Assembly: GCA_903861125.1 (NCBI GenBank)
Contig: CAIOTF010000003.1
Span: 13,274-77,273 of the forward strand
Direction: 5' to 3'
DNA: 64,000 bases
Source of the DNA: an uncultured Ignavibacteriota bacterium
GTDB taxonomy: Bacteria > Bacteroidota > Ignavibacteria > UBA10030 > UBA8401
The notes beneath the pieces are model-generated. The model made no database searches and was not told the DNA's origin. It saw only the letters and a list, made by a program, of their open reading frames with translations. The translations under genes were made by a program, and so were the position numbers. Below, in pieces: positions 1 to 64,000 of this stretch (positions within the stretch are counted from its first letter, which is position 1; every line of letters begins with the position of its first letter).

Positions 1-1850
1 GTATCTTTGGCAACGACAAATTTTGATTTACTGTTCGTGATATCAACAACATTCAAGATCGAAGGAGGCGTGCTGCCGGTAACAATCATTCCTAAAAATT
101 TTCGACCGTTGAATTCAAAATAATGTGCAGTCGAAGCACCACTGGCAACGATACCCGTGCTTACGGTATCCAGCGGCGATCCGGTTGTATCATACAATAC
201 CGCCGCATTGCCGGAACGATTGATCCAAAATTTTCCGAATCCGTCCGCTACCGGACCAAAACCTAATGCACCGGGATATGCGGTTGTAAAGATTGATTTA
301 TAAAGAACAAGTGTCGTATCCGTATTTGCATTAAACGTATTGACATATGTTCCGGCAGAAACTGCAATATTTCCACCGACGTATACATATCTATTCGTTC
401 CCGTACCAGAGACTGCTAAAGCGTCTCCCTGACGCACGCCAGGTAATGCCGGTCGTAAACTATAGACGTATATACCATTATTCGTCCCAAAGACAAGAAT
501 CGTTGTGTCCTTTGGATTATAAAGTACATCACCGGTACCATTACCATTTGCATTTGCTCCGGATGCCGGAGTGATCAATGCCGACTGGGCATTTATCCCG
601 GAGTATCGGACATCAACTAAATATCCTTTTTTCGCCGTGTAATCATATCCGAGGATATATTTGTTTCCTAAAATTGTGAAGGGTTTTGCAGTCGTCACTC
701 CTGTCCCTAATACCGTACCTTGAATTGAATCCAGTTTCACACCGCTTGTATCGTACAGTGCAGCATGCCTTCCGCTAGTATTGATCCAGAATGCTCCAAG
801 TCCTGTCGTATTCGGACCAAGCCCTAATGCTCCAGAATATCCATCCGCTTTCACAGCGCGAACAAGAGTCAACGTGTCATTATTGTCGGTAGAAGCCTGG
901 AAGATATGCACATATGTGCCACTGGCACCCGATGGTACTCCGTTACCGCCGACATAAACAAATGTTAATGCTCCGCTACCAACAACTGCAAGAGCGTCAC
1001 CTTGTCTTCCATAAACAGAATCCGAAAAGGCTACGACAGGTTTCGAGGTGTCCGATGCATAATAATATATTTTAAAAGTATTCACTTTAGTCGGTGTCAC
1101 ACGAAGATTACAAAGATACACCTTGCCGTCTCCGGAAACGCCAACCCTGCTGATAATATTGTCGCCGCCGGAAATTCCGGTATTATCCAATCTTCCAATT
1201 GTGTCGCCCGTTGCAGTGTTAACGATAACCACGGCATTATATCCTGTTTCACGGGACGCTACATAGAGCTTTGATCCATCCGGAGACAAAGCAACTCCGC
1301 GTACCAGGTCGCCACTTGCTTTCATCCATGGAACGCCTGCAGGAACTGACCATTTTAATGCCGGTGCACCATCGACATAAGCAACTCGCGCAGGTGCAGT
1401 TTCATTATCCCATTGATAGATCTTCATCCTTTGGATGGCATTGATAGATGTTTGAAGATTGGTGGAATAAATCTTTCCATCATTCGAAACAGCGACCCGG
1501 TTGAACAGTAAGACACCACGAGTTGCCGATGCTGTATCTATGCCGGTCATATTTAAACGACCAAGTGTATCACCGGTTGCTCCATTAAGAATCATAATAC
1601 AATTGTAGGCAGAATCACGGCTCGCAACAAGTACGTGACCTGTTACGGGATTGTATGCCATACCGCGCACGTTATTGCCGGTGGTTGCTTTTTTAAACCA
1701 CTGCGGACCAACCGCAACGCCGTTGATATATGTTCCGGCTGTATCGAGCCATACTTTTGTCAGCGAGCTCTGAGCATGTGTTTCCGTCGTGCTAATAAAC
1801 ATCAGTCCGAACAGTAACATGAAAAAAGAAAACAGAATAGTTTTCTTCAT
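1..1850 (-). CDS. secreted repeat protein (partial; C-terminus lies off the left edge)
   Basis: Absent from the ORF track because it runs off the window. My reverse-strand translation from the ATG at 1850 (MKKTILFSFFMLLFGLMFISTTETHAQSSLTKVW...) stayed open at every stretch I checked down to nt 1. AAGGAG lies 5 nt upstream and there is a signal peptide. Internal ~190-aa duplication: GRQGDALAVVGSGALTFVYVGGNG at about nt 940-1010 versus VRQGDALAVSGTGTNRYVYVGGNI at about nt 365-437. Confidence 0.6.
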   Translation of the reverse strand, partial: MKKTILFSFFMLLFGLMFISTTETHAQSSLTKVWLDTAGTYINGVAVGPQWFKKATTGNNVRGMAYNPVTGHVLVASRDSAYNCIMILNGATGDTLGRLNMTGIDTASATRGVLLFNRVAVSNDGKIYSTNLQTSINAIQRMKIYQWDNETAPARVAYVDGAPALKWSVPAGVPWMKASGDLVRGVALSPDGSKLYVASRETGYNAVVIVNTATGDTIGRLDNTGISGGDNIISRVGVSGDGKVYLCNLRVTPTKVNTFKIYYYASDTSKPVVAFSDSVYGRQGDALAVVGSGALTFVYVGGNGVPSGASGTYVHIFQASTDNNDTLTLVRAVKADGYSGALGLGPNTTGLGAFWINTSGRHAALYDTSGVKLDSIQGTVLGTGVTTAKPFTILGNKYILGYDYTAKKGYLVDVRYSGINAQSALITPASGANANGNGTGDVLYNPKDTTILVFGTNNGIYVYSLRPALPGVRQGDALAVSGTGTNRYVYVGGNIAVSAGTYVNTFNANTDTTLVLYKSIFTTAYPGALGFGPVADGFGKFWINRSGNAAVLYDTTGSPLDTVSTGIVASGASTAHYFEFNGRKFLGMIVTGSTPPSILNVVDITNSKSKFVVAKD

Positions 1851-1976
1851 ATGTACTCCTTTTGATTTATTATGAATAGATATTTTAATTTGTTTCAATG
1901 AAAATTGGAGGGTAATGATAGTTTGATGACCTAATCGGATATTTATGTATCTAATATTCGACTCAACGGAACTAAT

Positions 1977-2002
1977 TTCAACTACATCATTGAGTAGTTT
2001 TT
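1977..2002. promoter_or_regulatory. conserved partially palindromic box, copy 1 (TTCAACTACATCATTGAGTAGTTTTT)
   Basis: 23 of 25 positions match the box at 18043-18067, including an exact 14-mer. Intergenic, 127 nt upstream of the minus-strand start at 1850. Confidence 0.35.
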
Positions 2003-2111
2003 CGATAATTGCTGATTTTCGTCAGATTTGGAAGGAAATTACAGATACTATTAAGCTATCACTGTCTCTGATTGATCCGCTGCGTTGGGATTTAACAGTC
2101 CAATTATTTAT

Positions 2112-3533
2112 TTATGTCCGCCAGAATAATCCCTTTTTTGTGAAGAAACTTGTCGAGAGTGCCACCAGCAGGGTGAAGATGAGACCTTTCACAAATCCAA
2201 GCCAGGGAGATACCGTTAAATAATGTAACACCGTGGAAAGCGATGTCAACGAAAGAATGGGCAGAACAAGGATGTTGCCGGCGACATACGCAATCATCGG
2301 ATTTTTGCCATTGTCGATCAGCAGCGCGATATATCTTGATTTCTTAAACCTATCCGCGAAAATGGAAAATGCAATGTAGGTGTACATAGCAAGACCGGTC
2401 GTTACAAAATAATAACTCATGGTCGGATGATCTTTTTTGATCCCCCCTTCGTACGCTTCAAAAAAGAATCCGAGCATCAGCCAGAATGAACCCCAGTTGA
2501 ATATTGTTTTATAAAGACGTTCGGTTGAATTGAGCGCTTTCTGAAGGATAACGAAACCCGCTACGAAAATGAGAATGTCGGTACCGATCGTTGCTATCAC
2601 ATTTCTTGAGAACAGACCGGCCACCGTAACAACAAGCAACGCACTCATGATCAGAAAGAGAGCAAGCATTCCGCTTCGCGACACACCTTCCGTTTCAACA
2701 GATTCCCCTTGCGGTGTATTGATCCAGCCGTAGATAAGATCGCCGGCAATCGTACCGGGTATGACGATGAACAGATACTGCAGATAGTACAATTTATACA
2801 TCCACGGCACAGGAGATAAATTCCAAAGCCATTGGTTCCAGCTTCCTTCAATATTTTGCGTTAAGCGGAGCGCAATTAGGATACCGAGAATTCCTAACCG
2901 GAGAAGCATGTTGTTGCGCGTGTAGATCCAGATCAATGAACCAGCAACGGCAACGTTTGCAAGAACAATAATAATGATATCGCTTCGCGTCAGAGAAAAA
3001 CCCGATCCGTCGGGAAAAGTGATCATACTCAAAATAACAACCGCTCCGATCGCCGCTGCCGATTTCATTACATACTGATAGACTATTTTTATAGATTCCG
3101 GAAAACGGACAAGGAAAAGAAACAGGACAAAGAATGAAATCAAACCAATGATCCAATCAACCGGAGTCGGATCGGCGCTGAATGCGAACGGTTTGGTATG
3201 CTGAACGAAAATGGCAAATACCACAAGCAAAAGTCCCCGCTGAACGATCTGCAGATTAATCTTCCATTGCTGCATACCGCTCTCGATCTTTTTCGAAAGG
3301 CCGAACGGAAAAGCCGCTCCCATAGCAAAAAGGAAAAACGGAAAGACAAGATCGACCCATGTGATGCCGGGAAGATCCGGATTAAATTTGAAATCAGGGG
3401 GCGGAACCTGTGCATGATACATCCACGCAGGAAGAGGATTAGGGAAATGAATGCTTCCCGAAAGAACCATCAGTAAAATTGCGAGACCTCGTAATGCATC
3501 AAGGGCATCGGCACGGCGAATTGTTGTGCTCAT
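2112..3533 (-). CDS. HGSNAT-like (DUF1624/DUF5009-type) polytopic membrane acyl/acetyltransferase
   Basis: 473 aa with about 11 hydrophobic segments. The N-terminal 'RRADALDALRGLAILLMVLSG' matches the signature start of the heparan-alpha-glucosaminide N-acetyltransferase-like family. Co-directional with the GHL10 genes. Confidence 0.6.
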   Translation of the reverse strand: MSTTIRRADALDALRGLAILLMVLSGSIHFPNPLPAWMYHAQVPPPDFKFNPDLPGITWVDLVFPFFLFAMGAAFPFGLSKKIESGMQQWKINLQIVQRGLLLVVFAIFVQHTKPFAFSADPTPVDWIIGLISFFVLFLFLVRFPESIKIVYQYVMKSAAAIGAVVILSMITFPDGSGFSLTRSDIIIIVLANVAVAGSLIWIYTRNNMLLRLGILGILIALRLTQNIEGSWNQWLWNLSPVPWMYKLYYLQYLFIVIPGTIAGDLIYGWINTPQGESVETEGVSRSGMLALFLIMSALLVVTVAGLFSRNVIATIGTDILIFVAGFVILQKALNSTERLYKTIFNWGSFWLMLGFFFEAYEGGIKKDHPTMSYYFVTTGLAMYTYIAFSIFADRFKKSRYIALLIDNGKNPMIAYVAGNILVLPILSLTSLSTVLHYLTVSPWLGFVKGLIFTLLVALSTSFFTKKGLFWRT

Positions 3534-3648
3534 AATTATTTTGTTTTGATAATTGAATGATGTACTGCGTTATGCACCAAGCATTCAAACGTCCGCACGA
3601 TTTATTTGCAGGCGAGGAATTTGGGAACAAAAAGAATCGGACCTTATA

Positions 3649-5544
3649 TTATTTGATCAACAACATTTTGATATTTCGAACAACATTCCCCGTCCGCATT
3701 TGCGTAAAATATATTCCGCTCGGCAAAGCAGCGGCGGAGAAATTAACGCTGTGCTTGCCGGACGGCATTACTTTATTCACCAACCGGACAATCTCACGTC
3801 CAAGCACGTCATAGACAACGATACGGACAGCAGATTGCTCTTTCAGTGAAAATTGAATTGTGGTCGCCGGATTGAACGGATTCGGATAATTCTGCAGTAA
3901 TTCATAGGAATCAGGAGCTGTTTCATTCCTGCTCAAATCTCCTTTCACCGATGCGATCACATCCGGTGAGAGGGCTCTGTTAATCATAATCATGGCCGCA
4001 TCGGCCACGGTATATCTGCCCGTTTCGTTTTTACTGTTATCGAGTCTTATCACCGCTGTATTTCCTGCCTCGCACTGAACGGTACCCAGTTTAACCCATC
4101 CTTTTTTTGTAAGATCACTCTGGTCGATAATGATCGTTGATGAATCGGTTTTGGAGTAAAGCGTGTACTGCGCATGCATTGTCCACGGCGTGTTCGGGAC
4201 GCGATAAATATACGCATCATAGAATGCCGTATATGGAACATTGAAATTGTAGGTAAGTGTAGATGTTAGCACGCTGTCAGTCGTGCGGAGAATTCCCCCT
4301 TTGTATCCTTTCATCTGATACGACAACCACGCACCGTTTTTTACGGCTCCGGGATCATCTTCGTTGACTATTAGCGCAGGGAATCTCCATTCGTTATCCC
4401 CGCGTTCAGGAACTAAAGCCCGCTCTTTGTAGAACGTTCCCTTTAATGTATCGCCAAGCCTGTTATTATTTTTTCTTAATCCCTCATAATAAAAAAACGC
4501 CTCACCCATAACACCGTTCGCTCTATTCTCCTTCAGTGCATTCAGTAGATAGTCCACGGACATCACATATTCATTCGTGCCGACACCAATATTCATCAGA
4601 ATACCGGGGAACAGCTTTTTTTTCTGCGCGCCTGTCTGCGCAATGGCATTCTGCAGTTCATAGGAATATTCGCTGAAACTGTACCGGTACAGCTGAGGAA
4701 TAAAATGATCAGCGATCCCGTTATCGATCCAACTCTTCGAATCCTGTAAATATTCCTGATATGACCAGGGATAGATACTGGGACTTGAGGAAACAAATAA
4801 ATTATTACTTCTCTGCTTAATAATGTTCCTGACCTCTGCATACCACTGGTTCATTTTATCTGCACGCCAACGCATCCACGCTGCATCCTGATAATTCACC
4901 GGAGGTGCGGCGCCACTGTGCTCACTCTTGTACAGCGCAACGGTAACCGAATCATATCCCCCTTCTACCGGCATGGCAGGAATGCGGTCGGAAAATTCCA
5001 CTCCGTCAACATCATATTTTGTTATCACTTCTTTAACGAGAAGATTGATAAATTTCTGAACGTCAGGATTGATCGCAGACATCCAGTCAAATCCATTTTT
5101 ATTGCAGATCTTCCCGTCGCTTGTCCGGAGCGCCCATTGCGGATATTTTTGAATGATATGACCGCCGGTCGGCGTGTTGCTGCCGGAATACCACGCAGCA
5201 AATCCGTATTCGAACCAGGGATACACTTCTATGCCGACACGATGTGCTTCGATAACAATCCGTTCAAGCGGATCACGTCCTGCAAATTGTGTGTGGATGG
5301 GAACACCGAACATACTGTCCATTACCGCACTTCGATATTGAGTATACGCCGCATTCCAGACCACCGGCAGCACAACATTAACGCCGATGGAAGCCAGATA
5401 ATCCATCGCATCGGCGATGTTCTGATCAGTGAAGAGAACATTACTGTCCACATTTGTCAACTTAACGGCGCGGAATTCTTTGAGACGCTGAGGATAGAGA
5501 CACGAAGAAGCGAACAGCAATAAGCAGAAATAAAAAATTTTCAT
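3649..5544 (-). CDS. GHL10 (DUF187) glycoside-hydrolase-like protein + CBD-like module + T9SS C-terminal domain
   Basis: Signal peptide. TIM-barrel motifs typical of GHL10: 'FRAVKLTNVDS', 'DPLERIVIEAHRVGIEVYPWFEYGF', 'YDVDGVEFSDRIPAMP'. C-terminal 'VDQSDLTKKGW..LGT...VADAAM' module followed by 'QNYPNPFNPATTIQFSL...IYFTQM' (Por secretion tail). Confidence 0.75.
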   Translation of the reverse strand: MKIFYFCLLLFASSCLYPQRLKEFRAVKLTNVDSNVLFTDQNIADAMDYLASIGVNVVLPVVWNAAYTQYRSAVMDSMFGVPIHTQFAGRDPLERIVIEAHRVGIEVYPWFEYGFAAWYSGSNTPTGGHIIQKYPQWALRTSDGKICNKNGFDWMSAINPDVQKFINLLVKEVITKYDVDGVEFSDRIPAMPVEGGYDSVTVALYKSEHSGAAPPVNYQDAAWMRWRADKMNQWYAEVRNIIKQRSNNLFVSSSPSIYPWSYQEYLQDSKSWIDNGIADHFIPQLYRYSFSEYSYELQNAIAQTGAQKKKLFPGILMNIGVGTNEYVMSVDYLLNALKENRANGVMGEAFFYYEGLRKNNNRLGDTLKGTFYKERALVPERGDNEWRFPALIVNEDDPGAVKNGAWLSYQMKGYKGGILRTTDSVLTSTLTYNFNVPYTAFYDAYIYRVPNTPWTMHAQYTLYSKTDSSTIIIDQSDLTKKGWVKLGTVQCEAGNTAVIRLDNSKNETGRYTVADAAMIMINRALSPDVIASVKGDLSRNETAPDSYELLQNYPNPFNPATTIQFSLKEQSAVRIVVYDVLGREIVRLVNKVMPSGKHSVNFSAAALPSGIYFTQMRTGNVVRNIKMLLIK

Positions 5545-5578
5545 TCACCAATTTCCCGATGAGCACATTCCGACAATG

Positions 5579-7462
5579 TTATTTAACGAGAAGCATTTTT
5601 CTCGTGACCGTAGAATTCCCGGTATACAGCGAATAGAAATAAAGACCCGTTGCAAGATTCCCGGCGTCAAATGTAAAACGATAGTGACCGGCAGGTTTTT
5701 CCTCGTTGACTAATGTGGCAATTTTTTTCCCTACGACATCATACACTATTAATGCAACGTGCCCTTTTTCACGGACACTGTATTGAATGATAGTGGAAGG
5801 ATTAAAGGGATTTGGGTAGTTATTGGAAAGGTCATCATCCGTCGGAGATTGAATGTTCCCGATTGACCTGCCGTCAACACCAAGCACAACATCCGGTGAA
5901 CGTTTCCGGTTGAGCATGAGCATAGCCGCATCGGCAACAAGATATTTTCCCGGTTCCAACTGCGAGTTATCCAGTTTCAGTGCAACTTTATTCCCCGCCG
6001 AAAGGTACACCGTGCCGAGTTTATTCCATCCTTTTTTCGTCAGATCGCTTTGATCCACAATGACTGTTGTTGAATCGGTATCGGAATAGAGCGTATATCT
6101 GGCTTTCTGAGTCCACGGAGTATTTGGAGTCTGATAGGTGTATACATCGTAAAACGCTGAATATTGTACTGCAAAACCATAACGTATCTGCGCAGCTGCT
6201 GCCGTATCGGAAGTGCGGATAATAGAACCTGTAAATCCTTTCATCAAGTACTCTGTCCACGTTCCGGTCTTCAACGCTGAACCATCGGTCTCATTAACAA
6301 TGGTTGCCTTGGGTATCCATACTTTCCCGTTTCGATACGGAAGTGTTGCCGGAGACTGATAAAATTTATTTTTAAGATACGTCCCAACGCGGTTGGTGTT
6401 TTCACGAAGTCCTTCGTAAAAGAAAAAACATTCTCCGCGCGTTCCTTTTGTTCTGTTTGCCGTCAACATCTGACCCAGCAGGGTTGTATCTATAACATAG
6501 GTGCCGACCTTTGCCAAAACACCCGCAGTAAATACTTGCGGATTATATTGACCAACATCATTCCATGTCGTATTGAGAGCAAGATTGTATGAGCTGAAAT
6601 CATACTGATACAACTGGGGAATGACATTGTCCAGCAACCCTAACTGCACCCATGTTTTTGAGTCCTGTAGCAATTGCTGATATCCCCAGGAATACGGCGC
6701 CGGCGAAACAGACAAGATAGTGTTCTTCCCGCGGGCCTTGACGGAATCGCGCAGACGTCCAAGATATTCCGTGAGTTTATCGGCGCGCCATTTCATCCAC
6801 GATACGTCATTAAAATTTACAGGCGGTGCCGCACCAAGATGTTCATTCTTATACAGTTGAACGGTCGCGGAATCATATCCTCCCTCAACGGGCATAGCCG
6901 GCAGTCGATCGTCACCTTGCACACCATCAACATCGTAATTATCCAACACCTCCATCATCAGCGAGGTCATATAATTTTGCGGTCCGGTATTGAGCGGAGA
7001 CATCCAATCGAATCCATTATCAACGATCAGCGCTCCTGTGTTATCCTTCAGTGCCCAACCGGGATATTTTGCCAGAATATGGCCGCCGTTCAGACTGTAG
7101 GATGTTGAGAAACCGAACTCAAACCACGGAATCACTTCAATGCCGTTCCGGTGGGCTTCAATCACCAATCGTTCAAGGAAGTCCCTATTGACGAACGGAG
7201 AACCCGGAAGAACCGGTGCACTGAATAATCCGTTCATGATCTTACTCGGATACAATGTATATCCTTTATTATAGACAACCGGAAAAACAACATTCACTCC
7301 GATCGATGCCAGATAATCCATTGCTTCCGTGATGTTCACGTCGCTCGACAGGACGTTGCTGTCTACATTCGTCAGCCACGCAGCGCGGACTTCGCTTTTG
7401 TTTTGAGAGAACAGGCTGGAAACGGTAAGTGCAAAAGCAAGAATGGCAACAACTCTCTTCAA
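5579..7462 (-). CDS. GHL10 (DUF187) glycoside-hydrolase-like protein + CBD-like module + T9SS C-terminal domain (paralogue 2)
   Basis: Collinear with 3649..5544 ('EVRAAWLTNVDS', 'DFLERLVIEAHRNGIEVIPWFEFGF', 'YDVDGVQGDDRLPAMP'). Same C-terminal module, then the 'NNYPNPFNPSTIIQYSV' tail. Confidence 0.75.
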   Translation of the reverse strand: MKRVVAILAFALTVSSLFSQNKSEVRAAWLTNVDSNVLSSDVNITEAMDYLASIGVNVVFPVVYNKGYTLYPSKIMNGLFSAPVLPGSPFVNRDFLERLVIEAHRNGIEVIPWFEFGFSTSYSLNGGHILAKYPGWALKDNTGALIVDNGFDWMSPLNTGPQNYMTSLMMEVLDNYDVDGVQGDDRLPAMPVEGGYDSATVQLYKNEHLGAAPPVNFNDVSWMKWRADKLTEYLGRLRDSVKARGKNTILSVSPAPYSWGYQQLLQDSKTWVQLGLLDNVIPQLYQYDFSSYNLALNTTWNDVGQYNPQVFTAGVLAKVGTYVIDTTLLGQMLTANRTKGTRGECFFFYEGLRENTNRVGTYLKNKFYQSPATLPYRNGKVWIPKATIVNETDGSALKTGTWTEYLMKGFTGSIIRTSDTAAAAQIRYGFAVQYSAFYDVYTYQTPNTPWTQKARYTLYSDTDSTTVIVDQSDLTKKGWNKLGTVYLSAGNKVALKLDNSQLEPGKYLVADAAMLMLNRKRSPDVVLGVDGRSIGNIQSPTDDDLSNNYPNPFNPSTIIQYSVREKGHVALIVYDVVGKKIATLVNEEKPAGHYRFTFDAGNLATGLYFYSLYTGNSTVTRKMLLVK

Positions 7463-7475
7463 CGACTCTCCGGCT

Positions 7476-8600
7476 TTAATGTATAATTGATGGATATTCC
7501 GCTTTTTCTTTATAAAGATTCTTAAAGAAGGTAGGGTATTTTTTCAATCCTTCATAAAAGAAAAATACTTCGCCGTTAATGCCCCGTTTTCTGTTTTCCT
7601 TGATCATTGCGGCAAGATATTTTTGCGACGGATAATACTTTCCGACCTTTAAAAGAATTCCCGGGTAAAATCTGTCGAGTTTATCCTTATCGATTTGTGT
7701 GTTAACAATCTCGTCCAGCGATTCAACATAGCGTTTTAATTCATACCGGTAATTCTGAGGAATGATCTGATCGACAAAATCGTTTTTCAGCCAAGCCGGC
7801 CAGTCCTGCAGATATTCTTCTTTACTCCAGGGATAAATACTGGGAGACATCGTCACAAACACCTGCGGTTTCACTTCCTTCACAGAGGTATAGATCCTTT
7901 TCATATATTGATTCAGAATATCCGCTCTCCACTGCACCCAGGAAGTGTCTTTAAAATTTTTCGGCGGTTCCGCTCCCTGATGTTCTGAACGGTAGCGGTT
8001 AACAGTATAGGTATCGTATCCGCTTTCGGAGGGCATTGCCGGCAGCCGGTCATCCCCTTGTATTCCGTCAATATCATAATTCCGGACAACCTCCATAATC
8101 ATGGCCAGCATAAAATCCTGAACTTCCGGTCGGAAGCCGTTCATCCATTCAAAGCCGTTCTTCGAAACAAGTTTTCCTTCGTTGTCCATTGTAGCCCATT
8201 CGGGTTTTCGTTCGAGCAGCGTACCGCCGTTCTGTTTATAGGAAGCAGAAAATCCGAACTCGAACCACGCGATCACCTTAATTTCTTTCTTGTGAGCAGA
8301 TTCGATCAATTCCTTCAGCGGATCCCTGCCGGTGAATAATGTATCTATTTCACGTCCGGTAACCGCTTCGACAACCTTGCTCGGGAATGTTGTCATACCC
8401 TTATTCCACGTAACAACAAAGATCGTATTGAGACCGATCGCAGAGCAGTGATCGACTGCGGCATCGATGTTCTTTTTGGAATTTAATACTTTGCTGTCCA
8501 CATTGGTCAGCCAGACACCGCGGATGGCGCGGACCTTTTCTCCGGCAAAGAGAAACTGGAGAGAAAACAGTACTATGATTGTTGCGATAAAATGCTTCAT
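7476..8600 (-). CDS. GHL10 (DUF187) glycoside-hydrolase-like protein, catalytic domain only (paralogue 3)
   Basis: 374 aa with a signal peptide. Motifs 'AIRGVWLTNVDS', 'DPLKELIESAHKKEIKVIAWFEFGF', 'YDIDGIQGDDRLPAMP'. Lacks the CBD-like module and the T9SS tail. Confidence 0.75.
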   Translation of the reverse strand: MKHFIATIIVLFSLQFLFAGEKVRAIRGVWLTNVDSKVLNSKKNIDAAVDHCSAIGLNTIFVVTWNKGMTTFPSKVVEAVTGREIDTLFTGRDPLKELIESAHKKEIKVIAWFEFGFSASYKQNGGTLLERKPEWATMDNEGKLVSKNGFEWMNGFRPEVQDFMLAMIMEVVRNYDIDGIQGDDRLPAMPSESGYDTYTVNRYRSEHQGAEPPKNFKDTSWVQWRADILNQYMKRIYTSVKEVKPQVFVTMSPSIYPWSKEEYLQDWPAWLKNDFVDQIIPQNYRYELKRYVESLDEIVNTQIDKDKLDRFYPGILLKVGKYYPSQKYLAAMIKENRKRGINGEVFFFYEGLKKYPTFFKNLYKEKAEYPSIIH

Positions 8601-8641
8601 AATGTAGGATGACCCAATGGGAATATGAGAGTGAATAGATT

Positions 8642-9355
8642 TCAGAGTTTGGCTTTCAGCCCGGCACGGATCGAGATAAACTGCATACCGGCAACATTTT
8701 CGAGATCAAGATCAAGCGCCTGCCAGAGTTCGCCGACGATCATTTTATAATCAGCCCCCACGGTGAACCATACAGGATCAGCGATTTTACCTGACAGTTC
8801 TATACCAAGATTAAATGTTCCGCTCCAATCCTCCTGCCTGTTTGAAGGCACGGCGAGTACGGCAGCCTTTACCGGCGTTCCGGTCGCAGCATTCGTGACG
8901 TATAACGAATCATAATACTGACTGCGGGTATTCACCCAGTTGGTAAAACCAAATCCGATCACACCGTTCGATTCCAAACCATCAAAACCCAAAATGTTCA
9001 TGTGAGCTTCGGCGGTAACAGAAGCCGTCTTTAAATTCATCGTCAGTTTCGGCAGCGGAAGTTTGTATTGCTGTGCGCTTGTTCCCTGCACTACCGATAC
9101 CGTTTTTTTGAGCATGGAAGAATTCACGGTGCCAAATTCAGCGTATTCAAATTTTCCGATCCAGGTCAAATGAGGTGTGATTTCAGCTCCGGCATAGACC
9201 ATGCCGGCGTTCGTTGCTAAGAAACGGTCATGTAATGTTCCCAACGGTAATTCGTACACTGCTCCGGCACCGATAACCGTTGCATGCTCCTGAGCCGATG
9301 CAGTGAATGCACCGATGCTTATACAGCAAATCACCGGTAGTATTCTGCGGATCAT
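8642..9355 (-). CDS. small outer-membrane beta-barrel-like protein (hypothetical)
   Basis: The track ORF starts at a TTG at 9445. The ATG at 9355 gives a clean signal peptide (MIRRILPVICCISIGAFTASAQE). Alternating hydrophobic pattern with a C-terminal 'GLKAKL'. Start choice is uncertain. Confidence 0.45.
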   Translation of the reverse strand: MIRRILPVICCISIGAFTASAQEHATVIGAGAVYELPLGTLHDRFLATNAGMVYAGAEITPHLTWIGKFEYAEFGTVNSSMLKKTVSVVQGTSAQQYKLPLPKLTMNLKTASVTAEAHMNILGFDGLESNGVIGFGFTNWVNTRSQYYDSLYVTNAATGTPVKAAVLAVPSNRQEDWSGTFNLGIELSGKIADPVWFTVGADYKMIVGELWQALDLDLENVAGMQFISIRAGLKAKL

Positions 9356-9441
9356 GGACTGCGTTTTGGTCCGGAGCGATGTCCGCTCTTTGGATGGACT
9401 ATTCCATAATGCTGGTTTTGATGTTGAAATGATCATACTCT

Positions 9442-10209
9442 TCAATAAAAGAATTCCAATCCGAGCCTGAAACCGGATTCGTTCGTAAAAATAAATTCGT
9501 TGTAACCAAACCTGTCTTTGGTTTCAAGATATTGCGTGTAATGAAGTGAAGACATAATACCCACACTGGAGAACATTTTGTACCGAACGGTTACACCGGC
9601 GGTGCCAAAAACAGGATTTCCCTTCTTGGCCGGCGCAAAATTTCTAAAGCTGTAGGTAAAGGAATACTCTGCCGCCGGGAAAACCTTCGTCCACGTTTCA
9701 TCGGCATACAACCTGCGCTGATAGAACGCCATACCCGCACCGAGCGTCGGTACCATTGTTAAATTTTCGGCAACAGTGAAAGTATAATCGCAATGAAGCA
9801 AGACGGGAATAAGATCCATTTTTTGCACAGAACCGATCATTGTAGAAAGTGAAGGATCTGCCCGCATATCTGCCTGGATCTTGTTCAAATACCTGTCGTT
9901 CCAGAATCTCCAGCCCCAGCGGTTGAGCTGATCAGTCTGGCTGACCGAATAAAGATAGTACCCCGCACGAAGACCAATCGTTACATTGTCAGCAATGGAA
10001 TAGATAACATCCATTCCGCCGCCGACCGCATCGGCATTCTTTACATCAAGCCGTTTTGAAAATGTTGACGAATATTCCGAAAAAGCCGTGATAGACTGTA
10101 ATTGTGCCTGCAGGATAACTGGAAATAAAACCATGCTCAAGAATACCGGGAAGTATGTACGATGGATCGATATTTTTTGTATAAGATTCATTGAACTATT
10201 TATTTTCAT
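9442..10209 (-). CDS. small outer-membrane beta-barrel-like protein (hypothetical)
   Basis: 255 aa. Signal-like N-terminus (..FPVFLSMVLFPVILQAQ) and a C-terminal 'RLGLEFFY' aromatic terminus typical of OM barrels. Its ATG overlaps the upstream stop as ATGA at 10206-10209. Confidence 0.5.
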   Translation of the reverse strand: MKINSSMNLIQKISIHRTYFPVFLSMVLFPVILQAQLQSITAFSEYSSTFSKRLDVKNADAVGGGMDVIYSIADNVTIGLRAGYYLYSVSQTDQLNRWGWRFWNDRYLNKIQADMRADPSLSTMIGSVQKMDLIPVLLHCDYTFTVAENLTMVPTLGAGMAFYQRRLYADETWTKVFPAAEYSFTYSFRNFAPAKKGNPVFGTAGVTVRYKMFSSVGIMSSLHYTQYLETKDRFGYNEFIFTNESGFRLGLEFFY

Positions 10210-11195
10210 TTCATCCCAACGTGTAATGTCATACGAAGAATGTTGCCAAGCCTGCCGTAATCGGCATAGGCAATATCAACAATCACCGGCATCGGTAATT
10301 GCGGATTAATACCGATACCAACGCTGTAGGACTCTTCGTCATAAAAGAACTTATAACCGCCCCGCAGCGCAATTGTATTGTTCCAGGAATACTCGGCGCC
10401 GACATTCACTTTTTCATTTCCGTCGTTTGGATGACGGGCTTCAATGGTTAGTGTCAACCGGTGCTCCGAAGTTGCATCGCCGATCAGTTCGCCCGCCAAG
10501 CCCAATTTAAACACCGCCGGCATTTTAAATTCGTCATTGATGAACTTTGCATTGGCACCGAAGTTCTGCATGGCTGCCGCCATTCTCAATGAACCGAGTC
10601 CGGTGTAATAGAGCACGCCCGCATCAAGAACAACATTGCTTGCGGAGTAACTATCGATCCGTTCCTGCACATATTTAAGCGTAGTGCCGAAAGAAAATTG
10701 ATCCGTGAGCATTTTGGAATATGTAACGCCGGCCGCCAGAGACTGTGCCTCGAATGTTCCAATAACGTCGAACACTTGTTTGTCCTGAGCGACCACTGTT
10801 CGCGGCATGGATCCGTAGTCAAAAAGCACAAGACCGACAGCGAACATACCGGCATCGGTTTTTACAGAATAGCTGGACGAATAATTTTTAATATCTGCGA
10901 TCCACGGCGCATAGGATGCAGTAAAAGAATGCTGGTACTCGCTGAATCCCAAAGAGGCAGGATTGTTGAAAACCGCCGAAGAGTTTTCGTCGGCCAACGC
11001 AAGACCGGATTCACCCAGGGATGCCTGCCGCGATGTAGCGGGAACCTCAAGAAAAACAAAACCGGCCGTTGCAGTTTTCTTAAATTCCTGTGCCGACACA
11101 CACATAGTATTTAGCAGGAAGAACACTAATGCCAATGTAAAAGTACGTCTTATACTACGTTGTTCCGGATGCAAGATTTTTATTAATGAATTCAT
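10206..11195 (-). CDS. PorV/PorQ-like outer-membrane barrel protein
   Basis: 329 aa with a signal peptide ending 'CVSAQE'. The N-terminal 'AGFVFLEVPATSRQASLGESGLALADENSSAVFNNPASLG' resembles the PorV/PorQ (UPF0164) family signature. Confidence 0.55.
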   Translation of the reverse strand: MNSLIKILHPEQRSIRRTFTLALVFFLLNTMCVSAQEFKKTATAGFVFLEVPATSRQASLGESGLALADENSSAVFNNPASLGFSEYQHSFTASYAPWIADIKNYSSSYSVKTDAGMFAVGLVLFDYGSMPRTVVAQDKQVFDVIGTFEAQSLAAGVTYSKMLTDQFSFGTTLKYVQERIDSYSASNVVLDAGVLYYTGLGSLRMAAAMQNFGANAKFINDEFKMPAVFKLGLAGELIGDATSEHRLTLTIEARHPNDGNEKVNVGAEYSWNNTIALRGGYKFFYDEESYSVGIGINPQLPMPVIVDIAYADYGRLGNILRMTLHVGMK

Positions 11196-11210
11196 AATTC
11201 CAATGTTGAT

Positions 11211-13280
11211 CTACCGAACAATTGCAAACTTACCGATTTTAGTACCTAACGGAGATTCAAGATGAAAAATGTAAATGCCGCTTTTAACGAACTGTCCGTA
11301 TTCAGAAACCTGGTCCCACGGCACAATTGCTCCGACATCATTACCCACATTGATCGTTTTCACCAGATCACCGCGCACAGTATAAATTCTGATCGTGCAC
11401 GGATTTGGGATATTGACGAACTGCAGGTTGTCTCCGGCTCCGGGCTGTGATCTTCCTGAACCGATCACAAACGGATTCGGCACCACGAGCACATTGTCCG
11501 TTGATTGAGTCGGCGGCAGTGTTGCGACAAACGGTGTTGATGTGCGGTTGGCAAAGATGGAAGTTTCCATGGGCGGAACATTCGTCAGTGTTTGTACGCC
11601 GGTCCATGCAGCGCGGGCTGCATTGAATGCCGTCAACGCATAGTAATATCCTGCTCCGATCGTAACAGTAGAATCCATATAGGAATAACGGCCGCCGGAA
11701 TAGTACCGCGCATCGTTCTTCTTTACGGTGTCGATCAATTTCCAGGGACCGATGGGCAAATACGCAGAACGGTAAACAAGATATCCCGCAAGATTTTTCG
11801 ATCCGTCATATGCATCAGGAATATTTTCTGCATCATTCGTCCAGCGAATAATATTGGCGATCCTTCGGCTGCCGCGATTATAGTCAACGGTAATCTTTGG
11901 CGCTGCGGGAGGATTAGGATGAGCATACAAATTATCGAAAGTCAATTTTGCCCGGGCAACGGATGCATTAAAGGCCTTCTTGCTTTCTGCATTGACAACG
12001 TTTGAAGCAACCTGCGGATACGCAACAGCGCGGCTGTAATCAATCCCATCAACCACTTCGGCAACAACAATTCGTATTGAATCCCCCGGCAAAATATCCC
12101 AGGGACCCACGGACATAAGCGACCACATTCGCGACCGTTTCATGTACAGTGTGTCGAGCGGACTGGAAACAAAATGGTAGGTCTTGCTGATATCCCTCAA
12201 TACTGAATACATCGGTTCCGGCAATGACGGCGTATTTGTGAAAGGCCCAAGATCCCTTGTGGGATCGGCAGCCGACCAGCCGTATTGCGTAACAGCTGTT
12301 GTCGCGCCGGTTTTGTTCTTTGTTGCATATAATAGTGAGAAGCCGGCGCATGCAGGAGCAAGATATTCTCCGCTGGGAGCATATTTATTGTTAAGTGTAT
12401 CCTTCAAAATCAGTGGTCCCATTGATGCGGCAAAACCAAAATCTTCTTTCACCGTGCCGAGCGTTGTCGGATCATCCACAGCGTAACCATACAGGGTTTT
12501 CGACGAAGCCGTATAAAGAAATTGCGTGTTGCGCGCCCCCGGTGTCAGAGCCGGAAACAGCACTGACCATTCGCGCGAATTACAATGAATACCGTACGAC
12601 AGCATGGAGGTGAACTCAAAGAGTGTATCGGCAACAAATCGGCCGGCCGGCAATAACGTACGAAGTTCCGGAGAGATATTCTTGATGACATAATCGACGA
12701 TAACATAATTTTCGTCCGCCATCGATCCGCTCCACTGATGAACGGTTCTCGTTACACGGACAGGCAGGATATGTTTGTATGCCTCTTCATTCTTATCGGT
12801 GTAGTTCTTATTGTATTCCCATACCGTCTTCAACACCTGCTCGCCGGCATGTGCATCTTTCTGCACCCAATAATTTTCTCCGCCGGGATAGAGTTCAGTA
12901 TTCGTCGTCACCACATATTTTGAATTGGCGCCGTCCGCAATTGATCCCGCATACATCGCCCAATCGTCAACCGTTATCACACTGTCTTTGCTCCATTTTG
13001 CACCGACATACATGCCGCCCGTGGAAAGATATGATGCCGATCCGCCGAGATTCTCATTGATCAATGTCGGATCGAATCCGGGCCAGTCCAGCCCGATCCC
13101 TTTTTTTGCCCAATCACCGAACGGCGGTCCGGATTTCCCATAGGAATATGTCTGCCAGAGTTTTCCCCGGTTCAGCACCATGAGCGGTGATGACTGGACC
13201 TGACTGACAAGTTCATTCGCCGCAAAGAGAATCACGATCAGAAGAACGAACGCCTTTGGTATGTTATTTCTTTTTTTCAT
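11211..13280 (-). CDS. secreted 689-aa protein with FN3-like segment and CTD/FlgD-Ig-like C-terminal beta-sandwich (function unknown)
   Basis: The ATG at 13280 gives MKKRNNIPKAFVLLIVILFAANELVSQ, a signal peptide with no lipobox Cys. 'GYLVYRS...YYYALTAFN' is FN3-like. The C-terminus 'VLVVPNPFVIGSG...CTIRIYTVRGDLV...SGIYIFHLES' resembles a T9SS/FlgD-Ig tail. It lies 27 nt downstream of the TBDR gene. Confidence 0.6.
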   Translation of the reverse strand: MKKRNNIPKAFVLLIVILFAANELVSQVQSSPLMVLNRGKLWQTYSYGKSGPPFGDWAKKGIGLDWPGFDPTLINENLGGSASYLSTGGMYVGAKWSKDSVITVDDWAMYAGSIADGANSKYVVTTNTELYPGGENYWVQKDAHAGEQVLKTVWEYNKNYTDKNEEAYKHILPVRVTRTVHQWSGSMADENYVIVDYVIKNISPELRTLLPAGRFVADTLFEFTSMLSYGIHCNSREWSVLFPALTPGARNTQFLYTASSKTLYGYAVDDPTTLGTVKEDFGFAASMGPLILKDTLNNKYAPSGEYLAPACAGFSLLYATKNKTGATTAVTQYGWSAADPTRDLGPFTNTPSLPEPMYSVLRDISKTYHFVSSPLDTLYMKRSRMWSLMSVGPWDILPGDSIRIVVAEVVDGIDYSRAVAYPQVASNVVNAESKKAFNASVARAKLTFDNLYAHPNPPAAPKITVDYNRGSRRIANIIRWTNDAENIPDAYDGSKNLAGYLVYRSAYLPIGPWKLIDTVKKNDARYYSGGRYSYMDSTVTIGAGYYYALTAFNAARAAWTGVQTLTNVPPMETSIFANRTSTPFVATLPPTQSTDNVLVVPNPFVIGSGRSQPGAGDNLQFVNIPNPCTIRIYTVRGDLVKTINVGNDVGAIVPWDQVSEYGQFVKSGIYIFHLESPLGTKIGKFAIVR

Positions 13281-13307
13281 AGAATCATTACACACAATGA
13301 ACCACAA

Positions 13308-16300
13308 TCAATTAAAACCGACACCAAGCGTAAAGAATACCTGGCGCGGAATATTTCTGTATGCAGCATACGAAGCAACAATATGATCGACCCTCGACGG
13401 ATCCGAACCAGCATCCGCAATGGTAACGCCACGCTGAACCCAATCATACAACGCGGTACTGTTCGCCGGCGGCGTGAGTATTTTGTTCTCGAACAGATTC
13501 ATCACTCTGATGCCCATAACGATATTGACGGAGCCCATGACGATATTCTTCGAGAAATTCAGATCAACGTTCGTTTCGATCGGATACCGTCGGTTATAGA
13601 CAGCATCTTTAAGAGAGAAATCAGTAATGTATGTGTACGGCGTTCCCGACTGTGCCGTATATGTCATACTTGCCACTGCATTCTGTAGAATATCCGCACC
13701 AAAGATCCGTGGACCTTCACCGGCAGCCCAGCGGTACTGGACCAAACTTCTGAAATTATGTGTACGGTCCCACGACGCCAGAAATTCTCCCGTATAATTG
13801 CGCGTTGAATAATTTCTCGAGTTATCCGGATAGATCATATTCGCACCGAAATTTCCGGAGGTGGTCTGCGAAAGACTGTAGCTCAGCCGGTACGACCAGC
13901 GATCTATGCCCATGGTTTCAAACGTTGCTTCAAATCCGATCGTTGAGCCAAATCCGTTATTGGAATATGTGGAATAGGAATTGAGCATTTCATTGGAATT
14001 CGTAAATCCGACAAAATGCTGGCGCGAACCGGTAAAGGCTGCAACAGTTTGCGATCCGATCTGCGAAGTCCGGTCATTGTAATAGAGAACAAAGTCGGAC
14101 CGGTATTCATCGCCAATTGCCTGCTGGAGTCCGATCTCGTAATTGATGGTCTTCTTCGGTTCCAGATCAGGATTACCGATTCCGTTCCATCCCTGATACG
14201 TCATGTTTGACAGTGCCTGACTGAATGTCGGCATAGAAGCGAAATGTCCGTACTGGATACGAAGCGCTGTTCCCACACCAACCGGAAATGAAACGCCAAG
14301 CCGCGGCTGAAAAACAAATTTTGTTTCGGAATCCATTGTTTCCGGATTTCCTGATTTTGTCGGTCCGTCCGTACCGGGATAAAGGAAATAGAATTTATCT
14401 TTCGGAACCCGGGATTGGAAATTATAGACCTCTGCGCGGAGTCCGATATTTGCGATCATACCGGAATATTCCATCTTGTCCTGCACATAGGCGGCAACAT
14501 CAATGGGATACGCGCGGTAATATTCCGCAAAACCGTTTCGGGCAACATACGAATTTGCCTGATAACTGCCGTACACGCCTGTGTTTCGCATATCGTAGTA
14601 ATGAGCCGCTATACCGGTCTTTAAGAGATTAGTCTGAGTAACCTGATTCGCATAATCTGTTTTGAAGCTGTATGTTTCCGTGCGGCTGTCCTGATACCAA
14701 TTCGTGCTGACACGTTCGAGCACAGTAAAATATTTTGATTCCCACCACGTGCCGTTACGGAGAACCGATCCGTTCACATCACCGGCACTGTCCAAACGGT
14801 CAACGATCTGAGAGTAACTTGGAAGATAGATGTACGGAAGTTCGTAGCGTTCCTGCTGATGAGCAACCATGATATCAAGAAAAGACTGTGCATTGATCGT
14901 GTGTACCCAATTGATCGACTGCGCAATGGTCTGTTCGCTTCGAACCGGATCGAAATTGATATCGTATTTTCTAGATGGATTCGGAGGCGAACCGTTCAGC
15001 CCTGACCAACGGATATCATCGGATCCATCCCACAGTCCGCCGAGAAAGTTCTGATAACTTCCCATCAATTTTATTTTATTATTCTGGATCGGCTGATATG
15101 TAACGCTGAGAATATAATTCTGCATCGTCTGCACTTTTTCCGGAGAAGGTAGCCGCGTAGGATTGCGTTTGTACTCGCCCGAAAAATAGAACTTAAGAAG
15201 ATTGGGATCGCCGCCAAGCGGTCCGCCGAAACCGAACATGTACCGCTGATATGCAAATTTTCGATAGTCATACACGCCGAGAACATTGTCGTCTCCCGGT
15301 TCATGGTTCTTCACCCATGTTTGATACGCCCAGGCAATTTCACTGTCGACGATCTGATTATAGAGAGCAGTGTCGGCTCCGGTTTTATTCTTCAGCAGAT
15401 AGTCGTAGCGGCCGTTCGGTATAAATCCTAACTCCTGCGCAATATTGTCCCTGTTCGCCATCCACTTATCGAGCGTTCCCCATTTCTGCCATTCATAATT
15501 GGAATGATCGTACAAATACTGGCCATAGTGGTATTGTCCCGGCGGACGGTATTCAACACGGAATTCGCCCGTCAATTTCGGAGCCCCTTCCTTCATTGCC
15601 ACTTTTACCACACCGGCCTGAGCATTTCCGTATTCCGCAGAGAATCCTCCGGTGATCAATTCCATTTGCTGTACTCCGAGCGGATTCACATCGAACTTCC
15701 AGGAGTTGTTGGCTTTGTCCGCGCCGAATTCTCCCGGTGCACTGGTATTTGAGGTGACCTGATCCACGCCGTTGATCTGAAAATTCAACTCGTACGAACC
15801 GGATCCGCGGACGGAGTATTCGCCGGATGCACTTTTCTGGAAACCGGCGTACAGGTCCATCGCGCCGCGAAGCCCTTCAATCGGTGCGGAATTGATCTGC
15901 GAACTTTCAATAGTCGTTGCCGTTGCCGTGCGGTCCCGGATCACTTGCGGTTTGGTGGCAACAACAATCACCTGGTTCAGTTCTATTGTTGCATCGCTCA
16001 GTTGAAAATCTGCCGTCGTCGTGCGGTCAATGAAAATATCGACATTCTGCTGAAGCACCGTTGCATAGCCAAGCATACTCGCTTTAACATGATACCGACC
16101 CGGTGAAATGTTCAAAATGGAATAGCGTCCGTTCACATCGGTCACAGTGCCGATGTTCGTACCGACAATGATCACATTCACGCCAATTAGCGGTTCTTTC
16201 GTTGCGCCATCGGTAACATTACCGACAAGTTTGCTGGTCTGCGCCAATACAATGAATTGAGCTGAGAGGAAAAGAGCGAAAATGAGATGAGTATATAATC

Positions 16301-16313
16301 TAACTCTATTCAT
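13308..16313 (-). CDS. TonB-dependent receptor with N-terminal CarboxypepD_reg domain (SusC-like architecture)
   Basis: 1001 aa with a signal peptide. 'GNVTDGATKEPLIGVNVIIVGTNIGTVTDVNGRYSILNISPGRYHV' is CarboxypepD_reg-like. TonB-box-like 'QVIVVATKP'. Plug motif 'ITGGFSAEYGNAQAGVVKV'. Long beta-barrel region. Confidence 0.85.
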   Translation of the reverse strand: MNRVRLYTHLIFALFLSAQFIVLAQTSKLVGNVTDGATKEPLIGVNVIIVGTNIGTVTDVNGRYSILNISPGRYHVKASMLGYATVLQQNVDIFIDRTTTADFQLSDATIELNQVIVVATKPQVIRDRTATATTIESSQINSAPIEGLRGAMDLYAGFQKSASGEYSVRGSGSYELNFQINGVDQVTSNTSAPGEFGADKANNSWKFDVNPLGVQQMELITGGFSAEYGNAQAGVVKVAMKEGAPKLTGEFRVEYRPPGQYHYGQYLYDHSNYEWQKWGTLDKWMANRDNIAQELGFIPNGRYDYLLKNKTGADTALYNQIVDSEIAWAYQTWVKNHEPGDDNVLGVYDYRKFAYQRYMFGFGGPLGGDPNLLKFYFSGEYKRNPTRLPSPEKVQTMQNYILSVTYQPIQNNKIKLMGSYQNFLGGLWDGSDDIRWSGLNGSPPNPSRKYDINFDPVRSEQTIAQSINWVHTINAQSFLDIMVAHQQERYELPYIYLPSYSQIVDRLDSAGDVNGSVLRNGTWWESKYFTVLERVSTNWYQDSRTETYSFKTDYANQVTQTNLLKTGIAAHYYDMRNTGVYGSYQANSYVARNGFAEYYRAYPIDVAAYVQDKMEYSGMIANIGLRAEVYNFQSRVPKDKFYFLYPGTDGPTKSGNPETMDSETKFVFQPRLGVSFPVGVGTALRIQYGHFASMPTFSQALSNMTYQGWNGIGNPDLEPKKTINYEIGLQQAIGDEYRSDFVLYYNDRTSQIGSQTVAAFTGSRQHFVGFTNSNEMLNSYSTYSNNGFGSTIGFEATFETMGIDRWSYRLSYSLSQTTSGNFGANMIYPDNSRNYSTRNYTGEFLASWDRTHNFRSLVQYRWAAGEGPRIFGADILQNAVASMTYTAQSGTPYTYITDFSLKDAVYNRRYPIETNVDLNFSKNIVMGSVNIVMGIRVMNLFENKILTPPANSTALYDWVQRGVTIADAGSDPSRVDHIVASYAAYRNIPRQVFFTLGVGFN

Positions 16314-16468
16314 TACTGTTTTAAGGTATGATGCCGGTTATAGATAGGAATAGCCGGACAAAATATTAACATGACAGTCTCATGCAAAATACATCACGGT
16401 ATGCAGAGAACAATGTAATTGAGTATCTGTGCCAAAAAAAACTTTTGGATTCCTGCTCAAGTAAAATA

Positions 16469-17908
16469 TTACTTAAGCATCAACATCTTCTTTGTAATCT
16501 TGGATTCCGGTGTAATGATTGTGTAAAAATAAATGCCGCTGGGATTATTCATACCATTGAATACCTCAACGTGCTTTCCCGCACCGGTAAATCCTTCGGA
16601 CAACACGGTTATTTCTCTTCCGAGCACATCCGAAACAACTAATTTCACATACGAAGGTTTAGACAGCGTATACGAAATTAAAGTAGATGGATTGAACGGA
16701 TTGGGATAATTCTGGCCCAATTCAAAATTGTATATCCGTCCGTTTGTTTCGTTGACTCCAACCGTTAAACTTTTGAACCGGAAAACAGCGCGTGCATAGC
16801 GGTCTGCTGCATAGGCTAGACTCATTTCTTTGTTCAACACTACGTCGCACGGTCCGACCATTGGAGCACCATTCGGGTTAGCTACATCCATACTATTTTT
16901 ACTCGGAAGATCATAAAGCGCTTCGGCATTAACTCCGTCCACTTTGAATCCTTTTACCCAGCGGCGCGTTGAATCAACACCGGCCACCCATAAGATCCCT
17001 TTCCCGTCCACCGTGATACCATACGGAAAGGAATTGATAAAGGAGAGATATCCGTTAAAATCTGTTACACGGTTGCCGGTATAATCGATCGGCTGGACTT
17101 GCGTTCCTCCAGACCATACGGCGATTCCTCCGGTTTGCTGTGAACCGGAAATTGAATTTCGCGAAGTATAGAACAGACTTTTTTTATCATAATAACTTGC
17201 ACCGGGAACCAGTGCGACATCACGGATCACATCGAAAGCAAGCGATTGCGGACCTCCCGGTTCGGTCGCATTGCTGAAGACCGACGTATTGTTTGTATCC
17301 GGCGAATTATAAGAACCTCTGCTTGATTTTTTGAAGGTGTTCCCCAAATTATACCAGCGAAAACTTGTTCCGAAATCGACACCGGTTATGATCATAGAAT
17401 CTTTAGACATGTCCATACCGTTAATGTATGTTCCATACCCCGCTCCCGAAATGTTATAACCGAATCGCTGCACCGTTGACGTATCGGCATTCACATAATA
17501 ATAGAGAGCTGATACCGTATTGGTTTTTGTTTTCGGATACGGCTGGGTAGCAGTTGCGATAACATCATTGCCTAACACCGAAATTCCGCGCAACGCACCG
17601 ATATTTCCTTTTAACGTATCGGAATCTCCATTAACATCATAGTCGATGAATAATTTGAAAACCGTGTCTGCTTTGTTGGCGTAATAAATTGCGTTATGTG
17701 CTCTCGCATCATCAATTTTTGAGGAGATCACATAGATGCGTCCGTTTTGGTCGATGGTCATAAGATACGGTTTGGCAGCAATGCTGTCTTTCACGGGAAA
17801 CTTAACGGTGTTAAGGTAACTCCAGTCACTGTTTTGAGCCTGTGCAACGATCACAGAAAAAATCATTACAACGATCACGTAAAGAAAAAGTGTAGTTTTT
17901 TGTGTCAT
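16469..17908 (-). CDS. secreted beta-propeller-like protein with T9SS C-terminal domain
   Basis: The ATG at 17908 (GGAG 8 nt upstream) gives MTQKTTLFLYVIVVMIFSVIVAQAQ. The C-terminus is 'QNYPNPFNPSTLISYTL...GIYFYTI'. The longer track start at 18007 adds a non-signal extension. Confidence 0.65.
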   Translation of the reverse strand: MTQKTTLFLYVIVVMIFSVIVAQAQNSDWSYLNTVKFPVKDSIAAKPYLMTIDQNGRIYVISSKIDDARAHNAIYYANKADTVFKLFIDYDVNGDSDTLKGNIGALRGISVLGNDVIATATQPYPKTKTNTVSALYYYVNADTSTVQRFGYNISGAGYGTYINGMDMSKDSMIITGVDFGTSFRWYNLGNTFKKSSRGSYNSPDTNNTSVFSNATEPGGPQSLAFDVIRDVALVPGASYYDKKSLFYTSRNSISGSQQTGGIAVWSGGTQVQPIDYTGNRVTDFNGYLSFINSFPYGITVDGKGILWVAGVDSTRRWVKGFKVDGVNAEALYDLPSKNSMDVANPNGAPMVGPCDVVLNKEMSLAYAADRYARAVFRFKSLTVGVNETNGRIYNFELGQNYPNPFNPSTLISYTLSKPSYVKLVVSDVLGREITVLSEGFTGAGKHVEVFNGMNNPSGIYFYTIITPESKITKKMLMLK

Positions 17909-18042
17909 ACAATGCTCCGGATGTATTTGCTGATTGTTGAATAAAAATAAATTTCGATTGATCGTGAATGGTAATGTTCGTTCCGCTGATGATACCTTTT
18001 CTGCCAAATAACGTTTTAAAACTGCCGAATTTACATCAGAAG

Positions 18043-18067
18043 TTCAACTACATCATGGTGTAGTTTT
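18043..18067. promoter_or_regulatory. conserved partially palindromic box, copy 2 (TTCAACTACATCATGGTGTAGTTTT)
   Basis: 7-bp inverted repeat AACTACA/TGTAGTT separated by 6 nt. It sits in the divergent intergenic region, 135 nt upstream of the 17908 start (minus) and 54 nt upstream of the 18121 start (plus). Near-identical to 1977-2002. Confidence 0.35.
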
Positions 18068-18120
18068 CTTTATACACCTAATTGTTTATTTTAGACCTAC
18101 TATTTGTAAGGTATGACTGA

Positions 18121-19596
18121 ATGGAAATGATCCAAGTAACATTATTGATCGCATTCTTCCTGATCATGGCCGTGTTGATGTTTCTGCGGAAACTTCCCGC
18201 AATCATCGCGTTGCCCATTATGGCAGTTCTCATTGCGCTGACAGGAGGAATTTCCCTCCCCGATACGGTCCGGTACGTGATTGGTACGGGTTCACTGAAG
18301 CTATCAACAGCCTATACCATCTCCATCTTTGGAAGCATGCTGAGCGTTCTGTTGCAAAAAACAGGGGTTGCGGAAAATTTCATAAAAAAAGGGGCGGAAC
18401 TTTCCGGCGATAATCCGTGGATCATTGCCGTTGTGATGCTTTCTCTTATCATCGTTCTTTTTAGCACACTCGGCGGACTGGGCGCGATCATCATGGTGGC
18501 AACTATTGTGCTTCCTATTATGTCGTCCGTTGGAATCGGACCGCTGACGACGGTCGGGATATTTTTGTTCGGATTGAGCATCGGCGGAATTTTGAATGTT
18601 GGTAACTGGGCCGTCTATATTTCGGTGATGGGCTTAACGGTCGATCAGATTCGTCCGTTCGCGCTGGTGATGTTCTGCATTTCATTCGCTGCCGCACTGG
18701 TCTACATCACCGTGCAATTATACCGAGACGGGAATAATTTGAACATAAAAAAAATAATTTCCCGAAATCTGCTGTTTTTGGCGTTGGCAGGAATCATTCT
18801 TTATTCGTACAACATGCTGTTGAACGAAGAAGCCCGAATCATGATCAACGAATCACTTTCCGGCATCGGCAGTATCCTTACATGGATGATCAGCGCAGGG
18901 ATTGTTCTGCTTTTTGTTGCCGCGTTCGTACGTTTGCTGCTGAAAAAAAATGAACATTCTCAGGAAGTACATTGGATAACGATATTCTCCCCCGCAATTC
19001 CTTTACTCCTGATCCTTCTATATAATATGGATTTTATCGCTTCGTTCGTGGTCGGTCTTATCTACACCTACATCGCTACATATAAAAAGGGAAGATTGAA
19101 CGTTTTTATCCAATCGATGTTCGAAGGGGGTGCGGTAGTGATGCCGGCCGTTGCACTGATGTTTGGCATCGGTATGCTTCTTGTTGCCATCATGGGACCC
19201 GGCACTCCCGTAGCAGCTTATCCGGACGGCTGGCCGGTTCTGCTGATCCTTAAACCGCTGATGATGAAGATTGTTCCTTCCAATCCGTTCGAATATGTTT
19301 TCATTTTTACGCTTGCCGCACCGCTTGCATTATATAGAGGGCCGTTAAATGTGTGGGGCATGGGATACGGATTAGCGGCAGTCTTTCTGGCAAGCGGCTT
19401 AAATCCCGGCGCTGTGATGGGACTGCTGCTCGGCGTCGGTCATATCCAGGGTGTCAGCGATCCAACAAACACGCAGAATGTCTGGCTCGCCAACGAAATG
19501 AGAATTGATGTGCAAAAAATTCTTTGGAATACTATTCCCTATACGTGGATCCTTGCATTGTTAGGATTGACCTGTTCTGCCATCATGTTCATGTAA
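18121..19596 (+). CDS. ion-transporter-superfamily permease (GntP/CitMHS-like)
   Basis: 491 aa with about 12 TM segments. Organisation resembles GntP-type carriers (N-terminal TM hairpin, 'GGLGAIIMVATIVLPIMSSVGIGPLT'). Substrate unknown. Confidence 0.5.
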   Translation: MEMIQVTLLIAFFLIMAVLMFLRKLPAIIALPIMAVLIALTGGISLPDTVRYVIGTGSLKLSTAYTISIFGSMLSVLLQKTGVAENFIKKGAELSGDNPWIIAVVMLSLIIVLFSTLGGLGAIIMVATIVLPIMSSVGIGPLTTVGIFLFGLSIGGILNVGNWAVYISVMGLTVDQIRPFALVMFCISFAAALVYITVQLYRDGNNLNIKKIISRNLLFLALAGIILYSYNMLLNEEARIMINESLSGIGSILTWMISAGIVLLFVAAFVRLLLKKNEHSQEVHWITIFSPAIPLLLILLYNMDFIASFVVGLIYTYIATYKKGRLNVFIQSMFEGGAVVMPAVALMFGIGMLLVAIMGPGTPVAAYPDGWPVLLILKPLMMKIVPSNPFEYVFIFTLAAPLALYRGPLNVWGMGYGLAAVFLASGLNPGAVMGLLLGVGHIQGVSDPTNTQNVWLANEMRIDVQKILWNTIPYTWILALLGLTCSAIMFM

Positions 19597-19611
19597 TTTC
19601 ACAGAAAAAGA

Positions 19612-21768
19612 ATGAAACGAAAAATTAAGATTGGAATTGATGTCGGCGGCACATTCACACACGCTGTAGCGATTGATATCGCTGATTTCGCGATCATCGG
19701 CAAAGCGTGTGTGCTTACCACTCATCAAGCTCAGGAAGGCGTTGCAAAAGGGGTTGTGGATTCGATGCATCAGCTTCTCGAAGCATCGGCGATCGATCCC
19801 GGCGAGGTTATTCTGATCGCTCATTCCACAACTCAGGCAACAAATGCATTGCTCGAAGGAGATGTTGCAACGGTCGGAATTATCGGCATGGGAAAAGGTC
19901 TAGAAGGACGCCGGGCAAAAAGCGAGACCAATTTGCGGAACATCGAACTTGCTCCGGGAAAATTTCTCCATACACATTTTCATTTCATCGACACAGGAAC
20001 GAAGATCACCGAAGCGATGGTGACCGAAGCGGTGCAGAAAGTAACCGCGTCCGGCGCAACCGTGATCGTTGCATCCGAAGCATTCGGCGTTGATAATACG
20101 GCGAACGAAGAGTTTGTTGTTCGCATTGCGGAATCGATGGGTTTCAAGGCGACCGCAGCAAGTTCGATCTCAAAACTGTACGGACTGCGCGTAAGAACAA
20201 GAACCGCCGTAATCAATGCGAGCATGCTTCCCAAAATGCTGGAGACCGCAATCATGACCGAGGAAGCCGTACGGAAGAGCGGCATCAACGCTCCGCTGAT
20301 GGTGATGCGGTCCGACGGCGGCATCATGGATATCAAAGAAATGCATAAGCGGCCAATCCTTACAATGCTTTCGGGACCTGCGGCCGGCGTTACCGCAGCC
20401 ATGATGTATGCTAAAGTTTCGGACGGTGTATTCCTTGAGGTCGGCGGAACGTCAACGGATATCTCCATCATCAAGAACGGAAAACCGCAAATAAAGAGTG
20501 CACAGATCGGCGGCAACCGTTTGTATGTTCATACGCTTGATGTACGTACATTAGGGATCGCCGGCGGATCGCTGGTCCGTTTCAGCGATAATACGATCGT
20601 CGATGTCGGTCCGAGAAGCGCGCATATTGCAAAGCTGCATTACATTGCATTCACATCAAATCTTGATTTCCATAATGCAGGCATCGAAAAAATACAACCG
20701 GTAAGCGATGATCCGGATGATTATCTTGCGGTATCGCTTAATGGGCATCGCAATAAATTCGCACTGACGCCGACAGAAGCTTCAAACTATTTAGGACTTG
20801 TGAAAGTTGCCGGACATGGAAAAGCGAATTCCCGCGCTATCGAGGAATTCTTCGGATCATTTTCACGGATGATCCATAAACAGCCAAAGGAAATTGCTGA
20901 ACAGATCCTTTCTATTGCCGCTGATAAGATCAAACCGGTCATCCATCAGTTGGCGCGGGAATACAAACTCGACATGGACATGATGCAGTTCGTCGGCGGC
21001 GGCGGCGGCGCATCGGCAATTGTTCCGTTCACGGCAAATTCCATGAATGTTCCTCATATGATCGCCGATAATTCGGAAGTGATCTCCGCCATCGGCGCAG
21101 CGCTCGGAATGATCAGGGATTCCGTCGAAAAGAACATCATTAATCCGACCGAATCCGAAATTATTTCGTTGCGACAGGAAGCGGTGAATTCCGTGATCGG
21201 AATGGGAGCCGTTCCGGATTCCATCGAAGTGAGCATTGAGATAGACAGCAAAAACAAAAAAGTGATCGCCTCGGCGATGGGTACAAGCGAGTTGAGAACG
21301 AAGGACATTGATATTCAGAAGTTAAGCGAAGACAAACTGATCACGATCTGCGCCGCATCCCTTCGGACGGATAAGGACAATGTGTCAATTGCGGGACGGA
21401 CATCGTTCCTCTACGCGGTTGTTTCCACAGATATCCGGAAGAAATTCTTCGGTTTGGTGAACGAACAAAGCCAGCAATTGCGGGTGATCGATAAAGAAGG
21501 GACGATAAAACTGCAGATCAAGGACTGCATCGTTGATTCAGTGCAGCACGGAGCTGTAAAATCGAAGATCAAAGAGATGATCGAAACACTCACGACATTC
21601 GGCGATGCCGGCGCATTGGTACCGAACATTTATCTGCTGACCTCGGCAAAAGTCGTCGATCTCACCGGCCTGATTAAAGAATCACAGATCATGGCGTTGG
21701 TCGATCTGGAAATTTCAAAAGCAATGCCCGACGAAGAGATCGTGGTGATTGCCGCGCCAAATAAATAA
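19612..21768 (+). CDS. hydantoinase/oxoprolinase A-family (HyuA-like, ASKHA-fold) protein
   Basis: 718 aa. '[14 protein letters not shown]' and '[13 protein letters not shown]' match the two ASKHA phosphate motifs of HyuA-type proteins. No HyuB-like partner is present in the window. Confidence 0.6.
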
Positions 21769-21779
21769 GAGACCGCAGC

Positions 21780-22616
21780 GTGATAAACAATACGACATAT
21801 GACTATATCGTTTTCGGGACTACTATTCCGGGAATCATTTTTGCGGTCAAAAAATCGCTCGCCGGATATTCCGTTCTACTGACAAATATGTTCGGTTTCC
21901 CCGGCGGCAGTATTACTGAACAGTTGAACTGTTACCAGAATGTCGATGAAACTCAATTACAGGGGTTGGCACAAGAGATCTATCGTTCCATAGCACCCGA
22001 AAATTTTGAACGAACAATCGTCAATCCTGAGTCGGTAAAATTCGTTCTTCAGCAAACAGTGGAGAATTCATCCGTTCATCTTTACTTTCACGTTACGCCG
22101 AAAAAGATTGTAATGAATGGTGACGGAATATTCGAAGTTTCCCTTCTAGCAAAAGAAGGCAATACGGCCGTAACCGGAAAAAAAATAGTCGATGCTTCGG
22201 AAGATTTTTATGGAGCCGTACTGCTGAACAGAAAAAGGATAATACAAGAACGATGTGTCAACCTATTCATTTCGCGTCCATTGAACGATAAATTTTTGCC
22301 GTTTGGAAAAATCGCAAAAACAGTGAAACTGTCCGACGGAAGATATTGGATCTCTTTGAGACTGAATTCGCAGGATGAGCTTTTTGCGGAGAATGAAACA
22401 CACGATCTGCTGAATACTTTTCGGGAAATTCTGGAAGATTCTCACAGCAGGATCCAAGTGCTCCCTCTCGGCGCTCAGACTATCTACGGATTGGAAAGAG
22501 GAGATAATTTCAAAAATACATTCTCAACTATTGATGATATTCTCGGTTCTTCCATGAAACCGTCCGACCAATTTCAAAGGGGATCGGTATTAGAATCGGC
22601 TCTTAATAAATTTTAG
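21780..22616 (+). CDS. FAD_oxidored-like protein with degenerate dinucleotide-binding motif
   Basis: 278 aa, GTG start. The N-terminus 'YDYIVFGTTIPGIIFAVKKSLAGYSVLLTNMFGFPGGSIT' parallels 23334..24644, but GxGxxG is replaced by GTTIPG. Confidence 0.4.
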   Translation: MINNTTYDYIVFGTTIPGIIFAVKKSLAGYSVLLTNMFGFPGGSITEQLNCYQNVDETQLQGLAQEIYRSIAPENFERTIVNPESVKFVLQQTVENSSVHLYFHVTPKKIVMNGDGIFEVSLLAKEGNTAVTGKKIVDASEDFYGAVLLNRKRIIQERCVNLFISRPLNDKFLPFGKIAKTVKLSDGRYWISLRLNSQDELFAENETHDLLNTFREILEDSHSRIQVLPLGAQTIYGLERGDNFKNTFSTIDDILGSSMKPSDQFQRGSVLESALNKF

Positions 22617-22643
22617 AATATCTTTACGACGACAAAAATAACT

Positions 22644-23327
22644 ATGAATGATGTTTTTCAAAAATTAAAAAATGGACTGATCGTCTCTTGCCAGGCGGAA
22701 GGAAACTCCCCTTTTAATACGCCGGAAGGTGTAACACTGTTTGCGCAGGCAGCGGTGCAGGGAGGTGCAGCAGGCATTCGTTCCGAAGGAATTGAAAAAA
22801 CAAAGATGATCATTAAGTCGGTTAAACTACCGGTGATCGGTTTGATCAAGTCATCATTTGACGACGGTTATGTCCGTATCACCGGATCTTTCTCCGATGT
22901 TGAAAACCTGCTGTCCATCGGCGCAACGATCATCGCCATCGACGGTACGTTCCGCAAACGTGAGAATCTTTCCGGACCGGATTTTATTGCGAATGTTAAA
23001 CAGCGTTATAATTGTATTATCATGGCCGATATTGACGGCGAACAGGAAGCACTCGCATGCGTTGCGGCCGGCGCAGACTGCGTATCAACAACACTCAGCG
23101 GATACACGCCGGAGACCAAGAACAAAGATCACTATCCCGATGTTCAGCTTCTTTCTGCATTGGCAAAAAAATTGAGCGTTCCTGTTATCGCAGAAGGAAG
23201 AATCAATACGCCCGAAATGGCGGCTAAGATGAAATCGCATGGTGCATGGTGCGTTGTCGTCGGTTCTGCCATAACACGGCCGACGGAAATCACGAAATGG
23301 TTCGTTCAATCCTTAAAGAACAGTTAA
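22644..23327 (+). CDS. nanE: N-acetylmannosamine-6-phosphate 2-epimerase
   Basis: 227 aa. 'GLIVSCQAEGNSPFNTPEGVTLFAQAAVQGGAAGIRSEGIEKTKMIIKSVKLPVIGLIK' is collinear with NanE-family TIM barrels. Confidence 0.8.
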   Translation: MNDVFQKLKNGLIVSCQAEGNSPFNTPEGVTLFAQAAVQGGAAGIRSEGIEKTKMIIKSVKLPVIGLIKSSFDDGYVRITGSFSDVENLLSIGATIIAIDGTFRKRENLSGPDFIANVKQRYNCIIMADIDGEQEALACVAAGADCVSTTLSGYTPETKNKDHYPDVQLLSALAKKLSVPVIAEGRINTPEMAAKMKSHGAWCVVVGSAITRPTEITKWFVQSLKNS

Positions 23328-23333
23328 TACCGC

Positions 23334-24644
23334 ATGGCATTACTTTCAGAATATGATGTGATCGTTGTCGGTGCAGGTATCGCCGGCATCGCTGCTGCCG
23401 TGAAAGCCGGACGCTCTGGCGTTTCGGTTCTGCTCGTCGAACAGTATGGTTTTGTCGGCGGCATGTCCACTGCAGGAATGGTCTCTCCGTTCATGAAACA
23501 TCAGGTTCAGGGTGAAGTGCTGGTTCGCGGCGTGTTTGAAGATATTGAACGGGAAATGCGGAAACAGCACGGGATGATCGATAATGGTTTTTTTGCCAAT
23601 TCGTTCAGATCGGCATCATTTCATCTCCTGAAAGAATCCGGATGCACCTTGTTGCTGCATAGTATTATCTCCGGCGTTACGAAAAACAATACGACAATCG
23701 AATCTATTTCCATTTTCACGTCCGGCAGAGAAATAACAATCAAAGGAAAGGTCTTCATAGACACATCCGGAGATGCGCAACTTTTATTTCTTGGCAATTT
23801 GCCGTGGGTGAAAGGTGATGAAAAAACGGGATTACTCCAGGCATTGACATTGTTTTTCCGTATGGGCAATATCGATCTTGTGAAAGCGACAGAGTATGCG
23901 AAGAACAATAAGAATGAATTCTTCGATTGGATGGATTATAATTTCAATCTGACCAAAATTATTTCGGTTGCCGGCTATTTCAGCTCCGTGAAAAAAGCGA
24001 TTCAGGAACAGCGACTTTCTCCCGAAGTTCAGTATATCTTCTTTACCACCCTTCCGGAATCAGGGGAAGGATCGTTTAATACATCAAACATTCTTGAGCT
24101 GGACGGTTCATCATCCATCGATCTGACAAAAGCGGAACTGGCCGGAAGGAAACAAGTACATCAGGTGGTTGCATTGCTGAAGAATGAGATACCGGGATTC
24201 GAACATTCGTATCTGATCGAAACGGCCCCGCAGGTGGGAGTACGTGAAACACGCCGGGCTGTTGGCGACTATGCTGTCACCGGCGACGATATTAAGCACG
24301 GAAATAAATTCCGTGATGCGGTCGCGCGGGGATGTTACGGCATTGATATCCACGGACAGAAAGATGAAAGCAGCCGGATGGAACATCTTGCCGAAGGGGA
24401 TTATTACGAGATTCCTCTAAGAGCCTTATTGGTACAAAATTCAACTAATGTACTCGCCGCGGGAAGGTGTATTTCTTCCACGCGTGAAGGACACAGTGCA
24501 TTAAGAATTCAACCGACATCTTCTGCCACCGGCGAGGCATGCGGTGCGTTAGCGGCGCTATCGGTGAAATCTCACCGAGCAGTCAGAGAGATCGAATACA
24601 ACACAGTTCGGGATCTCATTTCACACAATATTTCCAAAAAGTAA
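23334..24644 (+). CDS. FAD-dependent oxidoreductase (FAD_oxidored/PF12831-like)
   Basis: 436 aa with an intact Rossmann motif: 'YDVIVVGAGIAGIAAAVKAGRSGVSVLLVEQYGFVGGMSTAGMV'. Confidence 0.7.
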   Translation: MALLSEYDVIVVGAGIAGIAAAVKAGRSGVSVLLVEQYGFVGGMSTAGMVSPFMKHQVQGEVLVRGVFEDIEREMRKQHGMIDNGFFANSFRSASFHLLKESGCTLLLHSIISGVTKNNTTIESISIFTSGREITIKGKVFIDTSGDAQLLFLGNLPWVKGDEKTGLLQALTLFFRMGNIDLVKATEYAKNNKNEFFDWMDYNFNLTKIISVAGYFSSVKKAIQEQRLSPEVQYIFFTTLPESGEGSFNTSNILELDGSSSIDLTKAELAGRKQVHQVVALLKNEIPGFEHSYLIETAPQVGVRETRRAVGDYAVTGDDIKHGNKFRDAVARGCYGIDIHGQKDESSRMEHLAEGDYYEIPLRALLVQNSTNVLAAGRCISSTREGHSALRIQPTSSATGEACGALAALSVKSHRAVREIEYNTVRDLISHNISKK

Positions 24645-24656
24645 ATTTTATCGTTA

Positions 24657-26066
24657 ATGAATATAATATTCGGCACTGATGGATGGCGCGGTTTGCTTGA
24701 GAGCGAAGTGAATGAACACTCGGTCTCGCTTGTTGCTCAGGCATTCTCCGATTACGCTAAGAACCGTTCATCGTCGCCATCCATCGTCATCGGATATGAC
24801 GGAAGACGGCGATCGAAAGAATTTGCCCATCTTTTTGCTTCAATCCTCGATGGTAATTCAATCAGATATTTTTTATCGGATACAGTGATCCCCACTCCGG
24901 TTGTTTCGTATTTCGTAAAAGCACGGTCGCTGGACTTCGGCGTAATGCTGACCGCATCGCATAATCCGCCGGAATACAACGGTATCAAATTCAAAGCGGC
25001 CTATGGCGGTCCGTTCTTCACGGAAGAGACACACAAGGTCGAAGCGCTGATTGGTCGTTCACCGATACAGCGATCCGCACGTCAACTGGTTACTCAAGAT
25101 CTTCTCACTCTTTATACGGAACACCTCCGGAAGATCGTTGATTTCCAGACGATCGCGAAAGGCAATATTTCGGCGGTGATCGATTCCATGAGTGGAGCCG
25201 GCGGAACCATCATTGAGGATTTATTGTCGCGCTTTGGAACTACTGCAAAAACAATTTTTGAAATACCGAATGATACGTTTTCAGGCAGATTAGCTGAACC
25301 GATAGAGAAAAATCTTATCCCCTTGCAGCAGGAATTGCAGAGGAATAATTTTTCCCTCGGCGTTGCTACGGACGGAGATGCCGACCGGTTAGGCGTTTTA
25401 CTGGATACGGGAGAGTGGCTCAGCAGTCAGGAAACGATACTTCTTCTTGCGGATTTTCTTAAGAACGGCAAAAATTTCCCCGGCGACATCGTCAAAACCT
25501 CTTCCGTGACGAACCTTCTTCAGACACATTTTGGTTCCGCTGATTGCACGGTTCACGATGTACAGGTTGGATTCAAATATATCTGCGAAAAGATGATGGA
25601 AACGGATGCAGCTTTCGGTGCGGAAGAAAGCGGCGGATATGGTTTTAAAGGACACATCCCGGAACGTGACGGTATTCTCTCCGCACTGTTATTTATTGAG
25701 ATGCTTGCTTCCTCCCCTTTTAAGCGGCTGAGCGAATACGTTGATGCCAAAAGAAAACAGTTTGGCCGGATATTCTATGATCGGATAGATCACCCGTATC
25801 ATCATGACGATCGGAATGATAAATTACCCGCAATGGAGAAAGATCCACCTGCGGAGATTTCACAATTTTCAGTGAAGAATATTTTCAAATTCTACAGCAG
25901 CCGTGGAATTGTCAATGGATTAAAGTTCAATCTCGAAGGAAAAACCCGATGGCTGCTGTTGCGTTCATCCGAAACGGAACCACTTATTCGAATTTATGCA
26001 GAGGGCGAATCGGAAAAAGAAGTTCAACAAATCCTCATATCAGGAATTGCACTTATTGCTAATTAA
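24657..26066 (+). CDS. alpha-D-phosphohexomutase (PGM/PMM family)
   Basis: 'FGTDGWRG', active-site loop 'TASHNPPEYNGIKF', metal loop 'GVATDGDADR', sugar loop 'GAEESGGYGF'. Confidence 0.85.
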   Translation: MNIIFGTDGWRGLLESEVNEHSVSLVAQAFSDYAKNRSSSPSIVIGYDGRRRSKEFAHLFASILDGNSIRYFLSDTVIPTPVVSYFVKARSLDFGVMLTASHNPPEYNGIKFKAAYGGPFFTEETHKVEALIGRSPIQRSARQLVTQDLLTLYTEHLRKIVDFQTIAKGNISAVIDSMSGAGGTIIEDLLSRFGTTAKTIFEIPNDTFSGRLAEPIEKNLIPLQQELQRNNFSLGVATDGDADRLGVLLDTGEWLSSQETILLLADFLKNGKNFPGDIVKTSSVTNLLQTHFGSADCTVHDVQVGFKYICEKMMETDAAFGAEESGGYGFKGHIPERDGILSALLFIEMLASSPFKRLSEYVDAKRKQFGRIFYDRIDHPYHHDDRNDKLPAMEKDPPAEISQFSVKNIFKFYSSRGIVNGLKFNLEGKTRWLLLRSSETEPLIRIYAEGESEKEVQQILISGIALIAN

Positions 26067-26075
26067 ACAGGGACA

Positions 26076-27446
26076 ATGAAGAAGATAATCGATAAACATA
26101 ACGCAGCTGAACTATTAAAGAATCTCTCCGACGAATTTGCCGTCGTAAAGAATCCGGAATACATCCATCCCGAATTCGAACTGTATCCCCTTGCGCCGAA
26201 ACTGACTTCCCCGCTGGATTCTCTTTCCGCTGCGGTGATGGACATGGACGGCACAACAACGACAACTGAAGAACTCTGCATCCATTCGCTCGAGTTTATG
26301 ATAAGGAAGATGTCCGGGAAGATGACGACAGAGTCATGGAAGGGACTTGATCACACCCTTGATTACCCGCATATCATCGGGAACAGCACAACCAAACATG
26401 TGGAATATCTTATCACCAAATATCATTCTTTACTTATTGATGAGAATATTAAAGGATCATATTTCTACGCAGCAATATGGACCCTTCTTTCCGGCAACGA
26501 CAGCAAACGAAAAGAAGAAGTCATCATCAATCTCAATAATTTGAATCTTTCCGGCATCCTCGGTGATGGATTTTATAAGGATCTCTCGGCAAAGAATACT
26601 TCCCTTGCAGATCTGGAACATGAAATATCGGAATATTTTCTCCAGCGCTTTTCCGACAGATTCCCTTCGTTGTTCAAAACAGACCTTGTTAAGATTGCTA
26701 TCGATATTTATTACCAACGGTACCATGAGATATTGCAGCGCATTAAAAGGGGCGAAAGTAAGAATATTTCCATCGAACTTTTCAATGACCCGAACAAACG
26801 ATTGATCCAGCCGATGCCGGGTGTATTATTTCTTCTCTGTCTTTTGAAAGGATGGCTCGGAAACGAAGCGGAAAATCTTGCCGACAGACTTATTGAAGAT
26901 TACCACGTAAAATCAGGAAAACAATTTGACATCCTTGATCCGGCAGAAATAAAAAAGAAAATTAAATCATTAGGCCTTTATTTCGAAAAACATCCCGCGA
27001 AAATTGCTATCGTCACATCGTCGATCTTTTATGAGGCGGATATCGTCATAGGCGAGGTCTTCAATGTTTTAACAACGCAACTGAATGACCTCGCGATCTC
27101 ATCCGCACGGAAAGAACTGATACGGCAAAAACTGTCCGGTTACAGGAATGTCTATGACGCGTTTATTACCGCAAGCGACTCTACCGAGATCCGCCTGAAA
27201 CCGCACCGTGATCTCTACTGTATTGCCCTTCATCAATTGAATGTTCCTGCTGCAGACTTTAAGAACGTAATCGGTTTCGAGGACAGCGAAAGCGGAACGA
27301 TTGCCATCCGCGCCGCCGGTATTGGCCGGTGCGTTGCCGTTCCTTTTGCTCAAACGAAGGGCCATAATTTTGATGCGGCTGCGGTCGTTTGCACAGGGGG
27401 TGTTCCCGAGATCGTTCTTTCATACAATCTTTTTTTCAAATCGTAA
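26076..27446 (+). CDS. HAD-IA family hydrolase with unusually large (~250 aa) cap insertion
   Basis: Motif I 'DMDGTTTTTE', motif II 'IAIVTSS', motif III 'RLKPHRDLY', motif IV 'GFEDSESGTIAIRAAG'. About 250 residues separate motifs I and II. Confidence 0.6.
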   Translation: MKKIIDKHNAAELLKNLSDEFAVVKNPEYIHPEFELYPLAPKLTSPLDSLSAAVMDMDGTTTTTEELCIHSLEFMIRKMSGKMTTESWKGLDHTLDYPHIIGNSTTKHVEYLITKYHSLLIDENIKGSYFYAAIWTLLSGNDSKRKEEVIINLNNLNLSGILGDGFYKDLSAKNTSLADLEHEISEYFLQRFSDRFPSLFKTDLVKIAIDIYYQRYHEILQRIKRGESKNISIELFNDPNKRLIQPMPGVLFLLCLLKGWLGNEAENLADRLIEDYHVKSGKQFDILDPAEIKKKIKSLGLYFEKHPAKIAIVTSSIFYEADIVIGEVFNVLTTQLNDLAISSARKELIRQKLSGYRNVYDAFITASDSTEIRLKPHRDLYCIALHQLNVPAADFKNVIGFEDSESGTIAIRAAGIGRCVAVPFAQTKGHNFDAAAVVCTGGVPEIVLSYNLFFKS

Positions 27447-27469
27447 CTTCTCCGTATATCGTTAGAACT

Positions 27470-30244
27470 ATGGACAAAAAAATATTTCATGTGATTTCAA
27501 ATACGCACTGGGACCGCGAATGGCGTTTCCCTTTCCAGCGCAACCGGCAAATGCTTGTTGAAATGATCGACGAAGTAATCTCTATCTTGGAAAAGGATCC
27601 GACTTACCGGGCCTTCCATCTGGACAGCCAGTCCATTGTTGTCAGGGATTATCTGGAAGCAAAGCCTCACATGAAGGAACGCTTCAATAAACTTGTTAAG
27701 GAAGACAGGTTATTGATCGGACCGTGGTACATTCTGCCGGACGAATTCCTTGTCGGCGGAGAGAATCTCATCCGTAATCTTTTACTCGGACATAAAATAA
27801 GTGCAGCGCACGGCGGCGTTTCAAAAGTCGGGTACTCCCCGTTTTCATGGGGTCAGATATCCCAGTTGCCGCAAATCTATAAAGAGTTCGGTATCGATCT
27901 GATCATGTTCTACCGAGGTGTCAATTCGATAGACAGTCCCAAAGCGGAATTCCTGTGGGAAGGTGCAGACGGCACCCGGTCGGTAACATCACGCTTCTCC
28001 ACCATGCCCCGCTATAATTTTTATTTTTACATTTATCGTCCGGTCATTCACAACGAAGGATTCGCGGATGTGGAATACCCTTGGTCGCGCGGAGGCGTTC
28101 CTTTCCATTTCGCCGATGCTCAGCAGCATGACGAGGACTTTTTCATCATTCAGCCGCTGGATCTCTATCATCCCGAGTTGATCGAACCGCAGGTGAATGC
28201 AATCATCAAAGACCAGGCGGGTGATTTTACAACGAAACACGTCATCTGGATGGAAGGACACGATTCGAGCGGACCGAATCATAAAACGGCGCGCATTCTG
28301 CAGGACATAAAAAAGAAGATGCCTCACATCGATGTCGTTCACAGCACATTACGTGAATACGCAAAGGGATTGATAGAGAGTGTCGATACACACAAATTAA
28401 AGATCGTTACCGGAGAGCGCCGGAGCGCGCAGTTCGACCGGCGCAGCGGAAACTTATACGGATACACGACATCGGCGCGGATGTTCCTGAAACAAAAAAA
28501 CTTCGATGCCGAACGCTGGCTGCAGTTCTACGCCGAACCGTTCACGATATTTTCCGGAATGCTCGGCAGAGACATCAATGATTCCTATATCGATATTGCG
28601 TGGGAATTGCTCCTGCAGAATTCCGCCCATGATTCCATCGGCGGCTGCAGTCTCGATGAGATTCACGATGATATGATGCATCGCTATAAACAATCTGTCG
28701 AAATATCAAAAGGGGTCTTTGAGCGGTCTGTCAAACATATTGTCAAACATATTGATATGTCCGGTTTCAATAAGGATAATACTGAGTTATTCCTCGTTGC
28801 GTTCAATCCGAACAATTATCAGCGCAGCGAGATCGTCGAGTCGGTCATTGATATTCCGAAAGAATTCGACAAGGGAGATTTTGATCTCGTTGATGAAAAA
28901 GGAAATCTCGTTGAAATTCAGCACACCGGTAATTTCGATTTCCAACCGGTGCTGGAACAGATGATCGACCGTCCTATGTATTTCAATATGAGACGGTATA
29001 AATCTCTCCTTCATCTGAAAGACATTCCTCCCTTTGGTTACTCAACCGTTAAGATCATTCCCTCCGGAACATCATCGAAAAAGAATATCTCCGCCATCGC
29101 TGCGCTCAGAAATAAACTGCCAATTCTGGAGAATGGATCTATTTCAGTAAAGATACATTCAAACGGAACATTCACCGTGCAGGATAAGATCAACAAATCT
29201 GCATTCAAAGAGATCGGATATTTCTTCGATGAAGGAGAAGCGGGACATGCCTGGGTGCACGAATCAGTGAAGCCGTGCGTAGATACACTGAAATCTAAAC
29301 CGAAAATCACGATCGTTGATAACGGACCGCTCAGCGCAACATGCAGAATCCTTCACAAACTGAAACTACCGGTCGATCTTAAAGCCCGAAGCTCAAAGCC
29401 AAAGCAATTTAGCATTGTGGAGATTGAACTGTACGTAACGCTGACAAAGAGTTCGCAGCGGGTCGATCTTAAAGTGAACGTCAATAATACGGCGGAGAGT
29501 CATCGTCTGCGCATGATGTTCCCCACTTCGCTGAATGCACAATTTTCCTACGGCGAAGGACAATTTGATGTAGTGAAGCGTACACTGGAACGGCCGAATA
29601 CGAAAGAGTGGATCGAACAACCGATGTACGACTTTCCGATGCATCACTTTGTGGATATTACTGATGGAACACGCGGCGCAGCTGTATTGGTGAACGGATT
29701 GAAGGAATACGAAGTGCTGAATGATAAAAAGAAGACGTTGGCCATCACGCTGCTCCGAGGGTTTGAATTCATCATCGCCCCGAGTTCCCGCCAGGATTAC
29801 ACATATCAAAAAGGTTCGCAATGCCTTGGCAAACAGACATTTGACCTCTCATTCTTCCCGCATCAACATGATTGGGATAAAGGGAATGTCTATAAAGAAG
29901 CATTGAATTTCAACAATGCGCTCCGTCTGGTCCAGACCGGACGAACTTCCGGAACGGTTCCTTCTTCAACATCATTCATTCAAATAGAACCGGAACAATT
30001 GATCTTCAGCGCAATAAAAAACAACGCTGCCAATGAAAAGAATGTGTATGTGCTGCGGATCTACAATCCAACCGAAAACAGATTGTCGGGCTGCATTCGA
30101 ACATTATTCGCCATGGACAAAGCTTCGTTATTGACTCTGGAAGAGAAGTTCATTTCATCCATCGACGTGCGCGCTCATCACACATTTGATATTACCGTAG
30201 AATCAAAAAAAATACAAACTATACAAATTCAATTTCATTCATAA
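27470..30244 (+). CDS. GH38 alpha-mannosidase
   Basis: The in-frame ATG at 27470 gives 'MDKKIFHVISNTHWDREWRFPFQ', the classic GH38 N-terminal motif. The track start at 27389 would overlap the preceding gene. Confidence 0.8.
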   Translation: MDKKIFHVISNTHWDREWRFPFQRNRQMLVEMIDEVISILEKDPTYRAFHLDSQSIVVRDYLEAKPHMKERFNKLVKEDRLLIGPWYILPDEFLVGGENLIRNLLLGHKISAAHGGVSKVGYSPFSWGQISQLPQIYKEFGIDLIMFYRGVNSIDSPKAEFLWEGADGTRSVTSRFSTMPRYNFYFYIYRPVIHNEGFADVEYPWSRGGVPFHFADAQQHDEDFFIIQPLDLYHPELIEPQVNAIIKDQAGDFTTKHVIWMEGHDSSGPNHKTARILQDIKKKMPHIDVVHSTLREYAKGLIESVDTHKLKIVTGERRSAQFDRRSGNLYGYTTSARMFLKQKNFDAERWLQFYAEPFTIFSGMLGRDINDSYIDIAWELLLQNSAHDSIGGCSLDEIHDDMMHRYKQSVEISKGVFERSVKHIVKHIDMSGFNKDNTELFLVAFNPNNYQRSEIVESVIDIPKEFDKGDFDLVDEKGNLVEIQHTGNFDFQPVLEQMIDRPMYFNMRRYKSLLHLKDIPPFGYSTVKIIPSGTSSKKNISAIAALRNKLPILENGSISVKIHSNGTFTVQDKINKSAFKEIGYFFDEGEAGHAWVHESVKPCVDTLKSKPKITIVDNGPLSATCRILHKLKLPVDLKARSSKPKQFSIVEIELYVTLTKSSQRVDLKVNVNNTAESHRLRMMFPTSLNAQFSYGEGQFDVVKRTLERPNTKEWIEQPMYDFPMHHFVDITDGTRGAAVLVNGLKEYEVLNDKKKTLAITLLRGFEFIIAPSSRQDYTYQKGSQCLGKQTFDLSFFPHQHDWDKGNVYKEALNFNNALRLVQTGRTSGTVPSSTSFIQIEPEQLIFSAIKNNAANEKNVYVLRIYNPTENRLSGCIRTLFAMDKASLLTLEEKFISSIDVRAHHTFDITVESKKIQTIQIQFHS

Positions 30245-30259
30245 TTTTCAGACTGTCCA

Positions 30260-32671
30260 ATGATCAATAATAAATACGGTCACCTGACCGAAAACAACAG
30301 AGAATATGTCATCACCGATCCCCGCACTCCCCGTCCATGGTTCAATTATATGTGGAATGAACATTACGGCGGATTGATCTCGCATACCGGCGGCGGATTC
30401 AGCTTTCTTGACTGCCCGCGCGATAACCGCATTACGCGCATGCGTTATAATTGTCTGCCGTGGGATCGTCCGGGCCGCTACGTTATGGTGAAAGATACCG
30501 TGTCGGGAAAATATTGGTCATTAAGCTGGGCGCCGACGATCGATCTTAAATATGACAAGTACGAATGCCGGCACGGTCAGGGATACACAAAGATCACCAC
30601 CGAGATCAACGGAATCCGCGGCGAGATCACATATTTTGTCCCGACAGATGTGAACGCGGAAATATGGAGCGTGCGTCTGACAGATCTTACCGGCGCTCAA
30701 CGATTATTAGAGGTCTATTCGTTTACCGAATTGATGATGGGGAATGCATTGAACGACATCATCAATCAGCCGAACGACAAGCACTTCACCGATATCCATT
30801 TTGATAAAGAACATGAGACACTGGTCTCAACACGCCGGTATTGGGTGCTGAATAAAAAAGTTTCTGTTGTACAACCGAACATCGATTGGAAATATAAACT
30901 CTATTTCACCAGTACGTTGCCTGTTACAGGATTTGACGGCAGTCTGGATACATTCATCGGCCGGTGGAGGTCTGAATCAAATCCTATTGCCATTGAGACT
31001 GGTACAATGGGCAACACCGAGATCACGGCCGGCGATCCTGTTGCCGCCCTTCAGTCGAAGATCGAATTGAAAGCAAATGCATCCGTTGACTTTGCCACCA
31101 TTTTGGCGATCGTCCCAAAAAGTGAAGAAAAGCCATTCGAGTCCGTGAAATGGAATGAACTGAAAAAGATCGATACGATCCATCATAAATTACAGCAGGT
31201 GAAACAAAAGTGGGATACATATCTTGGACATGTTACTGTGGAAACTCCGGATGAAAAAATGAATGCAATGATGAACGTCTGGAATCAGTACCAATGCGCT
31301 GTCACTTTCGATATGGCGCGGAATTCCGGCTATTATCACGGCGGACTGTTATTCGGCACAGGAATGCGCGATCAGTTCCAGGATATTCTCGGAATGGTGA
31401 TTGCAAATCCCGAACGTGTACGGGCACGGTTGCTGAACGCATTGCGGTTTCAATTCAAGAACGGTTCAACACTGCACAATTTCTTTAAGATGACCGACAG
31501 CGGAGAAAAAACCAACCACTCCGATACGCCGTTGTGGATCCCGTTTGGCCTGATAGAATATCTCAACGAAACTGCCGATTTTTCCATCCTGGACGAAATC
31601 GTCACATTTTACGACGAGGGTTCGGGCACGGTGTACGAACATCTGGTGAAAGCATTGGACTTTGCAATCTCGGCAACAACTGAACGCGGACTTCCAAAGA
31701 TCATGAACGGCGATTGGAACGACACGCTGGATCATATCGGTCCACTTGGAAAAGGGGAAACGGTCTGGGGAGGCTTTTTCCTCGGCTACATGCTGAAAAA
31801 ATCATTCGAATTGCTCGATCTTCGCAAAGATACCGCAACCCGTCAGCGGTGGGAACAGTTCTATACTAAACTTGAAAAAGTGATCAACGATGTCTGCTGG
31901 GACGGTGAATGGTATTTGCGCGCGTTCCGCGACAATGGTGAATCGGTTGGTTCCCATAAATACAAACAGGGAAAGATCTTCATCAACGCGCAAACATGGT
32001 CTGTCATTTCCGGTCTTGCACCGAAGGAACGGGCCGACAAAGCGCTCGCATCAACCAAAAAGCACCTCGGCACTCCGTACGGTATTCAGATTGTTTGGCC
32101 TTCATACACCGAAGTCGAGGATACAATCGGATTGATCAGCCGATGCGTTCCCGGGAAAAAAGAGAACGGCGCGGTCTTCAATCATGCCTCCTCCTGGTTT
32201 ATCCTCGCATCAATCATCAACGGCGATGTCGAATCCGCTTTTGATATTTATTCGAAAATGCTTCCGTTCAATTCGTCCGCAAATATCGACCGCTATGAAA
32301 CAGAACCGTACGTCTTTGCGGAATATCTTACCAGTCCGGACCATGAAACAGAGAATCAGGCAAGTCACTCATGGCTGACCGGAACAGCAGTTTGGATGTA
32401 CCGCATTGCATTGGATTATATTATTGGCTTCAGAACCAGTCTGCGCGGAATCACCTTCGCGCCGAATATTCCGTCGCATTGGAAATCCTTCAAAGCCGAG
32501 CGCTCATTCAGAGGCAAACGTATATTGCTGACTGTTACAAATCCCGACGGCGTAAATTCCACGATCATATCTATTAACGTAAATGGAAAAGAAGTTCAAT
32601 CAGCGTTTATTGATGTCTCGTTGGTGAAAGAGGCAACTATTACTGTTGAAATAATTCTCGGTCATAAATAA
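30260..32671 (+). CDS. GH94 glycoside phosphorylase (cellobiose/chitobiose phosphorylase family; substrate undetermined)
   Basis: Collinear with cellobiose phosphorylases: 'REYVITDPRTPRPWFNYM', 'NVWNQYQCAVTFDMAR', catalytic-Asp motif 'GDWNDTLD', 'WDGEWYLRAF', 'FNHASSW', 'SWLTGTAVW'. Confidence 0.85.
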   Translation: MINNKYGHLTENNREYVITDPRTPRPWFNYMWNEHYGGLISHTGGGFSFLDCPRDNRITRMRYNCLPWDRPGRYVMVKDTVSGKYWSLSWAPTIDLKYDKYECRHGQGYTKITTEINGIRGEITYFVPTDVNAEIWSVRLTDLTGAQRLLEVYSFTELMMGNALNDIINQPNDKHFTDIHFDKEHETLVSTRRYWVLNKKVSVVQPNIDWKYKLYFTSTLPVTGFDGSLDTFIGRWRSESNPIAIETGTMGNTEITAGDPVAALQSKIELKANASVDFATILAIVPKSEEKPFESVKWNELKKIDTIHHKLQQVKQKWDTYLGHVTVETPDEKMNAMMNVWNQYQCAVTFDMARNSGYYHGGLLFGTGMRDQFQDILGMVIANPERVRARLLNALRFQFKNGSTLHNFFKMTDSGEKTNHSDTPLWIPFGLIEYLNETADFSILDEIVTFYDEGSGTVYEHLVKALDFAISATTERGLPKIMNGDWNDTLDHIGPLGKGETVWGGFFLGYMLKKSFELLDLRKDTATRQRWEQFYTKLEKVINDVCWDGEWYLRAFRDNGESVGSHKYKQGKIFINAQTWSVISGLAPKERADKALASTKKHLGTPYGIQIVWPSYTEVEDTIGLISRCVPGKKENGAVFNHASSWFILASIINGDVESAFDIYSKMLPFNSSANIDRYETEPYVFAEYLTSPDHETENQASHSWLTGTAVWMYRIALDYIIGFRTSLRGITFAPNIPSHWKSFKAERSFRGKRILLTVTNPDGVNSTIISINVNGKEVQSAFIDVSLVKEATITVEIILGHK

Positions 32672-32679
32672 AAATCCTT

Positions 32680-34329
32680 ATGAAAAAATTTCTCGTGCTC
32701 CTTTTTTTGTCTTCTCAATTCGTATTTCCGCAAACGATCACCTGGCAGGATGTTACGGCGAACTACATACTCCCGCAAGGAATAAAAGTGTTCCACGGCA
32801 GTAGAACATCCCCAATTCTCAGCATTTGGTATCTTGATGCCGATCTCAATAATTCCAAACTGGCGGTACGGCCGTATGTTTCCGGCACAAGCATGACACT
32901 TCCTTCGTTCACCGCAACAGTTGGTGCGTATGCAGCCGTCAACGGCGGATACTTCGGCGGCGGCGTGCCGTATTCGGCGGTGATCTATCCGAACGAAGTG
33001 AAAGCCTCAAACGTACAATCTGTAACGAGAAACTCCTTATCCTACCCGGTCATCCGCAGTTTCTTCGGGATGAAAAAGGACAGATCACTGAACGTCGACT
33101 GGATCTATCAGTTCGGCAATGCGATGACCGATATCTATACGTTTCCTCAGCCGCTTCCATATGTCAGCAACGATCCTACACCAAGATCGGTACCGCTCAA
33201 AAGTGCTGGAACAGTCTATTCCGATCTGCTCGTCGGAATCGGCGGCGGTCCGATGCTGATTAAGGATAATACCATTAACGTCACATACAATCAGGAACTG
33301 ATGTGGGGCTCAGGCGTCGGCGAGACGAACGGCGACCCAAGAACTGCGGTTGGTTTTACGGTGGACAAACATGTGATCATAATGACTGCTGACGGAAGAC
33401 AGACAGGAAGTGCCGGAGTCGGATTAACGGAACTTGCCGAGATCATGAAAGGATTGGGTTGTGTCGGCGCAATCAACTTGGACGGCGGCGGATCAACACA
33501 GATGGCGGTACAAAATCAGTATATCAATTCCCCTTCCGAACAACGGGCGGTGCCGTCGATCTTTGCGATCGTCAGCACCGATTCGCTGAACCTCCCCAAA
33601 GATCCGCTATTTCAAAAGATCATTGATACCGGTGATACGAGCGCCACAGCAATCGGCGGTGGCTGGTTCGAAAGCGCCAATCCCGGATACTGGGGAACAA
33701 CAAAATCGATGCTGCACGGCATCGGTACCGGAAGCACGTCATTTGAATTCAGGCCGCATCTTCCTGCCAAAGCTGTTTATGATCTGTACGGCTGGTGGGT
33801 TTCCAGTTCAAACAGAAGCACTGATACCCCCTTCATCATTACCCGAAATGGTGGAACCGACACCGTTCGCGTTGACCAGACAGCAAACGGGTCATCGTGG
33901 AAACGGATCGGTACGTATGAGTTCAGCGGAACATCGGCGGATAGAGTAACGGTCTCCGATGCGGCAAAAACAAATTCATATGTTGTTGCCGATGCGATCA
34001 AGTTTGAATCATTCGATCCGAATGTGGTGACATCAGTAAACCGCCGTGCATCAGGAACATCAGATCTCTCGTTTGAATTGTTTCAGAATTTCCCCAACCC
34101 GTTCAATCCTTCAACGATCATACGTTATTCGCTGTCGAAAGAATCGAACGTGTCCGTAACGATCTTTAATGCCCTGGGATCCGAAATAAAGCATCTGCTG
34201 AATGAACGCCAGACTCCGGGAGAGTATCATATCCGTTTCGATGCGTCGGGTCTTTCTGCCGGGGTGTATTTCTACCGGATACAAACTTCAGAGCAGAGCA
34301 GAACAAAAAGTATGCTCTTCCTTAAATAA
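32680..34329 (+). CDS. phosphodiester glycosidase (NAGPA-like) + CBD-like module + T9SS C-terminal domain
   Basis: Signal peptide. 'AAVNGGYFGG', 'DPRTAVGFT', 'TADGRQ..GVGLTELAEIMKGLGCVGAINLDGGGSTQM' are NAGPA-domain hallmarks. Then the 'VDQTANGSSWKRIGTYEF...YVVADAIKF' module and the 'QNFPNPFNPSTIIRYSL' tail. Confidence 0.75.
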   Translation: MKKFLVLLFLSSQFVFPQTITWQDVTANYILPQGIKVFHGSRTSPILSIWYLDADLNNSKLAVRPYVSGTSMTLPSFTATVGAYAAVNGGYFGGGVPYSAVIYPNEVKASNVQSVTRNSLSYPVIRSFFGMKKDRSLNVDWIYQFGNAMTDIYTFPQPLPYVSNDPTPRSVPLKSAGTVYSDLLVGIGGGPMLIKDNTINVTYNQELMWGSGVGETNGDPRTAVGFTVDKHVIIMTADGRQTGSAGVGLTELAEIMKGLGCVGAINLDGGGSTQMAVQNQYINSPSEQRAVPSIFAIVSTDSLNLPKDPLFQKIIDTGDTSATAIGGGWFESANPGYWGTTKSMLHGIGTGSTSFEFRPHLPAKAVYDLYGWWVSSSNRSTDTPFIITRNGGTDTVRVDQTANGSSWKRIGTYEFSGTSADRVTVSDAAKTNSYVVADAIKFESFDPNVVTSVNRRASGTSDLSFELFQNFPNPFNPSTIIRYSLSKESNVSVTIFNALGSEIKHLLNERQTPGEYHIRFDASGLSAGVYFYRIQTSEQSRTKSMLFLK

Positions 34330-34367
34330 TGTATCGTGGTCTTTGCGGGACGATGGACGAGGTATTT

Positions 34368-34886
34368 TTACATCAATTTCGAAAGAACATTGCTCCACTG
34401 CGTATAACCTTCGTCAGTAAGGTGCAGTCCATCGTCAGTGAATTCATTTCTTAACATTCCCAGAGCATCGGTAAAATGTTCATGCAGATCGAAGAAGGTG
34501 CAGCCAAGTTCAACCGACTGTTGCTCAATTTTATTGTTCAATTCATTGATGCGTTCGTTGGGCCTCGGTTCATTTTTTCTTGTCGGGAAGATTGAAGTAA
34601 GATAGATCGTTGATCCTTTCGCAAAGAGGCGGATCGCTCCGACAATATTCTGAATGTTCACCAGAATGAATTCGTCCGTTCGCTCTCTTGCCAGATCATT
34701 CGTTCCGATACACAAAAATATAACATCCGGCTGAGTGTGGAACCATTCTTTCTTGATTCGTTCAAGACACTCAACAGTGCTGTCTCCGGAAACACCGTAA
34801 TTAATGATCGTATCCTCCGGAAAATATCGCTTCGTATCAAAACCGGCAGTGATCGAATCCCCGATCATCACAACTGATTTTTTCAT
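34368..34886 (-). CDS. SGNH/GDSL hydrolase (cytoplasmic esterase)
   Basis: ATG at 34886 with GGAG 8 nt upstream. All four SGNH blocks are present: 'IGDSITAG', 'YGVSGDS', 'IGTNDL', 'DDGLHLT'. No signal peptide. Confidence 0.75.
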   Translation of the reverse strand: MKKSVVMIGDSITAGFDTKRYFPEDTIINYGVSGDSTVECLERIKKEWFHTQPDVIFLCIGTNDLARERTDEFILVNIQNIVGAIRLFAKGSTIYLTSIFPTRKNEPRPNERINELNNKIEQQSVELGCTFFDLHEHFTDALGMLRNEFTDDGLHLTDEGYTQWSNVLSKLM

Positions 34887-35121
34887 CAATAATCTCCTTC
34901 CCACCGGATATGTGCATTTGACCTAACAATATTCATATAATTTTTCTTTACCATTCTGCAATAAAAGACTAACTTTCATCGCTATTCTATTAAAATATAC
35001 ATTGGTGTTGCGGCTCGCTGTGAATAAACCCCGATTGGGGAATGACCGCTAACGTCTGAAATCTCTAGGATGTGTTGTTTGTTTTATACAATTACACTGT
35101 GCTGCTTTGACTATAGAAAGT

Positions 35122-38100
35122 ATGAAAATATTGCCAAATCTCTGCAGAAAAATATCCGCCGGAATGCTGATCCTTGTGGTCATTTCGCTAACGTTTGGTC
35201 AGACAAAAAAAGTAAAATTTGACCGCATCTCCATTGAACAAGGACTTTCCCAGAGTTCTGTGTTCTCCATGATGCAGGATAGCAAAGGATTCCTCTGGTT
35301 CGGCACGCTGGATGGGCTGAATAAGTATGACGGATATACGTTCACTGTCTATAAATCCGATCCGCGAAATCCAAACACGCTCAGCAATAATACCATCGTC
35401 AGAATCTTTGAAGACAAACAGGGATTTTTGTGGATCGGCACGCTCGGCGGCGGATTGAATAAATTTGATGAAAGCACGGAACGCTTCACACGGTACCGCT
35501 ACGATCCGAAGGATGAAAAAAGCATCAGCAACGACAATGTCCGCTCGATATTTCAGGATGCAGCCGGTCAGCTCTGGATCGGCACAAATAATGGACTTAA
35601 CAGATATGATTTCCGTAACGACAGTTTCATACGATATACTCACTCGGATTCATCCTCGAACAGCATAAGCAATAACGTTATTTGGTCGATCTTTGAATCA
35701 ACGTATGAACCGGGAATTCTCTGGATCGGAACATACAATGGATTGAACCGGTTTGAGACAGGAAAGGGATATTTTTCCGTCTATAGGAATGATCCAATGA
35801 ATAAAAAAAGTCTCAGCAATAATTATATCTGGTCGATTATTGATCACGATAGCGGCAGTCTATGGATCGGCACCAATAACGGATTGAATCTCTTCGATAA
35901 GAAAAAGCATACGTCGGTAAGTTTTCTTCATGATCCGCAGAACAGACAAAGCATCAGCGGAAATAATGTGTGGACTCTTCTGAAAGATCATCATGGAACC
36001 GTTTATGCCGGTACGCTCGACGGCGGTTTGAATAAAATTGTGCAGCTAAACAACGGAACGGACTATTCATTCATCAATTACGTTCACGATGCCGCGGACC
36101 CGTACAGTATAAGCCACAATTTCGTCTGGTCCATTTATGAAGATCGTACCGGCATCATCTGGCTCGGAACGGATGTAGGATTGAACAAACTGGATCCGAA
36201 TGCTGCTAAATTTTTGCACTATAAAAGCGAACCGCACGATCCGTTCAGCCTCAGTAACAATGAGATCACGGCAATATACCGCGACCACAGCGGAGTGTTG
36301 TGGATCGGAACACGCGCCGGCTTGAACAGATTCGACGAAAAGAATGAACGGTTCATTCATTATAAGCACGATCCCCGGAATCTTTTCAGCATCAGTAATA
36401 ATTATATCCGTTCGATCAATGAAGACCGGCAGGGAACATTATGGATCGGAACGAACGGCGGCGGCTTGAACAAATATATCCGGTCGAAAAATATTTTCCA
36501 CAATATGCGGAACGGCAACATCACCACCGGGATCAGCAGCAATGACATCATTCACATCCAAGAGGATGATGACGGCACTCTATGGCTTGCAACGCTTGCC
36601 GGATTGAACAAATTTGATCCTGCCACAGAAAAAGTAAAATTCTATGTGAAGGAACAAAACAATCCTAAAAGCCTGAGTCACGATTATGTCTATACAACGT
36701 ATGAGACTAAGGACAAAACGCTGTGGATCGGAACCCTTGGCGGTGGTCTTAATAAGTTCGACCGGGAGAGCGGAACATTTACACATTTTCTTGAAGATCC
36801 CGCCGATACAACAAGTCTCAGCAATAATAACGTCTGGTGCATTCACGAAGACAGAAACGGAACCATGTGGATCGGCACGAACAACGGATTGAATAAATTC
36901 GACAGAACGAAAAACAGTTTCACGCATTACGATGAGAACAGCGGGCTGGTGAACAATGTCATCTATGGTATTCTTGAGGATGATAAAGGGAATCTCTGGT
37001 TGAGTTCGAATAAAGGACTTTCCTGCTTCCATCCGGGAACCGGAAAGATCAGAAATTATTCAGCCGGCGACGGGTTGCAGAGCAATCAGTTCGGCGGAAA
37101 TGATCATTTCAAAGATTCCCGTGGATATATGTATTTCGGCGGCATTAATGGTTTCAATATGTTCTATCCGGACAGCATCAGGGATAATCCCCATATTCCT
37201 CCGATCGTGCTCACGGATTTTCAGATTTTCAATCAATCCGTCAGCGTTGGAGAGAATTCTCCGCTTTCACACTCCATCAACGCAACACGCTCCATTACAC
37301 TGGCGCACAGTCAGAATGTATTTTCCATCGAGTTCGCAGCCTTGCATTTTTCTTCGCCACAATCGAACACGTATGCATATAAAATGGAAGGATTCGATAA
37401 AAATTGGATCTCTTCGGGAACACGCCGTTTTGTCACCTACACCAATCTCGATCCGGGAAGATATGTTTTTAAGGTCATCGGGTCGAACAATGATGGTATT
37501 TGGAACAGAAACGGCGCAACAATCGACATCATTATCTCCCCTCCCTTTTGGCGAACATGGTGGTTCATCTCCTTGCTGGTGATCGTTATCCTCTCCGCTA
37601 TCGTTTCGATCGTTTATGTTCAGATCCGGCATCTGCTGGCAATTGAACGGCTCCGTTTGAAGATCGCATCCGATCTTCACGATGATATCGGTACGCGCCT
37701 TACCGAAATTTCCCTTCTGAGCGACATGGTCTATCACGGTGAAACAGATGATCCCATAATTTTTAAAGATTCTGTCAGGAACATCGGCGGCATTGCGCGC
37801 GCGCTCATCGAGAATATGAGCGATATTGTTTGGCTGATCAACCCAAAGCGGGATTCGCTGTATGAATTGTTCTTGAAACTGAAGGATGGATACGAAGAGA
37901 TCCTCTCCTATAAAAAGATCCTTCTGCATATCAACAATCTCAACTTCTTGGAAACATTCTTTTTACCGATGGAATACCGTAAGAATGTGTATCTTATATT
38001 TAAAGAAGCGATCAACAATTCGATCAAACACAGCGGTTGTTCGGAGATTTCGATCAACACCGAGATCGACGGCAAATACCTTACCATTACGATGTACGAC

Positions 38101-38247
38101 AATGGAAAAGGTTTTGATGTTAATGAGCGAAGCAACGGGAACGGTCTGGAGAACATGCAGAACCGCGCTGCTGCCATCGGCGGCACGCTGCGCATACAAT
38201 CAAGCGCCGGAAACGGTTCGATGATAAAATTTTCTGGAAAGATTTAA
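35122..38247 (+). CDS. sensor histidine kinase with periplasmic two-component-regulator propeller + Y_Y_Y domain (HisKA_3 type)
   Basis: About 14 Reg_prop-like repeats ('G.LW.GT..GLN.fd'), a Y_Y_Y-like segment ('YAYKMEGFDKNW...YTNLDPGRYVFKV'), a TM segment ('WWFISLLVIVILSAIVSIVYV'), H-box 'ASDLHDDIGTRL' and ATPase 'GNGLENMQNRAAAIGGTL'. Confidence 0.85.
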   Translation: MKILPNLCRKISAGMLILVVISLTFGQTKKVKFDRISIEQGLSQSSVFSMMQDSKGFLWFGTLDGLNKYDGYTFTVYKSDPRNPNTLSNNTIVRIFEDKQGFLWIGTLGGGLNKFDESTERFTRYRYDPKDEKSISNDNVRSIFQDAAGQLWIGTNNGLNRYDFRNDSFIRYTHSDSSSNSISNNVIWSIFESTYEPGILWIGTYNGLNRFETGKGYFSVYRNDPMNKKSLSNNYIWSIIDHDSGSLWIGTNNGLNLFDKKKHTSVSFLHDPQNRQSISGNNVWTLLKDHHGTVYAGTLDGGLNKIVQLNNGTDYSFINYVHDAADPYSISHNFVWSIYEDRTGIIWLGTDVGLNKLDPNAAKFLHYKSEPHDPFSLSNNEITAIYRDHSGVLWIGTRAGLNRFDEKNERFIHYKHDPRNLFSISNNYIRSINEDRQGTLWIGTNGGGLNKYIRSKNIFHNMRNGNITTGISSNDIIHIQEDDDGTLWLATLAGLNKFDPATEKVKFYVKEQNNPKSLSHDYVYTTYETKDKTLWIGTLGGGLNKFDRESGTFTHFLEDPADTTSLSNNNVWCIHEDRNGTMWIGTNNGLNKFDRTKNSFTHYDENSGLVNNVIYGILEDDKGNLWLSSNKGLSCFHPGTGKIRNYSAGDGLQSNQFGGNDHFKDSRGYMYFGGINGFNMFYPDSIRDNPHIPPIVLTDFQIFNQSVSVGENSPLSHSINATRSITLAHSQNVFSIEFAALHFSSPQSNTYAYKMEGFDKNWISSGTRRFVTYTNLDPGRYVFKVIGSNNDGIWNRNGATIDIIISPPFWRTWWFISLLVIVILSAIVSIVYVQIRHLLAIERLRLKIASDLHDDIGTRLTEISLLSDMVYHGETDDPIIFKDSVRNIGGIARALIENMSDIVWLINPKRDSLYELFLKLKDGYEEILSYKKILLHINNLNFLETFFLPMEYRKNVYLIFKEAINNSIKHSGCSEISINTEIDGKYLTITMYDNGKGFDVNERSNGNGLENMQNRAAAIGGTLRIQSSAGNGSMIKFSGKI

Positions 38248-38266
38248 GGAAAGCAGTATCCGCACA

Positions 38267-38899
38267 ATGATCAAAGTCGTTATCGTAGAAGACAATAAAA
38301 TAATCAACGAATCACTCTCATTACTGATTAACAAAGCAGCGGGATTCTCCTGTGCCGGTTCTTTCCTTGATTGCGAAAGCATGCTGAAGAAAGTGAAGGA
38401 TCTGAAGCCTGATATTCTTCTGATGGACATCAAATTGCCGGGAATGAACGGAATAGACGGCGTGAAGATCGTAAAAGGAATATTGCCCGACCTGAATATT
38501 CTCATGCTGACCATCCACGAAGAGAACGACCTGATCTTCGACGCACTGTGTGCCGGCGCATGCGGTTATCTTGTAAAAAAAACTCATCCCGAACGGCTGC
38601 TGGAAGCAATCCAGGAAGCATACGAAGGGGGAGCTCCGATGAGTTCCCATATCGCCCGCAAAGTGACCCTCTTTTTTCAAAACAAGAAGAAACTGGCGGA
38701 AGATTCAACACTCCTCACCGATCGCGAATTGGAGATACTGAAGGAATTGATCAAAGGAAAGACCTATTATTCCATCGCTATGACGCTCAATATCAGCAAA
38801 GACACTGTCCGTTTTCATATCAAAAAGATCTACAAAAAACTTCACGTACACTCTCAGGCGGAAGCGGTGGCAAAGGCGATTAAGAAAGGATATGTTTAA
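38267..38899 (+). CDS. response regulator, NarL/LuxR family (REC + HTH)
   Basis: 'VVIVEDN', 'DILLMDIKLPGMNGIDG', C-terminal 'LTDRELEILKELIKGKTYYSIAMTLNISKDTVRFHIKKIYKKL'. Confidence 0.9.
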   Translation: MIKVVIVEDNKIINESLSLLINKAAGFSCAGSFLDCESMLKKVKDLKPDILLMDIKLPGMNGIDGVKIVKGILPDLNILMLTIHEENDLIFDALCAGACGYLVKKTHPERLLEAIQEAYEGGAPMSSHIARKVTLFFQNKKKLAEDSTLLTDRELEILKELIKGKTYYSIAMTLNISKDTVRFHIKKIYKKLHVHSQAEAVAKAIKKGYV

Positions 38900-38920
38900 T
38901 TGTGATCTTCCTTAGAATAG

Positions 38921-38951
38921 AAAACGGAGCTGGTTAGGCTCCGTTTTTTTT
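38921..38951 (+). terminator. rho-independent terminator after the response regulator
   Basis: AAAACGGAGC-TGGTTA-GGCTCCG followed by T8. Confidence 0.75.
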
Positions 38952-39380
38952 GTAACAATTTTGACTGGCTGATATTAGTTTTGTTTTGTTGTGAAATAGA
39001 TTGCTGATGGGTTTAATCGCATGAAGGAAATGTAAAGAAATTACTAAACTGATATTTAAATGTCTTGCAAGATTCGGATGATATTGTGAAGGCATCATTT
39101 AACAGCAATACATCTCTTTGTGTGTTGACAATAGAGTCTCAACTATGCATTCTCACAGGTATTCAATTTCTAATAATGTCGCAGACTTTTCAGTCTCTTT
39201 ATCTGCAAAATTTCTGAAGTTGGGGATGATTCTCTTCCTCCGGGAAGCATCGGAATAATCCGCACTGTCGCAATGTTTTTTAAGGTTTTGCAATTATTTC
39301 TTGATTATTTTGTTTGTGTATGGAATATATTTTTCCCTAATGATATTTCGCAAATGATTGAATAACAAAAAGGTGAGCAG

Positions 39381-40418
39381 ATGAACGGAAAACGTCAAGT
39401 ATATATCGGAACAGATAGTGGTGCAACCACATCAAAAACTGGAGGCGTGTGGGAAGATGGCACAACCATATCGACAAAATTGCTGCAGAAATCTACGAAC
39501 TCTGAATCGGGTCCGGCGGCGGTTGTTGCTGGGTGGATGGAAGGGATTAATGAATATTTGAATCTCAACAGCCTCACGTGGGATCAGGTAGCCGGTGTTG
39601 GTGTTGCAATGCCCGGAACATTTAAACGATACGGCGTGATGGACCGGCCGGCCAACCTTCCGGCAAACTTTGAGGGTTGGGATGTGTATACGGATTATAG
39701 TAACGCGTTGGCCAAACGCGCCGGACGCGCTATTCCGCTTGCTGTCGGGAATGACGGCAATTACGGCGGCGTTGCCGAAGCACAGCATGCGCGCGGCAAC
39801 AAAAAAAGTTCCGTCGTTATGCTTGCCCCCGGTTCGGGTTTAGGATGTGCATTTATCGATGCTCGCGGACTGCCGCTTGATGGCGATACATTAGCCGGTA
39901 TGGAAGCTGCTCACATTCCTGCACCGCTTCATCTTCTGGATACCAAAGCGTATCCATGCGGCTGCGGTCGTACGTGGGGATGCACCGAAGTGTACACAAC
40001 CATCTCAGGTCTCCCTTATCTACTGACTGAAAAACTGGCAAAGTATCCAGGTCACGAACTGGCAAAGTCACCGCTTAGTGCAAAAGAAAAAGCGTTGAGT
40101 CTGCGCGGACTGGCACAGAAAGGTGATCCGCTTGCAGTGGAGATTTTTGATTTTCAGGCGAAGGCGATGGGTTTGCTTGTTGCCACTCTTACCATGATAC
40201 TCGATGCGGAATTTGTTGTTATCGGCGGTGGTCTTATGGATCCTGAATCTACAACCGATGCATTCAGAGGTCGGTATCTAAAAGTTCTGCGTGAAACAAT
40301 GGAACCATATCTTTGGCCGGCACAGCGCGGACGCATCAATATTGTCCCGGCAGCGCTGGGTGAATTATCGCAAGCTATCGGTGCGGCGTTAGTGGCTCTG
40401 TATCAAAGCCGATCGTAA
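39381..40418 (+). CDS. ROK-family sugar kinase
   Basis: 345 aa. ATP motif 'IGTDSGATTSK', zinc motif 'CGCGRTWGCTEVY', and AGGTGA upstream of the ATG. Confidence 0.65.
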   Translation: MNGKRQVYIGTDSGATTSKTGGVWEDGTTISTKLLQKSTNSESGPAAVVAGWMEGINEYLNLNSLTWDQVAGVGVAMPGTFKRYGVMDRPANLPANFEGWDVYTDYSNALAKRAGRAIPLAVGNDGNYGGVAEAQHARGNKKSSVVMLAPGSGLGCAFIDARGLPLDGDTLAGMEAAHIPAPLHLLDTKAYPCGCGRTWGCTEVYTTISGLPYLLTEKLAKYPGHELAKSPLSAKEKALSLRGLAQKGDPLAVEIFDFQAKAMGLLVATLTMILDAEFVVIGGGLMDPESTTDAFRGRYLKVLRETMEPYLWPAQRGRINIVPAALGELSQAIGAALVALYQSRS

Positions 40419-40486
40419 AGAAGAAAATGATTGTGTGATATCTGCAGGTAGTGTAAAAATCAATAATTGATTTAGAACGGTAAATT

Positions 40487-40518
40487 AAAAACGGAGCTCT
40501 GAGGCTCCGTTTTTTTTA
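40487..40518. terminator. bidirectional rho-independent terminator between the ROK gene and rpoD
   Basis: A5-CGGAGC-TCTGA-GGCTCCG-T8. An A-run and a T-run flank the stem, and it lies between convergent genes. Confidence 0.75.
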
Positions 40519-40545
40519 TACACTTCTCGTGTTTCACTTACCTTG

Positions 40546-41403
40546 TTAACCCAAATAGGTCCGCAAATTTCTGCTTCGCGATTCATGACGCAGCCGGTGA
40601 ATTGCTTTTTCTTTAATCTGGCGTACGCGTTCACGTGTAAGGTTGAATTTCTCTCCGATTTCTTCAAGGGTAAGAGAATGCTCTTTGTGCAATCCAAAAT
40701 ATAAACGAATCACTTCGGATTCACGATCATTCAATGTTGCAAGAGCCCGTTTCACTTCATTTTTCAAAGATTCATCCATTAAGATAGCATCCGGAGCCAC
40801 CTGACGGTCATCTTTAATAACATCGAGCAGACTGTTCTCTTCACCCTGGGTTAAAGGAGCGTCCACAGAAATATGTCTTCCTGCAATGCTCATCGTGTCC
40901 GATACTTGGTGAACAGACATATTCAGTTCTTCTGCAAGTTCGCTTGTGCTCGGTACACGTTCATATTCCTGTTCAAGCTGGCTGAATGCTTTGCTGATTT
41001 TATTCAAATCTCCGACGCGGTTCAGCGGCAGGCGAACAATACGCGACTGTTCTGCAAGCGCCTGTAAAATAGACTGACGGATCCACCACACGGCATACGA
41101 AATGAATTTGAATCCGCGTGTCTCATCAAACCGTTTTGCTCCTTTAATCAGACCAAGATTTCCTTCATTAATCAGATCACCCAGCGATAATCCCTGGTTC
41201 TGAAATTGCTTTGCCACGCTCACCACAAACCGAAGATTCGCCTTCGTCAACTTCTCGAGTGCAGCCTGATCTCCTTTTTTGATCCGCTTTGCAAGTTCAA
41301 TCTCTTCCTGGGGATTCAGCAATTCAACTTTACCGATCTCGTGCAAATAATTATCCAGCGACTTACTCTCTCTGTTTGTATACTGCTTTGTTGTTTTAGC
41401 CAT
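40546..41403 (-). CDS. rpoD: RNA polymerase primary sigma factor (short Bacteroidota/Ignavibacteriota-type sigma-70)
   Basis: 285 aa. Region 2 '[57 protein letters not shown]', region 3 and region 4.2 '[28 protein letters not shown]'. Confidence 0.9.
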
Positions 41404-41939
41404 TACGCTCCCTTTTATTTATCAGTATTTGCATTCAATACTTAGTTGAACAATCAATATAGTGAAGTAGTTCTCATTAGACGTAATAAAAATGGTTAAA
41501 TTCTATTCATAAATCGTGTTTTTGCTCTTTCTGTCTCTTTTAGACTACTTTAACCGGTAAAAAGTTCAATCCGGATAACGAAATATGCGGATTTATGTGA
41601 TAAAATAGCCAAGAATATTCGTCAAAGGCTTCTAAAAAACTAGTTCAACATCATCGTTTCCCCGGAGGTTTTATGGACTTTTCGAGGGTCCCTTCGCGAC
41701 GAAATATCTTACACTTCATAATCAGAGAAAAATGCTGTTTTCCGCCTGACCTTAGGCAGGCTCGCAGCTCCATCCCCGGCCATCGTTGGTCGGAAGGCGA
41801 ATATATAAAATTTTTTGAGGAGTCTCTGTGTATTGTGTGACCTTTATTACAAACCGTGACCACAATTTTGATTAGTTTATACTTCGTAAACGTTGTCAAC
41901 ATAAATAACAAATCTCAAACTATAATGAACGGTTAATGC

Positions 41940-42494
41940 ATGAAATTTCTTTTGAAAAGTTTACCTTTGCTAATAATATCTTTTGCTTTTTTTCAGGGAT
42001 GCGATAAAACTGATAATCCAGCCAGTGCATCCACTCTGCAAACCTCAAATGGTTTCAGCTTTGTTATTAATGGCGGAGAGTACAAAAATAAAACAGTGAC
42101 AATCACCAGTCCTGCATCAGACTCAATAGGTGCTGTATATTTCACCAACAAGGATACTACGGCAATTGTCCTGAGCGGGAAAATAGATACTACTACCTTC
42201 AACCTCGTATTAACGTTCAAGGGTAAACAAGCAAAAACAATTGCGATGGACTCGACTGTGTTCGAAAGTGATCCTGTTGTTCTCCTGGAAAGTCCGACTG
42301 TATTTGCTCTTTATGTCGGCATCAACGGCACTACCAATGTAGATACCTATGGTTCTGTTGGGGAGTTTGTAAGCGGAAGATTCTCCGGAACTTTTACAGG
42401 CGTTAGATTTTCAACAACAGGTTTGGATACAGTTCGTGCGACAATTTCAAATGGAATATTCTCCGCGCGACGTCTTGCTGACCGCTTGAAGTAA
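41940..42494 (+). CDS. hypothetical lipoprotein
   Basis: 184 aa. Signal peptide with a lipobox-like 'AFFQGC'. No recognisable domain. Confidence 0.45.
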   Translation: MKFLLKSLPLLIISFAFFQGCDKTDNPASASTLQTSNGFSFVINGGEYKNKTVTITSPASDSIGAVYFTNKDTTAIVLSGKIDTTTFNLVLTFKGKQAKTIAMDSTVFESDPVVLLESPTVFALYVGINGTTNVDTYGSVGEFVSGRFSGTFTGVRFSTTGLDTVRATISNGIFSARRLADRLK

Positions 42495-42573
42495 CACGAG
42501 TTCCCCCGCCAATACGGGATCAACTGTTGGTGTAAAATAATAATTACGTTTTTGATAACTGCTATTAAATAAT

Positions 42574-42598
42574 AAACGGAGATGATGAGTCTCCGTTT
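42574..42598. terminator. bidirectional hairpin between convergent genes
   Basis: AAACGGAGA-TGATGA-GTCTCCGTTT. The stem is related to the two terminators at 38921 and 40487, but the U-tract is weak. Confidence 0.5.
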
Positions 42599-42625
42599 AT
42601 TGTTGCTACTCTTCCTTATCTACCA

Positions 42626-45226
42626 TTATCTCATTAGCACCATTTTCTTCGTTTCCACAAATATTTTTCCTGTATTCCGTACTGATATTACTTCAATCCT
42701 GTAGAAATACATCCCCGATGAAAGCTCCGATGCATTAAAACTATGTTCGTAAGAACCGGTATCTTTTGTTTCACTGATTAACTCAGATATTTTTTGCCCG
42801 AGAGTGTTATAAATAGAAAGTCGGACATGACTTCGTTCAGAGATACTGTATCTTAATGTTGTTGACGGATTGAAGGGGTTTGGATAGTTATCCCCAAGGA
42901 TAGGTGTATTCCGCACTGCCACGGAGAGATCGTTAACCGCTGATGGAATCGTTTCGTACAGGGCAATGTTGCATAAAAAAACATATGCGTTGAATATTCC
43001 GCAATTAAACGAAACCCTTGCGCGGTAATCGGTCGGATTTTGCATGGTAAAAGGAAAAGAAAAATGCTTTTTCACAACCGGCAACAAGATCGTGCTTGTG
43101 CGGCTGTAATTCGTATAGGGAGAAGCATTCATTTCTACTTTCACATCAATCGTGCGTTGTGCGGATGCATACGCGTCAAATTCAAACATATATTTCTTCC
43201 CCCAGACGATTTCGAGATTCGGCTGAAGAAACTGTACACTCCACACGTAGGCTCCCCCTTTTTGTATATAGAGAAAACACTCTCCGGTTTGCAGTACTGA
43301 CATTTTTGAAACTGCACTATCGTAATTATCCAATTGCCAATGGGTAATACCCTGGGAGAAATTACCGTTGAGCAGTAAATTATCGCCGGGCAGAATATAT
43401 TTCACCAGCATGCTCTCTTCGTTCGAGTAATTACTTTCGTGCCCCTTGCTATCAACAGAGGTTACGCGAAAATAATATAGCTTCCCATTCTCCAGCGTCG
43501 ATAAATCAATTGATGATTTTCCGCTTGCGGCAATAAGCGTTGTAGGTTTTGGGGATACACCGGCGTAAACATTATACTGCACCACGTCGGAATCGCCGAA
43601 GGAATTGAAGAACAATGTTATCCTATCAAGATGCGGTTCGACAACCAGATAGGGAGCATTCGCTTTTCCCTTCCATAATGAGCGGTTAGTGCGATAGCTC
43701 ACGGCAGGAATCACAAAATCCATCTCAAACAATTTTGTGCCGTCTGATGCCACTTCGGTCGCCTTGGGGGCAGACTGGTCGGCCCAGTCGATAAGCGTAG
43801 AGCCGTTCGGAAGACGTTGAACGCTTCCCATCCATCCGGAATAGAAGTCGGGAGTATTTCTGTACTGCCAAACCATTTCCGCTGACTTTGTAAGAGTATC
43901 AATTTTGTACTCAACAGCCCGCGAAAACTTATTCGTCCGGAGGTCGCCGTTATCGAAGAGAGTATATGTTCCGGTTGATGTTGCGCGGATATCATGCTGG
44001 TAGGAGAACGCTAATGGCTTGTTCTGATAGGTGAATGTATTCGGGTCCTTCGAAAATGTGAACTGATTACTTTTTCCCCCTAACCGCCACATGATGCTGC
44101 CCGTTGTGCGGTTGATTTTTGTGATTTCACTCATATTGCGACACGAAACAACAAGATTGCCGTCCGTATCAATGTCGATGGCATTCATATGGACATAATC
44201 AAAGAATGCATCGGTAAGATTGGCATCAATGCTCTCAGTGATCTTATAGTGATCCCAGCAGCGCCACTCGAAGACAACGTTTTTCGCAGCATCCAATTCC
44301 AGCACATGATTGCCGAGAACCGATGCGTGCGTATTTCCTCCGGCAACATATTTACTCATGTCGATGGTTTGAACTTCCGATCCGATCAGCAGCATATGTC
44401 CGTTCGGAAGTATCCGTAATTCATGTTCGTTGGGTGTATAACCATGCACCGAGACAATTGAATCGACCAGTGTATAGGTAGAATCCAAAATGTAGTATCT
44501 GTTAATATTGCTCTGAATATAGTACGAAAGCCGGCCGTCCGGATGAACCTTAAAATCGTACGCGTTCCCAAGTACCTTCCGGTAAAAAATCGGATTGGCG
44601 GCATTGTCGAAAATTAACAGATAGGGATTTCCATTCCACATATTGCTCATGAAAAGATAGCCTGAATCGGGGCGGCTGGAGACATTGATCTTCACCGCGG
44701 GGAAATCCGAAGGGACTGAAACTTTCATTCCGTTAGTAAGTTCTTTATGTACAACATTATTTGGCGAGTTCTCTTCCCTTTGTTGTGCGACTGATTGAAA
44801 TTGCGCTATGTTGACCGGAACATAATCCGTTTTCGGAGATATCACAAAATAATAGATGAGAGATGAATAGTGTTGCTCTGCGGTTGTTTTTATTCCTTCT
44901 TGTATCCTCACGAACACAGTTTCAGCGGGAACAAATTCATCGGTCGGTTTCCAGATGATCGTTTTCTGGTCATCCGAGATGATAATGCGTCCGTTATGCG
45001 TTCCGCTGGCGCTTCCGCTGACAGAGAAAAGAGAGGCAAGCTCTTGTTCCGATGAGAGCAGCTTTTCACCCGGACGGACGATAACGGTTGTGTACTTCGA
45101 AACCAGTGATGAGCCGAGAAGAGGATGCAGATACTGAAATTGCGTTTGTTGATCCTGTGCATGTACCGCGATGACGGAAGAGAGTTGAAAAACGGCGTAC
45201 ACAATTGTCTGTAGGAAATATTTCAT
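42626..45226 (-). CDS. arylsulfotransferase-like (Arylsulfotran_2) beta-propeller protein + FN3 + CBM-like domain + T9SS C-terminal domain
   Basis: Signal peptide. 'DYVHMNAIDIDTDGNLVVSCRNMSEITKINRTTGSIMWRLGGKSNQFTF' matches the ASST-type pattern. 'YYFRVTSVD' is FN3-like. 'NLLLNGNFSQGITHWQ' is CBM4_9-like. 'DNYPNPFNPSTTLRYSI' is the tail. Confidence 0.65.
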   Translation of the reverse strand: MKYFLQTIVYAVFQLSSVIAVHAQDQQTQFQYLHPLLGSSLVSKYTTVIVRPGEKLLSSEQELASLFSVSGSASGTHNGRIIISDDQKTIIWKPTDEFVPAETVFVRIQEGIKTTAEQHYSSLIYYFVISPKTDYVPVNIAQFQSVAQQREENSPNNVVHKELTNGMKVSVPSDFPAVKINVSSRPDSGYLFMSNMWNGNPYLLIFDNAANPIFYRKVLGNAYDFKVHPDGRLSYYIQSNINRYYILDSTYTLVDSIVSVHGYTPNEHELRILPNGHMLLIGSEVQTIDMSKYVAGGNTHASVLGNHVLELDAAKNVVFEWRCWDHYKITESIDANLTDAFFDYVHMNAIDIDTDGNLVVSCRNMSEITKINRTTGSIMWRLGGKSNQFTFSKDPNTFTYQNKPLAFSYQHDIRATSTGTYTLFDNGDLRTNKFSRAVEYKIDTLTKSAEMVWQYRNTPDFYSGWMGSVQRLPNGSTLIDWADQSAPKATEVASDGTKLFEMDFVIPAVSYRTNRSLWKGKANAPYLVVEPHLDRITLFFNSFGDSDVVQYNVYAGVSPKPTTLIAASGKSSIDLSTLENGKLYYFRVTSVDSKGHESNYSNEESMLVKYILPGDNLLLNGNFSQGITHWQLDNYDSAVSKMSVLQTGECFLYIQKGGAYVWSVQFLQPNLEIVWGKKYMFEFDAYASAQRTIDVKVEMNASPYTNYSRTSTILLPVVKKHFSFPFTMQNPTDYRARVSFNCGIFNAYVFLCNIALYETIPSAVNDLSVAVRNTPILGDNYPNPFNPSTTLRYSISERSHVRLSIYNTLGQKISELISETKDTGSYEHSFNASELSSGMYFYRIEVISVRNTGKIFVETKKMVLMR

Positions 45227-45394
45227 TGTACAAAATCAGTATAAATTGCAGAAGATACAACCGGTAAGAAACTGCAGCCTTCCATGCATGAAAAAAAATA
45301 TTTTATCACGCCGGATCATTTTTTGTAGTCAGGTGAGAGATATCGTATGCAAATACGATGGAAATATTTTTGCGGAATTTATGAAGTGAAATGC

Positions 45395-46537
45395 TTACGG
45401 CGCCATCATGGATGGTACGATGTTATACAAAAATCCGTACGTTCCGGTTCCATTGCTCGTAATAAGTCCAAACCACCCGCGATCGTCCCAAACGGTTATG
45501 GCCATATTTTCGCCGAGGGCAGCGAGACGCATTGTGCGGTAATATTCTCTCACCACATCGGTATTCCGTTCGGCGCTATTGGCAGAGCGTCCGACTCCGA
45601 GTTCGCCATAATGCACGGGCACGCCAAGAAGTTTTGAATGAACTGCTACTTTGCTGACGGCACTTTTCAAAGAGGTGCTCCCCGGCCAGGAGGTATTGCT
45701 GCCCGTTTCGCCGCAGAATGACCAGGGATCATAGGTGTGGACCTGAATGGCCACATACGGATCTAACACTCCTCCGGGAAGGCTTGCCGTATTCGGGTAG
45801 ACCTCTTCGATCTGCGATTGATTCCCCTGTCCGTTCGTTGAGATCATAATAATTCTTTTCGTGTTACCCCCTCCGGTCTCTCGAATTGCTTTGTAACCGA
45901 TATAATTGATCTTGCGTGTTAATGCAAGCGCTGTAGCATTGTTTGGCGTTGGTCCTCCGTTCCAATCTCCGAACACTCCATCCGGTTCGTTGAGCACTTC
46001 GAAAATAAGGTGATCAGAATATCCCTTAAAATAGTTTGCGATTCCTCGCCAAAGATTTGTAAAGATGGAATCATGTGCGGCGGATCCGTCATAATTATCT
46101 TTTAGCCAATGCTCGTGATGCGTATTGACGACCACATACATCTTACGTTCAAGAGCATAATCTATCACGGCCTTCAATTGGATAAAGCGCGGGTGCTGAT
46201 AATTGACGGTGCCGGCGGTGTTGGCAAGCGTACTGCCGTTAAATCCTTCCCTCCAGGTAACCGGAATCCGGACATGCCGCAGCCCGGCAGTATAATACAG
46301 ATCAATAATCGGCCGAATACTTTCGATCGTCGTTGGATTCTGCGCAAGATCGAATGTGTTGCCCAAATTGAATCCTGTTCCCATCGCAAGGATCACCGAC
46401 GCCGCAGTTTGCGCCGTCGATGTATCATTCACCGTAGGATCCTTTTTCGGGGCTGTGGTCTGTTCCTGTGAACAGGAAAGAAGTCCAATAATTAAAAGAA
46501 TGGTTATTGACATGCCGAAGCGTTGTATACTTTTCAT
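45395..46537 (-). CDS. GH5 glycoside hydrolase (cellulase family) lipoprotein
   Basis: The ATG at 46537 gives MKSIQRFGMSITILLIIGLLSCSQ (lipobox). 'GFNLGNTFD', 'HVRIPVTW', 'VVVNTHHEHW', acid/base motif 'IFEVLNEP'. The track start at 46588 would overlap the upstream gene. Confidence 0.8.
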   Translation of the reverse strand: MKSIQRFGMSITILLIIGLLSCSQEQTTAPKKDPTVNDTSTAQTAASVILAMGTGFNLGNTFDLAQNPTTIESIRPIIDLYYTAGLRHVRIPVTWREGFNGSTLANTAGTVNYQHPRFIQLKAVIDYALERKMYVVVNTHHEHWLKDNYDGSAAHDSIFTNLWRGIANYFKGYSDHLIFEVLNEPDGVFGDWNGGPTPNNATALALTRKINYIGYKAIRETGGGNTKRIIMISTNGQGNQSQIEEVYPNTASLPGGVLDPYVAIQVHTYDPWSFCGETGSNTSWPGSTSLKSAVSKVAVHSKLLGVPVHYGELGVGRSANSAERNTDVVREYYRTMRLAALGENMAITVWDDRGWFGLITSNGTGTYGFLYNIVPSMMAP

Positions 46538-46574
46538 AATTTTAGAAAATATTAAACCTGCAGGGAACGCCCGC

Positions 46575-48806
46575 TTACCGCTCTTCATGGGCCCTCAATT
46601 CTGTATCCGTTTGGCGCGGACGCAAAGCAATAGCGTGTGCCAGTCGGGCAAAAATTTGAACGCCGATGGTTGGATCGGACCTGGACAGTATATTGAATCG
46701 TGCGCGTGAGAGAACGAAAAGGTCGGTGGAAACTTTCGCTTCCACATCGGCAGAGCGCACTCCCTGGTCGAGGAAAGAAAGTTCGCCAAAAAAATCCCCC
46801 GCACCAATGGTCGCAAGGTGATGGCGTTTTCCCCTGTCCAGAGGAAGCATGATCCGAACACTGCCTCGCCGTACCAGAAAGAGTTCATCACCTTCAACAC
46901 CGTGCGAGAAGGCCTTATCTCCCTGCGCAAGCGACAGTTCGCTCATGCAGTTCGTCATCTCATTGATTGTCCGTTCGTCGAATCCGCGAAAGAGATCGAA
47001 ATCTTTTACGGCGAGTAATCGTTCCTCCCCTTCCATCACCGCTCCTGCGTTTTCAAGAATGCGCTCTTCCATCCATTCTAGCGCACCGTCCAGAGTTTCC
47101 GAGATCATCACTCCGGATTGTTCTTTCACGACACCCAGCTGCGTTAAATAATGTTCAAAATTCCGTTCATCCAGCAGCCCCGAAGGCATGCCGCTGAATA
47201 TCAACTGCCCTCCGCGCTCTGCCAACTGCTGATGCATTTGCTCGAAAAGGTGAGCGGCCGTATAATCCATCGACTGAACTTTCCGCATATCAAGAAGAAT
47301 GAAACGTTTCGTGCGCAGATCGGGACCTAACTGAGTGAATAGCTGATAGGTGGTGCCGAAAAAAAGATTCCCTTGCAGTTCGCAGAAGACCCCTTGCTCC
47401 CCCTGTTCGCCGAGAATTTCTCTTTCCGCGGTGCGGCGGTGTGTTTTCGACGAAATCTGATTCAGATAATGTTTCCGGCGGATAACCGTTCCGCGTATCT
47501 GATCGCGAATGAAGAGCAGGATTGCAAGTGCAACTCCAACCCCGGATGCCGCAATCAAGTCAACCGTTAATGAGACAAGAACAACTCCCGCAATCACCGC
47601 AAAATCCAGCCGCCCTTCCGGATAACGCAGAAGGCGAAACATACTCTTGTCGAACATCCGCCAGGCAATAACAAGCAGAATACCGGCAAGGGCACTGATG
47701 GGAACCCACGCGATCAGCCGGCTTAAAAGAAGGATGGCAAGAATAACAAACCCCCCCTCAATAATTCCGGAACGGGGCGTACGGCCTCCGCTGGTAATGT
47801 TCACCAACGTCGGCCCCATTGTTCCGGCGCCCGGCATTCCGCCTGCCAGAAACGATGCAAAATTTCCTATTCCCTGACCTATCAGTTCACGGTCTGAATT
47901 ATGACGGGTGCGTGTAAGGGCATCAACTCCTACGCATGTCTTCAGCGTATCGATTGAAAGTAACACAGACAAAGTTATTGCAGGTATTATAATAATCTGA
48001 ATGGAAGAAAAACTGACCGAGAACAAAGATGTAATCCGTTCGGCTGCAGCACCAAAGAAAGAGCCCGAAGTTTGAATCGGTCCGATGATGAGCGGATTGC
48101 CGGTAAGTGTGAGCAGCGTAGGAGAAAATATTGCAAGCACAAAATAGAAACCAATTCCACCCAGAAGTCCAAGAATAGCAGCCGGAATTTTCTTTGTCAC
48201 GCGCGGCGCAAATCCCATGAAAATGATGGTAACAATCCCGACCGCAAGCCCTTCAAATTTCCAGAGTTCCGGAGAGGTCAATCCTTGGTATAGCGCGATC
48301 CCTTTTGAAAAACCGAACAACTTCGGAAGTTGACCCAGAGCAATAAGAACGCCGACGCCGGAAAGATATCCGCTAACAACCGGGTACGGTATGAATTTAA
48401 TCAAGCGTCCGCCGCCGATAATGCCGTAGAGAATCTGAAGTCCTGATGAGAGCAATGCGGTCAGCGCAACGAGAAGAAAAATATTTTCCGGAGAAAGTCC
48501 TGCGCCTGCCTTGCCGGCAAGCATACCGGCAATCAGCGCGGAAAGCACTGCGGCCGACGGTGCACACGGCGCCGAAATTAGTCCACCGGTCCGGCCAAAC
48601 AATGGTGCAACAAGACCGAGAGCGGCTGCGCCCAACATTCCGGCGATGGCTCCGGCTCCCGAATATTCGGTTCCCATCACCGAATAGGTAAGCACTCCAA
48701 ATGCAATTGATGAAGGGAGCGCCACCAACATCGCCGCCAAGCCTCCCCATACATCTCCAGCCCACGATGGTGTTTCTCCTCTTTTCTGTTGAGTTTGTTT
48801 CTTCAT
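46575..48806 (-). CDS. SulP-family anion transporter fused to STAS and a cyclic-nucleotide-binding domain
   Basis: 743 aa. N-terminal polytopic SulP core, a STAS-like middle ('FILLDMRKVQSMDYTAAHLFEQM') and a C-terminal cNMP motif ('FFGELSFLDQGVRSADVEA'). Confidence 0.8.
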   Translation of the reverse strand: MKKQTQQKRGETPSWAGDVWGGLAAMLVALPSSIAFGVLTYSVMGTEYSGAGAIAGMLGAAALGLVAPLFGRTGGLISAPCAPSAAVLSALIAGMLAGKAGAGLSPENIFLLVALTALLSSGLQILYGIIGGGRLIKFIPYPVVSGYLSGVGVLIALGQLPKLFGFSKGIALYQGLTSPELWKFEGLAVGIVTIIFMGFAPRVTKKIPAAILGLLGGIGFYFVLAIFSPTLLTLTGNPLIIGPIQTSGSFFGAAAERITSLFSVSFSSIQIIIIPAITLSVLLSIDTLKTCVGVDALTRTRHNSDRELIGQGIGNFASFLAGGMPGAGTMGPTLVNITSGGRTPRSGIIEGGFVILAILLLSRLIAWVPISALAGILLVIAWRMFDKSMFRLLRYPEGRLDFAVIAGVVLVSLTVDLIAASGVGVALAILLFIRDQIRGTVIRRKHYLNQISSKTHRRTAEREILGEQGEQGVFCELQGNLFFGTTYQLFTQLGPDLRTKRFILLDMRKVQSMDYTAAHLFEQMHQQLAERGGQLIFSGMPSGLLDERNFEHYLTQLGVVKEQSGVMISETLDGALEWMEERILENAGAVMEGEERLLAVKDFDLFRGFDERTINEMTNCMSELSLAQGDKAFSHGVEGDELFLVRRGSVRIMLPLDRGKRHHLATIGAGDFFGELSFLDQGVRSADVEAKVSTDLFVLSRARFNILSRSDPTIGVQIFARLAHAIALRPRQTDTELRAHEER

Positions 48807-48877
48807 AAAAACTTTTTACTGCACAGGTCGTTTCCGGATGTGCACTATTTGTTTTGGATGATTGACCTTTGAATATC

Positions 48878-49624
48878 CTACAATAATCCAAGAACAATGA
48901 ACACAGTAAGATCTATACCGCTGCCGTCAAGTTTCATGGTCTGATCTTTTACTGTTTGAGAAAGTAAATTAATTGGATAGGGAACTCCGTTGCTGGTTAA
49001 TGATTTTAGATCGTACGAAACCGTATAGAATTTCAGTCCCATTCCCCACGACAAATTTGAGGCATCGAACATTTCATATTCACATGAAAAATGAAATCCG
49101 GCATTGCCGTCATAGGAATAAATGTTATGACCGCCGCCGCTGACGCTGCTGATATCCACATCTAAATCACCGGGAATGTAATAGCCAAATCCACCCCCTA
49201 TTTTTAATAAATTTGACGATGCTATCGGTATTGTGTATTTCAGTCCGGTCAGGAAAATAATTCTGCTGAAACTCCCTTTAGCATTCTTTACCTGCGGCAC
49301 AAGCGAACTATACTGATACCCTCCTGCTGCGTTAAATTCTATTGACCAATTGATACCGTAATCAAAACCGATCATACCGCTCATGCCTCCTCCCCCGCTC
49401 ATGGTAACATCCACATTGTCCGTTGTTTTCCCAACAGTCAGTTGTTTTAATCCGGCACCCACAGTGAATGATCCCTCTATCCTGAATTTCCCACCGGTGT
49501 CGATACGGGTTGTCGTATCTATATTGTTATTAGCTGTGAAGTCTTGTGCTCTTGAATGTGTAATGAGAACCATAAACATCATTGCATAAAAAAATATTTT
49601 TGTATTTATCATAGTGTCACCCAA
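48878..49624 (-). CDS. hypothetical outer-membrane beta-barrel-like protein
   Basis: Signal peptide (..MFMVLITHSRAQ) and a Gly/aromatic-rich alternating pattern. No recognisable motif. Confidence 0.4.
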   Translation of the reverse strand: MGDTMINTKIFFYAMMFMVLITHSRAQDFTANNNIDTTTRIDTGGKFRIEGSFTVGAGLKQLTVGKTTDNVDVTMSGGGGMSGMIGFDYGINWSIEFNAAGGYQYSSLVPQVKNAKGSFSRIIFLTGLKYTIPIASSNLLKIGGGFGYYIPGDLDVDISSVSGGGHNIYSYDGNAGFHFSCEYEMFDASNLSWGMGLKFYTVSYDLKSLTSNGVPYPINLLSQTVKDQTMKLDGSGIDLTVFIVLGLL

Positions 49625-49889
49625 TTAAGGTTGTTAAGGATATTTTCAATCCTTCCGAAATCCAACCAAAGAAATTTTATTGATTAATTACATGGATTGC
49701 AATATATATCTTGATTCTTGCGCTGCAGGAGAAAAACAGGATGATATGAATAGCTGAATGTACACATTGCTGTATAATCGAACGGTTCGATCGACGATCT
49801 TACATAGAGACGCGTCCCGATTGAAACGTATCAGGACTTGCTCAACAAGGACAATATATTTTTATTCTCATGTGCGGAAGCGGTGCGGA

Positions 49890-51431
49890 TCAGTTCCGGT
49901 GGATATCTTTGTGCATAATCTTCCGTGTCTCCATCAAACGATCATCCGCAGGAAGATCGATAAGACGTTTGTTCATCTGTTCGTCATTCTCCCCTTCAAG
50001 CGTCCGGGCCGCATATTCCACAACACTCTTCGGAAAAATCCCTTCCCGTTCATACAGTTCCCGCTTATCCAAAAGTATGTGCGCCGATTCAACACAGCTT
50101 TTCGGAAGTGCGGGGAGACGGTTCCATAATTCCTTATCCTGAAAGATGTTCCCCGAGACATAATACTGATCGGCGATCTGTTTCGCATCGTTGTGCGTCA
50201 ATCCCCACTCTGCCGCCATGGTGATGCCGGCAAGCAGAAGATGTATCATGGCGCTTCCGTCCGGACTCCTCAGTTCAACAGTTTGCCTTCCATCAACCGC
50301 CAAATACGATGTAGACTGCTGCGGATTAATTTTCTTTGCCAGATTCTCGGTTGACGACCAGCCAAGCGGAACGCGGATCATAGCGCTGCGGTTCATGTCA
50401 CTCCAGCAGACCCGTGTCGGCGCCTCCTGATTGGGAACCAGCCGCAGATAAGCGGACGAGATCGTATTCCCGAACGCAGTGAGCGAATCGGCATACGTGC
50501 AGAGTCCGCCGATTACGCTTCTTGCTTCGGGCGACAATGCGCCGGAAGCAGCACTCATAATATTTTTTCCTTTGGAACGGACCTCCATATGCACATGCAG
50601 ACCATTTCCCGCGATCCCTTCTTCAAGCTTCGGAGTGAAGGTGGCAACGCATCCATGTTTGTACGCCGTATTACGGATGAGCCATCGGGCTACCACTAAA
50701 TGGTCCGCAGCATCTTCCACCGGCGTGGGAAGGAACTCTATCTCCAGTTGTTCACCCTGTTTGTTTGCGATCTCGTCCACATCGCTACGGACACGTTCAA
50801 TATAACCTACCTCGCTGTGTGCATATTTTATGGCGCCGGTGATTTGCGTAATGTGTCTGACCATCTCGTCCAGAACAAGACCGGTTTTGATGAACGGAGC
50901 AGAAGCGTGATAACCGCGCTGCTTGGCAGCGGCGAACGAACGGTTCTGCGGATCACTCAGCAGAAAGAACTCCAGTTCGCCAAGCGCATGCAGTTCCATT
51001 CCGGAATGTTTCCCGAACAGTTCCGATGCGCGATGCAGAATTGTATCCGGCGCAAACGGTGCAAGCGAACCGTCGCGCGTAAGGTAACGGCATACAAAGT
51101 CCAGGCTTCGTTCGACAAATGGATTCTTGAATGCGGATTTATACACGGGAACGACATAAAGATCCGACAACGCGGTATCGACCATTCCCTTGAAGAGCGA
51201 TGATCCGTCAACCCGTTCGCCGTCGGCCAGAATACGTTCTGCCTGATGACGGTTCGCGATCGGGATCTTCAGCTCTTTCAGTTTTCCATCCAGCGCCGTA
51301 TAATGGAATGTGATCCGTTCGATGTGCTGTTCTTCGATGACGCGGAGCAGATCTTCTCGTGTAAAATCCTCGCACGGTTTATCGAGAAGAACTGATAATG
51401 GATTAGCAAGGGCGTAGTGTTGGGTATTCAT
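49890..51431 (-). CDS. glutamine synthetase family protein
   Basis: Beta-grasp 'GERVDGSSLFKG'. Catalytic-domain motifs 'TFTPKLEEGIAGNGLHVHM' and 'MNRSAMIRVP'. At 513 aa it is neither a typical GSI nor a GSIII length. Confidence 0.7.
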   Translation of the reverse strand: MNTQHYALANPLSVLLDKPCEDFTREDLLRVIEEQHIERITFHYTALDGKLKELKIPIANRHQAERILADGERVDGSSLFKGMVDTALSDLYVVPVYKSAFKNPFVERSLDFVCRYLTRDGSLAPFAPDTILHRASELFGKHSGMELHALGELEFFLLSDPQNRSFAAAKQRGYHASAPFIKTGLVLDEMVRHITQITGAIKYAHSEVGYIERVRSDVDEIANKQGEQLEIEFLPTPVEDAADHLVVARWLIRNTAYKHGCVATFTPKLEEGIAGNGLHVHMEVRSKGKNIMSAASGALSPEARSVIGGLCTYADSLTAFGNTISSAYLRLVPNQEAPTRVCWSDMNRSAMIRVPLGWSSTENLAKKINPQQSTSYLAVDGRQTVELRSPDGSAMIHLLLAGITMAAEWGLTHNDAKQIADQYYVSGNIFQDKELWNRLPALPKSCVESAHILLDKRELYEREGIFPKSVVEYAARTLEGENDEQMNKRLIDLPADDRLMETRKIMHKDIHRN

Positions 51432-51498
51432 ACATTATCAAAATAGTGTTGTGATTGGATAAACGCGGTGGTCATCCTTCCCAGTCTGTAGTGTATCA

Positions 51499-51918
51499 TT
51501 ATTTCTTAGGCTGAAGATCGGATGAGATGGAGAACTTATATCCATCAGGATCTTTCAAACGGAATAACCGTACACCCCACGGCATATCGGCCGGTTCTGA
51601 ATCGAGTATGCCCCCTTGCGCTTTGATACGGTTTGCATACTCATCAACATTCTGATCCGTTGATATGCGCAACGAGAAGCCTTCTCCTTTTACTCTCTCC
51701 CATCCCTTGGCTCCGTCATCCTGATTGATGGAAAGACGTACGTCGCCGGCTTTGAGGGCCACCCCCCGCAGTTTCCCGTCACGTTCGATCCTACGTTCAA
51801 TGGTGAATCCAAGTACGTCGTGATACCATGCAAGGCTTTTATCAAGATCCTTCACGGTCAGTGATACGGCCAGCATACTGCCTTGAAATGATTCGGGTGG
51901 GGTTGAATTATTACTCAT
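51499..51918 (-). CDS. VOC (glyoxalase/bleomycin-resistance) family protein
   Basis: 139 aa. 'LTVKDLDKSLAWYHDVLGF' is a typical VOC beta-alpha-beta-beta-beta start. Confidence 0.65.
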   Translation of the reverse strand: MSNNSTPPESFQGSMLAVSLTVKDLDKSLAWYHDVLGFTIERRIERDGKLRGVALKAGDVRLSINQDDGAKGWERVKGEGFSLRISTDQNVDEYANRIKAQGGILDSEPADMPWGVRLFRLKDPDGYKFSISSDLQPKK

Positions 51919-52110
51919 ACGATATTCTCCATAAAATTTGCGGTTGCTCTCTGATTATTTTGCAATACAGTTAACGTTAATTGGCAGAACGATGAATTGT
52001 GTCGCAAAGAAAGAGAGTGAATCATACATGTCCGAATTATATTCTTTAAAACGCATCCTGATATTTAACTGCAGTAACCTACGACAAAATATATTGGACG
52101 GCAATGAAGG

Positions 52111-52150
52111 AAAAACAAAAAATCCCAGAATAGTCTATACTGTTCTGGGA
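52111..52150 (-). terminator. rho-independent terminator (minus strand)
   Basis: On the minus strand: TCCCAGAA-(12 nt loop)-TTCTGGGA followed by TTTTTTGTTTTT. It lies about 150 nt downstream of the 52299 stop. Confidence 0.6.
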
Positions 52151-52298
52151 CTCTGTCATACTCACTGCTATTATATAATCATCAGGCCTGAATAGCAGGA
52201 TATGTTACCCGTCTTGCGGGATTGGTACCGAATATTAACAATCTTAGCGCTCTCACGCAACTGTTATTTTTACCAAAAACGGACTTATAAGTTGCATT

Positions 52299-52796
52299 TT
52301 ATAAAACGCTCCCCTGTAATATTAAATCCATTGTTGCTTTTTGGGGTGATTTCATTTTAATGGGACTGCAGGGTATATTACAGATCTGAAGCGAGACCGC
52401 AAGAAGCGACAGACCTGGTTCATCTTCCAGTATATATTTTGCCATTCTGATGAAGTCATTCATTGACCCTAATATCTGTCTCTTTGTATTGCGTGAATAC
52501 TGAAGAGCCGAAAGCGGTTGAATATATTTATCTCTCGCCGGTTTTTCTACTCCATAGGTTTGCAGAAGTATATCAATACTTTGCGGCAACACCTCGCTGA
52601 TACGCTGCAAATCTTTTGCCGGCAATACAACCGTCAGCAATGTTCTCTCGTTTGTAATCATCAGAAATTGAGTGTGGCCGGAGTAAAATATGTGAGCACA
52701 CCAGCAATCGGAAGTAGATTCATCATCCGCGATTACCGACTTTCTGTTCTTTCCCAGTCTGTTCCACGCTTTTTGGGTTGTATGTATTGTTGTCAT
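52299..52796 (-). CDS. hypothetical cytoplasmic protein
   Basis: 165-aa ORF with no signal peptide and no motif I can name with confidence. Confidence 0.4.
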   Translation of the reverse strand: MTTIHTTQKAWNRLGKNRKSVIADDESTSDCWCAHIFYSGHTQFLMITNERTLLTVVLPAKDLQRISEVLPQSIDILLQTYGVEKPARDKYIQPLSALQYSRNTKRQILGSMNDFIRMAKYILEDEPGLSLLAVSLQICNIPCSPIKMKSPQKATMDLILQGSVL

Positions 52797-52925
52797 TTTA
52801 CCGGAAGGATATTCTGTAACAAACAGTTTGTCTCCTCAGCTCAGGAATGCAATGATGATATTCCGTATGGTTACCGCGAAAAGATACACAAAGCGGAGTG
52901 AAACACTCCGCTTATGAGAAGGGGA

Positions 52926-53357
52926 TCATTTTTTAGGAACAACTTTTTTTGCCGGTGCCGCTTTTTTAGCAGGTGTTGTTTTTTTCTTGTCCATATCACA
53001 TTTTTTTTCATCCATGCATTTTTTGCAATCTGCCTCTTTCATCTCTCCTTTTGAATGCATATCGCATTTTTTATCCTTAGCACACATTTTGCAATCAGCT
53101 TCTTTCATCTCTCCTTTTGAATGCATATCGCATTTTTTATCCTTTGTGCACATTTTGCAATCGGCTTCTTTCATCTCTCCCTTTGAATGCATATCGCATT
53201 TTTTATCCTTTGTGCAATGCGGACAAGCCATTTCTTTTTTCATAGCTGCGGCCGGTGTAACTACCGAATCTTTTTTTGCATTTTCCTGCGCCGCAACTAT
53301 GTTGCCGGCGGAAAATGCAATAATAAGAACCAAAAACATTATGAATTTTTTCATCAC
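52926..53357 (-). CDS. secreted Cys/His/Met/Lys-rich tandem-repeat protein (putative metal-binding)
   Basis: Signal peptide MMKKFIMFLVLIIAFSAGNIVAAQE. Three 22-aa units C[PK][HM]C[TA]KDKKCDMHSKGEMKEAD plus a degenerate fourth, then the basic tail 'KKTTPAKKAAPAKKVVPKK'. Confidence 0.6.
   Translation of the reverse strand: MMKKFIMFLVLIIAFSAGNIVAAQENAKKDSVVTPAAAMKKEMACPHCTKDKKCDMHSKGEMKEADCKMCTKDKKCDMHSKGEMKEADCKMCAKDKKCDMHSKGEMKEADCKKCMDEKKCDMDKKKTTPAKKAAPAKKVVPKK
53030..53238. repeat. 66-bp tandem repeat (about 3 copies, phase starts at 53041/53107/53173), in-frame within the CDS
   Basis: 'catctctcc[t/c]tttgaatgcatatcgcattttttatcct..' recurs with an exact 66-bp period. Only a few substitutions distinguish the copies. 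Confidence 0.85.
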
Positions 53358-53901
53358 TACCCCTGTATAATTAATTGAATTATGAATTATTTCTTGGAAC
53401 CTGACATGTATCCGTTCGAATTGATATTAAAATAGAAACAACTTAATCCTTACACAAGATCTTTTCCAGAGAAAATGGCATGTGAACGGACATTGGATGA
53501 TTTTTGAAAAATATCCAATGTTTATGGGGCAAGCACTGGTGTATCAACGAGCTGATGATTACGAGCTGTTCTAGTCAATTTTTTCGATTGAGGGGATGAC
53601 TAACTGTCATTCATTTTGTTAACGCGCCACCCGGCATCAAATAAACATAGAAATTGACTTGAGACCATATTTGATTTTTGTATCGAATATTGCGCTGATC
53701 AGTATCTGTTGAAACATTCCAGTGAGATCGTGGCATATGCATCCGTCTGAGAAGCTGAAGTCTGAGACGTCGTGATTTAGAATTTTTAGGCTCACAAAAT
53801 GAATGATGGCATTCTATCTGCTGATTTATTATGTTTTGTTCGGCAAAATATATTTTTTGGTCTCTATTACAGGCGCCGTAACATACTAATCTCAATAATC
53901 A

Positions 53902-54762
53902 ATGCGGAATATTTCAGACTATTGTGCTAAAGGGACTATCGTTCATGAGCGAATGGAACGAATTGCCGAAGGGATCGAACTTCGGGTTCTTTCCTTCACT
54001 CCACCGGTCGTTCACCAGAATCCCCTGATCGTTTTTGTTGCCGGCTGGATAACGCAGATTGATGCCTGGAAAAGCGTACTGCAGGAGATGACTAAAGATT
54101 TCACGGTGCTGTATGTTGAAACGCGTGAAAAAATTTCGTCCCGGATGGATGCCGGCGCCGAGTACAGCATTGAAGCTATCGGGACCGATATCGTACGATT
54201 GATAGAACAATGGGATATCCCTCCCCGCGGATATGTACTCGTCGGCAGTTCGCTTGGAGCAACGGTGATCGTAGAAAGTTTTCATGCTCTCACAAAACCG
54301 CCCGCAGCACTTGTGCTGATCAGTCCCAACGCGGTATTCAGGTTGCCGATGATCTGGAAAGTGATCATTGTATTTTTCTATCCTCCATTCTACGTTCTTA
54401 TCAAACCGTTTGTTAAATGGTATCTGAAATATTTTCGTTTGGATACAGAGGCTGATGAAGCACAATACAAAAAATATTGTGCCGCTTTGGATGCCGCTGA
54501 TCCGTGGAAACTTAAAAAAGCGGTGATCGCCTTATCGCGATATTCAATTTGGCACCGGCTTGAATCGCTAAGCTGCCCGGTGCTTCTTGTCGGTGCATTT
54601 AAGGATCTGCTGCACGAGCCCGATAATTTCCACAAAATTGCCCCGATGATACCGCAGGTTTCTGTTGTTGATCTTGAGACAAATGCCAATACACACAGTC
54701 CTCTTGTCGTTTCTGAAATACGAAAATATCTTAAAACAATAATGCCGGCTTCGGCATTGTAA
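53902..54762 (+). CDS. alpha/beta-fold hydrolase
   Basis: 286 aa. Nucleophile elbow 'VGSSLGAT' and an oxyanion region 'LIVFVAGW'. Confidence 0.6.
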   Translation: MRNISDYCAKGTIVHERMERIAEGIELRVLSFTPPVVHQNPLIVFVAGWITQIDAWKSVLQEMTKDFTVLYVETREKISSRMDAGAEYSIEAIGTDIVRLIEQWDIPPRGYVLVGSSLGATVIVESFHALTKPPAALVLISPNAVFRLPMIWKVIIVFFYPPFYVLIKPFVKWYLKYFRLDTEADEAQYKKYCAALDAADPWKLKKAVIALSRYSIWHRLESLSCPVLLVGAFKDLLHEPDNFHKIAPMIPQVSVVDLETNANTHSPLVVSEIRKYLKTIMPASAL

Positions 54763-54792
54763 TTTTATATTGTTACCGGTAAAGGAACAAAC

Positions 54793-55710
54793 ATGCCAGC
54801 AATAAAAATAGTGCTTAACCCGACAGCCGGAATGAACTCGGCGAAGGAAAAAATTCCACAGATCAGGGACTTGCTGAAAAAATACAATATTGAGTACGAC
54901 TTAGAGATCACCGAAAGGATCGGTCATGCTGCCGATATCGCCGAACATCTTGATGCAAATGTGTATCCGGTCATTATAGCGGCCGGCGGGGACGGAACAT
55001 GCAATGAAGTTCTGAATGGATTAATGGCGGCAAAAAATTCAGGACGGGCAATTCCTGCAATGGGCGCGCTTCCCATAGGCAGAGGAAACGATTTTCATTA
55101 CGGAATGGGGCTGCCGGCTGGTTTGGAGGAAAACATCGGCATTATTGCGCGCGATAAGCGGCAATATATGGACGTGGGTAAGGTTATTGGAGGAATTTAC
55201 CCGCAGGGAAGGTATTTCGGAAACGGTATCGGTGTCGGTTTCTCCACCATTGTTGGTTTTGAAGCGGCAAAACTGAAGTTCATTCATGGATTTATCACGT
55301 ATGTTATCGGTGCAGTGAAAACACTTTTTTTGTATTATCGCGCGCCGATGGTAAAGATGGAACTGGATGCATTGGTGCTGAACCAGAAATCGATTGAAAC
55401 TTCGGTGATGATCGGCCGCAGATTCGGCGGTGCATTCTTCATGGCTCCTTCGGCGGTGAATGATGACGGATTATTCGATCTGTGCATAGCAAACGACCCG
55501 CCCCGCCTTGAAATGCTGAAACTGATGGGCAAATATATGAAAGGTACCCAGAATTCCAGTTCTTTTGTCTCAACACGGCGCGCCCGGAATGTGACCCTGA
55601 CTGCCCTCGACGGAACACTTGCCGTTCACGCGGATGGCGAAACAATTTGTGAGAAGGGTCGATCAATAAACATTGAATGTTTCCACCGGCAGATTCAGAT
55701 TATCTGTTAA
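54793..55710 (+). CDS. diacylglycerol-kinase-family lipid kinase (YegS/BmrU-like)
   Basis: 'VIIAAGGDGTCNEVLNGL' and 'LPIGRGNDF' are DAGK catalytic-domain motifs. Confidence 0.8.
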   Translation: MPAIKIVLNPTAGMNSAKEKIPQIRDLLKKYNIEYDLEITERIGHAADIAEHLDANVYPVIIAAGGDGTCNEVLNGLMAAKNSGRAIPAMGALPIGRGNDFHYGMGLPAGLEENIGIIARDKRQYMDVGKVIGGIYPQGRYFGNGIGVGFSTIVGFEAAKLKFIHGFITYVIGAVKTLFLYYRAPMVKMELDALVLNQKSIETSVMIGRRFGGAFFMAPSAVNDDGLFDLCIANDPPRLEMLKLMGKYMKGTQNSSSFVSTRRARNVTLTALDGTLAVHADGETICEKGRSINIECFHRQIQIIC

Positions 55711-55774
55711 CGACGATAGCCATAGCGGTTTCGTTAACATTACGATACAATGGTATTTTTAGTGCAAGAAAGGC

Positions 55775-56461
55775 ATGATGAAAAATAATCCTGAAGTGAA
55801 AGGATGTGATTTTTTTGATGTTGACCATACGATCGTCGATGGAACGACCGGTCTGCAATCCTTGATCACAGGGATCGAATTGAAGGTCCTTCCTTTGAGT
55901 ATTTTATATTCCATTCCGAAACTCTATCTGCAATACAATTTTGGCAGATTTGACACACGCATTGCAACCCAATGCATTCATGACCTGAAAGGAGTGCCGA
56001 AAGCCGACGTTCTGAAATTGGGGGAACTGAATTACGGCAAGAGGATACGCCCAAAAATATTTAAGGAAGCCGCAGAGTGCATTGCACAGCGCGCCGCCTC
56101 CGGAAGAATGATCGTCTTTGTCACATCCTCATTCACACACCTGATACAACCGTTAGCCTCGTATCTCCGCGTAGAGCATGTGCTGGCCAATGCTTTGCTT
56201 TATGAAAACGAAATGACCACCGGATATTTACAGGAACCATTTTTATTCGGAGAGGATAAAAAGATACAAGCACTTGCATTCATGGAGAAATACGGAATCT
56301 CTCCGAAGGATTGTTCGTTCTTTACCGACAGTTTCAACGATCTTTCACTTCTTGAAATTGTCGGCGAGCCTGTTGCGGTCAATCCTGATCACCGTTTGCG
56401 GAAGATAGCCCGCGCGCGCAACTGGAAAATTGAGACATTCAGCGAGTATGTCAATTCATAG
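55775..56461 (+). CDS. HAD-IB family hydrolase (SerB-like)
   Basis: Motif I 'FFDVDHTIV', motif II 'FVTSS' and a C-terminal 'FTDSFNDLSLL' motif. Confidence 0.65.
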   Translation: MMKNNPEVKGCDFFDVDHTIVDGTTGLQSLITGIELKVLPLSILYSIPKLYLQYNFGRFDTRIATQCIHDLKGVPKADVLKLGELNYGKRIRPKIFKEAAECIAQRAASGRMIVFVTSSFTHLIQPLASYLRVEHVLANALLYENEMTTGYLQEPFLFGEDKKIQALAFMEKYGISPKDCSFFTDSFNDLSLLEIVGEPVAVNPDHRLRKIARARNWKIETFSEYVNS

Positions 56462-56561
56462 AGACTTCTGAAATATCTCACATCTATGTCAGGATGACAA
56501 TGGACAATCTATTTTTCAGATGTCACTATTAGATGATACGTTCAGGATGGAAACAGGATGT

Positions 56562-57428
56562 TTAAAATATTTCCGGAAAATGCGTTGATAGATATTCCTG
56601 AACAGAGGCGATATCGTTTCTGCTCGTAAGATCAGGAACATGTTCGGAAACGGGGATCAGAAGCACTTCATCGGGGAATCGCTCCGCCATCATTTTCACG
56701 GCGGTGGGAAGTTCTTTTTCCTGACGGAGAGGATGCGCCGGTATGCGTTCAAGTTCGGGAAGAATCCTGTCGTACGACAGGCGAAACACATTCATACTCA
56801 CCCCTACGCGGCCCTCGCTTTGTTCGATCTCCGCAACGGTCTCCGGCGATGGCTTTTCAATAAGGTCTGCAAGAAATCCTTCCGCACTCCGCCTGATCAC
56901 CGCATACTGTTCAGCGCGTGACCGTTCAAAGCGAAACGCATTCCTGTCATAATCTATCATTGCGCTCCGCAGCTCAGGGTCGCATAACCGGCGGAGAGAA
57001 TCGATCGAATACAGATTGTCGCTGTTGCATGTTGTAAAATATCCTCCCTGCCAGTCAGGCCGTGAACGGAGCGCATGAAGAAGAGCGTCTGCAGTGCCGG
57101 AAGGTTTCGTTCGCCCGGCCGGGACCGGCTGAACAGCATACGAAATTGTCAGTCCGCCGTACACATTGCCCCGTTCCAGCATTCCGTAACGATCGCGAAT
57201 GGAATTGTCTTTCTCGCCGACAACGATCACCACATCACGGTATCCTGCTATCTTCGCGTTGTACAGAAGATAATCAAGGAACGGACGCGCATTCGCGCCG
57301 ACACCGATCATTGCTTTGGATATCACCGCCGCTTCTTTCTGCAGCCGGTCATCGATCCCTTCGGCGGCGGATGATTTCATCCGCGAAGAGATACCGCCGG
57401 CGAGTATCACCAATCTCCCCGCACTCAT
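56562..57428 (-). CDS. sugar-phosphate nucleotidyltransferase
   Basis: N-terminal 'LVILAGGISSRMK' (NTP-transferase G-rich loop). The start overlaps the kinase stop as ATGA at 57425-57428. Confidence 0.65.
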   Translation of the reverse strand: MSAGRLVILAGGISSRMKSSAAEGIDDRLQKEAAVISKAMIGVGANARPFLDYLLYNAKIAGYRDVVIVVGEKDNSIRDRYGMLERGNVYGGLTISYAVQPVPAGRTKPSGTADALLHALRSRPDWQGGYFTTCNSDNLYSIDSLRRLCDPELRSAMIDYDRNAFRFERSRAEQYAVIRRSAEGFLADLIEKPSPETVAEIEQSEGRVGVSMNVFRLSYDRILPELERIPAHPLRQEKELPTAVKMMAERFPDEVLLIPVSEHVPDLTSRNDIASVQEYLSTHFPEIF

Positions 57429-58525
57429 AAACCACTCTCTAATAATTCTCTTCGGGTTCCGTTCTCCGTCATGACAACGTATGCTTTTCCCCCTACGCTG
57501 CGGATCGCATCGGCAACAGCGTTCGGATCATCCGGTGCGTAGGCGAACATGCAGCCGCCTCCCCCGGAACCGTTGATCTTTCCGCCGTATGCGCCGGCAT
57601 CGGTCGCCGCAGAAAGCATCCGGTCGATCTTCGGAGTGGAGATCTTCAGCGTATCACGCAGGATCGTTTGGTGTTCACTCAGCAGAGTGCCGATCGCCCG
57701 GTGATTGAGTTCCTTTTCCATCAGCATCGTCTTTGCACGCATTGTGATATCGCGGTTCGTCAATGTTCCGATGAGCAATTCACGTTGTTCGGCTGTCAGT
57801 TCAGCGGCATAGTGTTTGATCTCTTCCACCGAAGTATGCTGAAGTGAGAATCCGGGATGCACTGCTGCAAGTTTGTTCGAAACCGCAATGACCTGATCCT
57901 TCACTCTGGAAAGGATCGACTTCGTATCTTTCGGTTCCATGGAATCACCCAGAACGAATGTTCCCAGCTTAGGTTCCATTGTTTCAACCCGGACAGCAGG
58001 CGAGAATTCCAGAAAGATCACGCCGCCGATGGCTGTGGAAAAATGATCCATCATTCCGCCCGGTTCACCGAATTCCAACACCTCCGCTTCATGCGCATAC
58101 CGTGCAATTACATCGGGTGAAAGCTGATCCGCCTGGTCACTCATCGTTACAAGAAAATTGATCCATGTTACGATCAGCGCCGAAGAACTTGATGTGCCGG
58201 AATTGATCGGAATCGTTCCGCGGACAACACAGTCGAATCCCGACGAGAATGTATAACCATGCTTCCTCATCACATTGACGGTACTCCGGAAATAATCACG
58301 CTCCTTTACGTACGGAAGCACACCTTGAAGGGAGAACACTTCGTGTGAATGGATATCCGGTAAATCAAGATATACCTCACGATCCGTTCTGCGCGAACCG
58401 GATAGTGTGATGCGGAGGGAAATTGCACATGGTATCACCGGAAGTCCGAGATAGTCCTGATGCTCGCCGAAAAGACAGATTCTGCCCGGCGTGGAAAATG
58501 CAGCTGATTGAATGGAATGTTTCAT
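57425..58525 (-). CDS. GHMP-family sugar 1-kinase (galactokinase-like)
   Basis: Galactokinase signature 'PGRICLFGEHQDYLGLPVI', GHMP motif II 'PINSGTSSSSAL' and motif III 'NGSGGGGCMFAY'. Confidence 0.8.
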   Translation of the reverse strand: MKHSIQSAAFSTPGRICLFGEHQDYLGLPVIPCAISLRITLSGSRRTDREVYLDLPDIHSHEVFSLQGVLPYVKERDYFRSTVNVMRKHGYTFSSGFDCVVRGTIPINSGTSSSSALIVTWINFLVTMSDQADQLSPDVIARYAHEAEVLEFGEPGGMMDHFSTAIGGVIFLEFSPAVRVETMEPKLGTFVLGDSMEPKDTKSILSRVKDQVIAVSNKLAAVHPGFSLQHTSVEEIKHYAAELTAEQRELLIGTLTNRDITMRAKTMLMEKELNHRAIGTLLSEHQTILRDTLKISTPKIDRMLSAATDAGAYGGKINGSGGGGCMFAYAPDDPNAVADAIRSVGGKAYVVMTENGTRRELLESGL

Positions 58526-58571
58526 AGAAAATCTAAAAAATATATTTATGACTATCGTTTACTGCAAGGGT

Positions 58572-61500
58572 TTATCTTTGCTCTTTCACGATCAACAGCC
58601 ATCCCTTACTTTTCGGTACTTCAATGGTGTCCGCAATAACAAAGGTGCGCGCCGGTTGAAAGTTTTTGATCTCCGGCGCAGTAATCACCGCGTAAGCTGA
58701 ATCGATCCCCAATTTTTTCCAGTCGATCGTGAGCCGGATCTTCGCCGTTGTATCAGCCCAGCTTGCAATCGAGATTATTGCGGAACGTTCTTTCTTATAC
58801 ACTGTTGCTTTCACGCCGGGATTGCTTACAGTAACCGGACAATTGTTGCTCCAGTAACCGATCATCTCTGAGCCCTTCATGCCAAACGTATCCCACACTT
58901 TCCAGAGCGGTCTGGGATCGGCATTGTCGCTCCACGGCATCCGGTTCGTCATTCCGTAGATCATTCCTCGCCAGGCATTCCCGCCATCCTGCAGCATCTC
59001 TCCCATCAAACCGAACGGAATGCCGCTCACTTCTGTGAGAAAAAAATCCGGACCGTTCTTTTCGTAATCAAAATATTCGCCGAACCACAAGCGGTTCAGA
59101 TACGGGAAATGCTCCATATATAGATTTGCGCTGTTGTTGAATCCGTCATTCTTATTGTACTGATTTGCCGAATGCAGATCAACAATCCCCGGATGACCAT
59201 TCTGCGTCAGCACCCGTTTGATCCTCTTCATTGTCACACGATCGAACGCAACGTCATCAAGATAAATACCGTCGATGCCGACATGTGCCGCAAGCCAGTT
59301 CATTCCTTCAACGTAGTAGTTGTGCCACCGGCTCATACCGCTGTTCACCATAGCGGCATCCTTAATCTCCGGAACGAACCATGCGGCAATATAATCATCC
59401 CCCACGTGCTCCTGCAGCCAGCTGAATCCGCCCCCTTTGCCGGGCGAATAGATCTCATGGCCCAGACTTCGAAGCGCGAAGAGTTCGTACGAACGGTTGG
59501 AAAGTTCGCGAACCGTGTTATAGATCTTTACTTTCAGACCCTTGCCGTGTGCGGCATCAACATAGTTCTTCATCTTGCTCCATTCAATGAACGGATAATT
59601 GATCCACGGATTGATCGGCGTTGCATGATGGATATTCACAACGGAAGCCCCGGTCGCTTTAATCGTGTCGAGATCGTCATATTTGTGATAGAACCGGGTA
59701 TCCCATTGAAAATCAGTTTGCAGCGTATGGAACGGTGTGATGAGCATCGTGATGTTATAATAGAGCGTATCACCTTTCTTCATCGTTCTGCTTCCGCTGT
59801 AGGCGTTCACCAGCACCGATTTCCCTTTTTGAAAGATATCAATTCCCCCTTTGTTTCCGTTCCCCCAAGACGAAGGAAGCAGAAGCGGTTTCTGCAAATA
59901 AAAATTTGTGTTGAGAGGTCGAACATACTGTTCATCTCTGAGCGAAAACTGCAGTCCCGCATTCACCGAGCCGATCCACGCACCGTCCTGATTCTTTGTA
60001 GCCACATTCCACTTCCATCGAACGGTGTCCGGACGGTTTCCTCCCTTCAATCCCAGTCCCATCGCATACTCCGCCGCAGCCGGCTGCAGAGGAATATGGA
60101 AATTGATCTCCTTGAATGAGACATCGTGCAGCGCCGTTATCCGGACGGAGTATGAAAGAAAACCATCAAACTCAAGCGTTGCATGCAGATCCATCCGTAG
60201 TGCTTCGGATGTATTCTCCGTCTGCCACGAAACTGTTCCCGGTTCTTTCCTCGTAAACGTTACACCGTTTCCGGTCCAGTGAAGCGGCTGACCGCCGGCG
60301 TCATCATAAAAATGGAAGTGCATCGATTCCTTCAACAGATTGTTCGGCTGACTGGAAAGCGAGGTCATCTCCTGCGTGAAGAATGTTTGTATCTGCGATG
60401 GAAAACCATCATTATGCAGCACTAATTTTCTTCCGAGCAGAGCAATGACGGAATCCTTCACTTCAAGCGGAGTGTACGGAGCGATAACAGTGTTTTCCTG
60501 CGCCAGAGTGGAATTGAGCCAGCGGAGTCGCGTCATGCTCTCGGGTTTGCCGATTCCTCCTTCTTGCGCCACAGTATTGCTTACAAAAAGACGGATGGAT
60601 ATTTCCTTCTGCTGTGTTCCTTTAGCAGATATTTTTACATTCCCGACATATATTCCGGATGGAATATTTTCCGGCACGTCTACTCCGCACCACAACGCCT
60701 GAATAGTTCCCCGGTCGACATTCAAATGTGTGTGAAAAGGAACGCCCGTGTACGAAACACCCTCTGTGTTGAAGCATGAGATATTCTTTGAAGAAATGAC
60801 ACCGCCATTCTTCCCCTTCAAATCGGTGAATGTCAGATTCACCTCTTCCAGATTTTGCAGCGCATAGATGCCTAATTGATATGTAAAGAACTCGCCGCAC
60901 TGAACACTGTCGGCAAACCTGTCCCGTGCTTCTTTTTGAATCCACCGCAGCGGAAGATCGTGCTTCATTCGTATTGAATGAAAACGGTCTTCCGGAAAAA
61001 TAATGAACGGTTTACCGCTGTATTTTTTGATGAGTGATGCGGTCTCTGTTTCTGTTGCAATTATTTCCATCGGATAAAAACTATTGAACGGATCGATTGC
61101 CTGATATTCTTCCGCCACAGCCGTAGGCATTACCGGAATGGAACCGAGAAGACCAAGCCACCCGGCGGAGGCTGTTGTATCAGGCGTGCGATAGACACCT
61201 TTTGGATAGTTCGAGCGTCCCTCATTTTTATAAAGCACATAATAGACAAAATACTCGCCTGCTCCGGAGACCGGTTCGAACAGCAGTTCTCCGGATTCCC
61301 GGCTCACCGCTTTACGCAGAACATTCATAACACGCTGACCGGTTAGGGCATCAACGATGATCAAACCTTTCAGTTCCGGATGTTCATCCCTTCTCCGCCA
61401 AGGGATAACCACACGCGCAGCGCGGTGATCCTTGCCGTATTCCTTTACGGAAAGCCTGACAACAATACGATGGTTTCCAAGTGAATCGGCATTCCAGGAA

Positions 61501-61598
61501 TTATTTCCGTCAGCATATTTCAGTTCTGCCGCACTTGCGGATAATGTACATACCGAAAAAAGAAAAATAAATGCGATACATCTGAATGTAAGATTCAT
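58572..61598 (-). CDS. large secreted protein with putative glycoside-hydrolase-like TIM-barrel domain (family unassigned; possibly GH123/DUF4091-like)
   Basis: 1008 aa with a signal peptide. The C-terminal half has TIM-barrel GH-like features ('KGLKVKIYNTVRELS', 'GIDGIYLDDVAFD'). The family assignment is from memory only. Confidence 0.4.
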   Translation of the reverse strand: MNLTFRCIAFIFLFSVCTLSASAAELKYADGNNSWNADSLGNHRIVVRLSVKEYGKDHRAARVVIPWRRRDEHPELKGLIIVDALTGQRVMNVLRKAVSRESGELLFEPVSGAGEYFVYYVLYKNEGRSNYPKGVYRTPDTTASAGWLGLLGSIPVMPTAVAEEYQAIDPFNSFYPMEIIATETETASLIKKYSGKPFIIFPEDRFHSIRMKHDLPLRWIQKEARDRFADSVQCGEFFTYQLGIYALQNLEEVNLTFTDLKGKNGGVISSKNISCFNTEGVSYTGVPFHTHLNVDRGTIQALWCGVDVPENIPSGIYVGNVKISAKGTQQKEISIRLFVSNTVAQEGGIGKPESMTRLRWLNSTLAQENTVIAPYTPLEVKDSVIALLGRKLVLHNDGFPSQIQTFFTQEMTSLSSQPNNLLKESMHFHFYDDAGGQPLHWTGNGVTFTRKEPGTVSWQTENTSEALRMDLHATLEFDGFLSYSVRITALHDVSFKEINFHIPLQPAAAEYAMGLGLKGGNRPDTVRWKWNVATKNQDGAWIGSVNAGLQFSLRDEQYVRPLNTNFYLQKPLLLPSSWGNGNKGGIDIFQKGKSVLVNAYSGSRTMKKGDTLYYNITMLITPFHTLQTDFQWDTRFYHKYDDLDTIKATGASVVNIHHATPINPWINYPFIEWSKMKNYVDAAHGKGLKVKIYNTVRELSNRSYELFALRSLGHEIYSPGKGGGFSWLQEHVGDDYIAAWFVPEIKDAAMVNSGMSRWHNYYVEGMNWLAAHVGIDGIYLDDVAFDRVTMKRIKRVLTQNGHPGIVDLHSANQYNKNDGFNNSANLYMEHFPYLNRLWFGEYFDYEKNGPDFFLTEVSGIPFGLMGEMLQDGGNAWRGMIYGMTNRMPWSDNADPRPLWKVWDTFGMKGSEMIGYWSNNCPVTVSNPGVKATVYKKERSAIISIASWADTTAKIRLTIDWKKLGIDSAYAVITAPEIKNFQPARTFVIADTIEVPKSKGWLLIVKEQR

Positions 61599-61601
61599 AG
61601 A

Positions 61602-62912
61602 TTATTCCAATGTCATAAAATCTATCGAGGGCGGCGGATTGGTTACCGTCCGGGAAAAAATTGTGCGGAATATGGTTTGCTGATTGAAAAATCCGCAGTT
61701 GCGGAGAAAAAAATTTGTCCCGGTTGACCCGCCTTCATAATCCAAACGGTATCCTTTTTGTGCGGTGGCATCGGCCGTGAAGGTAACTGCAGAAAGAGGT
61801 TTCCATTCACCGCGTGCATTGCGGATCCATTGATTTCCGTACAATGCTTGTCGTGTGATCCAGCCGGTGTTTGGCTCGAAATTCTCCAAAAAGGAATGCA
61901 GACGGGTCAGATATGTTCTTGTTGCCGGACGGCTGAACGATGCTATGAGCATCCACCGTTTCTGTTCGGGTGCAAAGAAATACGCTGTGAAAAATGTATG
62001 TTCATCTTTTAGCGGCTCTGCGTGAAGCAGGAACTGGTAGGTTGCATCGGACTTCCATGGATAGGCCAGATAACTTTGTCCTCCGGATCCTTCATTCCCA
62101 AATTCGCCGGTATGAACATCCTTTCCTTTTTTGATCAGCAGTATCTTTTTATCATCCGGAACTGATGCCGGATCGTCGGTTCGATACGGACTCCAGACGG
62201 AAAAAAGAACGCGCCGTTCGGACGATGAGTTTACCTGTATACCGAAATATCCCTCTTTAAATCCATTTGCCATGAAATAGGAACCGGTCACATCGTTCCC
62301 TGCCGGTACGGTGATCTCGCTGTAGAACCATTCGGCATCATTACCAACTCCGGAGGAATCAAAATTGAGATGAACGGAGGGACCCCGCCGTCCCCAGTAA
62401 AAATAATTTCCCTCGTTATTTTTTACGAACACAGTATTTCGGCCGGCAGCACTCCCCGATATCCTTAATTCGCTGATTTCAGCAAAAAGAGGACCGCTTC
62501 TGCTGATTCCATTCATATCGATCCGGACGTATCCGGTATCTTTCATTCTCCAGCTGCCAAGAAAATATTCTTTCCATTCAGTTCCGCTTACCGTCGCTTC
62601 TGCCGGAACTGAATTGATACTGCACCGGATCTTGCTTTGTCCCTGCGGCACGCGCACCACTGCGGAAACATTCAGCGTTCCCGTGGCACGGAGTTTTACG
62701 AACGTGCTGAAAACCGCCTGTGAATTATTCCACCCTTTCAAGCCATCGTCGGTCACTTCTTCCGATCCGTCCGGGAGAGAGTGCGTAACCCACGAATTTC
62801 CGCCCAACGGAACAGCGATCACCGTTGAATCCACTAACGGTACGATTGCCCGATGATTATCATCACCGGCGAATAATTCCAGGGCGATCATTATTGCAAG
62901 GAGTACGAACAT
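61602..62912 (-). CDS. secreted protein of unknown function (possibly DUF5077/DUF3472-like)
   Basis: 436 aa with a signal-like N-terminus. 'GYFGIQVNSSSERRVLFSVWSP' and 'GEFGNEGSGGQS' recall DUF3472-type proteins. Its stop lies 3 nt from the next gene's start. Confidence 0.35.
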   Translation of the reverse strand: MFVLLAIMIALELFAGDDNHRAIVPLVDSTVIAVPLGGNSWVTHSLPDGSEEVTDDGLKGWNNSQAVFSTFVKLRATGTLNVSAVVRVPQGQSKIRCSINSVPAEATVSGTEWKEYFLGSWRMKDTGYVRIDMNGISRSGPLFAEISELRISGSAAGRNTVFVKNNEGNYFYWGRRGPSVHLNFDSSGVGNDAEWFYSEITVPAGNDVTGSYFMANGFKEGYFGIQVNSSSERRVLFSVWSPYRTDDPASVPDDKKILLIKKGKDVHTGEFGNEGSGGQSYLAYPWKSDATYQFLLHAEPLKDEHTFFTAYFFAPEQKRWMLIASFSRPATRTYLTRLHSFLENFEPNTGWITRQALYGNQWIRNARGEWKPLSAVTFTADATAQKGYRLDYEGGSTGTNFFLRNCGFFNQQTIFRTIFSRTVTNPPPSIDFMTLE

Positions 62913-63039
62913 TCAGTCATCCATAATTTATTCTGCGGAGCGGCATCAGCGGATAAATAATTTCGAAGTGTGCTTTGAACGATGCATGGCGCAGTCAATA
63001 GTATCATTTGTAGTTATCATTGTAATGATCATAACACAA

Positions 63040-63426
63040 TCAGGATAAAATATGTTTTTGGAAAAGAATTCCTGCACTCGCGCATCCTTTTTCAATCACT
63101 TCCAAATAGGAAATAACATTCGGATCTATGTCCGGAGAGACGGTATAGTAATCCACTTCGGTAATATTTTTTTCTTGAAGCTGCTGCTGAACAACTTCGA
63201 TCAGGCGGGGAATTTCATTCGAGACAAGCAAATGGTCGTACCACGGCAGAGGGTAATCACCATCAATAAATCCGTATTCTCCCGAGAGTATGCAGAAATG
63301 AAGGCCTTGTTGCTCCGCGCTTTTGTGCAGCCTGTCTATCCGGCCACTCACATATCGTCTGACTGCGGGGAGCAGCCCTGCGTTGCGCACTTTGTTTGCC
63401 GAACAGTATGTACAGATGGCTTTCAA
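63040..63426 (-). CDS. hypothetical protein (DUF6884-like pattern)
   Basis: 128 aa. The 'ICTYCSANK...LPAVRRYVS.......FCILSGEYGFIDGDYPLPWYDHLL' pattern suggests this family, but recognition is weak. Confidence 0.3.
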   Translation of the reverse strand: MKAICTYCSANKVRNAGLLPAVRRYVSGRIDRLHKSAEQQGLHFCILSGEYGFIDGDYPLPWYDHLLVSNEIPRLIEVVQQQLQEKNITEVDYYTVSPDIDPNVISYLEVIEKGCASAGILFQKHILS

Positions 63427-63499
63427 ATATTCTGATCGTGATCAAGATGTATTTTTACAGAAATCCGGCACCGCATCCGCAATAACATGCATGAACACG

Positions 63500-64000
63500 T
63501 TACATCTTCGGTTTATTCTGCATATCCTTTACGTATTTCGGAAAATATTTTTCCACACAATCCGGACACAGACCGTGAGAGAACTTCGCATCGGAATGTC
63601 TCTGCACATACGATTCCACCTGCTCCCAATACCCTTTATCGTCTCTTACCTTCTTGCAGTCGGAACAAATCGGCACGATGCCTTTCAATGTCTTGATCTG
63701 TTCAAGAGCCCCCTGCAGTTCCGTGATCATCCGTTCGCGCTCCGTTTCAGCCAATTTGCGTTCGGTAATATCCCTGTTGCTTACGCGTCTTCCTAAATAT
63801 TCCCTCTGCTCATTAAAAATCGGTCTACACAGATGATACATGTGCAGAATTGCTCCATCTTTCCGGATCACTCTGAATTCCAATTCACAGATTTCATTCC
63901 TATGCTCGTCCACCAACACGCTGTTCTTGTGCTGATCAAAAAGAGCGGCATCATCGGGATGAACAATTGTTTTCAGCAATGCCGGATCCGAAATAAATTC
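63500..64000 (-). CDS. PAS-domain sensor protein with C-terminal four-Cys module (partial; N-terminus off the right edge)
   Basis: The frame stays open to nt 64000 (..FISDPALLKTIVHPDD). PAS-like 'ELEFRVIRKDGAILHMYHL' is followed by a coiled linker and then 'ICSDCKKVRDDKGYWEQVESYVQRHSDAKFSHGLCPDCVEKY'. Confidence 0.6.
   Translation of the reverse strand, partial: EFISDPALLKTIVHPDDAALFDQHKNSVLVDEHRNEICELEFRVIRKDGAILHMYHLCRPIFNEQREYLGRRVSNRDITERKLAETERERMITELQGALEQIKTLKGIVPICSDCKKVRDDKGYWEQVESYVQRHSDAKFSHGLCPDCVEKYFPKYVKDMQNKPKM

Follow-up and report, generated by a model that had tools for sequence, protein, structure and literature searches.

Five co-directional genes in the window (the whole 64,000-nt stretch of DNA analysed here) encode a TonB-dependent receptor (TBDR), a secreted 689-aa protein (P689), a PorV/PorQ-family barrel and two small β-barrels (B255 and B238), and the first three of these recur together in several related phyla. 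Their recurrence suggests a hitherto undescribed counterpart of the SusC/SusD uptake machine of Bacteroides that works without a lipid anchor. We propose, with probabilities about evenly balanced and judging from sequence and predicted structure, that it is a lipoprotein-free TonB-dependent uptake module, in which P689 would be exported by the T9SS, anchored through its C-terminal domain (CTD) on the PorQ-like barrel, and would serve the receptor.

Organization of the locus

As listed in Table 1, the ORFs and their translations placed the quintet on the minus strand in the order TBDR, P689, PorV/PorQ-family barrel, B255 and B238. With the chosen starts, gaps of 27 nt (TBDR/P689), 15 nt (P689/329-aa barrel) and 86 nt (B255/B238) separated the genes, and the stop of the barrel gene overlapped the start of the B255 gene in an ATGA at 10206–10209; the five co-directional genes, gaps and overlap given in the preliminary description all agreed with the ORF coordinates. 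The P689 start was chosen because a 100%-identical public protein (P0001) is also 689 aa long. A 91%-identical orthologue of B255 was called at 249 aa, and an alternative start is found at 10191, so the true start of this gene may lie six codons downstream of the ATGA overlap.

A CTD protein of the type encoded upstream (16469–18007) directly preceded the receptor gene in 43 of 59 testable loci, and a GHL10 gene directly followed B238 in 52 of 63, often with DUF5009 next. Bona fide type A CTDs were detected in at least six proteins of the window, indicating a T9SS cargo repertoire in this organism.

Table 1. Genes and domains of the locus and its surroundings (positions in the window)
Feature	Position	Strand	Remarks
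Upstream secreted protein	16469–18007	-	co-directional; N-terminal part without annotation; type A CTD (Por_Secre_tail TIGR04183, 37 bits, cutoff 23)
TBDR gene	13308–16313	-	1001 aa
P689 gene	11211–13280	-	ORF 11211–13307; ATG at 13280 gives 689 aa
P689, FN3 domain	11613–11909	-	residues ~458–556
P689, CTD-like domain	11214–11489	-	residues 598–689
PorV/PorQ-family barrel gene	10206–11195	-	329 aa
B255 gene	9442–10209	-	255 aa
B238 gene	8642–9355	-	signal-peptide Met at 9355 gives 237 aa; ORF extends to 9445 from TTG
Downstream enzyme genes	2112–8600	-	co-directional; Pfam
GHL10a	7476–8600	-	no CTD
GHL10b	5579–7462	-	GHL10 + Golvesin_C + type A CTD
GHL10c	3649–5544	-	GHL10 + Golvesin_C + type A CTD
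DUF5009 membrane protein	2112–3533	-	Pfam

Conservation of the quintet and of the trio

Loci from 80 Ignavibacteria genomes were compared, each neighbour being counted only where the contig was long enough. The TBDR (68/68, upstream of P689), the PorV/PorQ-family barrel (75/75), the 255-aa barrel (73/73) and the 237-aa barrel (66/66) accompanied P689 in every testable locus. Thus the quintet, whose synteny in related genomes had been put forward as a test, was invariant across 80 species with P689 identities of 46–97%, and the gene arrangement is not due to chance.

Distant contexts were sampled outward from P689-like proteins, and those cut by a contig end were left out; in 10/10 of the contexts so obtained, which came from other FCB lineages, the P689-like gene, a member of a distant subfamily, had as neighbours a PorV/PorQ-family barrel and a receptor of the subfamily found here. 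Named relatives of these modules came from Latescibacterota, KSB1, Calditrichaeota, WOR-3, Neomarinimicrobiota and one “Bacteroidota” MAG. The gene order of the trio differed among them, which argues for selection on co-occurrence and not for inherited synteny, and what else surrounded the trio, namely enzymes and further CTD proteins, changed from context to context. Catabolic genes (GHL10, GH18, ROK kinases, sugar transporters and NamZ) were found around the modules. Tandem P689-like paralogues could accompany a single barrel (three in L082, possibly six in L081), making a simple fixed 1:1 binding impossible; “surface binding proteins” is therefore a more fitting description of them than a lid in strict 1:1 pairing.

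The receptor and the PorV/PorQ-family barrel

The receptor comprises a signal peptide, a CarboxypepD_reg-like N-terminal domain (residues 29–117), a Plug (126–235) and a large barrel, with Pfam matches to CarbopepD_reg_2 (PF13715, 1e-20), Plug (PF07715, 2e-7) and OMP_b-brl_3 (PF14905, 7e-12). A putative TonB-box-like sequence (NQVIVVAT) would lie at residues ~113–120. On the SusC/RagA model TIGR04056 the receptor reached 64.1 bits (cutoff 368.25), in an alignment limited to N-terminal residues 28–257. Its earlier label, “SusC-like”, is thus justified for the domain architecture but not for the family. Receptors of the distant modules scored 218–310 bits on the TBDR HMM (113+106 for the split gene of L094), as compared with 39 bits for a thiamine-type TBDR.

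The 329-aa protein scored 191 bits on the PorV/PorQ family model NF033709 (cutoff 90), and its first assignment as a PorV/PorQ-like barrel was upheld; it is not merely a generic FadL/OmpP1 porin. The equivalog cutoffs of PorQ (NF033711, 120.6 vs 220), PorV (NF033710, 88.2 vs 250) and PorV2 (NF052325, 28.8 vs 325) were not reached, and PorP/SprF (TIGR03519) gave only 19 bits against 90.55. The protein is of PorQ-like length, its PDB match was F. johnsoniae PorV (6h3i_F, E 2.6e-10), and the Pfam models for PorV and FadL both gave ~26 bits, slightly below their cutoffs. Equivalent barrels in the distant modules were all above the NF033709 cutoff, and the seven of them that were scanned likewise missed the PorQ, PorV and PorV2 equivalog cutoffs. 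In 6/7 barrels the PorQ score was at least as high as the PorV score, these being weak matches.

P689 and its C-terminal domain

P689 consists of a signal peptide (residues 1–27), a β-rich head (~28–420), a long helix (426–449), a linker rich in Pro, an FN3 domain and, at the C-terminus, a seven-stranded CTD-like sandwich. The AF2 model (pLDDT 80.6, pTM 0.81) was almost all β with a single long helix, and Foldseek matches to FN3 domains backed the FN3 assignment. No Pfam family, SusD families included, matched P689 even at E<=10, and its signal peptide MKKRNNIPKAFVLLIVILFAANELVSQ has no lipobox Cys; the signal-peptide consensus of the family ends in AQ. A SusD/RagB identity was ruled out, given the lack of this Cys and an all-β model in place of an α-helical TPR-like fold, and the gene after the receptor is, as first described, not SusD-like. 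The head resembled only non-catalytic β-supersandwich domains (Foldseek, TM 0.20–0.25), and no catalytic-domain match was found with Pfam or Foldseek; the head could still be enzymatic.

P689 belongs to a large family without annotation (7313 clusters at 50% identity), whose heads are highly variable. Conservation in the family was highest in the CTD-like domain (0.53 vs 0.30 for the head), as would be expected if this domain had a conserved binding partner and were more than a mere secretion signal.

The CTD has seven strands (598–687) and a PNPF-type motif, and its last residue is basic (C-terminal end ...GKFAIVR). Its match to type A CTDs was 91% by hhalign, and the wider P689 family matched the CTDs of cargo encoded in the locus itself at 96.9% (E 1.8e-10), which makes the P689 C-terminal sandwich a homologue of T9SS type A CTDs. 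Together with the FN3 matches and the AF2 sandwich, these comparisons confirmed the FN3-like segment and the T9SS CTD-like C-terminus recognized at the outset. Relative to type A CTDs the P689 CTD carries a 10-residue insertion after PNPF; it scored 14.5 bits (E 0.027) on TIGR04183, below the type A cutoff of 23, and had no match to Pfam PF18962. The best named match was the C-terminus of PorZ (NCBIfam, E 6.6e-5, weak), and PorZ was also the sole CTD match in a PDB sequence search (5m11_A, residues 668–758, E 5.4e-4, weak). PorZ retains its CTD to bind PorQ (review PMC10202324).

The two small barrels

B255 was modelled (AF2, pLDDT 90.4) as a small, closed antiparallel outer-membrane β-barrel with a signal peptide, of the OmpA/OmpW/Ail-like kind, with Foldseek matches to Legionella porin III, OmpA, OmpW and Ail (E 1e-10 to 1e-6) and a conserved aromatic helix insert at residues ~94–117; OMP_b-brl (PF13505) matched 3/44 members of its family. 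B255 and B238 aligned over their full length by hhalign (94.7%, E 6e-8) and are distant paralogues. Both proteins of ~240 aa had been noted as barrel-like, which the model and Foldseek matches bore out for B255 and the hhalign link for B238. A 236-aa barrel related to B238 (E 2e-10) is encoded upstream of the receptor in the Latescibacterota-type module L084. B255 and B238 are kept in the Ignavibacteria locus but do not belong to the module in general.

Comparison with known systems

No paper on a module of TBDR, P689-like protein and PorV/PorQ-family barrel was found in a literature search. The nearest likeness is to SusC/SusD (RagA/RagB) pairs, or “utilisomes”, in which a TBDR with an N-terminal CarboxypepD_reg-like domain is likewise followed by the gene for a secreted accessory protein. 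As in polysaccharide utilization loci of Bacteroidota, there is co-transcription with secreted glycan-degrading enzymes, and the accessory genes have diversified and are in some cases duplicated, as with SGBPs. However, the receptor described here is below the SusC/RagA cutoff and has no adjacent SusD/RagB gene; P689 is all-β (head, FN3 and CTD) and no lipoprotein, unlike the α-helical TPR-like SusD; and a third gene, for a PorV/PorQ-family barrel, is obligate. As anchor we propose a protein-protein contact through the CTD instead of a lipid.

The combination of a CTD surface protein with a PorV/PorQ-family barrel is known from the PorZ-PorQ and PorU-PorV pairs in the T9SS attachment complex of P. 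gingivalis, where the barrel holds an uncleaved CTD (PMC10202324). In contrast to these, P689 is no core T9SS component, its head is unrelated to PorZ or PorU, and the pair is encoded beside a TBDR in catabolic loci, in a family of 7313 clusters with possibly six tandem copies on one contig. Proteins carrying a type B CTD are anchored by cognate PorP/SprF-like barrels encoded next door (PMC9143113), and there too a cargo gene with an adjacent dedicated barrel gives surface anchorage without lipid or A-LPS. But the CTD of P689 is type A-like with the ~10-residue insertion, not CHU_C/TIGR04131, its barrel is PorV/PorQ and not PorP/SprF, and no receptor is involved in type B systems.

For the docking of one barrel on another, BamG, a 14-strand FadL-like barrel, packs against the larger barrel BamA while its loops hold the surface protein BamH (PMC12578637), and this sets a structural precedent for a docked FadL-like barrel carrying a surface protein. 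BtuG is a non-SusD surface protein capping the TonB-dependent transporter BtuB (PMC10404256). Both are analogies only: BamH and BtuG are lipoproteins but P689 is not, and homology was detectable only at the level of the FadL-like barrel class (BamG, E 8e-4, one module barrel).

Proposed mechanism and alternatives

In the proposed uptake module, the receptor (CarboxypepD_reg, Plug and barrel) would bring in the substrate, and P689 would be a cell-surface accessory subunit whose variable β-sandwich head captures it, the helix and FN3 domain forming a stalk. The divergent, PorZ-like type A CTD would take P689 through the T9SS and escape cleavage, and would then be held non-covalently by the adjacent cognate PorQ-like barrel, in the manner of PorZ on PorQ. 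This barrel would serve as membrane anchor in place of the lipid anchor of SusD or an SGBP, keeping P689 near the receptor, with B255 and B238 presumably added as accessory subunits in the Ignavibacteria locus. Since the module is co-transcribed with T9SS-secreted GHL10 enzymes, it is proposed to take up products of the glycan degraded by GHL10, which is probably rich in N-acetylhexosamine. Docking of P689 near the receptor by a PorV paralogue, as suggested in the preliminary description, is made more plausible by the presence of the trio in all ten distant contexts, by the CTD being the most conserved part of the family with its best named (weak) matches in the retained CTD of PorZ, and by the higher, though weak, PorQ than PorV score of the 329-aa barrel. 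That receptor, PorQ-like barrel and P689-like protein form one outer-membrane complex, the barrel docking on the receptor like BamG on BamA and the P689 head acting as a capturing cap, is a bolder reading that we consider less likely than not.

The ordinary CTD proteins often found in the same loci could be the clients of the barrel instead of P689. The products of the locus may be separate, co-regulated parts: P689-like proteins would be ordinary T9SS cargo with a CTD cleaved by PorU, released or linked to A-LPS, the barrel would be a locus-specific shuttle for the CTD cargo of the operon (GHL10b, GHL10c and a 512-aa protein) or a FadL-type channel, and no stable receptor complex would form. 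Several bona fide type A CTD proteins within the loci, the NCBI annotation of some P689-like proteins merely as “T9SS type A sorting domain-containing protein”, the tandem P689-like copies with one barrel and the equal FadL and PorV Pfam scores are consistent with this. However, in all ten distant contexts receptor, P689-like protein and barrel stayed adjacent amid varying enzymes and further CTD proteins, a PorZ-like CTD as the most conserved region is unusual for a disposable signal, and the NCBIfam score puts the barrel firmly in PorV/PorQ. We regard this explanation as rather unlikely.

In Myxococcus, the CarboxypepD_reg-type TonB-dependent barrel Oar is reported to export the protease PopC. 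The module might likewise work in secretion, the receptor exporting the P689-like protein(s) and the PorQ-like barrel taking them over at the cell surface, with no need for the core T9SS translocon; the strict adjacency of the three genes, the tandem “cargo” arrays behind a single receptor and barrel, and the position of the receptor outside SusC/RagA would suit such a role. But the catabolic surroundings fit import, the P689 CTD is homologous to T9SS signals in a window where T9SS cargo is abundant, and we know of no established mechanism for TBDR export of a ~70 kDa protein, which makes secretion very improbable. Least probable, by a small margin, is that P689 and its barrel are a paralogous PorZ/PorQ-like attachment pair that binds no nutrient but supplies the sortase with a glycolipid or LPS-like acceptor on which the enzymes of the locus are anchored: the PorZ match of the CTD and the barrel's leaning to PorQ (both weak) speak for it, but the PorZ match is limited to the CTD, the two β-propellers of PorZ are replaced by a β-sandwich head and FN3, and the many clusters, variable heads and tandem arrays beside receptors suit substrate diversity and not housekeeping.

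If receptor, PorQ-like barrel and P689-like protein do form one complex, they would do the work of SusCD in a way that depends on the T9SS and not on lipoproteins, in thousands of variants across several FCB lineages, including Ignavibacteria, KSB1, Calditrichaeota, Latescibacterota, WOR-3 and Neomarinimicrobiota.

Gene organization of the locus

The quintet consisted of genes for a TonB-dependent receptor, the secreted protein P689, a PorV/Q-family barrel and two small outer-membrane barrels, B255 and B238. With the starts listed in the table, the spacers of 27 nt and 15 nt, the ATGA overlap (10206-10209) and the 86-nt gap agreed with the values of the preliminary description. The overlap of the 255-aa and 329-aa genes was probable rather than certain, because the 255-aa protein has a close orthologue that was called six codons shorter. 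In the window, the co-directional run extended beyond the interval first described, both upstream and downstream. Scanning the locus for promoters and terminators yielded 31 promoter-like sites versus 32 in shuffled sequence and 22 terminator-like sites versus 16.1 (sd 3.9); no convincing site was detected within the intergenic gaps, and the counts were not clearly above those of the shuffles.

Features of the receptor locus, of P689 and of the surrounding gene clusters (nucleotide positions in the window unless marked as residues)
Feature	Position	Strand	Basis or content
512-aa ORF with type A CTD	16469-18007	-	Upstream of receptor
TonB-dependent receptor, 1001 aa	13308-16313	-	ORF
P689, 689 aa	11211-13280	-	ORF continues to TTG at 13307; public protein with 100% identity has 689 aa
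PorV/Q barrel, 329 aa	10206-11195	-	ORF
B255, 255 aa	9442-10209	-	ORF
B238, 237 aa from signal-peptide Met	8642-9355	-	ORF extends to 9445
Three GHL10 genes	7476-8600, 5579-7462, 3649-5544	-	Pfam; downstream of quintet
DUF5009 multi-pass membrane protein	2112-3533	-	Pfam; end of GHL10 operon
P689 beta-rich head	Residues ~28-420		AF2 model
P689 long helix, then Pro-rich linker	Residues 426-449		AF2 model
P689 FN3 domain	Residues ~458-556		AF2 model
P689 C-terminal seven-strand sandwich	Residues 598-689		AF2 model
Long co-directional run, divergent from module	18121-34329	+	First part: unannotated membrane protein, hydantoinase-like, NanE (ManNAc-6-P epimerase), FAD oxidoreductase; further genes: PGM/PMM-family mutase, HAD-like, GH38 alpha-mannosidase, GH94 phosphorylase; last listed: NAGPA phosphodiester glycosidase fused to Golvesin_C and type A CTD
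Secreted enzymes with Golvesin_C (PF25275) between catalytic domain and T9SS CTD	3649-7462, 32680-34329		Two GHL10, one NAGPA
Two-component pair	35107-38899		Reg_prop/Y_Y_Y beta-propeller sensor histidine kinase (HisKA_3 and HATPase), then separate LuxR-type response regulator
ROK	39381-40418		
Secreted ASST protein	42626-45226		Arylsulfotransferase (ASST) domains, CBM4_9 and type A CTD; adjoins GH5 cellulase-family gene
GH123 cluster	58572-62912		GH123-family protein (full-length match, 1507 bits) adjoining DUF5077+DUF3472 protein, then galactokinase-like and nucleotidyltransferase genes

Domains of P689

The signal peptide of P689 contained no Cys, and the protein had no Pfam match even at E<=10. 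An AF2 model from 34 homologues (pLDDT 80.6, pTM 0.81) comprised a head, a helix, an FN3 domain and a C-terminal sandwich. A SusD-like or lipoprotein partner was thus ruled out by the Cys-free signal peptide, the all-beta model and the lack of a Pfam match. A Foldseek search of the PDB returned FN3/Ig matches and a weak supersandwich similarity of the head only (GH94 N-domain and a polysaccharide lyase, TM 0.20-0.25) and no whole-protein fold match; no function was assigned to the head. Nothing was found in PDB sequences with the P689 alignment A1, and the wider alignment A3 found FN3 domains and the CTD of PorZ only.

The C-terminal sandwich scored under the curated cutoff for type A CTDs (TIGR04183, 14.5 vs 23). 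In profile-profile comparison it aligned at 91% probability with genuine CTDs from cargo proteins of this locus, and an alignment of 39 members of the wider family matched the type A CTDs of this cargo at 96.9% (E 1.8e-10); the match began at the PNPF motif, ended at the basic C-terminus and included a 10-residue insertion. P689 itself ends in GKFAIVR. The best named sequence matches of this domain were to PorZ: an NCBIfam model (positions 666-741, E 6.6e-5) and PDB 5m11_A (residues 668-758, E 5.4e-4), the sole CTD matched in the PDB.

Receptor and barrels

CarbopepD_reg_2, Plug and OMP_b-brl_3 domains were identified in the receptor by Pfam, and a TonB-box-like sequence, NQVIVVAT, was read between its N-terminal domain and plug. 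The receptor had been called SusC-like; this held for its architecture but not for membership of the SusC/RagA family (TIGR04056, 64 bits vs a cutoff of 368).

The 329-aa protein belonged to the PorV/PorQ family (NF033709, 191 bits vs a cutoff of 90) and matched F. johnsoniae PorV (PDB 6h3i_F) at E 2.6e-10, results which ruled out a generic FadL porin. Pfam alone was ambiguous (FadL 26.0 and PorV 26.6 bits, both below cutoffs). The protein scored higher against PorQ (120.6 bits) than against PorV (88.2 bits), being an equivalog of neither. By AF2 (pLDDT 90.4) and Foldseek, the 255-aa protein was a small barrel of the OmpA/OmpW/Ail-like kind, in which an aromatic helical insert is conserved, and the 237-aa protein was its distant paralogue (hhalign 94.7%). 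Kinship of the small barrels with the PorV/Q barrel was ruled out (hhalign ~5% probability).

Conservation in Ignavibacteria

A genome scan yielded 80 loci with P689 identities of 46-97%, nearly all labelled Ignavibacteria or Melioribacteraceae by their submitters; MAGs labelled Ignavibacterium were among the sources of orthologues. By our own ORF and HMM analysis of loci long enough for each test, the receptor was a neighbour in 68/68, the PorV/Q barrel in 75/75, B255 in 73/73 and B238 in 66/66. A GHL10 gene directly followed B238 in 52 of 63 loci, and a gene for the 512-aa CTD protein preceded the receptor in 43 of 59. These results indicated that the quintet was an invariant core and the enzymes a variable periphery.

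The DUF5009 gene was often kept at the end of the GHL10 operon in related loci. At one locus from an Ignavibacteriales MAG (L044, 6846-9962), the receptor gene was fragmented into six ORFs, and splits were also present in the GHL10 and DUF5009 genes; either the locus is decaying or the long-read assembly contains frameshift errors.

Related modules in other phyla

An exhaustive profile search showed that P689 represents one subfamily within a very large family that lacks annotation and has no model in Pfam or NCBIfam: 7313 representatives (50% identity) were found with E<=1e-3 and 2381 with E<=1e-10. Members, mostly of 600-800 aa, were attributed by the submitters' labels to WOR-3, KSB1, Calditrichaeota, Latescibacterota, Neomarinimicrobiota, Ignavibacteria and a "Bacteroidota" MAG, and some were labelled "T9SS type A sorting domain-containing protein" at NCBI. 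They shared the end of the head (GPY..PGD...IV), the helix, an FN3 motif (GYRVYRS...YYY.VTA.D) and a C-terminal motif (VVPNP[FY]...F.NLP..CTIRI[FY]T..GDLV...SG.YI....GKF.I[IV][RK]). Most of the head was variable, and the C-terminal domain was the most conserved region (0.53 vs 0.30 for the head).

Twelve distant members were looked up in their contigs. In all ten contexts uncut by a contig end (L082, L083, L084/85, L086, L088, L089, L090, L092, L093 and L094), sampled starting from P689-like proteins, the P689-like gene or genes adjoined a CarboxypepD_reg+Plug receptor (~980-1140 aa) and a ~330-340-aa protein. The latter matched the barrel HMM in 10/10 cases and passed the NCBIfam PorV/PorQ family cutoff in all seven scanned (107-183 bits). 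The receptors scored 218-310 bits on an HMM of the window receptor (113+106 for the split gene of L094), and a thiamine-type TBDR from a contig that also bore a module scored 39 bits, indicating that module receptors form a subfamily.

Gene order was variable, with the barrel before or after and P689-like genes sometimes on both sides of the receptor. Tandem P689-like copies were frequent: three in L082 (10001-16415) and six in L081, a KSB1 contig (JAFGMA010000275.1, 1-14859) whose end cut the first copy. Flanking genes were catabolic and locus-specific (GH18 and ROK; ROK, MFS and SIS; NamZ, PIG-L and acetyltransferases; alpha-L-fucosidase; GFO/IDH oxidoreductases). B238-like small barrels were found in only one other module, L084. 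Mere vertical inheritance of synteny within one clade was ruled out, because the trio of receptor, P689-like protein and barrel recurred in other phyla with other gene orders, other enzymes and ~25-35% P689 identity. There is hardly any doubt that the trio is a genuine functional unit under selection.

Three loci (L081, L082 and L093) had P689-like gene(s) followed by a gene for a FlgD_ig/Por_Secre_tail protein of ~390-400 aa, and this small CTD protein may be a further component. At L088 (12134-21664) the module was followed by acetyltransferases, a PIG-L deacetylase, NamZ (exo-MurNAc-ase family) and an SSF transporter, suggesting a peptidoglycan/MurNAc-scavenging version. The PorV/Q-family gene of L083 (12140-13149) was split into 85-aa and 240-aa ORFs by a frameshift or sequencing error; the rest of this module was intact and adjoined GH18 and ROK genes.

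Surrounding gene clusters

The cargo enzymes of the locus were GHL10 proteins that also carry Golvesin_C and a type A CTD. From this cargo and the divergent operon one might speculate that the substrate is an N-acetylhexosamine-containing polymer. The divergent run and the ROK gene suggest an amino-sugar or phosphoglycan catabolic regulon, which may have a substrate in common with the GHL10 locus. The DUF5009 family is related to heparan-alpha-glucosaminide N-acetyltransferase, and its link with GHL10 could reflect processing of de-N-acetylated hexosamine residues. The recurrent position of Golvesin_C suggests a carbohydrate-binding or spacer role; we know of no characterization of such a role in bacteria.

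The two-component pair was a split version of the hybrid sensors of Bacteroides and possibly regulates the surrounding glycan loci. The domain combination of the ASST protein was unusual. The GH123 cluster was another hexosamine or galactose-related cluster.

Proposed mechanism

PorV and PorQ are T9SS-associated barrels, and the CTD proteins PorU and PorZ keep their CTDs uncleaved and bound to PorV and PorQ, respectively (PMC10202324); reviewers there suggested that cleavage is prevented by cognate PorV-like barrels. BamG, a FadL-like barrel, lies packed against BamA, and its loops hold a surface protein (PMC12578637). On the simplest reading in view of these precedents, P689-like proteins would be surface proteins exported by the T9SS, whose conserved PorZ-like CTD would remain bound to the cognate PorQ-like barrel; the variable head would bind the substrate of the adjacent receptor, with the helix and FN3 domain of P689 as a stalk. 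This whole chain, which generalizes an idea of the preliminary description, we regard as an evenly balanced proposition. The occurrence of paralogues in tandem arrays speaks against a lid in fixed 1:1 stoichiometry and favours binding subunits that are multiple or exchangeable.

A rather unlikely alternative is that the parts are co-regulated and independent, P689-like proteins being ordinary cleaved cargo and the barrel either a shuttle for all CTD cargo of the locus or a FadL-type channel. An Oar/PopC-like export role of the receptor is highly improbable, and a PorZ/PorQ-like attachment paralogue is slightly more so.

Significance

A full-text literature search found no description of this module composition; in the Caldithrix genome paper, BtuB and thiamine receptors are the only ones mentioned. 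That TonB transporters can have accessory proteins at the surface, and that PorV-like barrels can anchor proteins by a retained CTD, is already known; the combination of both principles, its breadth and the P689 protein family appear to be undescribed.

SusCD-type uptake, the paradigm of glycan foraging, is defined by its lipoprotein partner and occurs mostly within Bacteroidota proper. Other FCB lineages are dominant in sediments, soils, bioreactors and the dark ocean, and the equipment of their abundant CarboxypepD_reg-type TonB receptors is, to our knowledge, essentially unknown. If the retained-CTD proposal is true, the P689 family would provide a candidate partner family for such receptors, with thousands of variants, and a concrete anchoring mechanism, the PorZ/PorQ-like retained CTD. 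The T9SS would then have a new job in the assembly of uptake machines, beyond secretion of enzymes and adhesins, and the three-gene signature would predict substrate-uptake loci in genomes for which SusD-based PUL detection finds none.

What the first reader, a model, noticed from the sequence alone, without database searches (positions are those of the whole stretch)
18121..24644. Orphan HyuA-like ATPase, a degenerate/intact FAD_oxidored pair and NanE behind a permease: possible uncharacterised amino-sugar route
Seen: five tightly spaced genes (gaps of 6-27 nt) encode an IT-superfamily permease, a 718-aa HyuA-like ASKHA protein, a 278-aa FAD_oxidored-like protein, NanE and a 436-aa FAD_oxidored protein. 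The HyuA-like protein has no HyuB partner. The 278-aa protein has GTTIPG in place of GxGxxG, whereas the 436-aa protein keeps an intact GAGIAG. Established: HyuA/HyuB hydantoinase/oxoprolinase enzymes act as two-component ATP-dependent lactam hydrolases. NanE interconverts ManNAc-6-P and GlcNAc-6-P and normally accompanies NanA/NanK, which are absent here. PF12831-type flavoproteins recur in polysaccharide loci without a defined role. Inference: the HyuA-like protein could be a novel kinase or ATP-dependent ring-opening enzyme, and the flavoprotein pair an oxidative step on an imported amino-sugar derivative.
Basis: partly seen in the sequence, partly recalled or inferred. Interest (0 to 1): 0.65.

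Follow-up and report, generated by a model that had tools for sequence, protein, structure and literature searches.

The report
Orphan HyuA-like ATPase amino-sugar locus
A lake bacterium carries a widely conserved but uncharacterised gene set, built around a membrane permease and a partner-less hydantoinase-type ATPase beside the amino-sugar enzyme NanE, that probably feeds an unusual amino sugar into metabolism by chemistry nobody has yet described.

Summary
All five ORFs lie at the stated coordinates with 6-27 nt gaps. GTTIPG and GAGIAG are as described, and there is no HyuB. The block is the first half of a ten-gene operon (18121-34329) that continues with a PGM-like mutase, a large-cap HAD protein, GH38, a ChBP-like GH94 and a secreted NAGPA phosphodiester glycosidase. 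It faces a divergent TonB-receptor/T9SS/GHL10/DUF5009 operon.

At least 506 stretches in a one-genome-per-species collection encode a relative of the HyuA-like protein. In 37 related loci with full flanks, the permease accompanies it in 95% and NanE in 84%. FAD pair, PGM/GH94 and HAD/GH38 are optional modules. Permease + HyuA-like + PF12831 flavoprotein recurs at about 41% identity in Selenomonas, haloarchaea and a metagenome contig. A HyuB probe finds nothing in 86 sequences.

Best reading (about 0.4): an anion-type permease imports a charged ManNAc-type sugar, and the ATPase converts it to ManNAc-6-P for NanE. Main rival (about 0.3): the ATPase works on the transporter itself, because related clades pair it with, or fuse it to, FTR1 iron permeases. 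No literature describes this family. The function remains inferred.

The parts
18121..19596 (+). 491-aa polytopic permease with an IT-superfamily (anion-carrier) type fold. It is the invariant upstream partner of the HyuA-like gene.
   Evidence: No Pfam or NCBIfam hit. Some sources name the family citrate transporter or gluconate symporter-like. The AF2 model is weak (pLDDT 55.8), but its top 28 Foldseek hits are all DASS, TRAP-QM, Pho90, ArsB, AbgT or DiT1 carriers. Present in 95% of full-flank loci, and directly upstream on the same strand in 60 of 71 loci.
19612..21768 (+). 718-aa stand-alone HyuA-family ASKHA ATPase (called HYU here).
   Evidence: Pfam Hydant_A_N + Hydantoinase_A. The Foldseek top hits are full-length acetone carboxylase beta, N-methylhydantoinase, acetophenone carboxylase and caprolactamase alpha at 15-17% identity. 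DVGGT, GGTSTD and GGGGG motifs are conserved. No HyuB is nearby. The family comprises 424 clusters at 50% identity with E<=1e-30.
21780..22616 (+). 278-aa degenerate PF12831-like protein, probably a non-FAD-binding partner subunit.
   Evidence: Only profile positions 1-146 of 416 match. GxGxxG is absent in 38 of 40 orthologues, and the beta2 acidic residue is replaced in 40 of 40, mostly by Asn. It evolves about twice as fast as its neighbours. It is present in every full-flank locus that has the 436-aa protein.
22644..23327 (+). NanE, ManNAc-6-P 2-epimerase.
   Evidence: PF04131 at 206 bits and NF002231 at 269.5 bits against a cut-off of 189. E-values of 1e-47 to solved NanE structures, with the IGxIK lysine conserved. 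Present in 84% of full-flank loci.
23334..24644 (+). 436-aa PF12831 flavoprotein with intact GAGIAG and the beta2 Glu.
   Evidence: PF12831 at 350 bits over the full length. Both features are intact in 31 of 31 orthologues. Homologues sit next to permease + HYU in Selenomonas (28%, E 6e-50), haloarchaea and L098.
24657..26066 (+). PGM/PMM-family hexose-phosphate mutase, closest to archaeal GlmM.
   Evidence: All four PGM_PMM domains are present and TIGR03990 scores 275 bits, below its cut-off. It co-occurs with GH94 in 88% of GH94 loci.
26076..27446 (+). 456-aa HAD phosphatase or mutase with a cap insertion of about 250 aa.
   Evidence: HAD_2 and Hydrolase hits cover residues 335-418. Motif I is DMDGT at residues 55-59. 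Every full-flank locus with GH38 also has it.
27389..30244 (+). GH38 alpha-mannosidase, MngB-like and probably cytoplasmic. The start codon is uncertain because the ORF overlaps the previous gene.
   Evidence: GH38 N, middle, C and C2 domains are present and NF007331 scores 465 bits, below its cut-off.
30260..32671 (+). GH94 disaccharide phosphorylase with a chitobiose-phosphorylase-like +1 site.
   Evidence: E-values of 1e-142 to CBP and 7e-135 to ChBP. Leu and Cys occupy the positions of ChBP F627/V631 (Glu and Tyr in CBP) in 16 of 16 orthologues, and DWND is conserved.
32680..34329 (+). Secreted NAGPA-type phosphodiester glycosidase with Golvesin_C and a T9SS sorting tail.
   Evidence: Pfam NAGPA, Golvesin_C and Por_Secre_tail.
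2112..18007 (-). Divergent uptake and secreted-enzyme operon: DUF5009 membrane acetyltransferase (2112-3533), three GHL10 enzymes (3649-8600, two with Golvesin_C and T9SS tails), two unknowns, a PorV/FadL-like protein, a 698-aa unknown, a TonB-dependent receptor (13308-16313) and a T9SS-tailed 512-aa protein.
   Evidence: Pfam. The TBDR set is syntenic in the Ignavibacteria-type loci. DUF5009 + GHL10 sit directly next to permease + HYU in the Calditrichota-, Marinimicrobia- and KSB1-type loci.
35107..38899 (+). Reg_prop/Y_Y_Y histidine kinase and LuxR-type response regulator, the probable locus regulator.
   Evidence: Pfam. Histidine-kinase homologues flank the locus in L008, L015 and L016; response-regulator homologues in L015 and L016.

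Best explanation
The five genes are the promoter-proximal half of a ten-gene cytoplasmic operon in a lake Ignavibacteria-type genome. Together with a divergent outer-membrane and secreted-enzyme operon, it forms a utilisation locus for an amino-sugar-containing envelope-type glycan, probably of bacterial origin.

Proposed mechanism:
1. Secreted GHL10 and NAGPA enzymes fragment the polymer. The DUF5009 membrane acetyltransferase re-N-acetylates free amines.
2. The IT-type permease imports a negatively charged ManNAc-type sugar or disaccharide.
3. The stand-alone HyuA-family ATPase spends ATP to turn the cargo into ManNAc-6-P. This is either plain 6-phosphorylation or phosphorylation coupled to opening or removal of an acidic substituent.
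4. NanE epimerises ManNAc-6-P to GlcNAc-6-P.
5. Where present, GH94 phosphorolyses a beta-linked HexNAc disaccharide, and the PGM-like mutase converts the HexNAc-1-P to the 6-phosphate.
6. GH38 and the HAD protein deal with alpha-mannosyl or phospho decorations.
7. The 436-aa flavoprotein, with its degenerate 278-aa partner, carries out an accessory oxidation.

Shown here: gene content, conservation, linkage, motif status and absence of HyuB. Inferred: every catalytic assignment for HYU, the flavoproteins, the permease cargo and the polymer.
For: The operon extends through PGM, HAD, GH38, GH94 and NAGPA. Conservation: at least 506 matched stretches in a one-genome-per-species collection encode a relative, the same block occurs in L002 and L004, and Hymenobacter has a minimal set with NagB/PIG-L. 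Linkage in 37 full-flank loci: permease 95%, NanE 84%, GH94 to PGM 88%, GH94 to NanE 100%. Minimal PERM-HYU-NanE loci have no other kinase or ATP-using enzyme. NanE is orthodox, so a ManNAc-6-P source is needed. HYU keeps the ASKHA ATP motifs, including GGTSTD as in canonical HyuA. The permease fold class and source names point to anionic cargo. GH94 has a ChBP-like +1 pocket. N-acetyltransferases (DUF5009, Antibiotic_NAT) recur in the loci. A GHL10 member degrades peptidoglycan (PMC6016235, PMC5765458). Permease + HYU + PF12831 are co-inherited in Selenomonas, haloarchaea and the L098 metagenome contig, which argues for a substrate-specific pathway. In clades outside this one, HYU is translationally coupled to a small HExxH protein, which would suit HyuA-type activation followed by hydrolysis.
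Against: No member of this family has been characterised, and the literature searches found nothing. Known HyuA chemistry is phosphorylation of a carbonyl oxygen together with a HyuB partner, not of a sugar hydroxyl. A paralogous clade is adjacent to, or fused with, FTR1 iron permeases that keep their REXXE motifs, and iron cannot be phosphorylated. Another clade follows a DUF92 membrane protein. The enzymes downstream of the pair vary widely, and Sericytochromatia-type loci have the pair alone. NanE is absent from the Selenomonas, Streptomyces and haloarchaeal cassettes. The permease model has low confidence. A ROK kinase 5 kb downstream could supply the kinase in this particular genome.
Confidence: 0.4

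Rival explanations
1. HYU does not modify the cargo. It is a cytoplasmic ATPase that energises, gates or otherwise acts on the membrane protein encoded just upstream, turning a secondary-carrier-type permease into an ATP-coupled uptake system. This would be functionally comparable to ArsA with the IT-superfamily carrier ArsB. NanE and the other enzymes would simply metabolise whatever is imported.
For: The membrane-protein-then-HYU order held in all but one of the contexts examined (Streptomyces L089 has the IT transporter just downstream instead): the IT permease in FCB-type loci, Selenomonas, haloarchaea and L098; FTR1 in Deinococcus and L095; DUF92 in L094; and predicted membrane proteins with about 6 and 3 TM-like segments in L097. 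In P0347 an FTR1 domain with REGLE and REGFE motifs is fused to HYU. Sericytochromatia-type loci have the pair alone. Downstream partners vary by clade. Pkinase-HYU fusions suggest a regulatory or conformational module.
Against: I know of no ASKHA or HyuA-family protein that energises a transporter, and all characterised relatives are small-molecule-activating enzymes. The FTR1-linked clade has GGTSTN where this clade and canonical HyuA have GGTSTD, so it may have changed function. In Hymenobacter the permease lies about 9 kb from HYU on the other strand. The model does not explain the co-inherited PF12831 enzyme or the coupled HExxH protein. It also leaves ManNAc-6-P formation without an enzyme in the minimal loci.
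Confidence: 0.3
2. HYU performs true HyuA-type chemistry, which is ATP-dependent activation of an amide, lactam or ketone carbonyl on an amino-sugar derivative. Hydrolysis would be done by HYU itself or by a non-HyuB partner. Candidate reactions include opening a muramic-lactam-type ring or removing an unusual N-acyl group, after which N-acetyltransferases re-acetylate the free amine.
For: The model has a full-length HyuA fold. In related clades a small HExxH zincin-like protein overlaps the HYU stop codon, giving an activation-plus-hydrolase pair analogous to HyuA/HyuB. N-acetyltransferases (DUF5009, Antibiotic_NAT) recur in the loci, as expected if a free amine is produced. The GHL10 enzyme Cwp19 acts on peptidoglycan.
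Against: The HExxH partner is absent from the window and all 85 close loci, and no locus protein carries HExxH. There is no amidase, MurQ or NagA in the window. ATP-dependent deacylation is unnecessary for ordinary N-acetyl groups. It does not explain directly how a 6-phosphate arises for NanE.
Confidence: 0.15
3. HYU is the alpha subunit of a classical hydantoinase or 5-oxoprolinase whose HyuB subunit is encoded elsewhere, and its position next to NanE is incidental.
For: Pfam places it in Hydantoinase_A, and NCBIfam gives weak caprolactamase-alpha similarity at 83 bits. Whole genomes could not be searched for HyuB.
Against: The scores are far below the equivalog cut-offs (83 against 1000), and identity to solved HyuA subunits is only 15-17%. 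There were zero HyuB hits within about 10 kb in 86 sequences, while canonical HyuA and HyuB are adjacent in the control locus. Linkage to the permease and NanE is strong and phylogenetically broad.
Confidence: 0.03
4. The operon is biosynthetic and not catabolic, for example supplying ManNAc or mannose precursors for a surface polymer, with NanE running from GlcNAc-6-P towards ManNAc-6-P.
For: NanE and the PGM-like mutase are reversible. A MurB-like gene lies next to the pair in 11 loci.
Against: There are no glycosyltransferases, nucleotidyltransferases or flippases in the conserved set. The partners are a permease, glycoside hydrolases, a phosphorylase, a TonB receptor and T9SS-secreted hydrolases. 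The MurB adjacency is limited to loci that also share other flanking genes.
Confidence: 0.05

Closest known systems
HyuA/HyuB-type ATP-dependent enzymes (N-methylhydantoinase, 5-oxoprolinase, caprolactamase CapAB, acetone and acetophenone carboxylases)
   Same: The same two Pfam domains, the same full-length fold by Foldseek (E 1e-18 to 1e-24), and the same ASKHA ATP motifs including GGTSTD.
   Different: No HyuB partner within about 10 kb in 86 sequences. Only 15-17% identity in the Foldseek structural alignments (26% by BLASTP to Agrobacterium HyuA). Always downstream of a membrane protein. Its partners are a PF12831 flavoprotein, NanE, or in other clades a small HExxH protein. The substrate is unknown.
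Canonical sialic-acid/ManNAc branch (NanT-NanA-NanK-NanE)
   Same: Permease + ATP-using enzyme + NanE in one operon. The NanE is orthodox, and the expected end product is GlcNAc-6-P.
   Different: No NanA and no ROK-type NanK. The transporter is neither NanT/MFS nor a complete TRAP system. A 718-aa HyuA-like protein occupies the position of the kinase.
AnmK / levoglucosan kinase (ASKHA enzymes that couple ring opening to 6-phosphorylation)
   Same: This is a working analogy only: an ASKHA ATPase acting after import, next to enzymes that need a 6-phosphate sugar. A GHL10 relative produces 1,6-anhydro ends.
   Different: It belongs to a different ASKHA family, and no sequence or fold match to AnmK ranked in the top 50 Foldseek hits. 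There is no MurQ in the loci.
GH94 chitobiose phosphorylase pathway (ChBP plus a phospho-sugar mutase)
   Same: GH94 with the DWND motif and small hydrophobic residues at the ChBP F627/V631 positions, paired with a GlmM-like mutase.
   Different: It is about equally distant from CBP and ChBP, so it forms its own subfamily. It always co-occurs with NanE, so ManNAc may be part of the disaccharide. The activity is untested.
ArsA-ArsB (ATPase coupled to an IT-superfamily carrier)
   Same: An IT-superfamily-type membrane carrier encoded next to a soluble ATPase. In one paralogous protein (P0347) a permease domain is fused directly to the HyuA-like ATPase.
   Different: From memory, ArsA is a P-loop ATPase while HYU is ASKHA, so they are not homologous. 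No interaction has been shown. This is an analogy for the rival model only.
Bacteroidota polysaccharide utilisation loci (SusC/SusD PULs)
   Same: A TonB-dependent receptor with CarboxypepD_reg and Plug domains, secreted glycoside hydrolases, a sensor kinase and cytoplasmic finishing enzymes in one locus.
   Different: No SusD-family protein was detected, as the 698-aa neighbour has no Pfam hit. The secreted enzymes carry T9SS tails, and the host is Ignavibacteria-like.

Membership tests
HyuA subunit of hydantoinase/oxoprolinase-type enzymes | Hydant_A_N + Hydantoinase_A domains and the full-length HyuA fold | tested here: met
   Pfam scores of 73.6 and 203.5 bits. The Foldseek top 7 hits are all HyuA-type subunits, with TM about 0.5 and E 1e-18 to 1e-24.
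HyuA subunit of hydantoinase/oxoprolinase-type enzymes | ASKHA ATP-binding motifs | tested here: met
   DVGGTFT, GGTSTD and GGGGG are present in the window protein; their core residues are at least 95% conserved across 71 representatives, and the FTR1-linked clade has GGTSTN.
HyuA subunit of hydantoinase/oxoprolinase-type enzymes | A HyuB (Hydantoinase_B) partner, adjacent or fused | tested here: not met
   The Agrobacterium HyuB probe gave 0 tblastn hits at E<=10 in the window and 85 loci, while the HyuA probe hit all 86. The control locus has HyuA and HyuB adjacent. Whole genomes were not searchable.
HyuA subunit of hydantoinase/oxoprolinase-type enzymes | Reaches the curated equivalog score of a named enzyme | tested here: not met
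   Caprolactamase alpha scored 82.8 against a cut-off of 1000, and ApcA scored 31 against 1250.
HyuA subunit of hydantoinase/oxoprolinase-type enzymes | ATP-dependent turnover of a lactam, hydantoin or ketone | not testable with these tools
   This needs an enzyme assay.
NanE (ManNAc-6-P 2-epimerase) | PF04131 and NF002231 above their curated cut-offs | tested here: met
   206 bits against 27, and 269.5 bits against 189.
NanE (ManNAc-6-P 2-epimerase) | Catalytic lysine in the IGxIK strand (Lys66 in the C. perfringens enzyme, recalled from memory) | tested here: met
   Window 'lpviglik' aligns with 4UTT 'lpiigiik'.
NanE (ManNAc-6-P 2-epimerase) | Accompanied by NanA and NanK (the canonical nan cluster) | tested here: not met
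   Neither was found among the window ORFs I annotated or in the recurrent clusters of the 85 loci.
PF12831 FAD-dependent oxidoreductase (436-aa protein) | Full-length profile match, GxGxxG, and an acidic residue at the end of beta2 | tested here: met
   350 bits over profile positions 1-414 of 416. GAGIAG and VEQY are present, and both features hold in 31 of 31 orthologues.
PF12831 FAD-dependent oxidoreductase (278-aa protein) | Full-length profile match, GxGxxG, and an acidic residue at the end of beta2 | tested here: not met
   Only profile positions 1-146 of 416 match, at 58 bits. GxGxxG is present in 2 of 40 orthologues and the acidic residue in 0 of 40. It is related to the family but is not expected to bind FAD in the canonical way.
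Ion-transporter (IT) superfamily permease | Sequence-profile membership in a named IT family (GntP, CitMHS, DASS, DctM and others) | tested here: not met
   No Pfam or NCBIfam hit even at E 10. A family profile found no PDB hit.
Ion-transporter (IT) superfamily permease | Elevator-type IT fold | tested here: inconclusive
   The model has pLDDT 55.8. The top 28 Foldseek hits are all IT-superfamily anion carriers, with TM 0.34-0.51 and E from 1e-3 to 0.3. Source names agree.
GH94 glycoside phosphorylase | GH94 supersandwich and catalytic domains, with the DWND motif I recall as carrying the catalytic Asp | tested here: met
   243 and 393 bits. 'gdwndtld' aligns with CBP 'adwndcln' and ChBP 'adwndcln' and is conserved in 16 of 16 orthologues.
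SusC/SusD polysaccharide utilisation locus | An adjacent SusC-like and SusD-like pair | tested here: not met
   A TonB receptor is present, but the downstream 698-aa protein has no SusD or any other Pfam hit.

The most novel reading that the evidence does not exclude
The stand-alone HyuA-family ATPase is the obligate cytoplasmic partner of carrier-type membrane proteins: an IT-superfamily permease here, and FTR1 iron permeases (including a natural fusion) in sister clades. This would define a previously unrecognised class of ATP-coupled uptake or cargo-trapping system found in Bacteria and Archaea. In the enzyme version of the same idea, it is a ring-opening kinase that converts an acidic ManNAc derivative, such as the 4,6-pyruvyl-ketal ManNAc of SLH-binding cell-wall polymers, directly into ManNAc-6-P.
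Probability: 0.25. Interest if true: 0.85.

Novelty: new variant of a known kind. Interest (0 to 1): 0.62.

Why it matters
The permease + orphan HyuA-like pair occurs in hundreds of genomes across many phylum-level labels, including Ignavibacteriota, Bacteroidota, Calditrichota, Marinimicrobia, KSB1, Sericytochromatia, Negativicutes, Actinomycetota and haloarchaea. My literature searches found no description of it.

In lake and sediment bacteria it sits at the centre of loci that look built to consume amino-sugar polymers, possibly from other microbes' envelopes, which are a large and poorly mapped carbon and nitrogen flux.

Working out its reaction would do one of two things. It would either add a new ATP-dependent step to amino-sugar catabolism, as a non-orthologous replacement for NanK or a new ring- or amide-opening enzyme, or it would reveal a new way of coupling ATP to carrier-type transporters. 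It would also give a first functional handle on PF12831 flavoproteins and their degenerate partner subunits, on GHL10 and NAGPA enzymes in bacteria, and on a new GH94 specificity.

Tried and rejected
- Xanthan-locus analogy (GH38 + GH94 + esterase). The apparent 'NanE' hits in those papers were Paenibacillus nanensis, and the locus has no PL8, GH88 or GH5.
- Oxidised-chitin (GlcNAc1A) route. As I recall, the known Ong pathway uses a deacetylase, a deaminase and KDG enzymes, none of which is here.
- Withers GH94 library paper. It gave nothing on this clade or on ManNAc substrates.
- Peptidoglycan/MurNAc route. It is attractive because of GHL10 (Cwp19) and DUF5009, but there is no MurQ, amidase or AnmK in the window or the recurrent clusters. 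I kept it only as a sub-option.
- MurB adjacency in 11 loci. I judged it to be clade synteny because those loci also share other flanking genes.
- ROK345 as the missing kinase. It is closest to a glucokinase and is absent from all 37 full-flank loci.
- Sigma-70 promoter and terminator scans. Promoter-like sites were fewer than in the shuffles and terminator-like sites only slightly more, so neither was informative.
- Public RNA data. Only DNA metagenome runs hold the sequence.
- Permease profile against PDB sequences. No hits.
- Literature on PF12831 and DUF4127. Nothing functional was found.
- HExxH partner in this clade. Searched for and absent.
- The C-terminal half of the 278-aa protein as a homologue of the small HExxH proteins. 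No similarity.

Full report
**1. Observation.**
Pfam confirms the main assignments:
- The 718-aa protein has Hydant_A_N + Hydantoinase_A.
- NanE scores 206 bits, and NCBIfam NF002231 gives 269.5 bits against a cut-off of 189.
- The 436-aa protein is a full-length PF12831 match at 350 bits.
- The 278-aa protein matches only the first third of PF12831 (58 bits, profile 1-146 of 416).

The permease has no Pfam or NCBIfam family even at E = 10.

**2. The unit is larger than the finding.**
The same strand continues without a break through five more genes:
- a PGM/PMM mutase closest to archaeal GlmM (24657-26066);
- a 456-aa HAD protein (26076-27446) with motif I DMDGT at residues 55-59 and a cap of about 250 aa;
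- a GH38 enzyme (27389-30244);
- a GH94 phosphorylase (30260-32671);
- a secreted NAGPA phosphodiester glycosidase with Golvesin_C and a T9SS tail (32680-34329).

A Reg_prop/Y_Y_Y histidine kinase and a LuxR-type regulator follow. Upstream and divergent lie a T9SS-tailed protein, a TonB-dependent receptor, a 698-aa unknown, a PorV/FadL-like protein, two unknowns, three GHL10 enzymes (two with Golvesin_C and T9SS tails) and a DUF5009 membrane protein. DUF5009 is discussed in a paper on the TmAT acyltransferase superfamily that includes HGSNAT (PMC12423673; I did not read beyond the listing). None of the other window ORFs I annotated is HyuB, NanA, MurQ, NagA or NagB.

**3. Conservation.**
The HyuA-like protein (HYU) has thousands of close relatives that stay near 718 aa. 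At least 506 matched stretches in the one-genome-per-species collection encode a relative. The best match is an uncultured Ignavibacteriae lake MAG at 98% identity, which fits the lake-water metagenome runs that hold the sequence. I compared all window locus proteins with 85 loci by tblastn and also clustered every ORF without reference to the window. The two approaches agree.

In the 37 loci with at least 6 kb upstream and 8 kb downstream:

| Partner | Share of loci |
|---|---|
| Permease | 95% |
| NanE | 84% |
| PGM-like mutase | 59% |
| Short FAD-like protein | 57% |
| HAD-like protein | 57% |
| Long FAD protein | 51% |
| GH38 | 51% |
| GH94 | 46% |

Further linkage from the same analysis:
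- Every GH38 locus has the HAD-like gene, and every locus with the long FAD protein has the short one.
- 88% of GH94 loci have PGM, and all of them have NanE.
- The permease lies directly upstream on the same strand in 60 of 71 loci, with a median gap of 33 nt.

Gene maps show three designs:
- **Minimal:** PERM-HYU-NanE.
- **With secreted enzyme:** PERM-HYU-DUF5009-GHL10, in Calditrichota-, Marinimicrobia- and KSB1-type loci.
- **Long form:** the Ignavibacteria arrangement seen in this window.

Other observations:
- Hymenobacter has HYU-PGM-GH94 with the permease, NanE and a NagB/PIG-L fusion nearby.
- Sericytochromatia and Blackallbacteria MAGs have only the pair.
- Recurrent neighbours absent from this window are an AAC(3)-type N-acetyltransferase, a 454-aa unknown, ROK-HTH regulators and MurB. 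I judged MurB to be clade synteny.

These 80 loci are the closest of the 506 or more, so the percentages describe the near family only.

**4. No HyuB.**
A canonical control locus on an Agrobacterium plasmid has HyuA and HyuB adjacent. Its HyuB gave no tblastn hit at E <= 10 in the window or the 85 loci, whereas its HyuA hit all 86 sequences. Whole genomes could not be searched, so a distant HyuB is not formally excluded.

**5. HYU itself.**
The AF2 model (mean pLDDT 75.5) matches full-length HyuA-type subunits and nothing else at full length. These are acetone carboxylase beta, N-methylhydantoinase, acetophenone carboxylase alpha and gamma, and caprolactamase alpha, all at 15-17% identity. The ATP motifs are conserved across 71 family representatives. 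The family is sizeable, with 424 clusters at 50% identity scoring E <= 1e-30. None of my literature searches found a paper on a stand-alone member.

**6. Deep partners.**
Annotated replicons of cultured organisms carry family members at 34-41% identity.
- **Selenomonas ruminantium:** a self-contained trio of a PF12831 flavoprotein (28% to the 436-aa protein, E 6e-50), a transporter (33% to the permease, E 8e-65) and HYU.
- **Three haloarchaea:** IT-type transporter, HYU, a protein of about 171 aa whose start overlaps the HYU stop, a PF12831 protein of about 660 aa (300 bits) and an IclR regulator. Two of the three also have an AGE-family (GlcNAc 2-epimerase family) gene nearby.
- **A metagenome contig (L098):** an NhaC-like IT permease, HYU, a 186-aa protein, DUF4127 and PF12831.
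- **Streptomyces:** HYU, a small ORF, then the transporter.

So permease + HYU + PF12831 is an old, co-inherited set. NanE is the link specific to the FCB-type (Fibrobacterota-Chlorobiota-Bacteroidota group) loci.

**7. Small downstream partners.**
The small proteins that follow HYU in the haloarchaea, L093, L097, L098 and Streptomyces are homologous to one another. They share an HExxH motif and a second motif of the form E-x-x-A-(H/N)-x-F, with marginal Zincin_1 hits. An ATP-dependent activator coupled to a small metallohydrolase would be a natural replacement for HyuA/HyuB. This partner is absent from the window and all 85 close loci, and no locus protein carries HExxH.

**8. A complication: the FTR1-linked clade.**
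In Deinococcus and in L095, HYU follows an FTR1 iron permease and precedes a small TM/coiled-coil protein. In P0347 the FTR1 domain, with intact REGLE and REGFE motifs, is fused to HYU. In L094 a DUF92 membrane protein precedes HYU. In L097 two predicted membrane proteins lie upstream. Pkinase-HYU fusions also exist. Iron cannot be a phosphoryl acceptor, so at least that clade does something other than modify its cargo. Its phosphate-2 motif is GGTSTN, whereas this clade and canonical HyuA have GGTSTD, so a change of function is possible.

**9. The flavoprotein pair.**
The long protein keeps GxGxxG and the beta2 Glu in 31 of 31 orthologues. The short protein has GxGxxG in only 2 of 40 and the acidic residue in 0 of 40, where it is mostly Asn. 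It does keep the GF(P)GG motif. The two share only 24% identity over about 126 residues. The short protein diverges about twice as fast as its neighbours (33% identity in L002 against 54-75% for the others) and has no fused forms. This points to an ancient, maintained, probably non-FAD-binding partner subunit and not a decaying pseudogene. Its chemistry is unknown. PDB sequence hits cover only the Rossmann N-terminus, and the literature on PF12831 has nothing functional.

**10. Other clues to the substrate.**
- NanE is orthodox. It scores E 1e-47 against solved NanE structures and the IGxIK lysine is conserved. ManNAc-6-P must therefore be produced somewhere.
- GH94 is about equally distant from cellobiose and chitobiose phosphorylases. 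It has Leu and Cys where ChBP has F627/V631 and where, as I recall, CBP has the glucose-binding Glu and Tyr. This holds in 16 of 16 orthologues, so an N-acetylated sugar at the +1 site is plausible.
- Some sources name the permease family citrate transporter or gluconate symporter-like. Its weak model (pLDDT 55.8) hits only IT-superfamily anion carriers, so the cargo is probably anionic.
- The one characterised GHL10 protein, Cwp19, cleaves peptidoglycan slowly with lytic transglycosylase and muramidase outcomes. Its authors suggest it may really act on a cell-wall glycopolymer precursor (PMC6016235, PMC5765458).
- NAGPA, DUF5009 and the AAC(3)-type acetyltransferase fit phosphodiester-linked, partly de-N-acetylated amino-sugar polymers.
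- One anionic ManNAc derivative is 4,6-pyruvyl-ketal ManNAc of SLH-binding secondary cell-wall polymers, whose repeat in P. alvei is Pyr-beta-ManNAc-1,4-beta-GlcNAc. Its CsaB-type biosynthesis is concentrated in Firmicutes and Cyanobacteria (PMC6801904). I found no described degradative route. This remains a hypothesis.

**11. Verdict.**
This is a real, widely conserved and uncharacterised amino-sugar-linked cassette. However, the unit is about 32 kb, the core is permease + HYU, and the role of HYU is unresolved.

My estimates for HYU:
- About 0.4: a cargo-converting ATP-dependent enzyme that supplies ManNAc-6-P to NanE.
- About 0.3: a transporter-coupled ATPase.
- About 0.15: HyuA-type amide or lactam activation.
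- About 0.03: a classical hydantoinase or oxoprolinase.

The remainder covers the biosynthetic reading (about 0.05) and possibilities I have not listed.

It is best filed as a new variant of a glycan or amino-sugar utilisation locus, built around a new sub-family of the HyuA superfamily. It fails the defining HyuB-partner test, so it should not be annotated as a hydantoinase or oxoprolinase.

Noticed in passing
window 56562-62912 (- strand): A separate sugar locus. It contains a 1008-aa protein matching GH123_N end to end (1507 bits), a DUF5077 + DUF3472 protein, a GHMP galactokinase-like kinase, and a 288-aa distant sugar-1-P nucleotidyltransferase relative. This could be a HexNAc salvage set.
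   Followed up: partly
window 42626-48806 (- strand): A T9SS-secreted arylsulfotransferase (ASST) with a CBM4_9 domain lies next to a GH5 and a SulP sulfate permease fused to STAS and cNMP-binding domains. This is an unusual pairing of sulfotransfer and glycan binding.
   Followed up: no
window 3649-7462 and 32680-34329: The Golvesin_C domain occurs in three different T9SS-secreted enzymes of the locus (two GHL10 proteins and the NAGPA protein). This suggests a shared substrate-binding module.
   Followed up: no
P0347; L090 7784-11049; L095 4755-8148: In one clade, HyuA-like proteins are adjacent to, or fused with, FTR1 iron permeases that keep both REXXE motifs. A small TM/coiled-coil protein follows them.
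   Followed up: partly
P0308, P0390: Ser/Thr protein kinase domains are fused N-terminally to HyuA-like domains that share 44-49% identity with the window protein over the matched region.
   Followed up: no
L087 11133-11648; L091 12136-12657; L092 12133-12648; L097 5125-5664; L098 8105-8665; L093 2183-2602; L089 11118-11720: A family of small HExxH proteins (about 140-200 aa) is translationally coupled to the 3' end of HyuA-like genes in haloarchaea, Streptomyces and metagenome contigs. It may be a HyuB-replacing hydrolase.
   Followed up: partly
L009 (labelled Synechococcus sp. UW140 MAG); L004/L005 (labelled Bacillota MAG): These contigs carry the complete Ignavibacteria-type locus, including T9SS and TonB-receptor genes in L009, at 70-81% identity. 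This suggests binning contamination or mislabelled MAGs.
   Followed up: no
window 8642-13307 (- strand); L002 58-6719: A conserved outer-membrane set of a TonB receptor, a 698-aa unknown, a PorV/FadL-like protein and a 255-aa unknown has no SusD. It may be an alternative glycan import complex in Ignavibacteria.
   Followed up: no
L031, L034, L041, L049, L058, L060, L063, L069, L074, L075, L085: A MurB-like gene lies directly upstream and divergent from the permease in 11 loci. This is probably inherited synteny, but a link to cell-wall sugar recycling is not excluded.
   Followed up: partly
L098 9325-10770; L004 13168-14532: DUF4127 (in L098) and a 454-aa protein with no Pfam hit (7 close loci, often next to the AAC(3)-type N-acetyltransferase) are recurrent unknowns in these cassettes. 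BLASTP found no similarity between them.
   Followed up: partly
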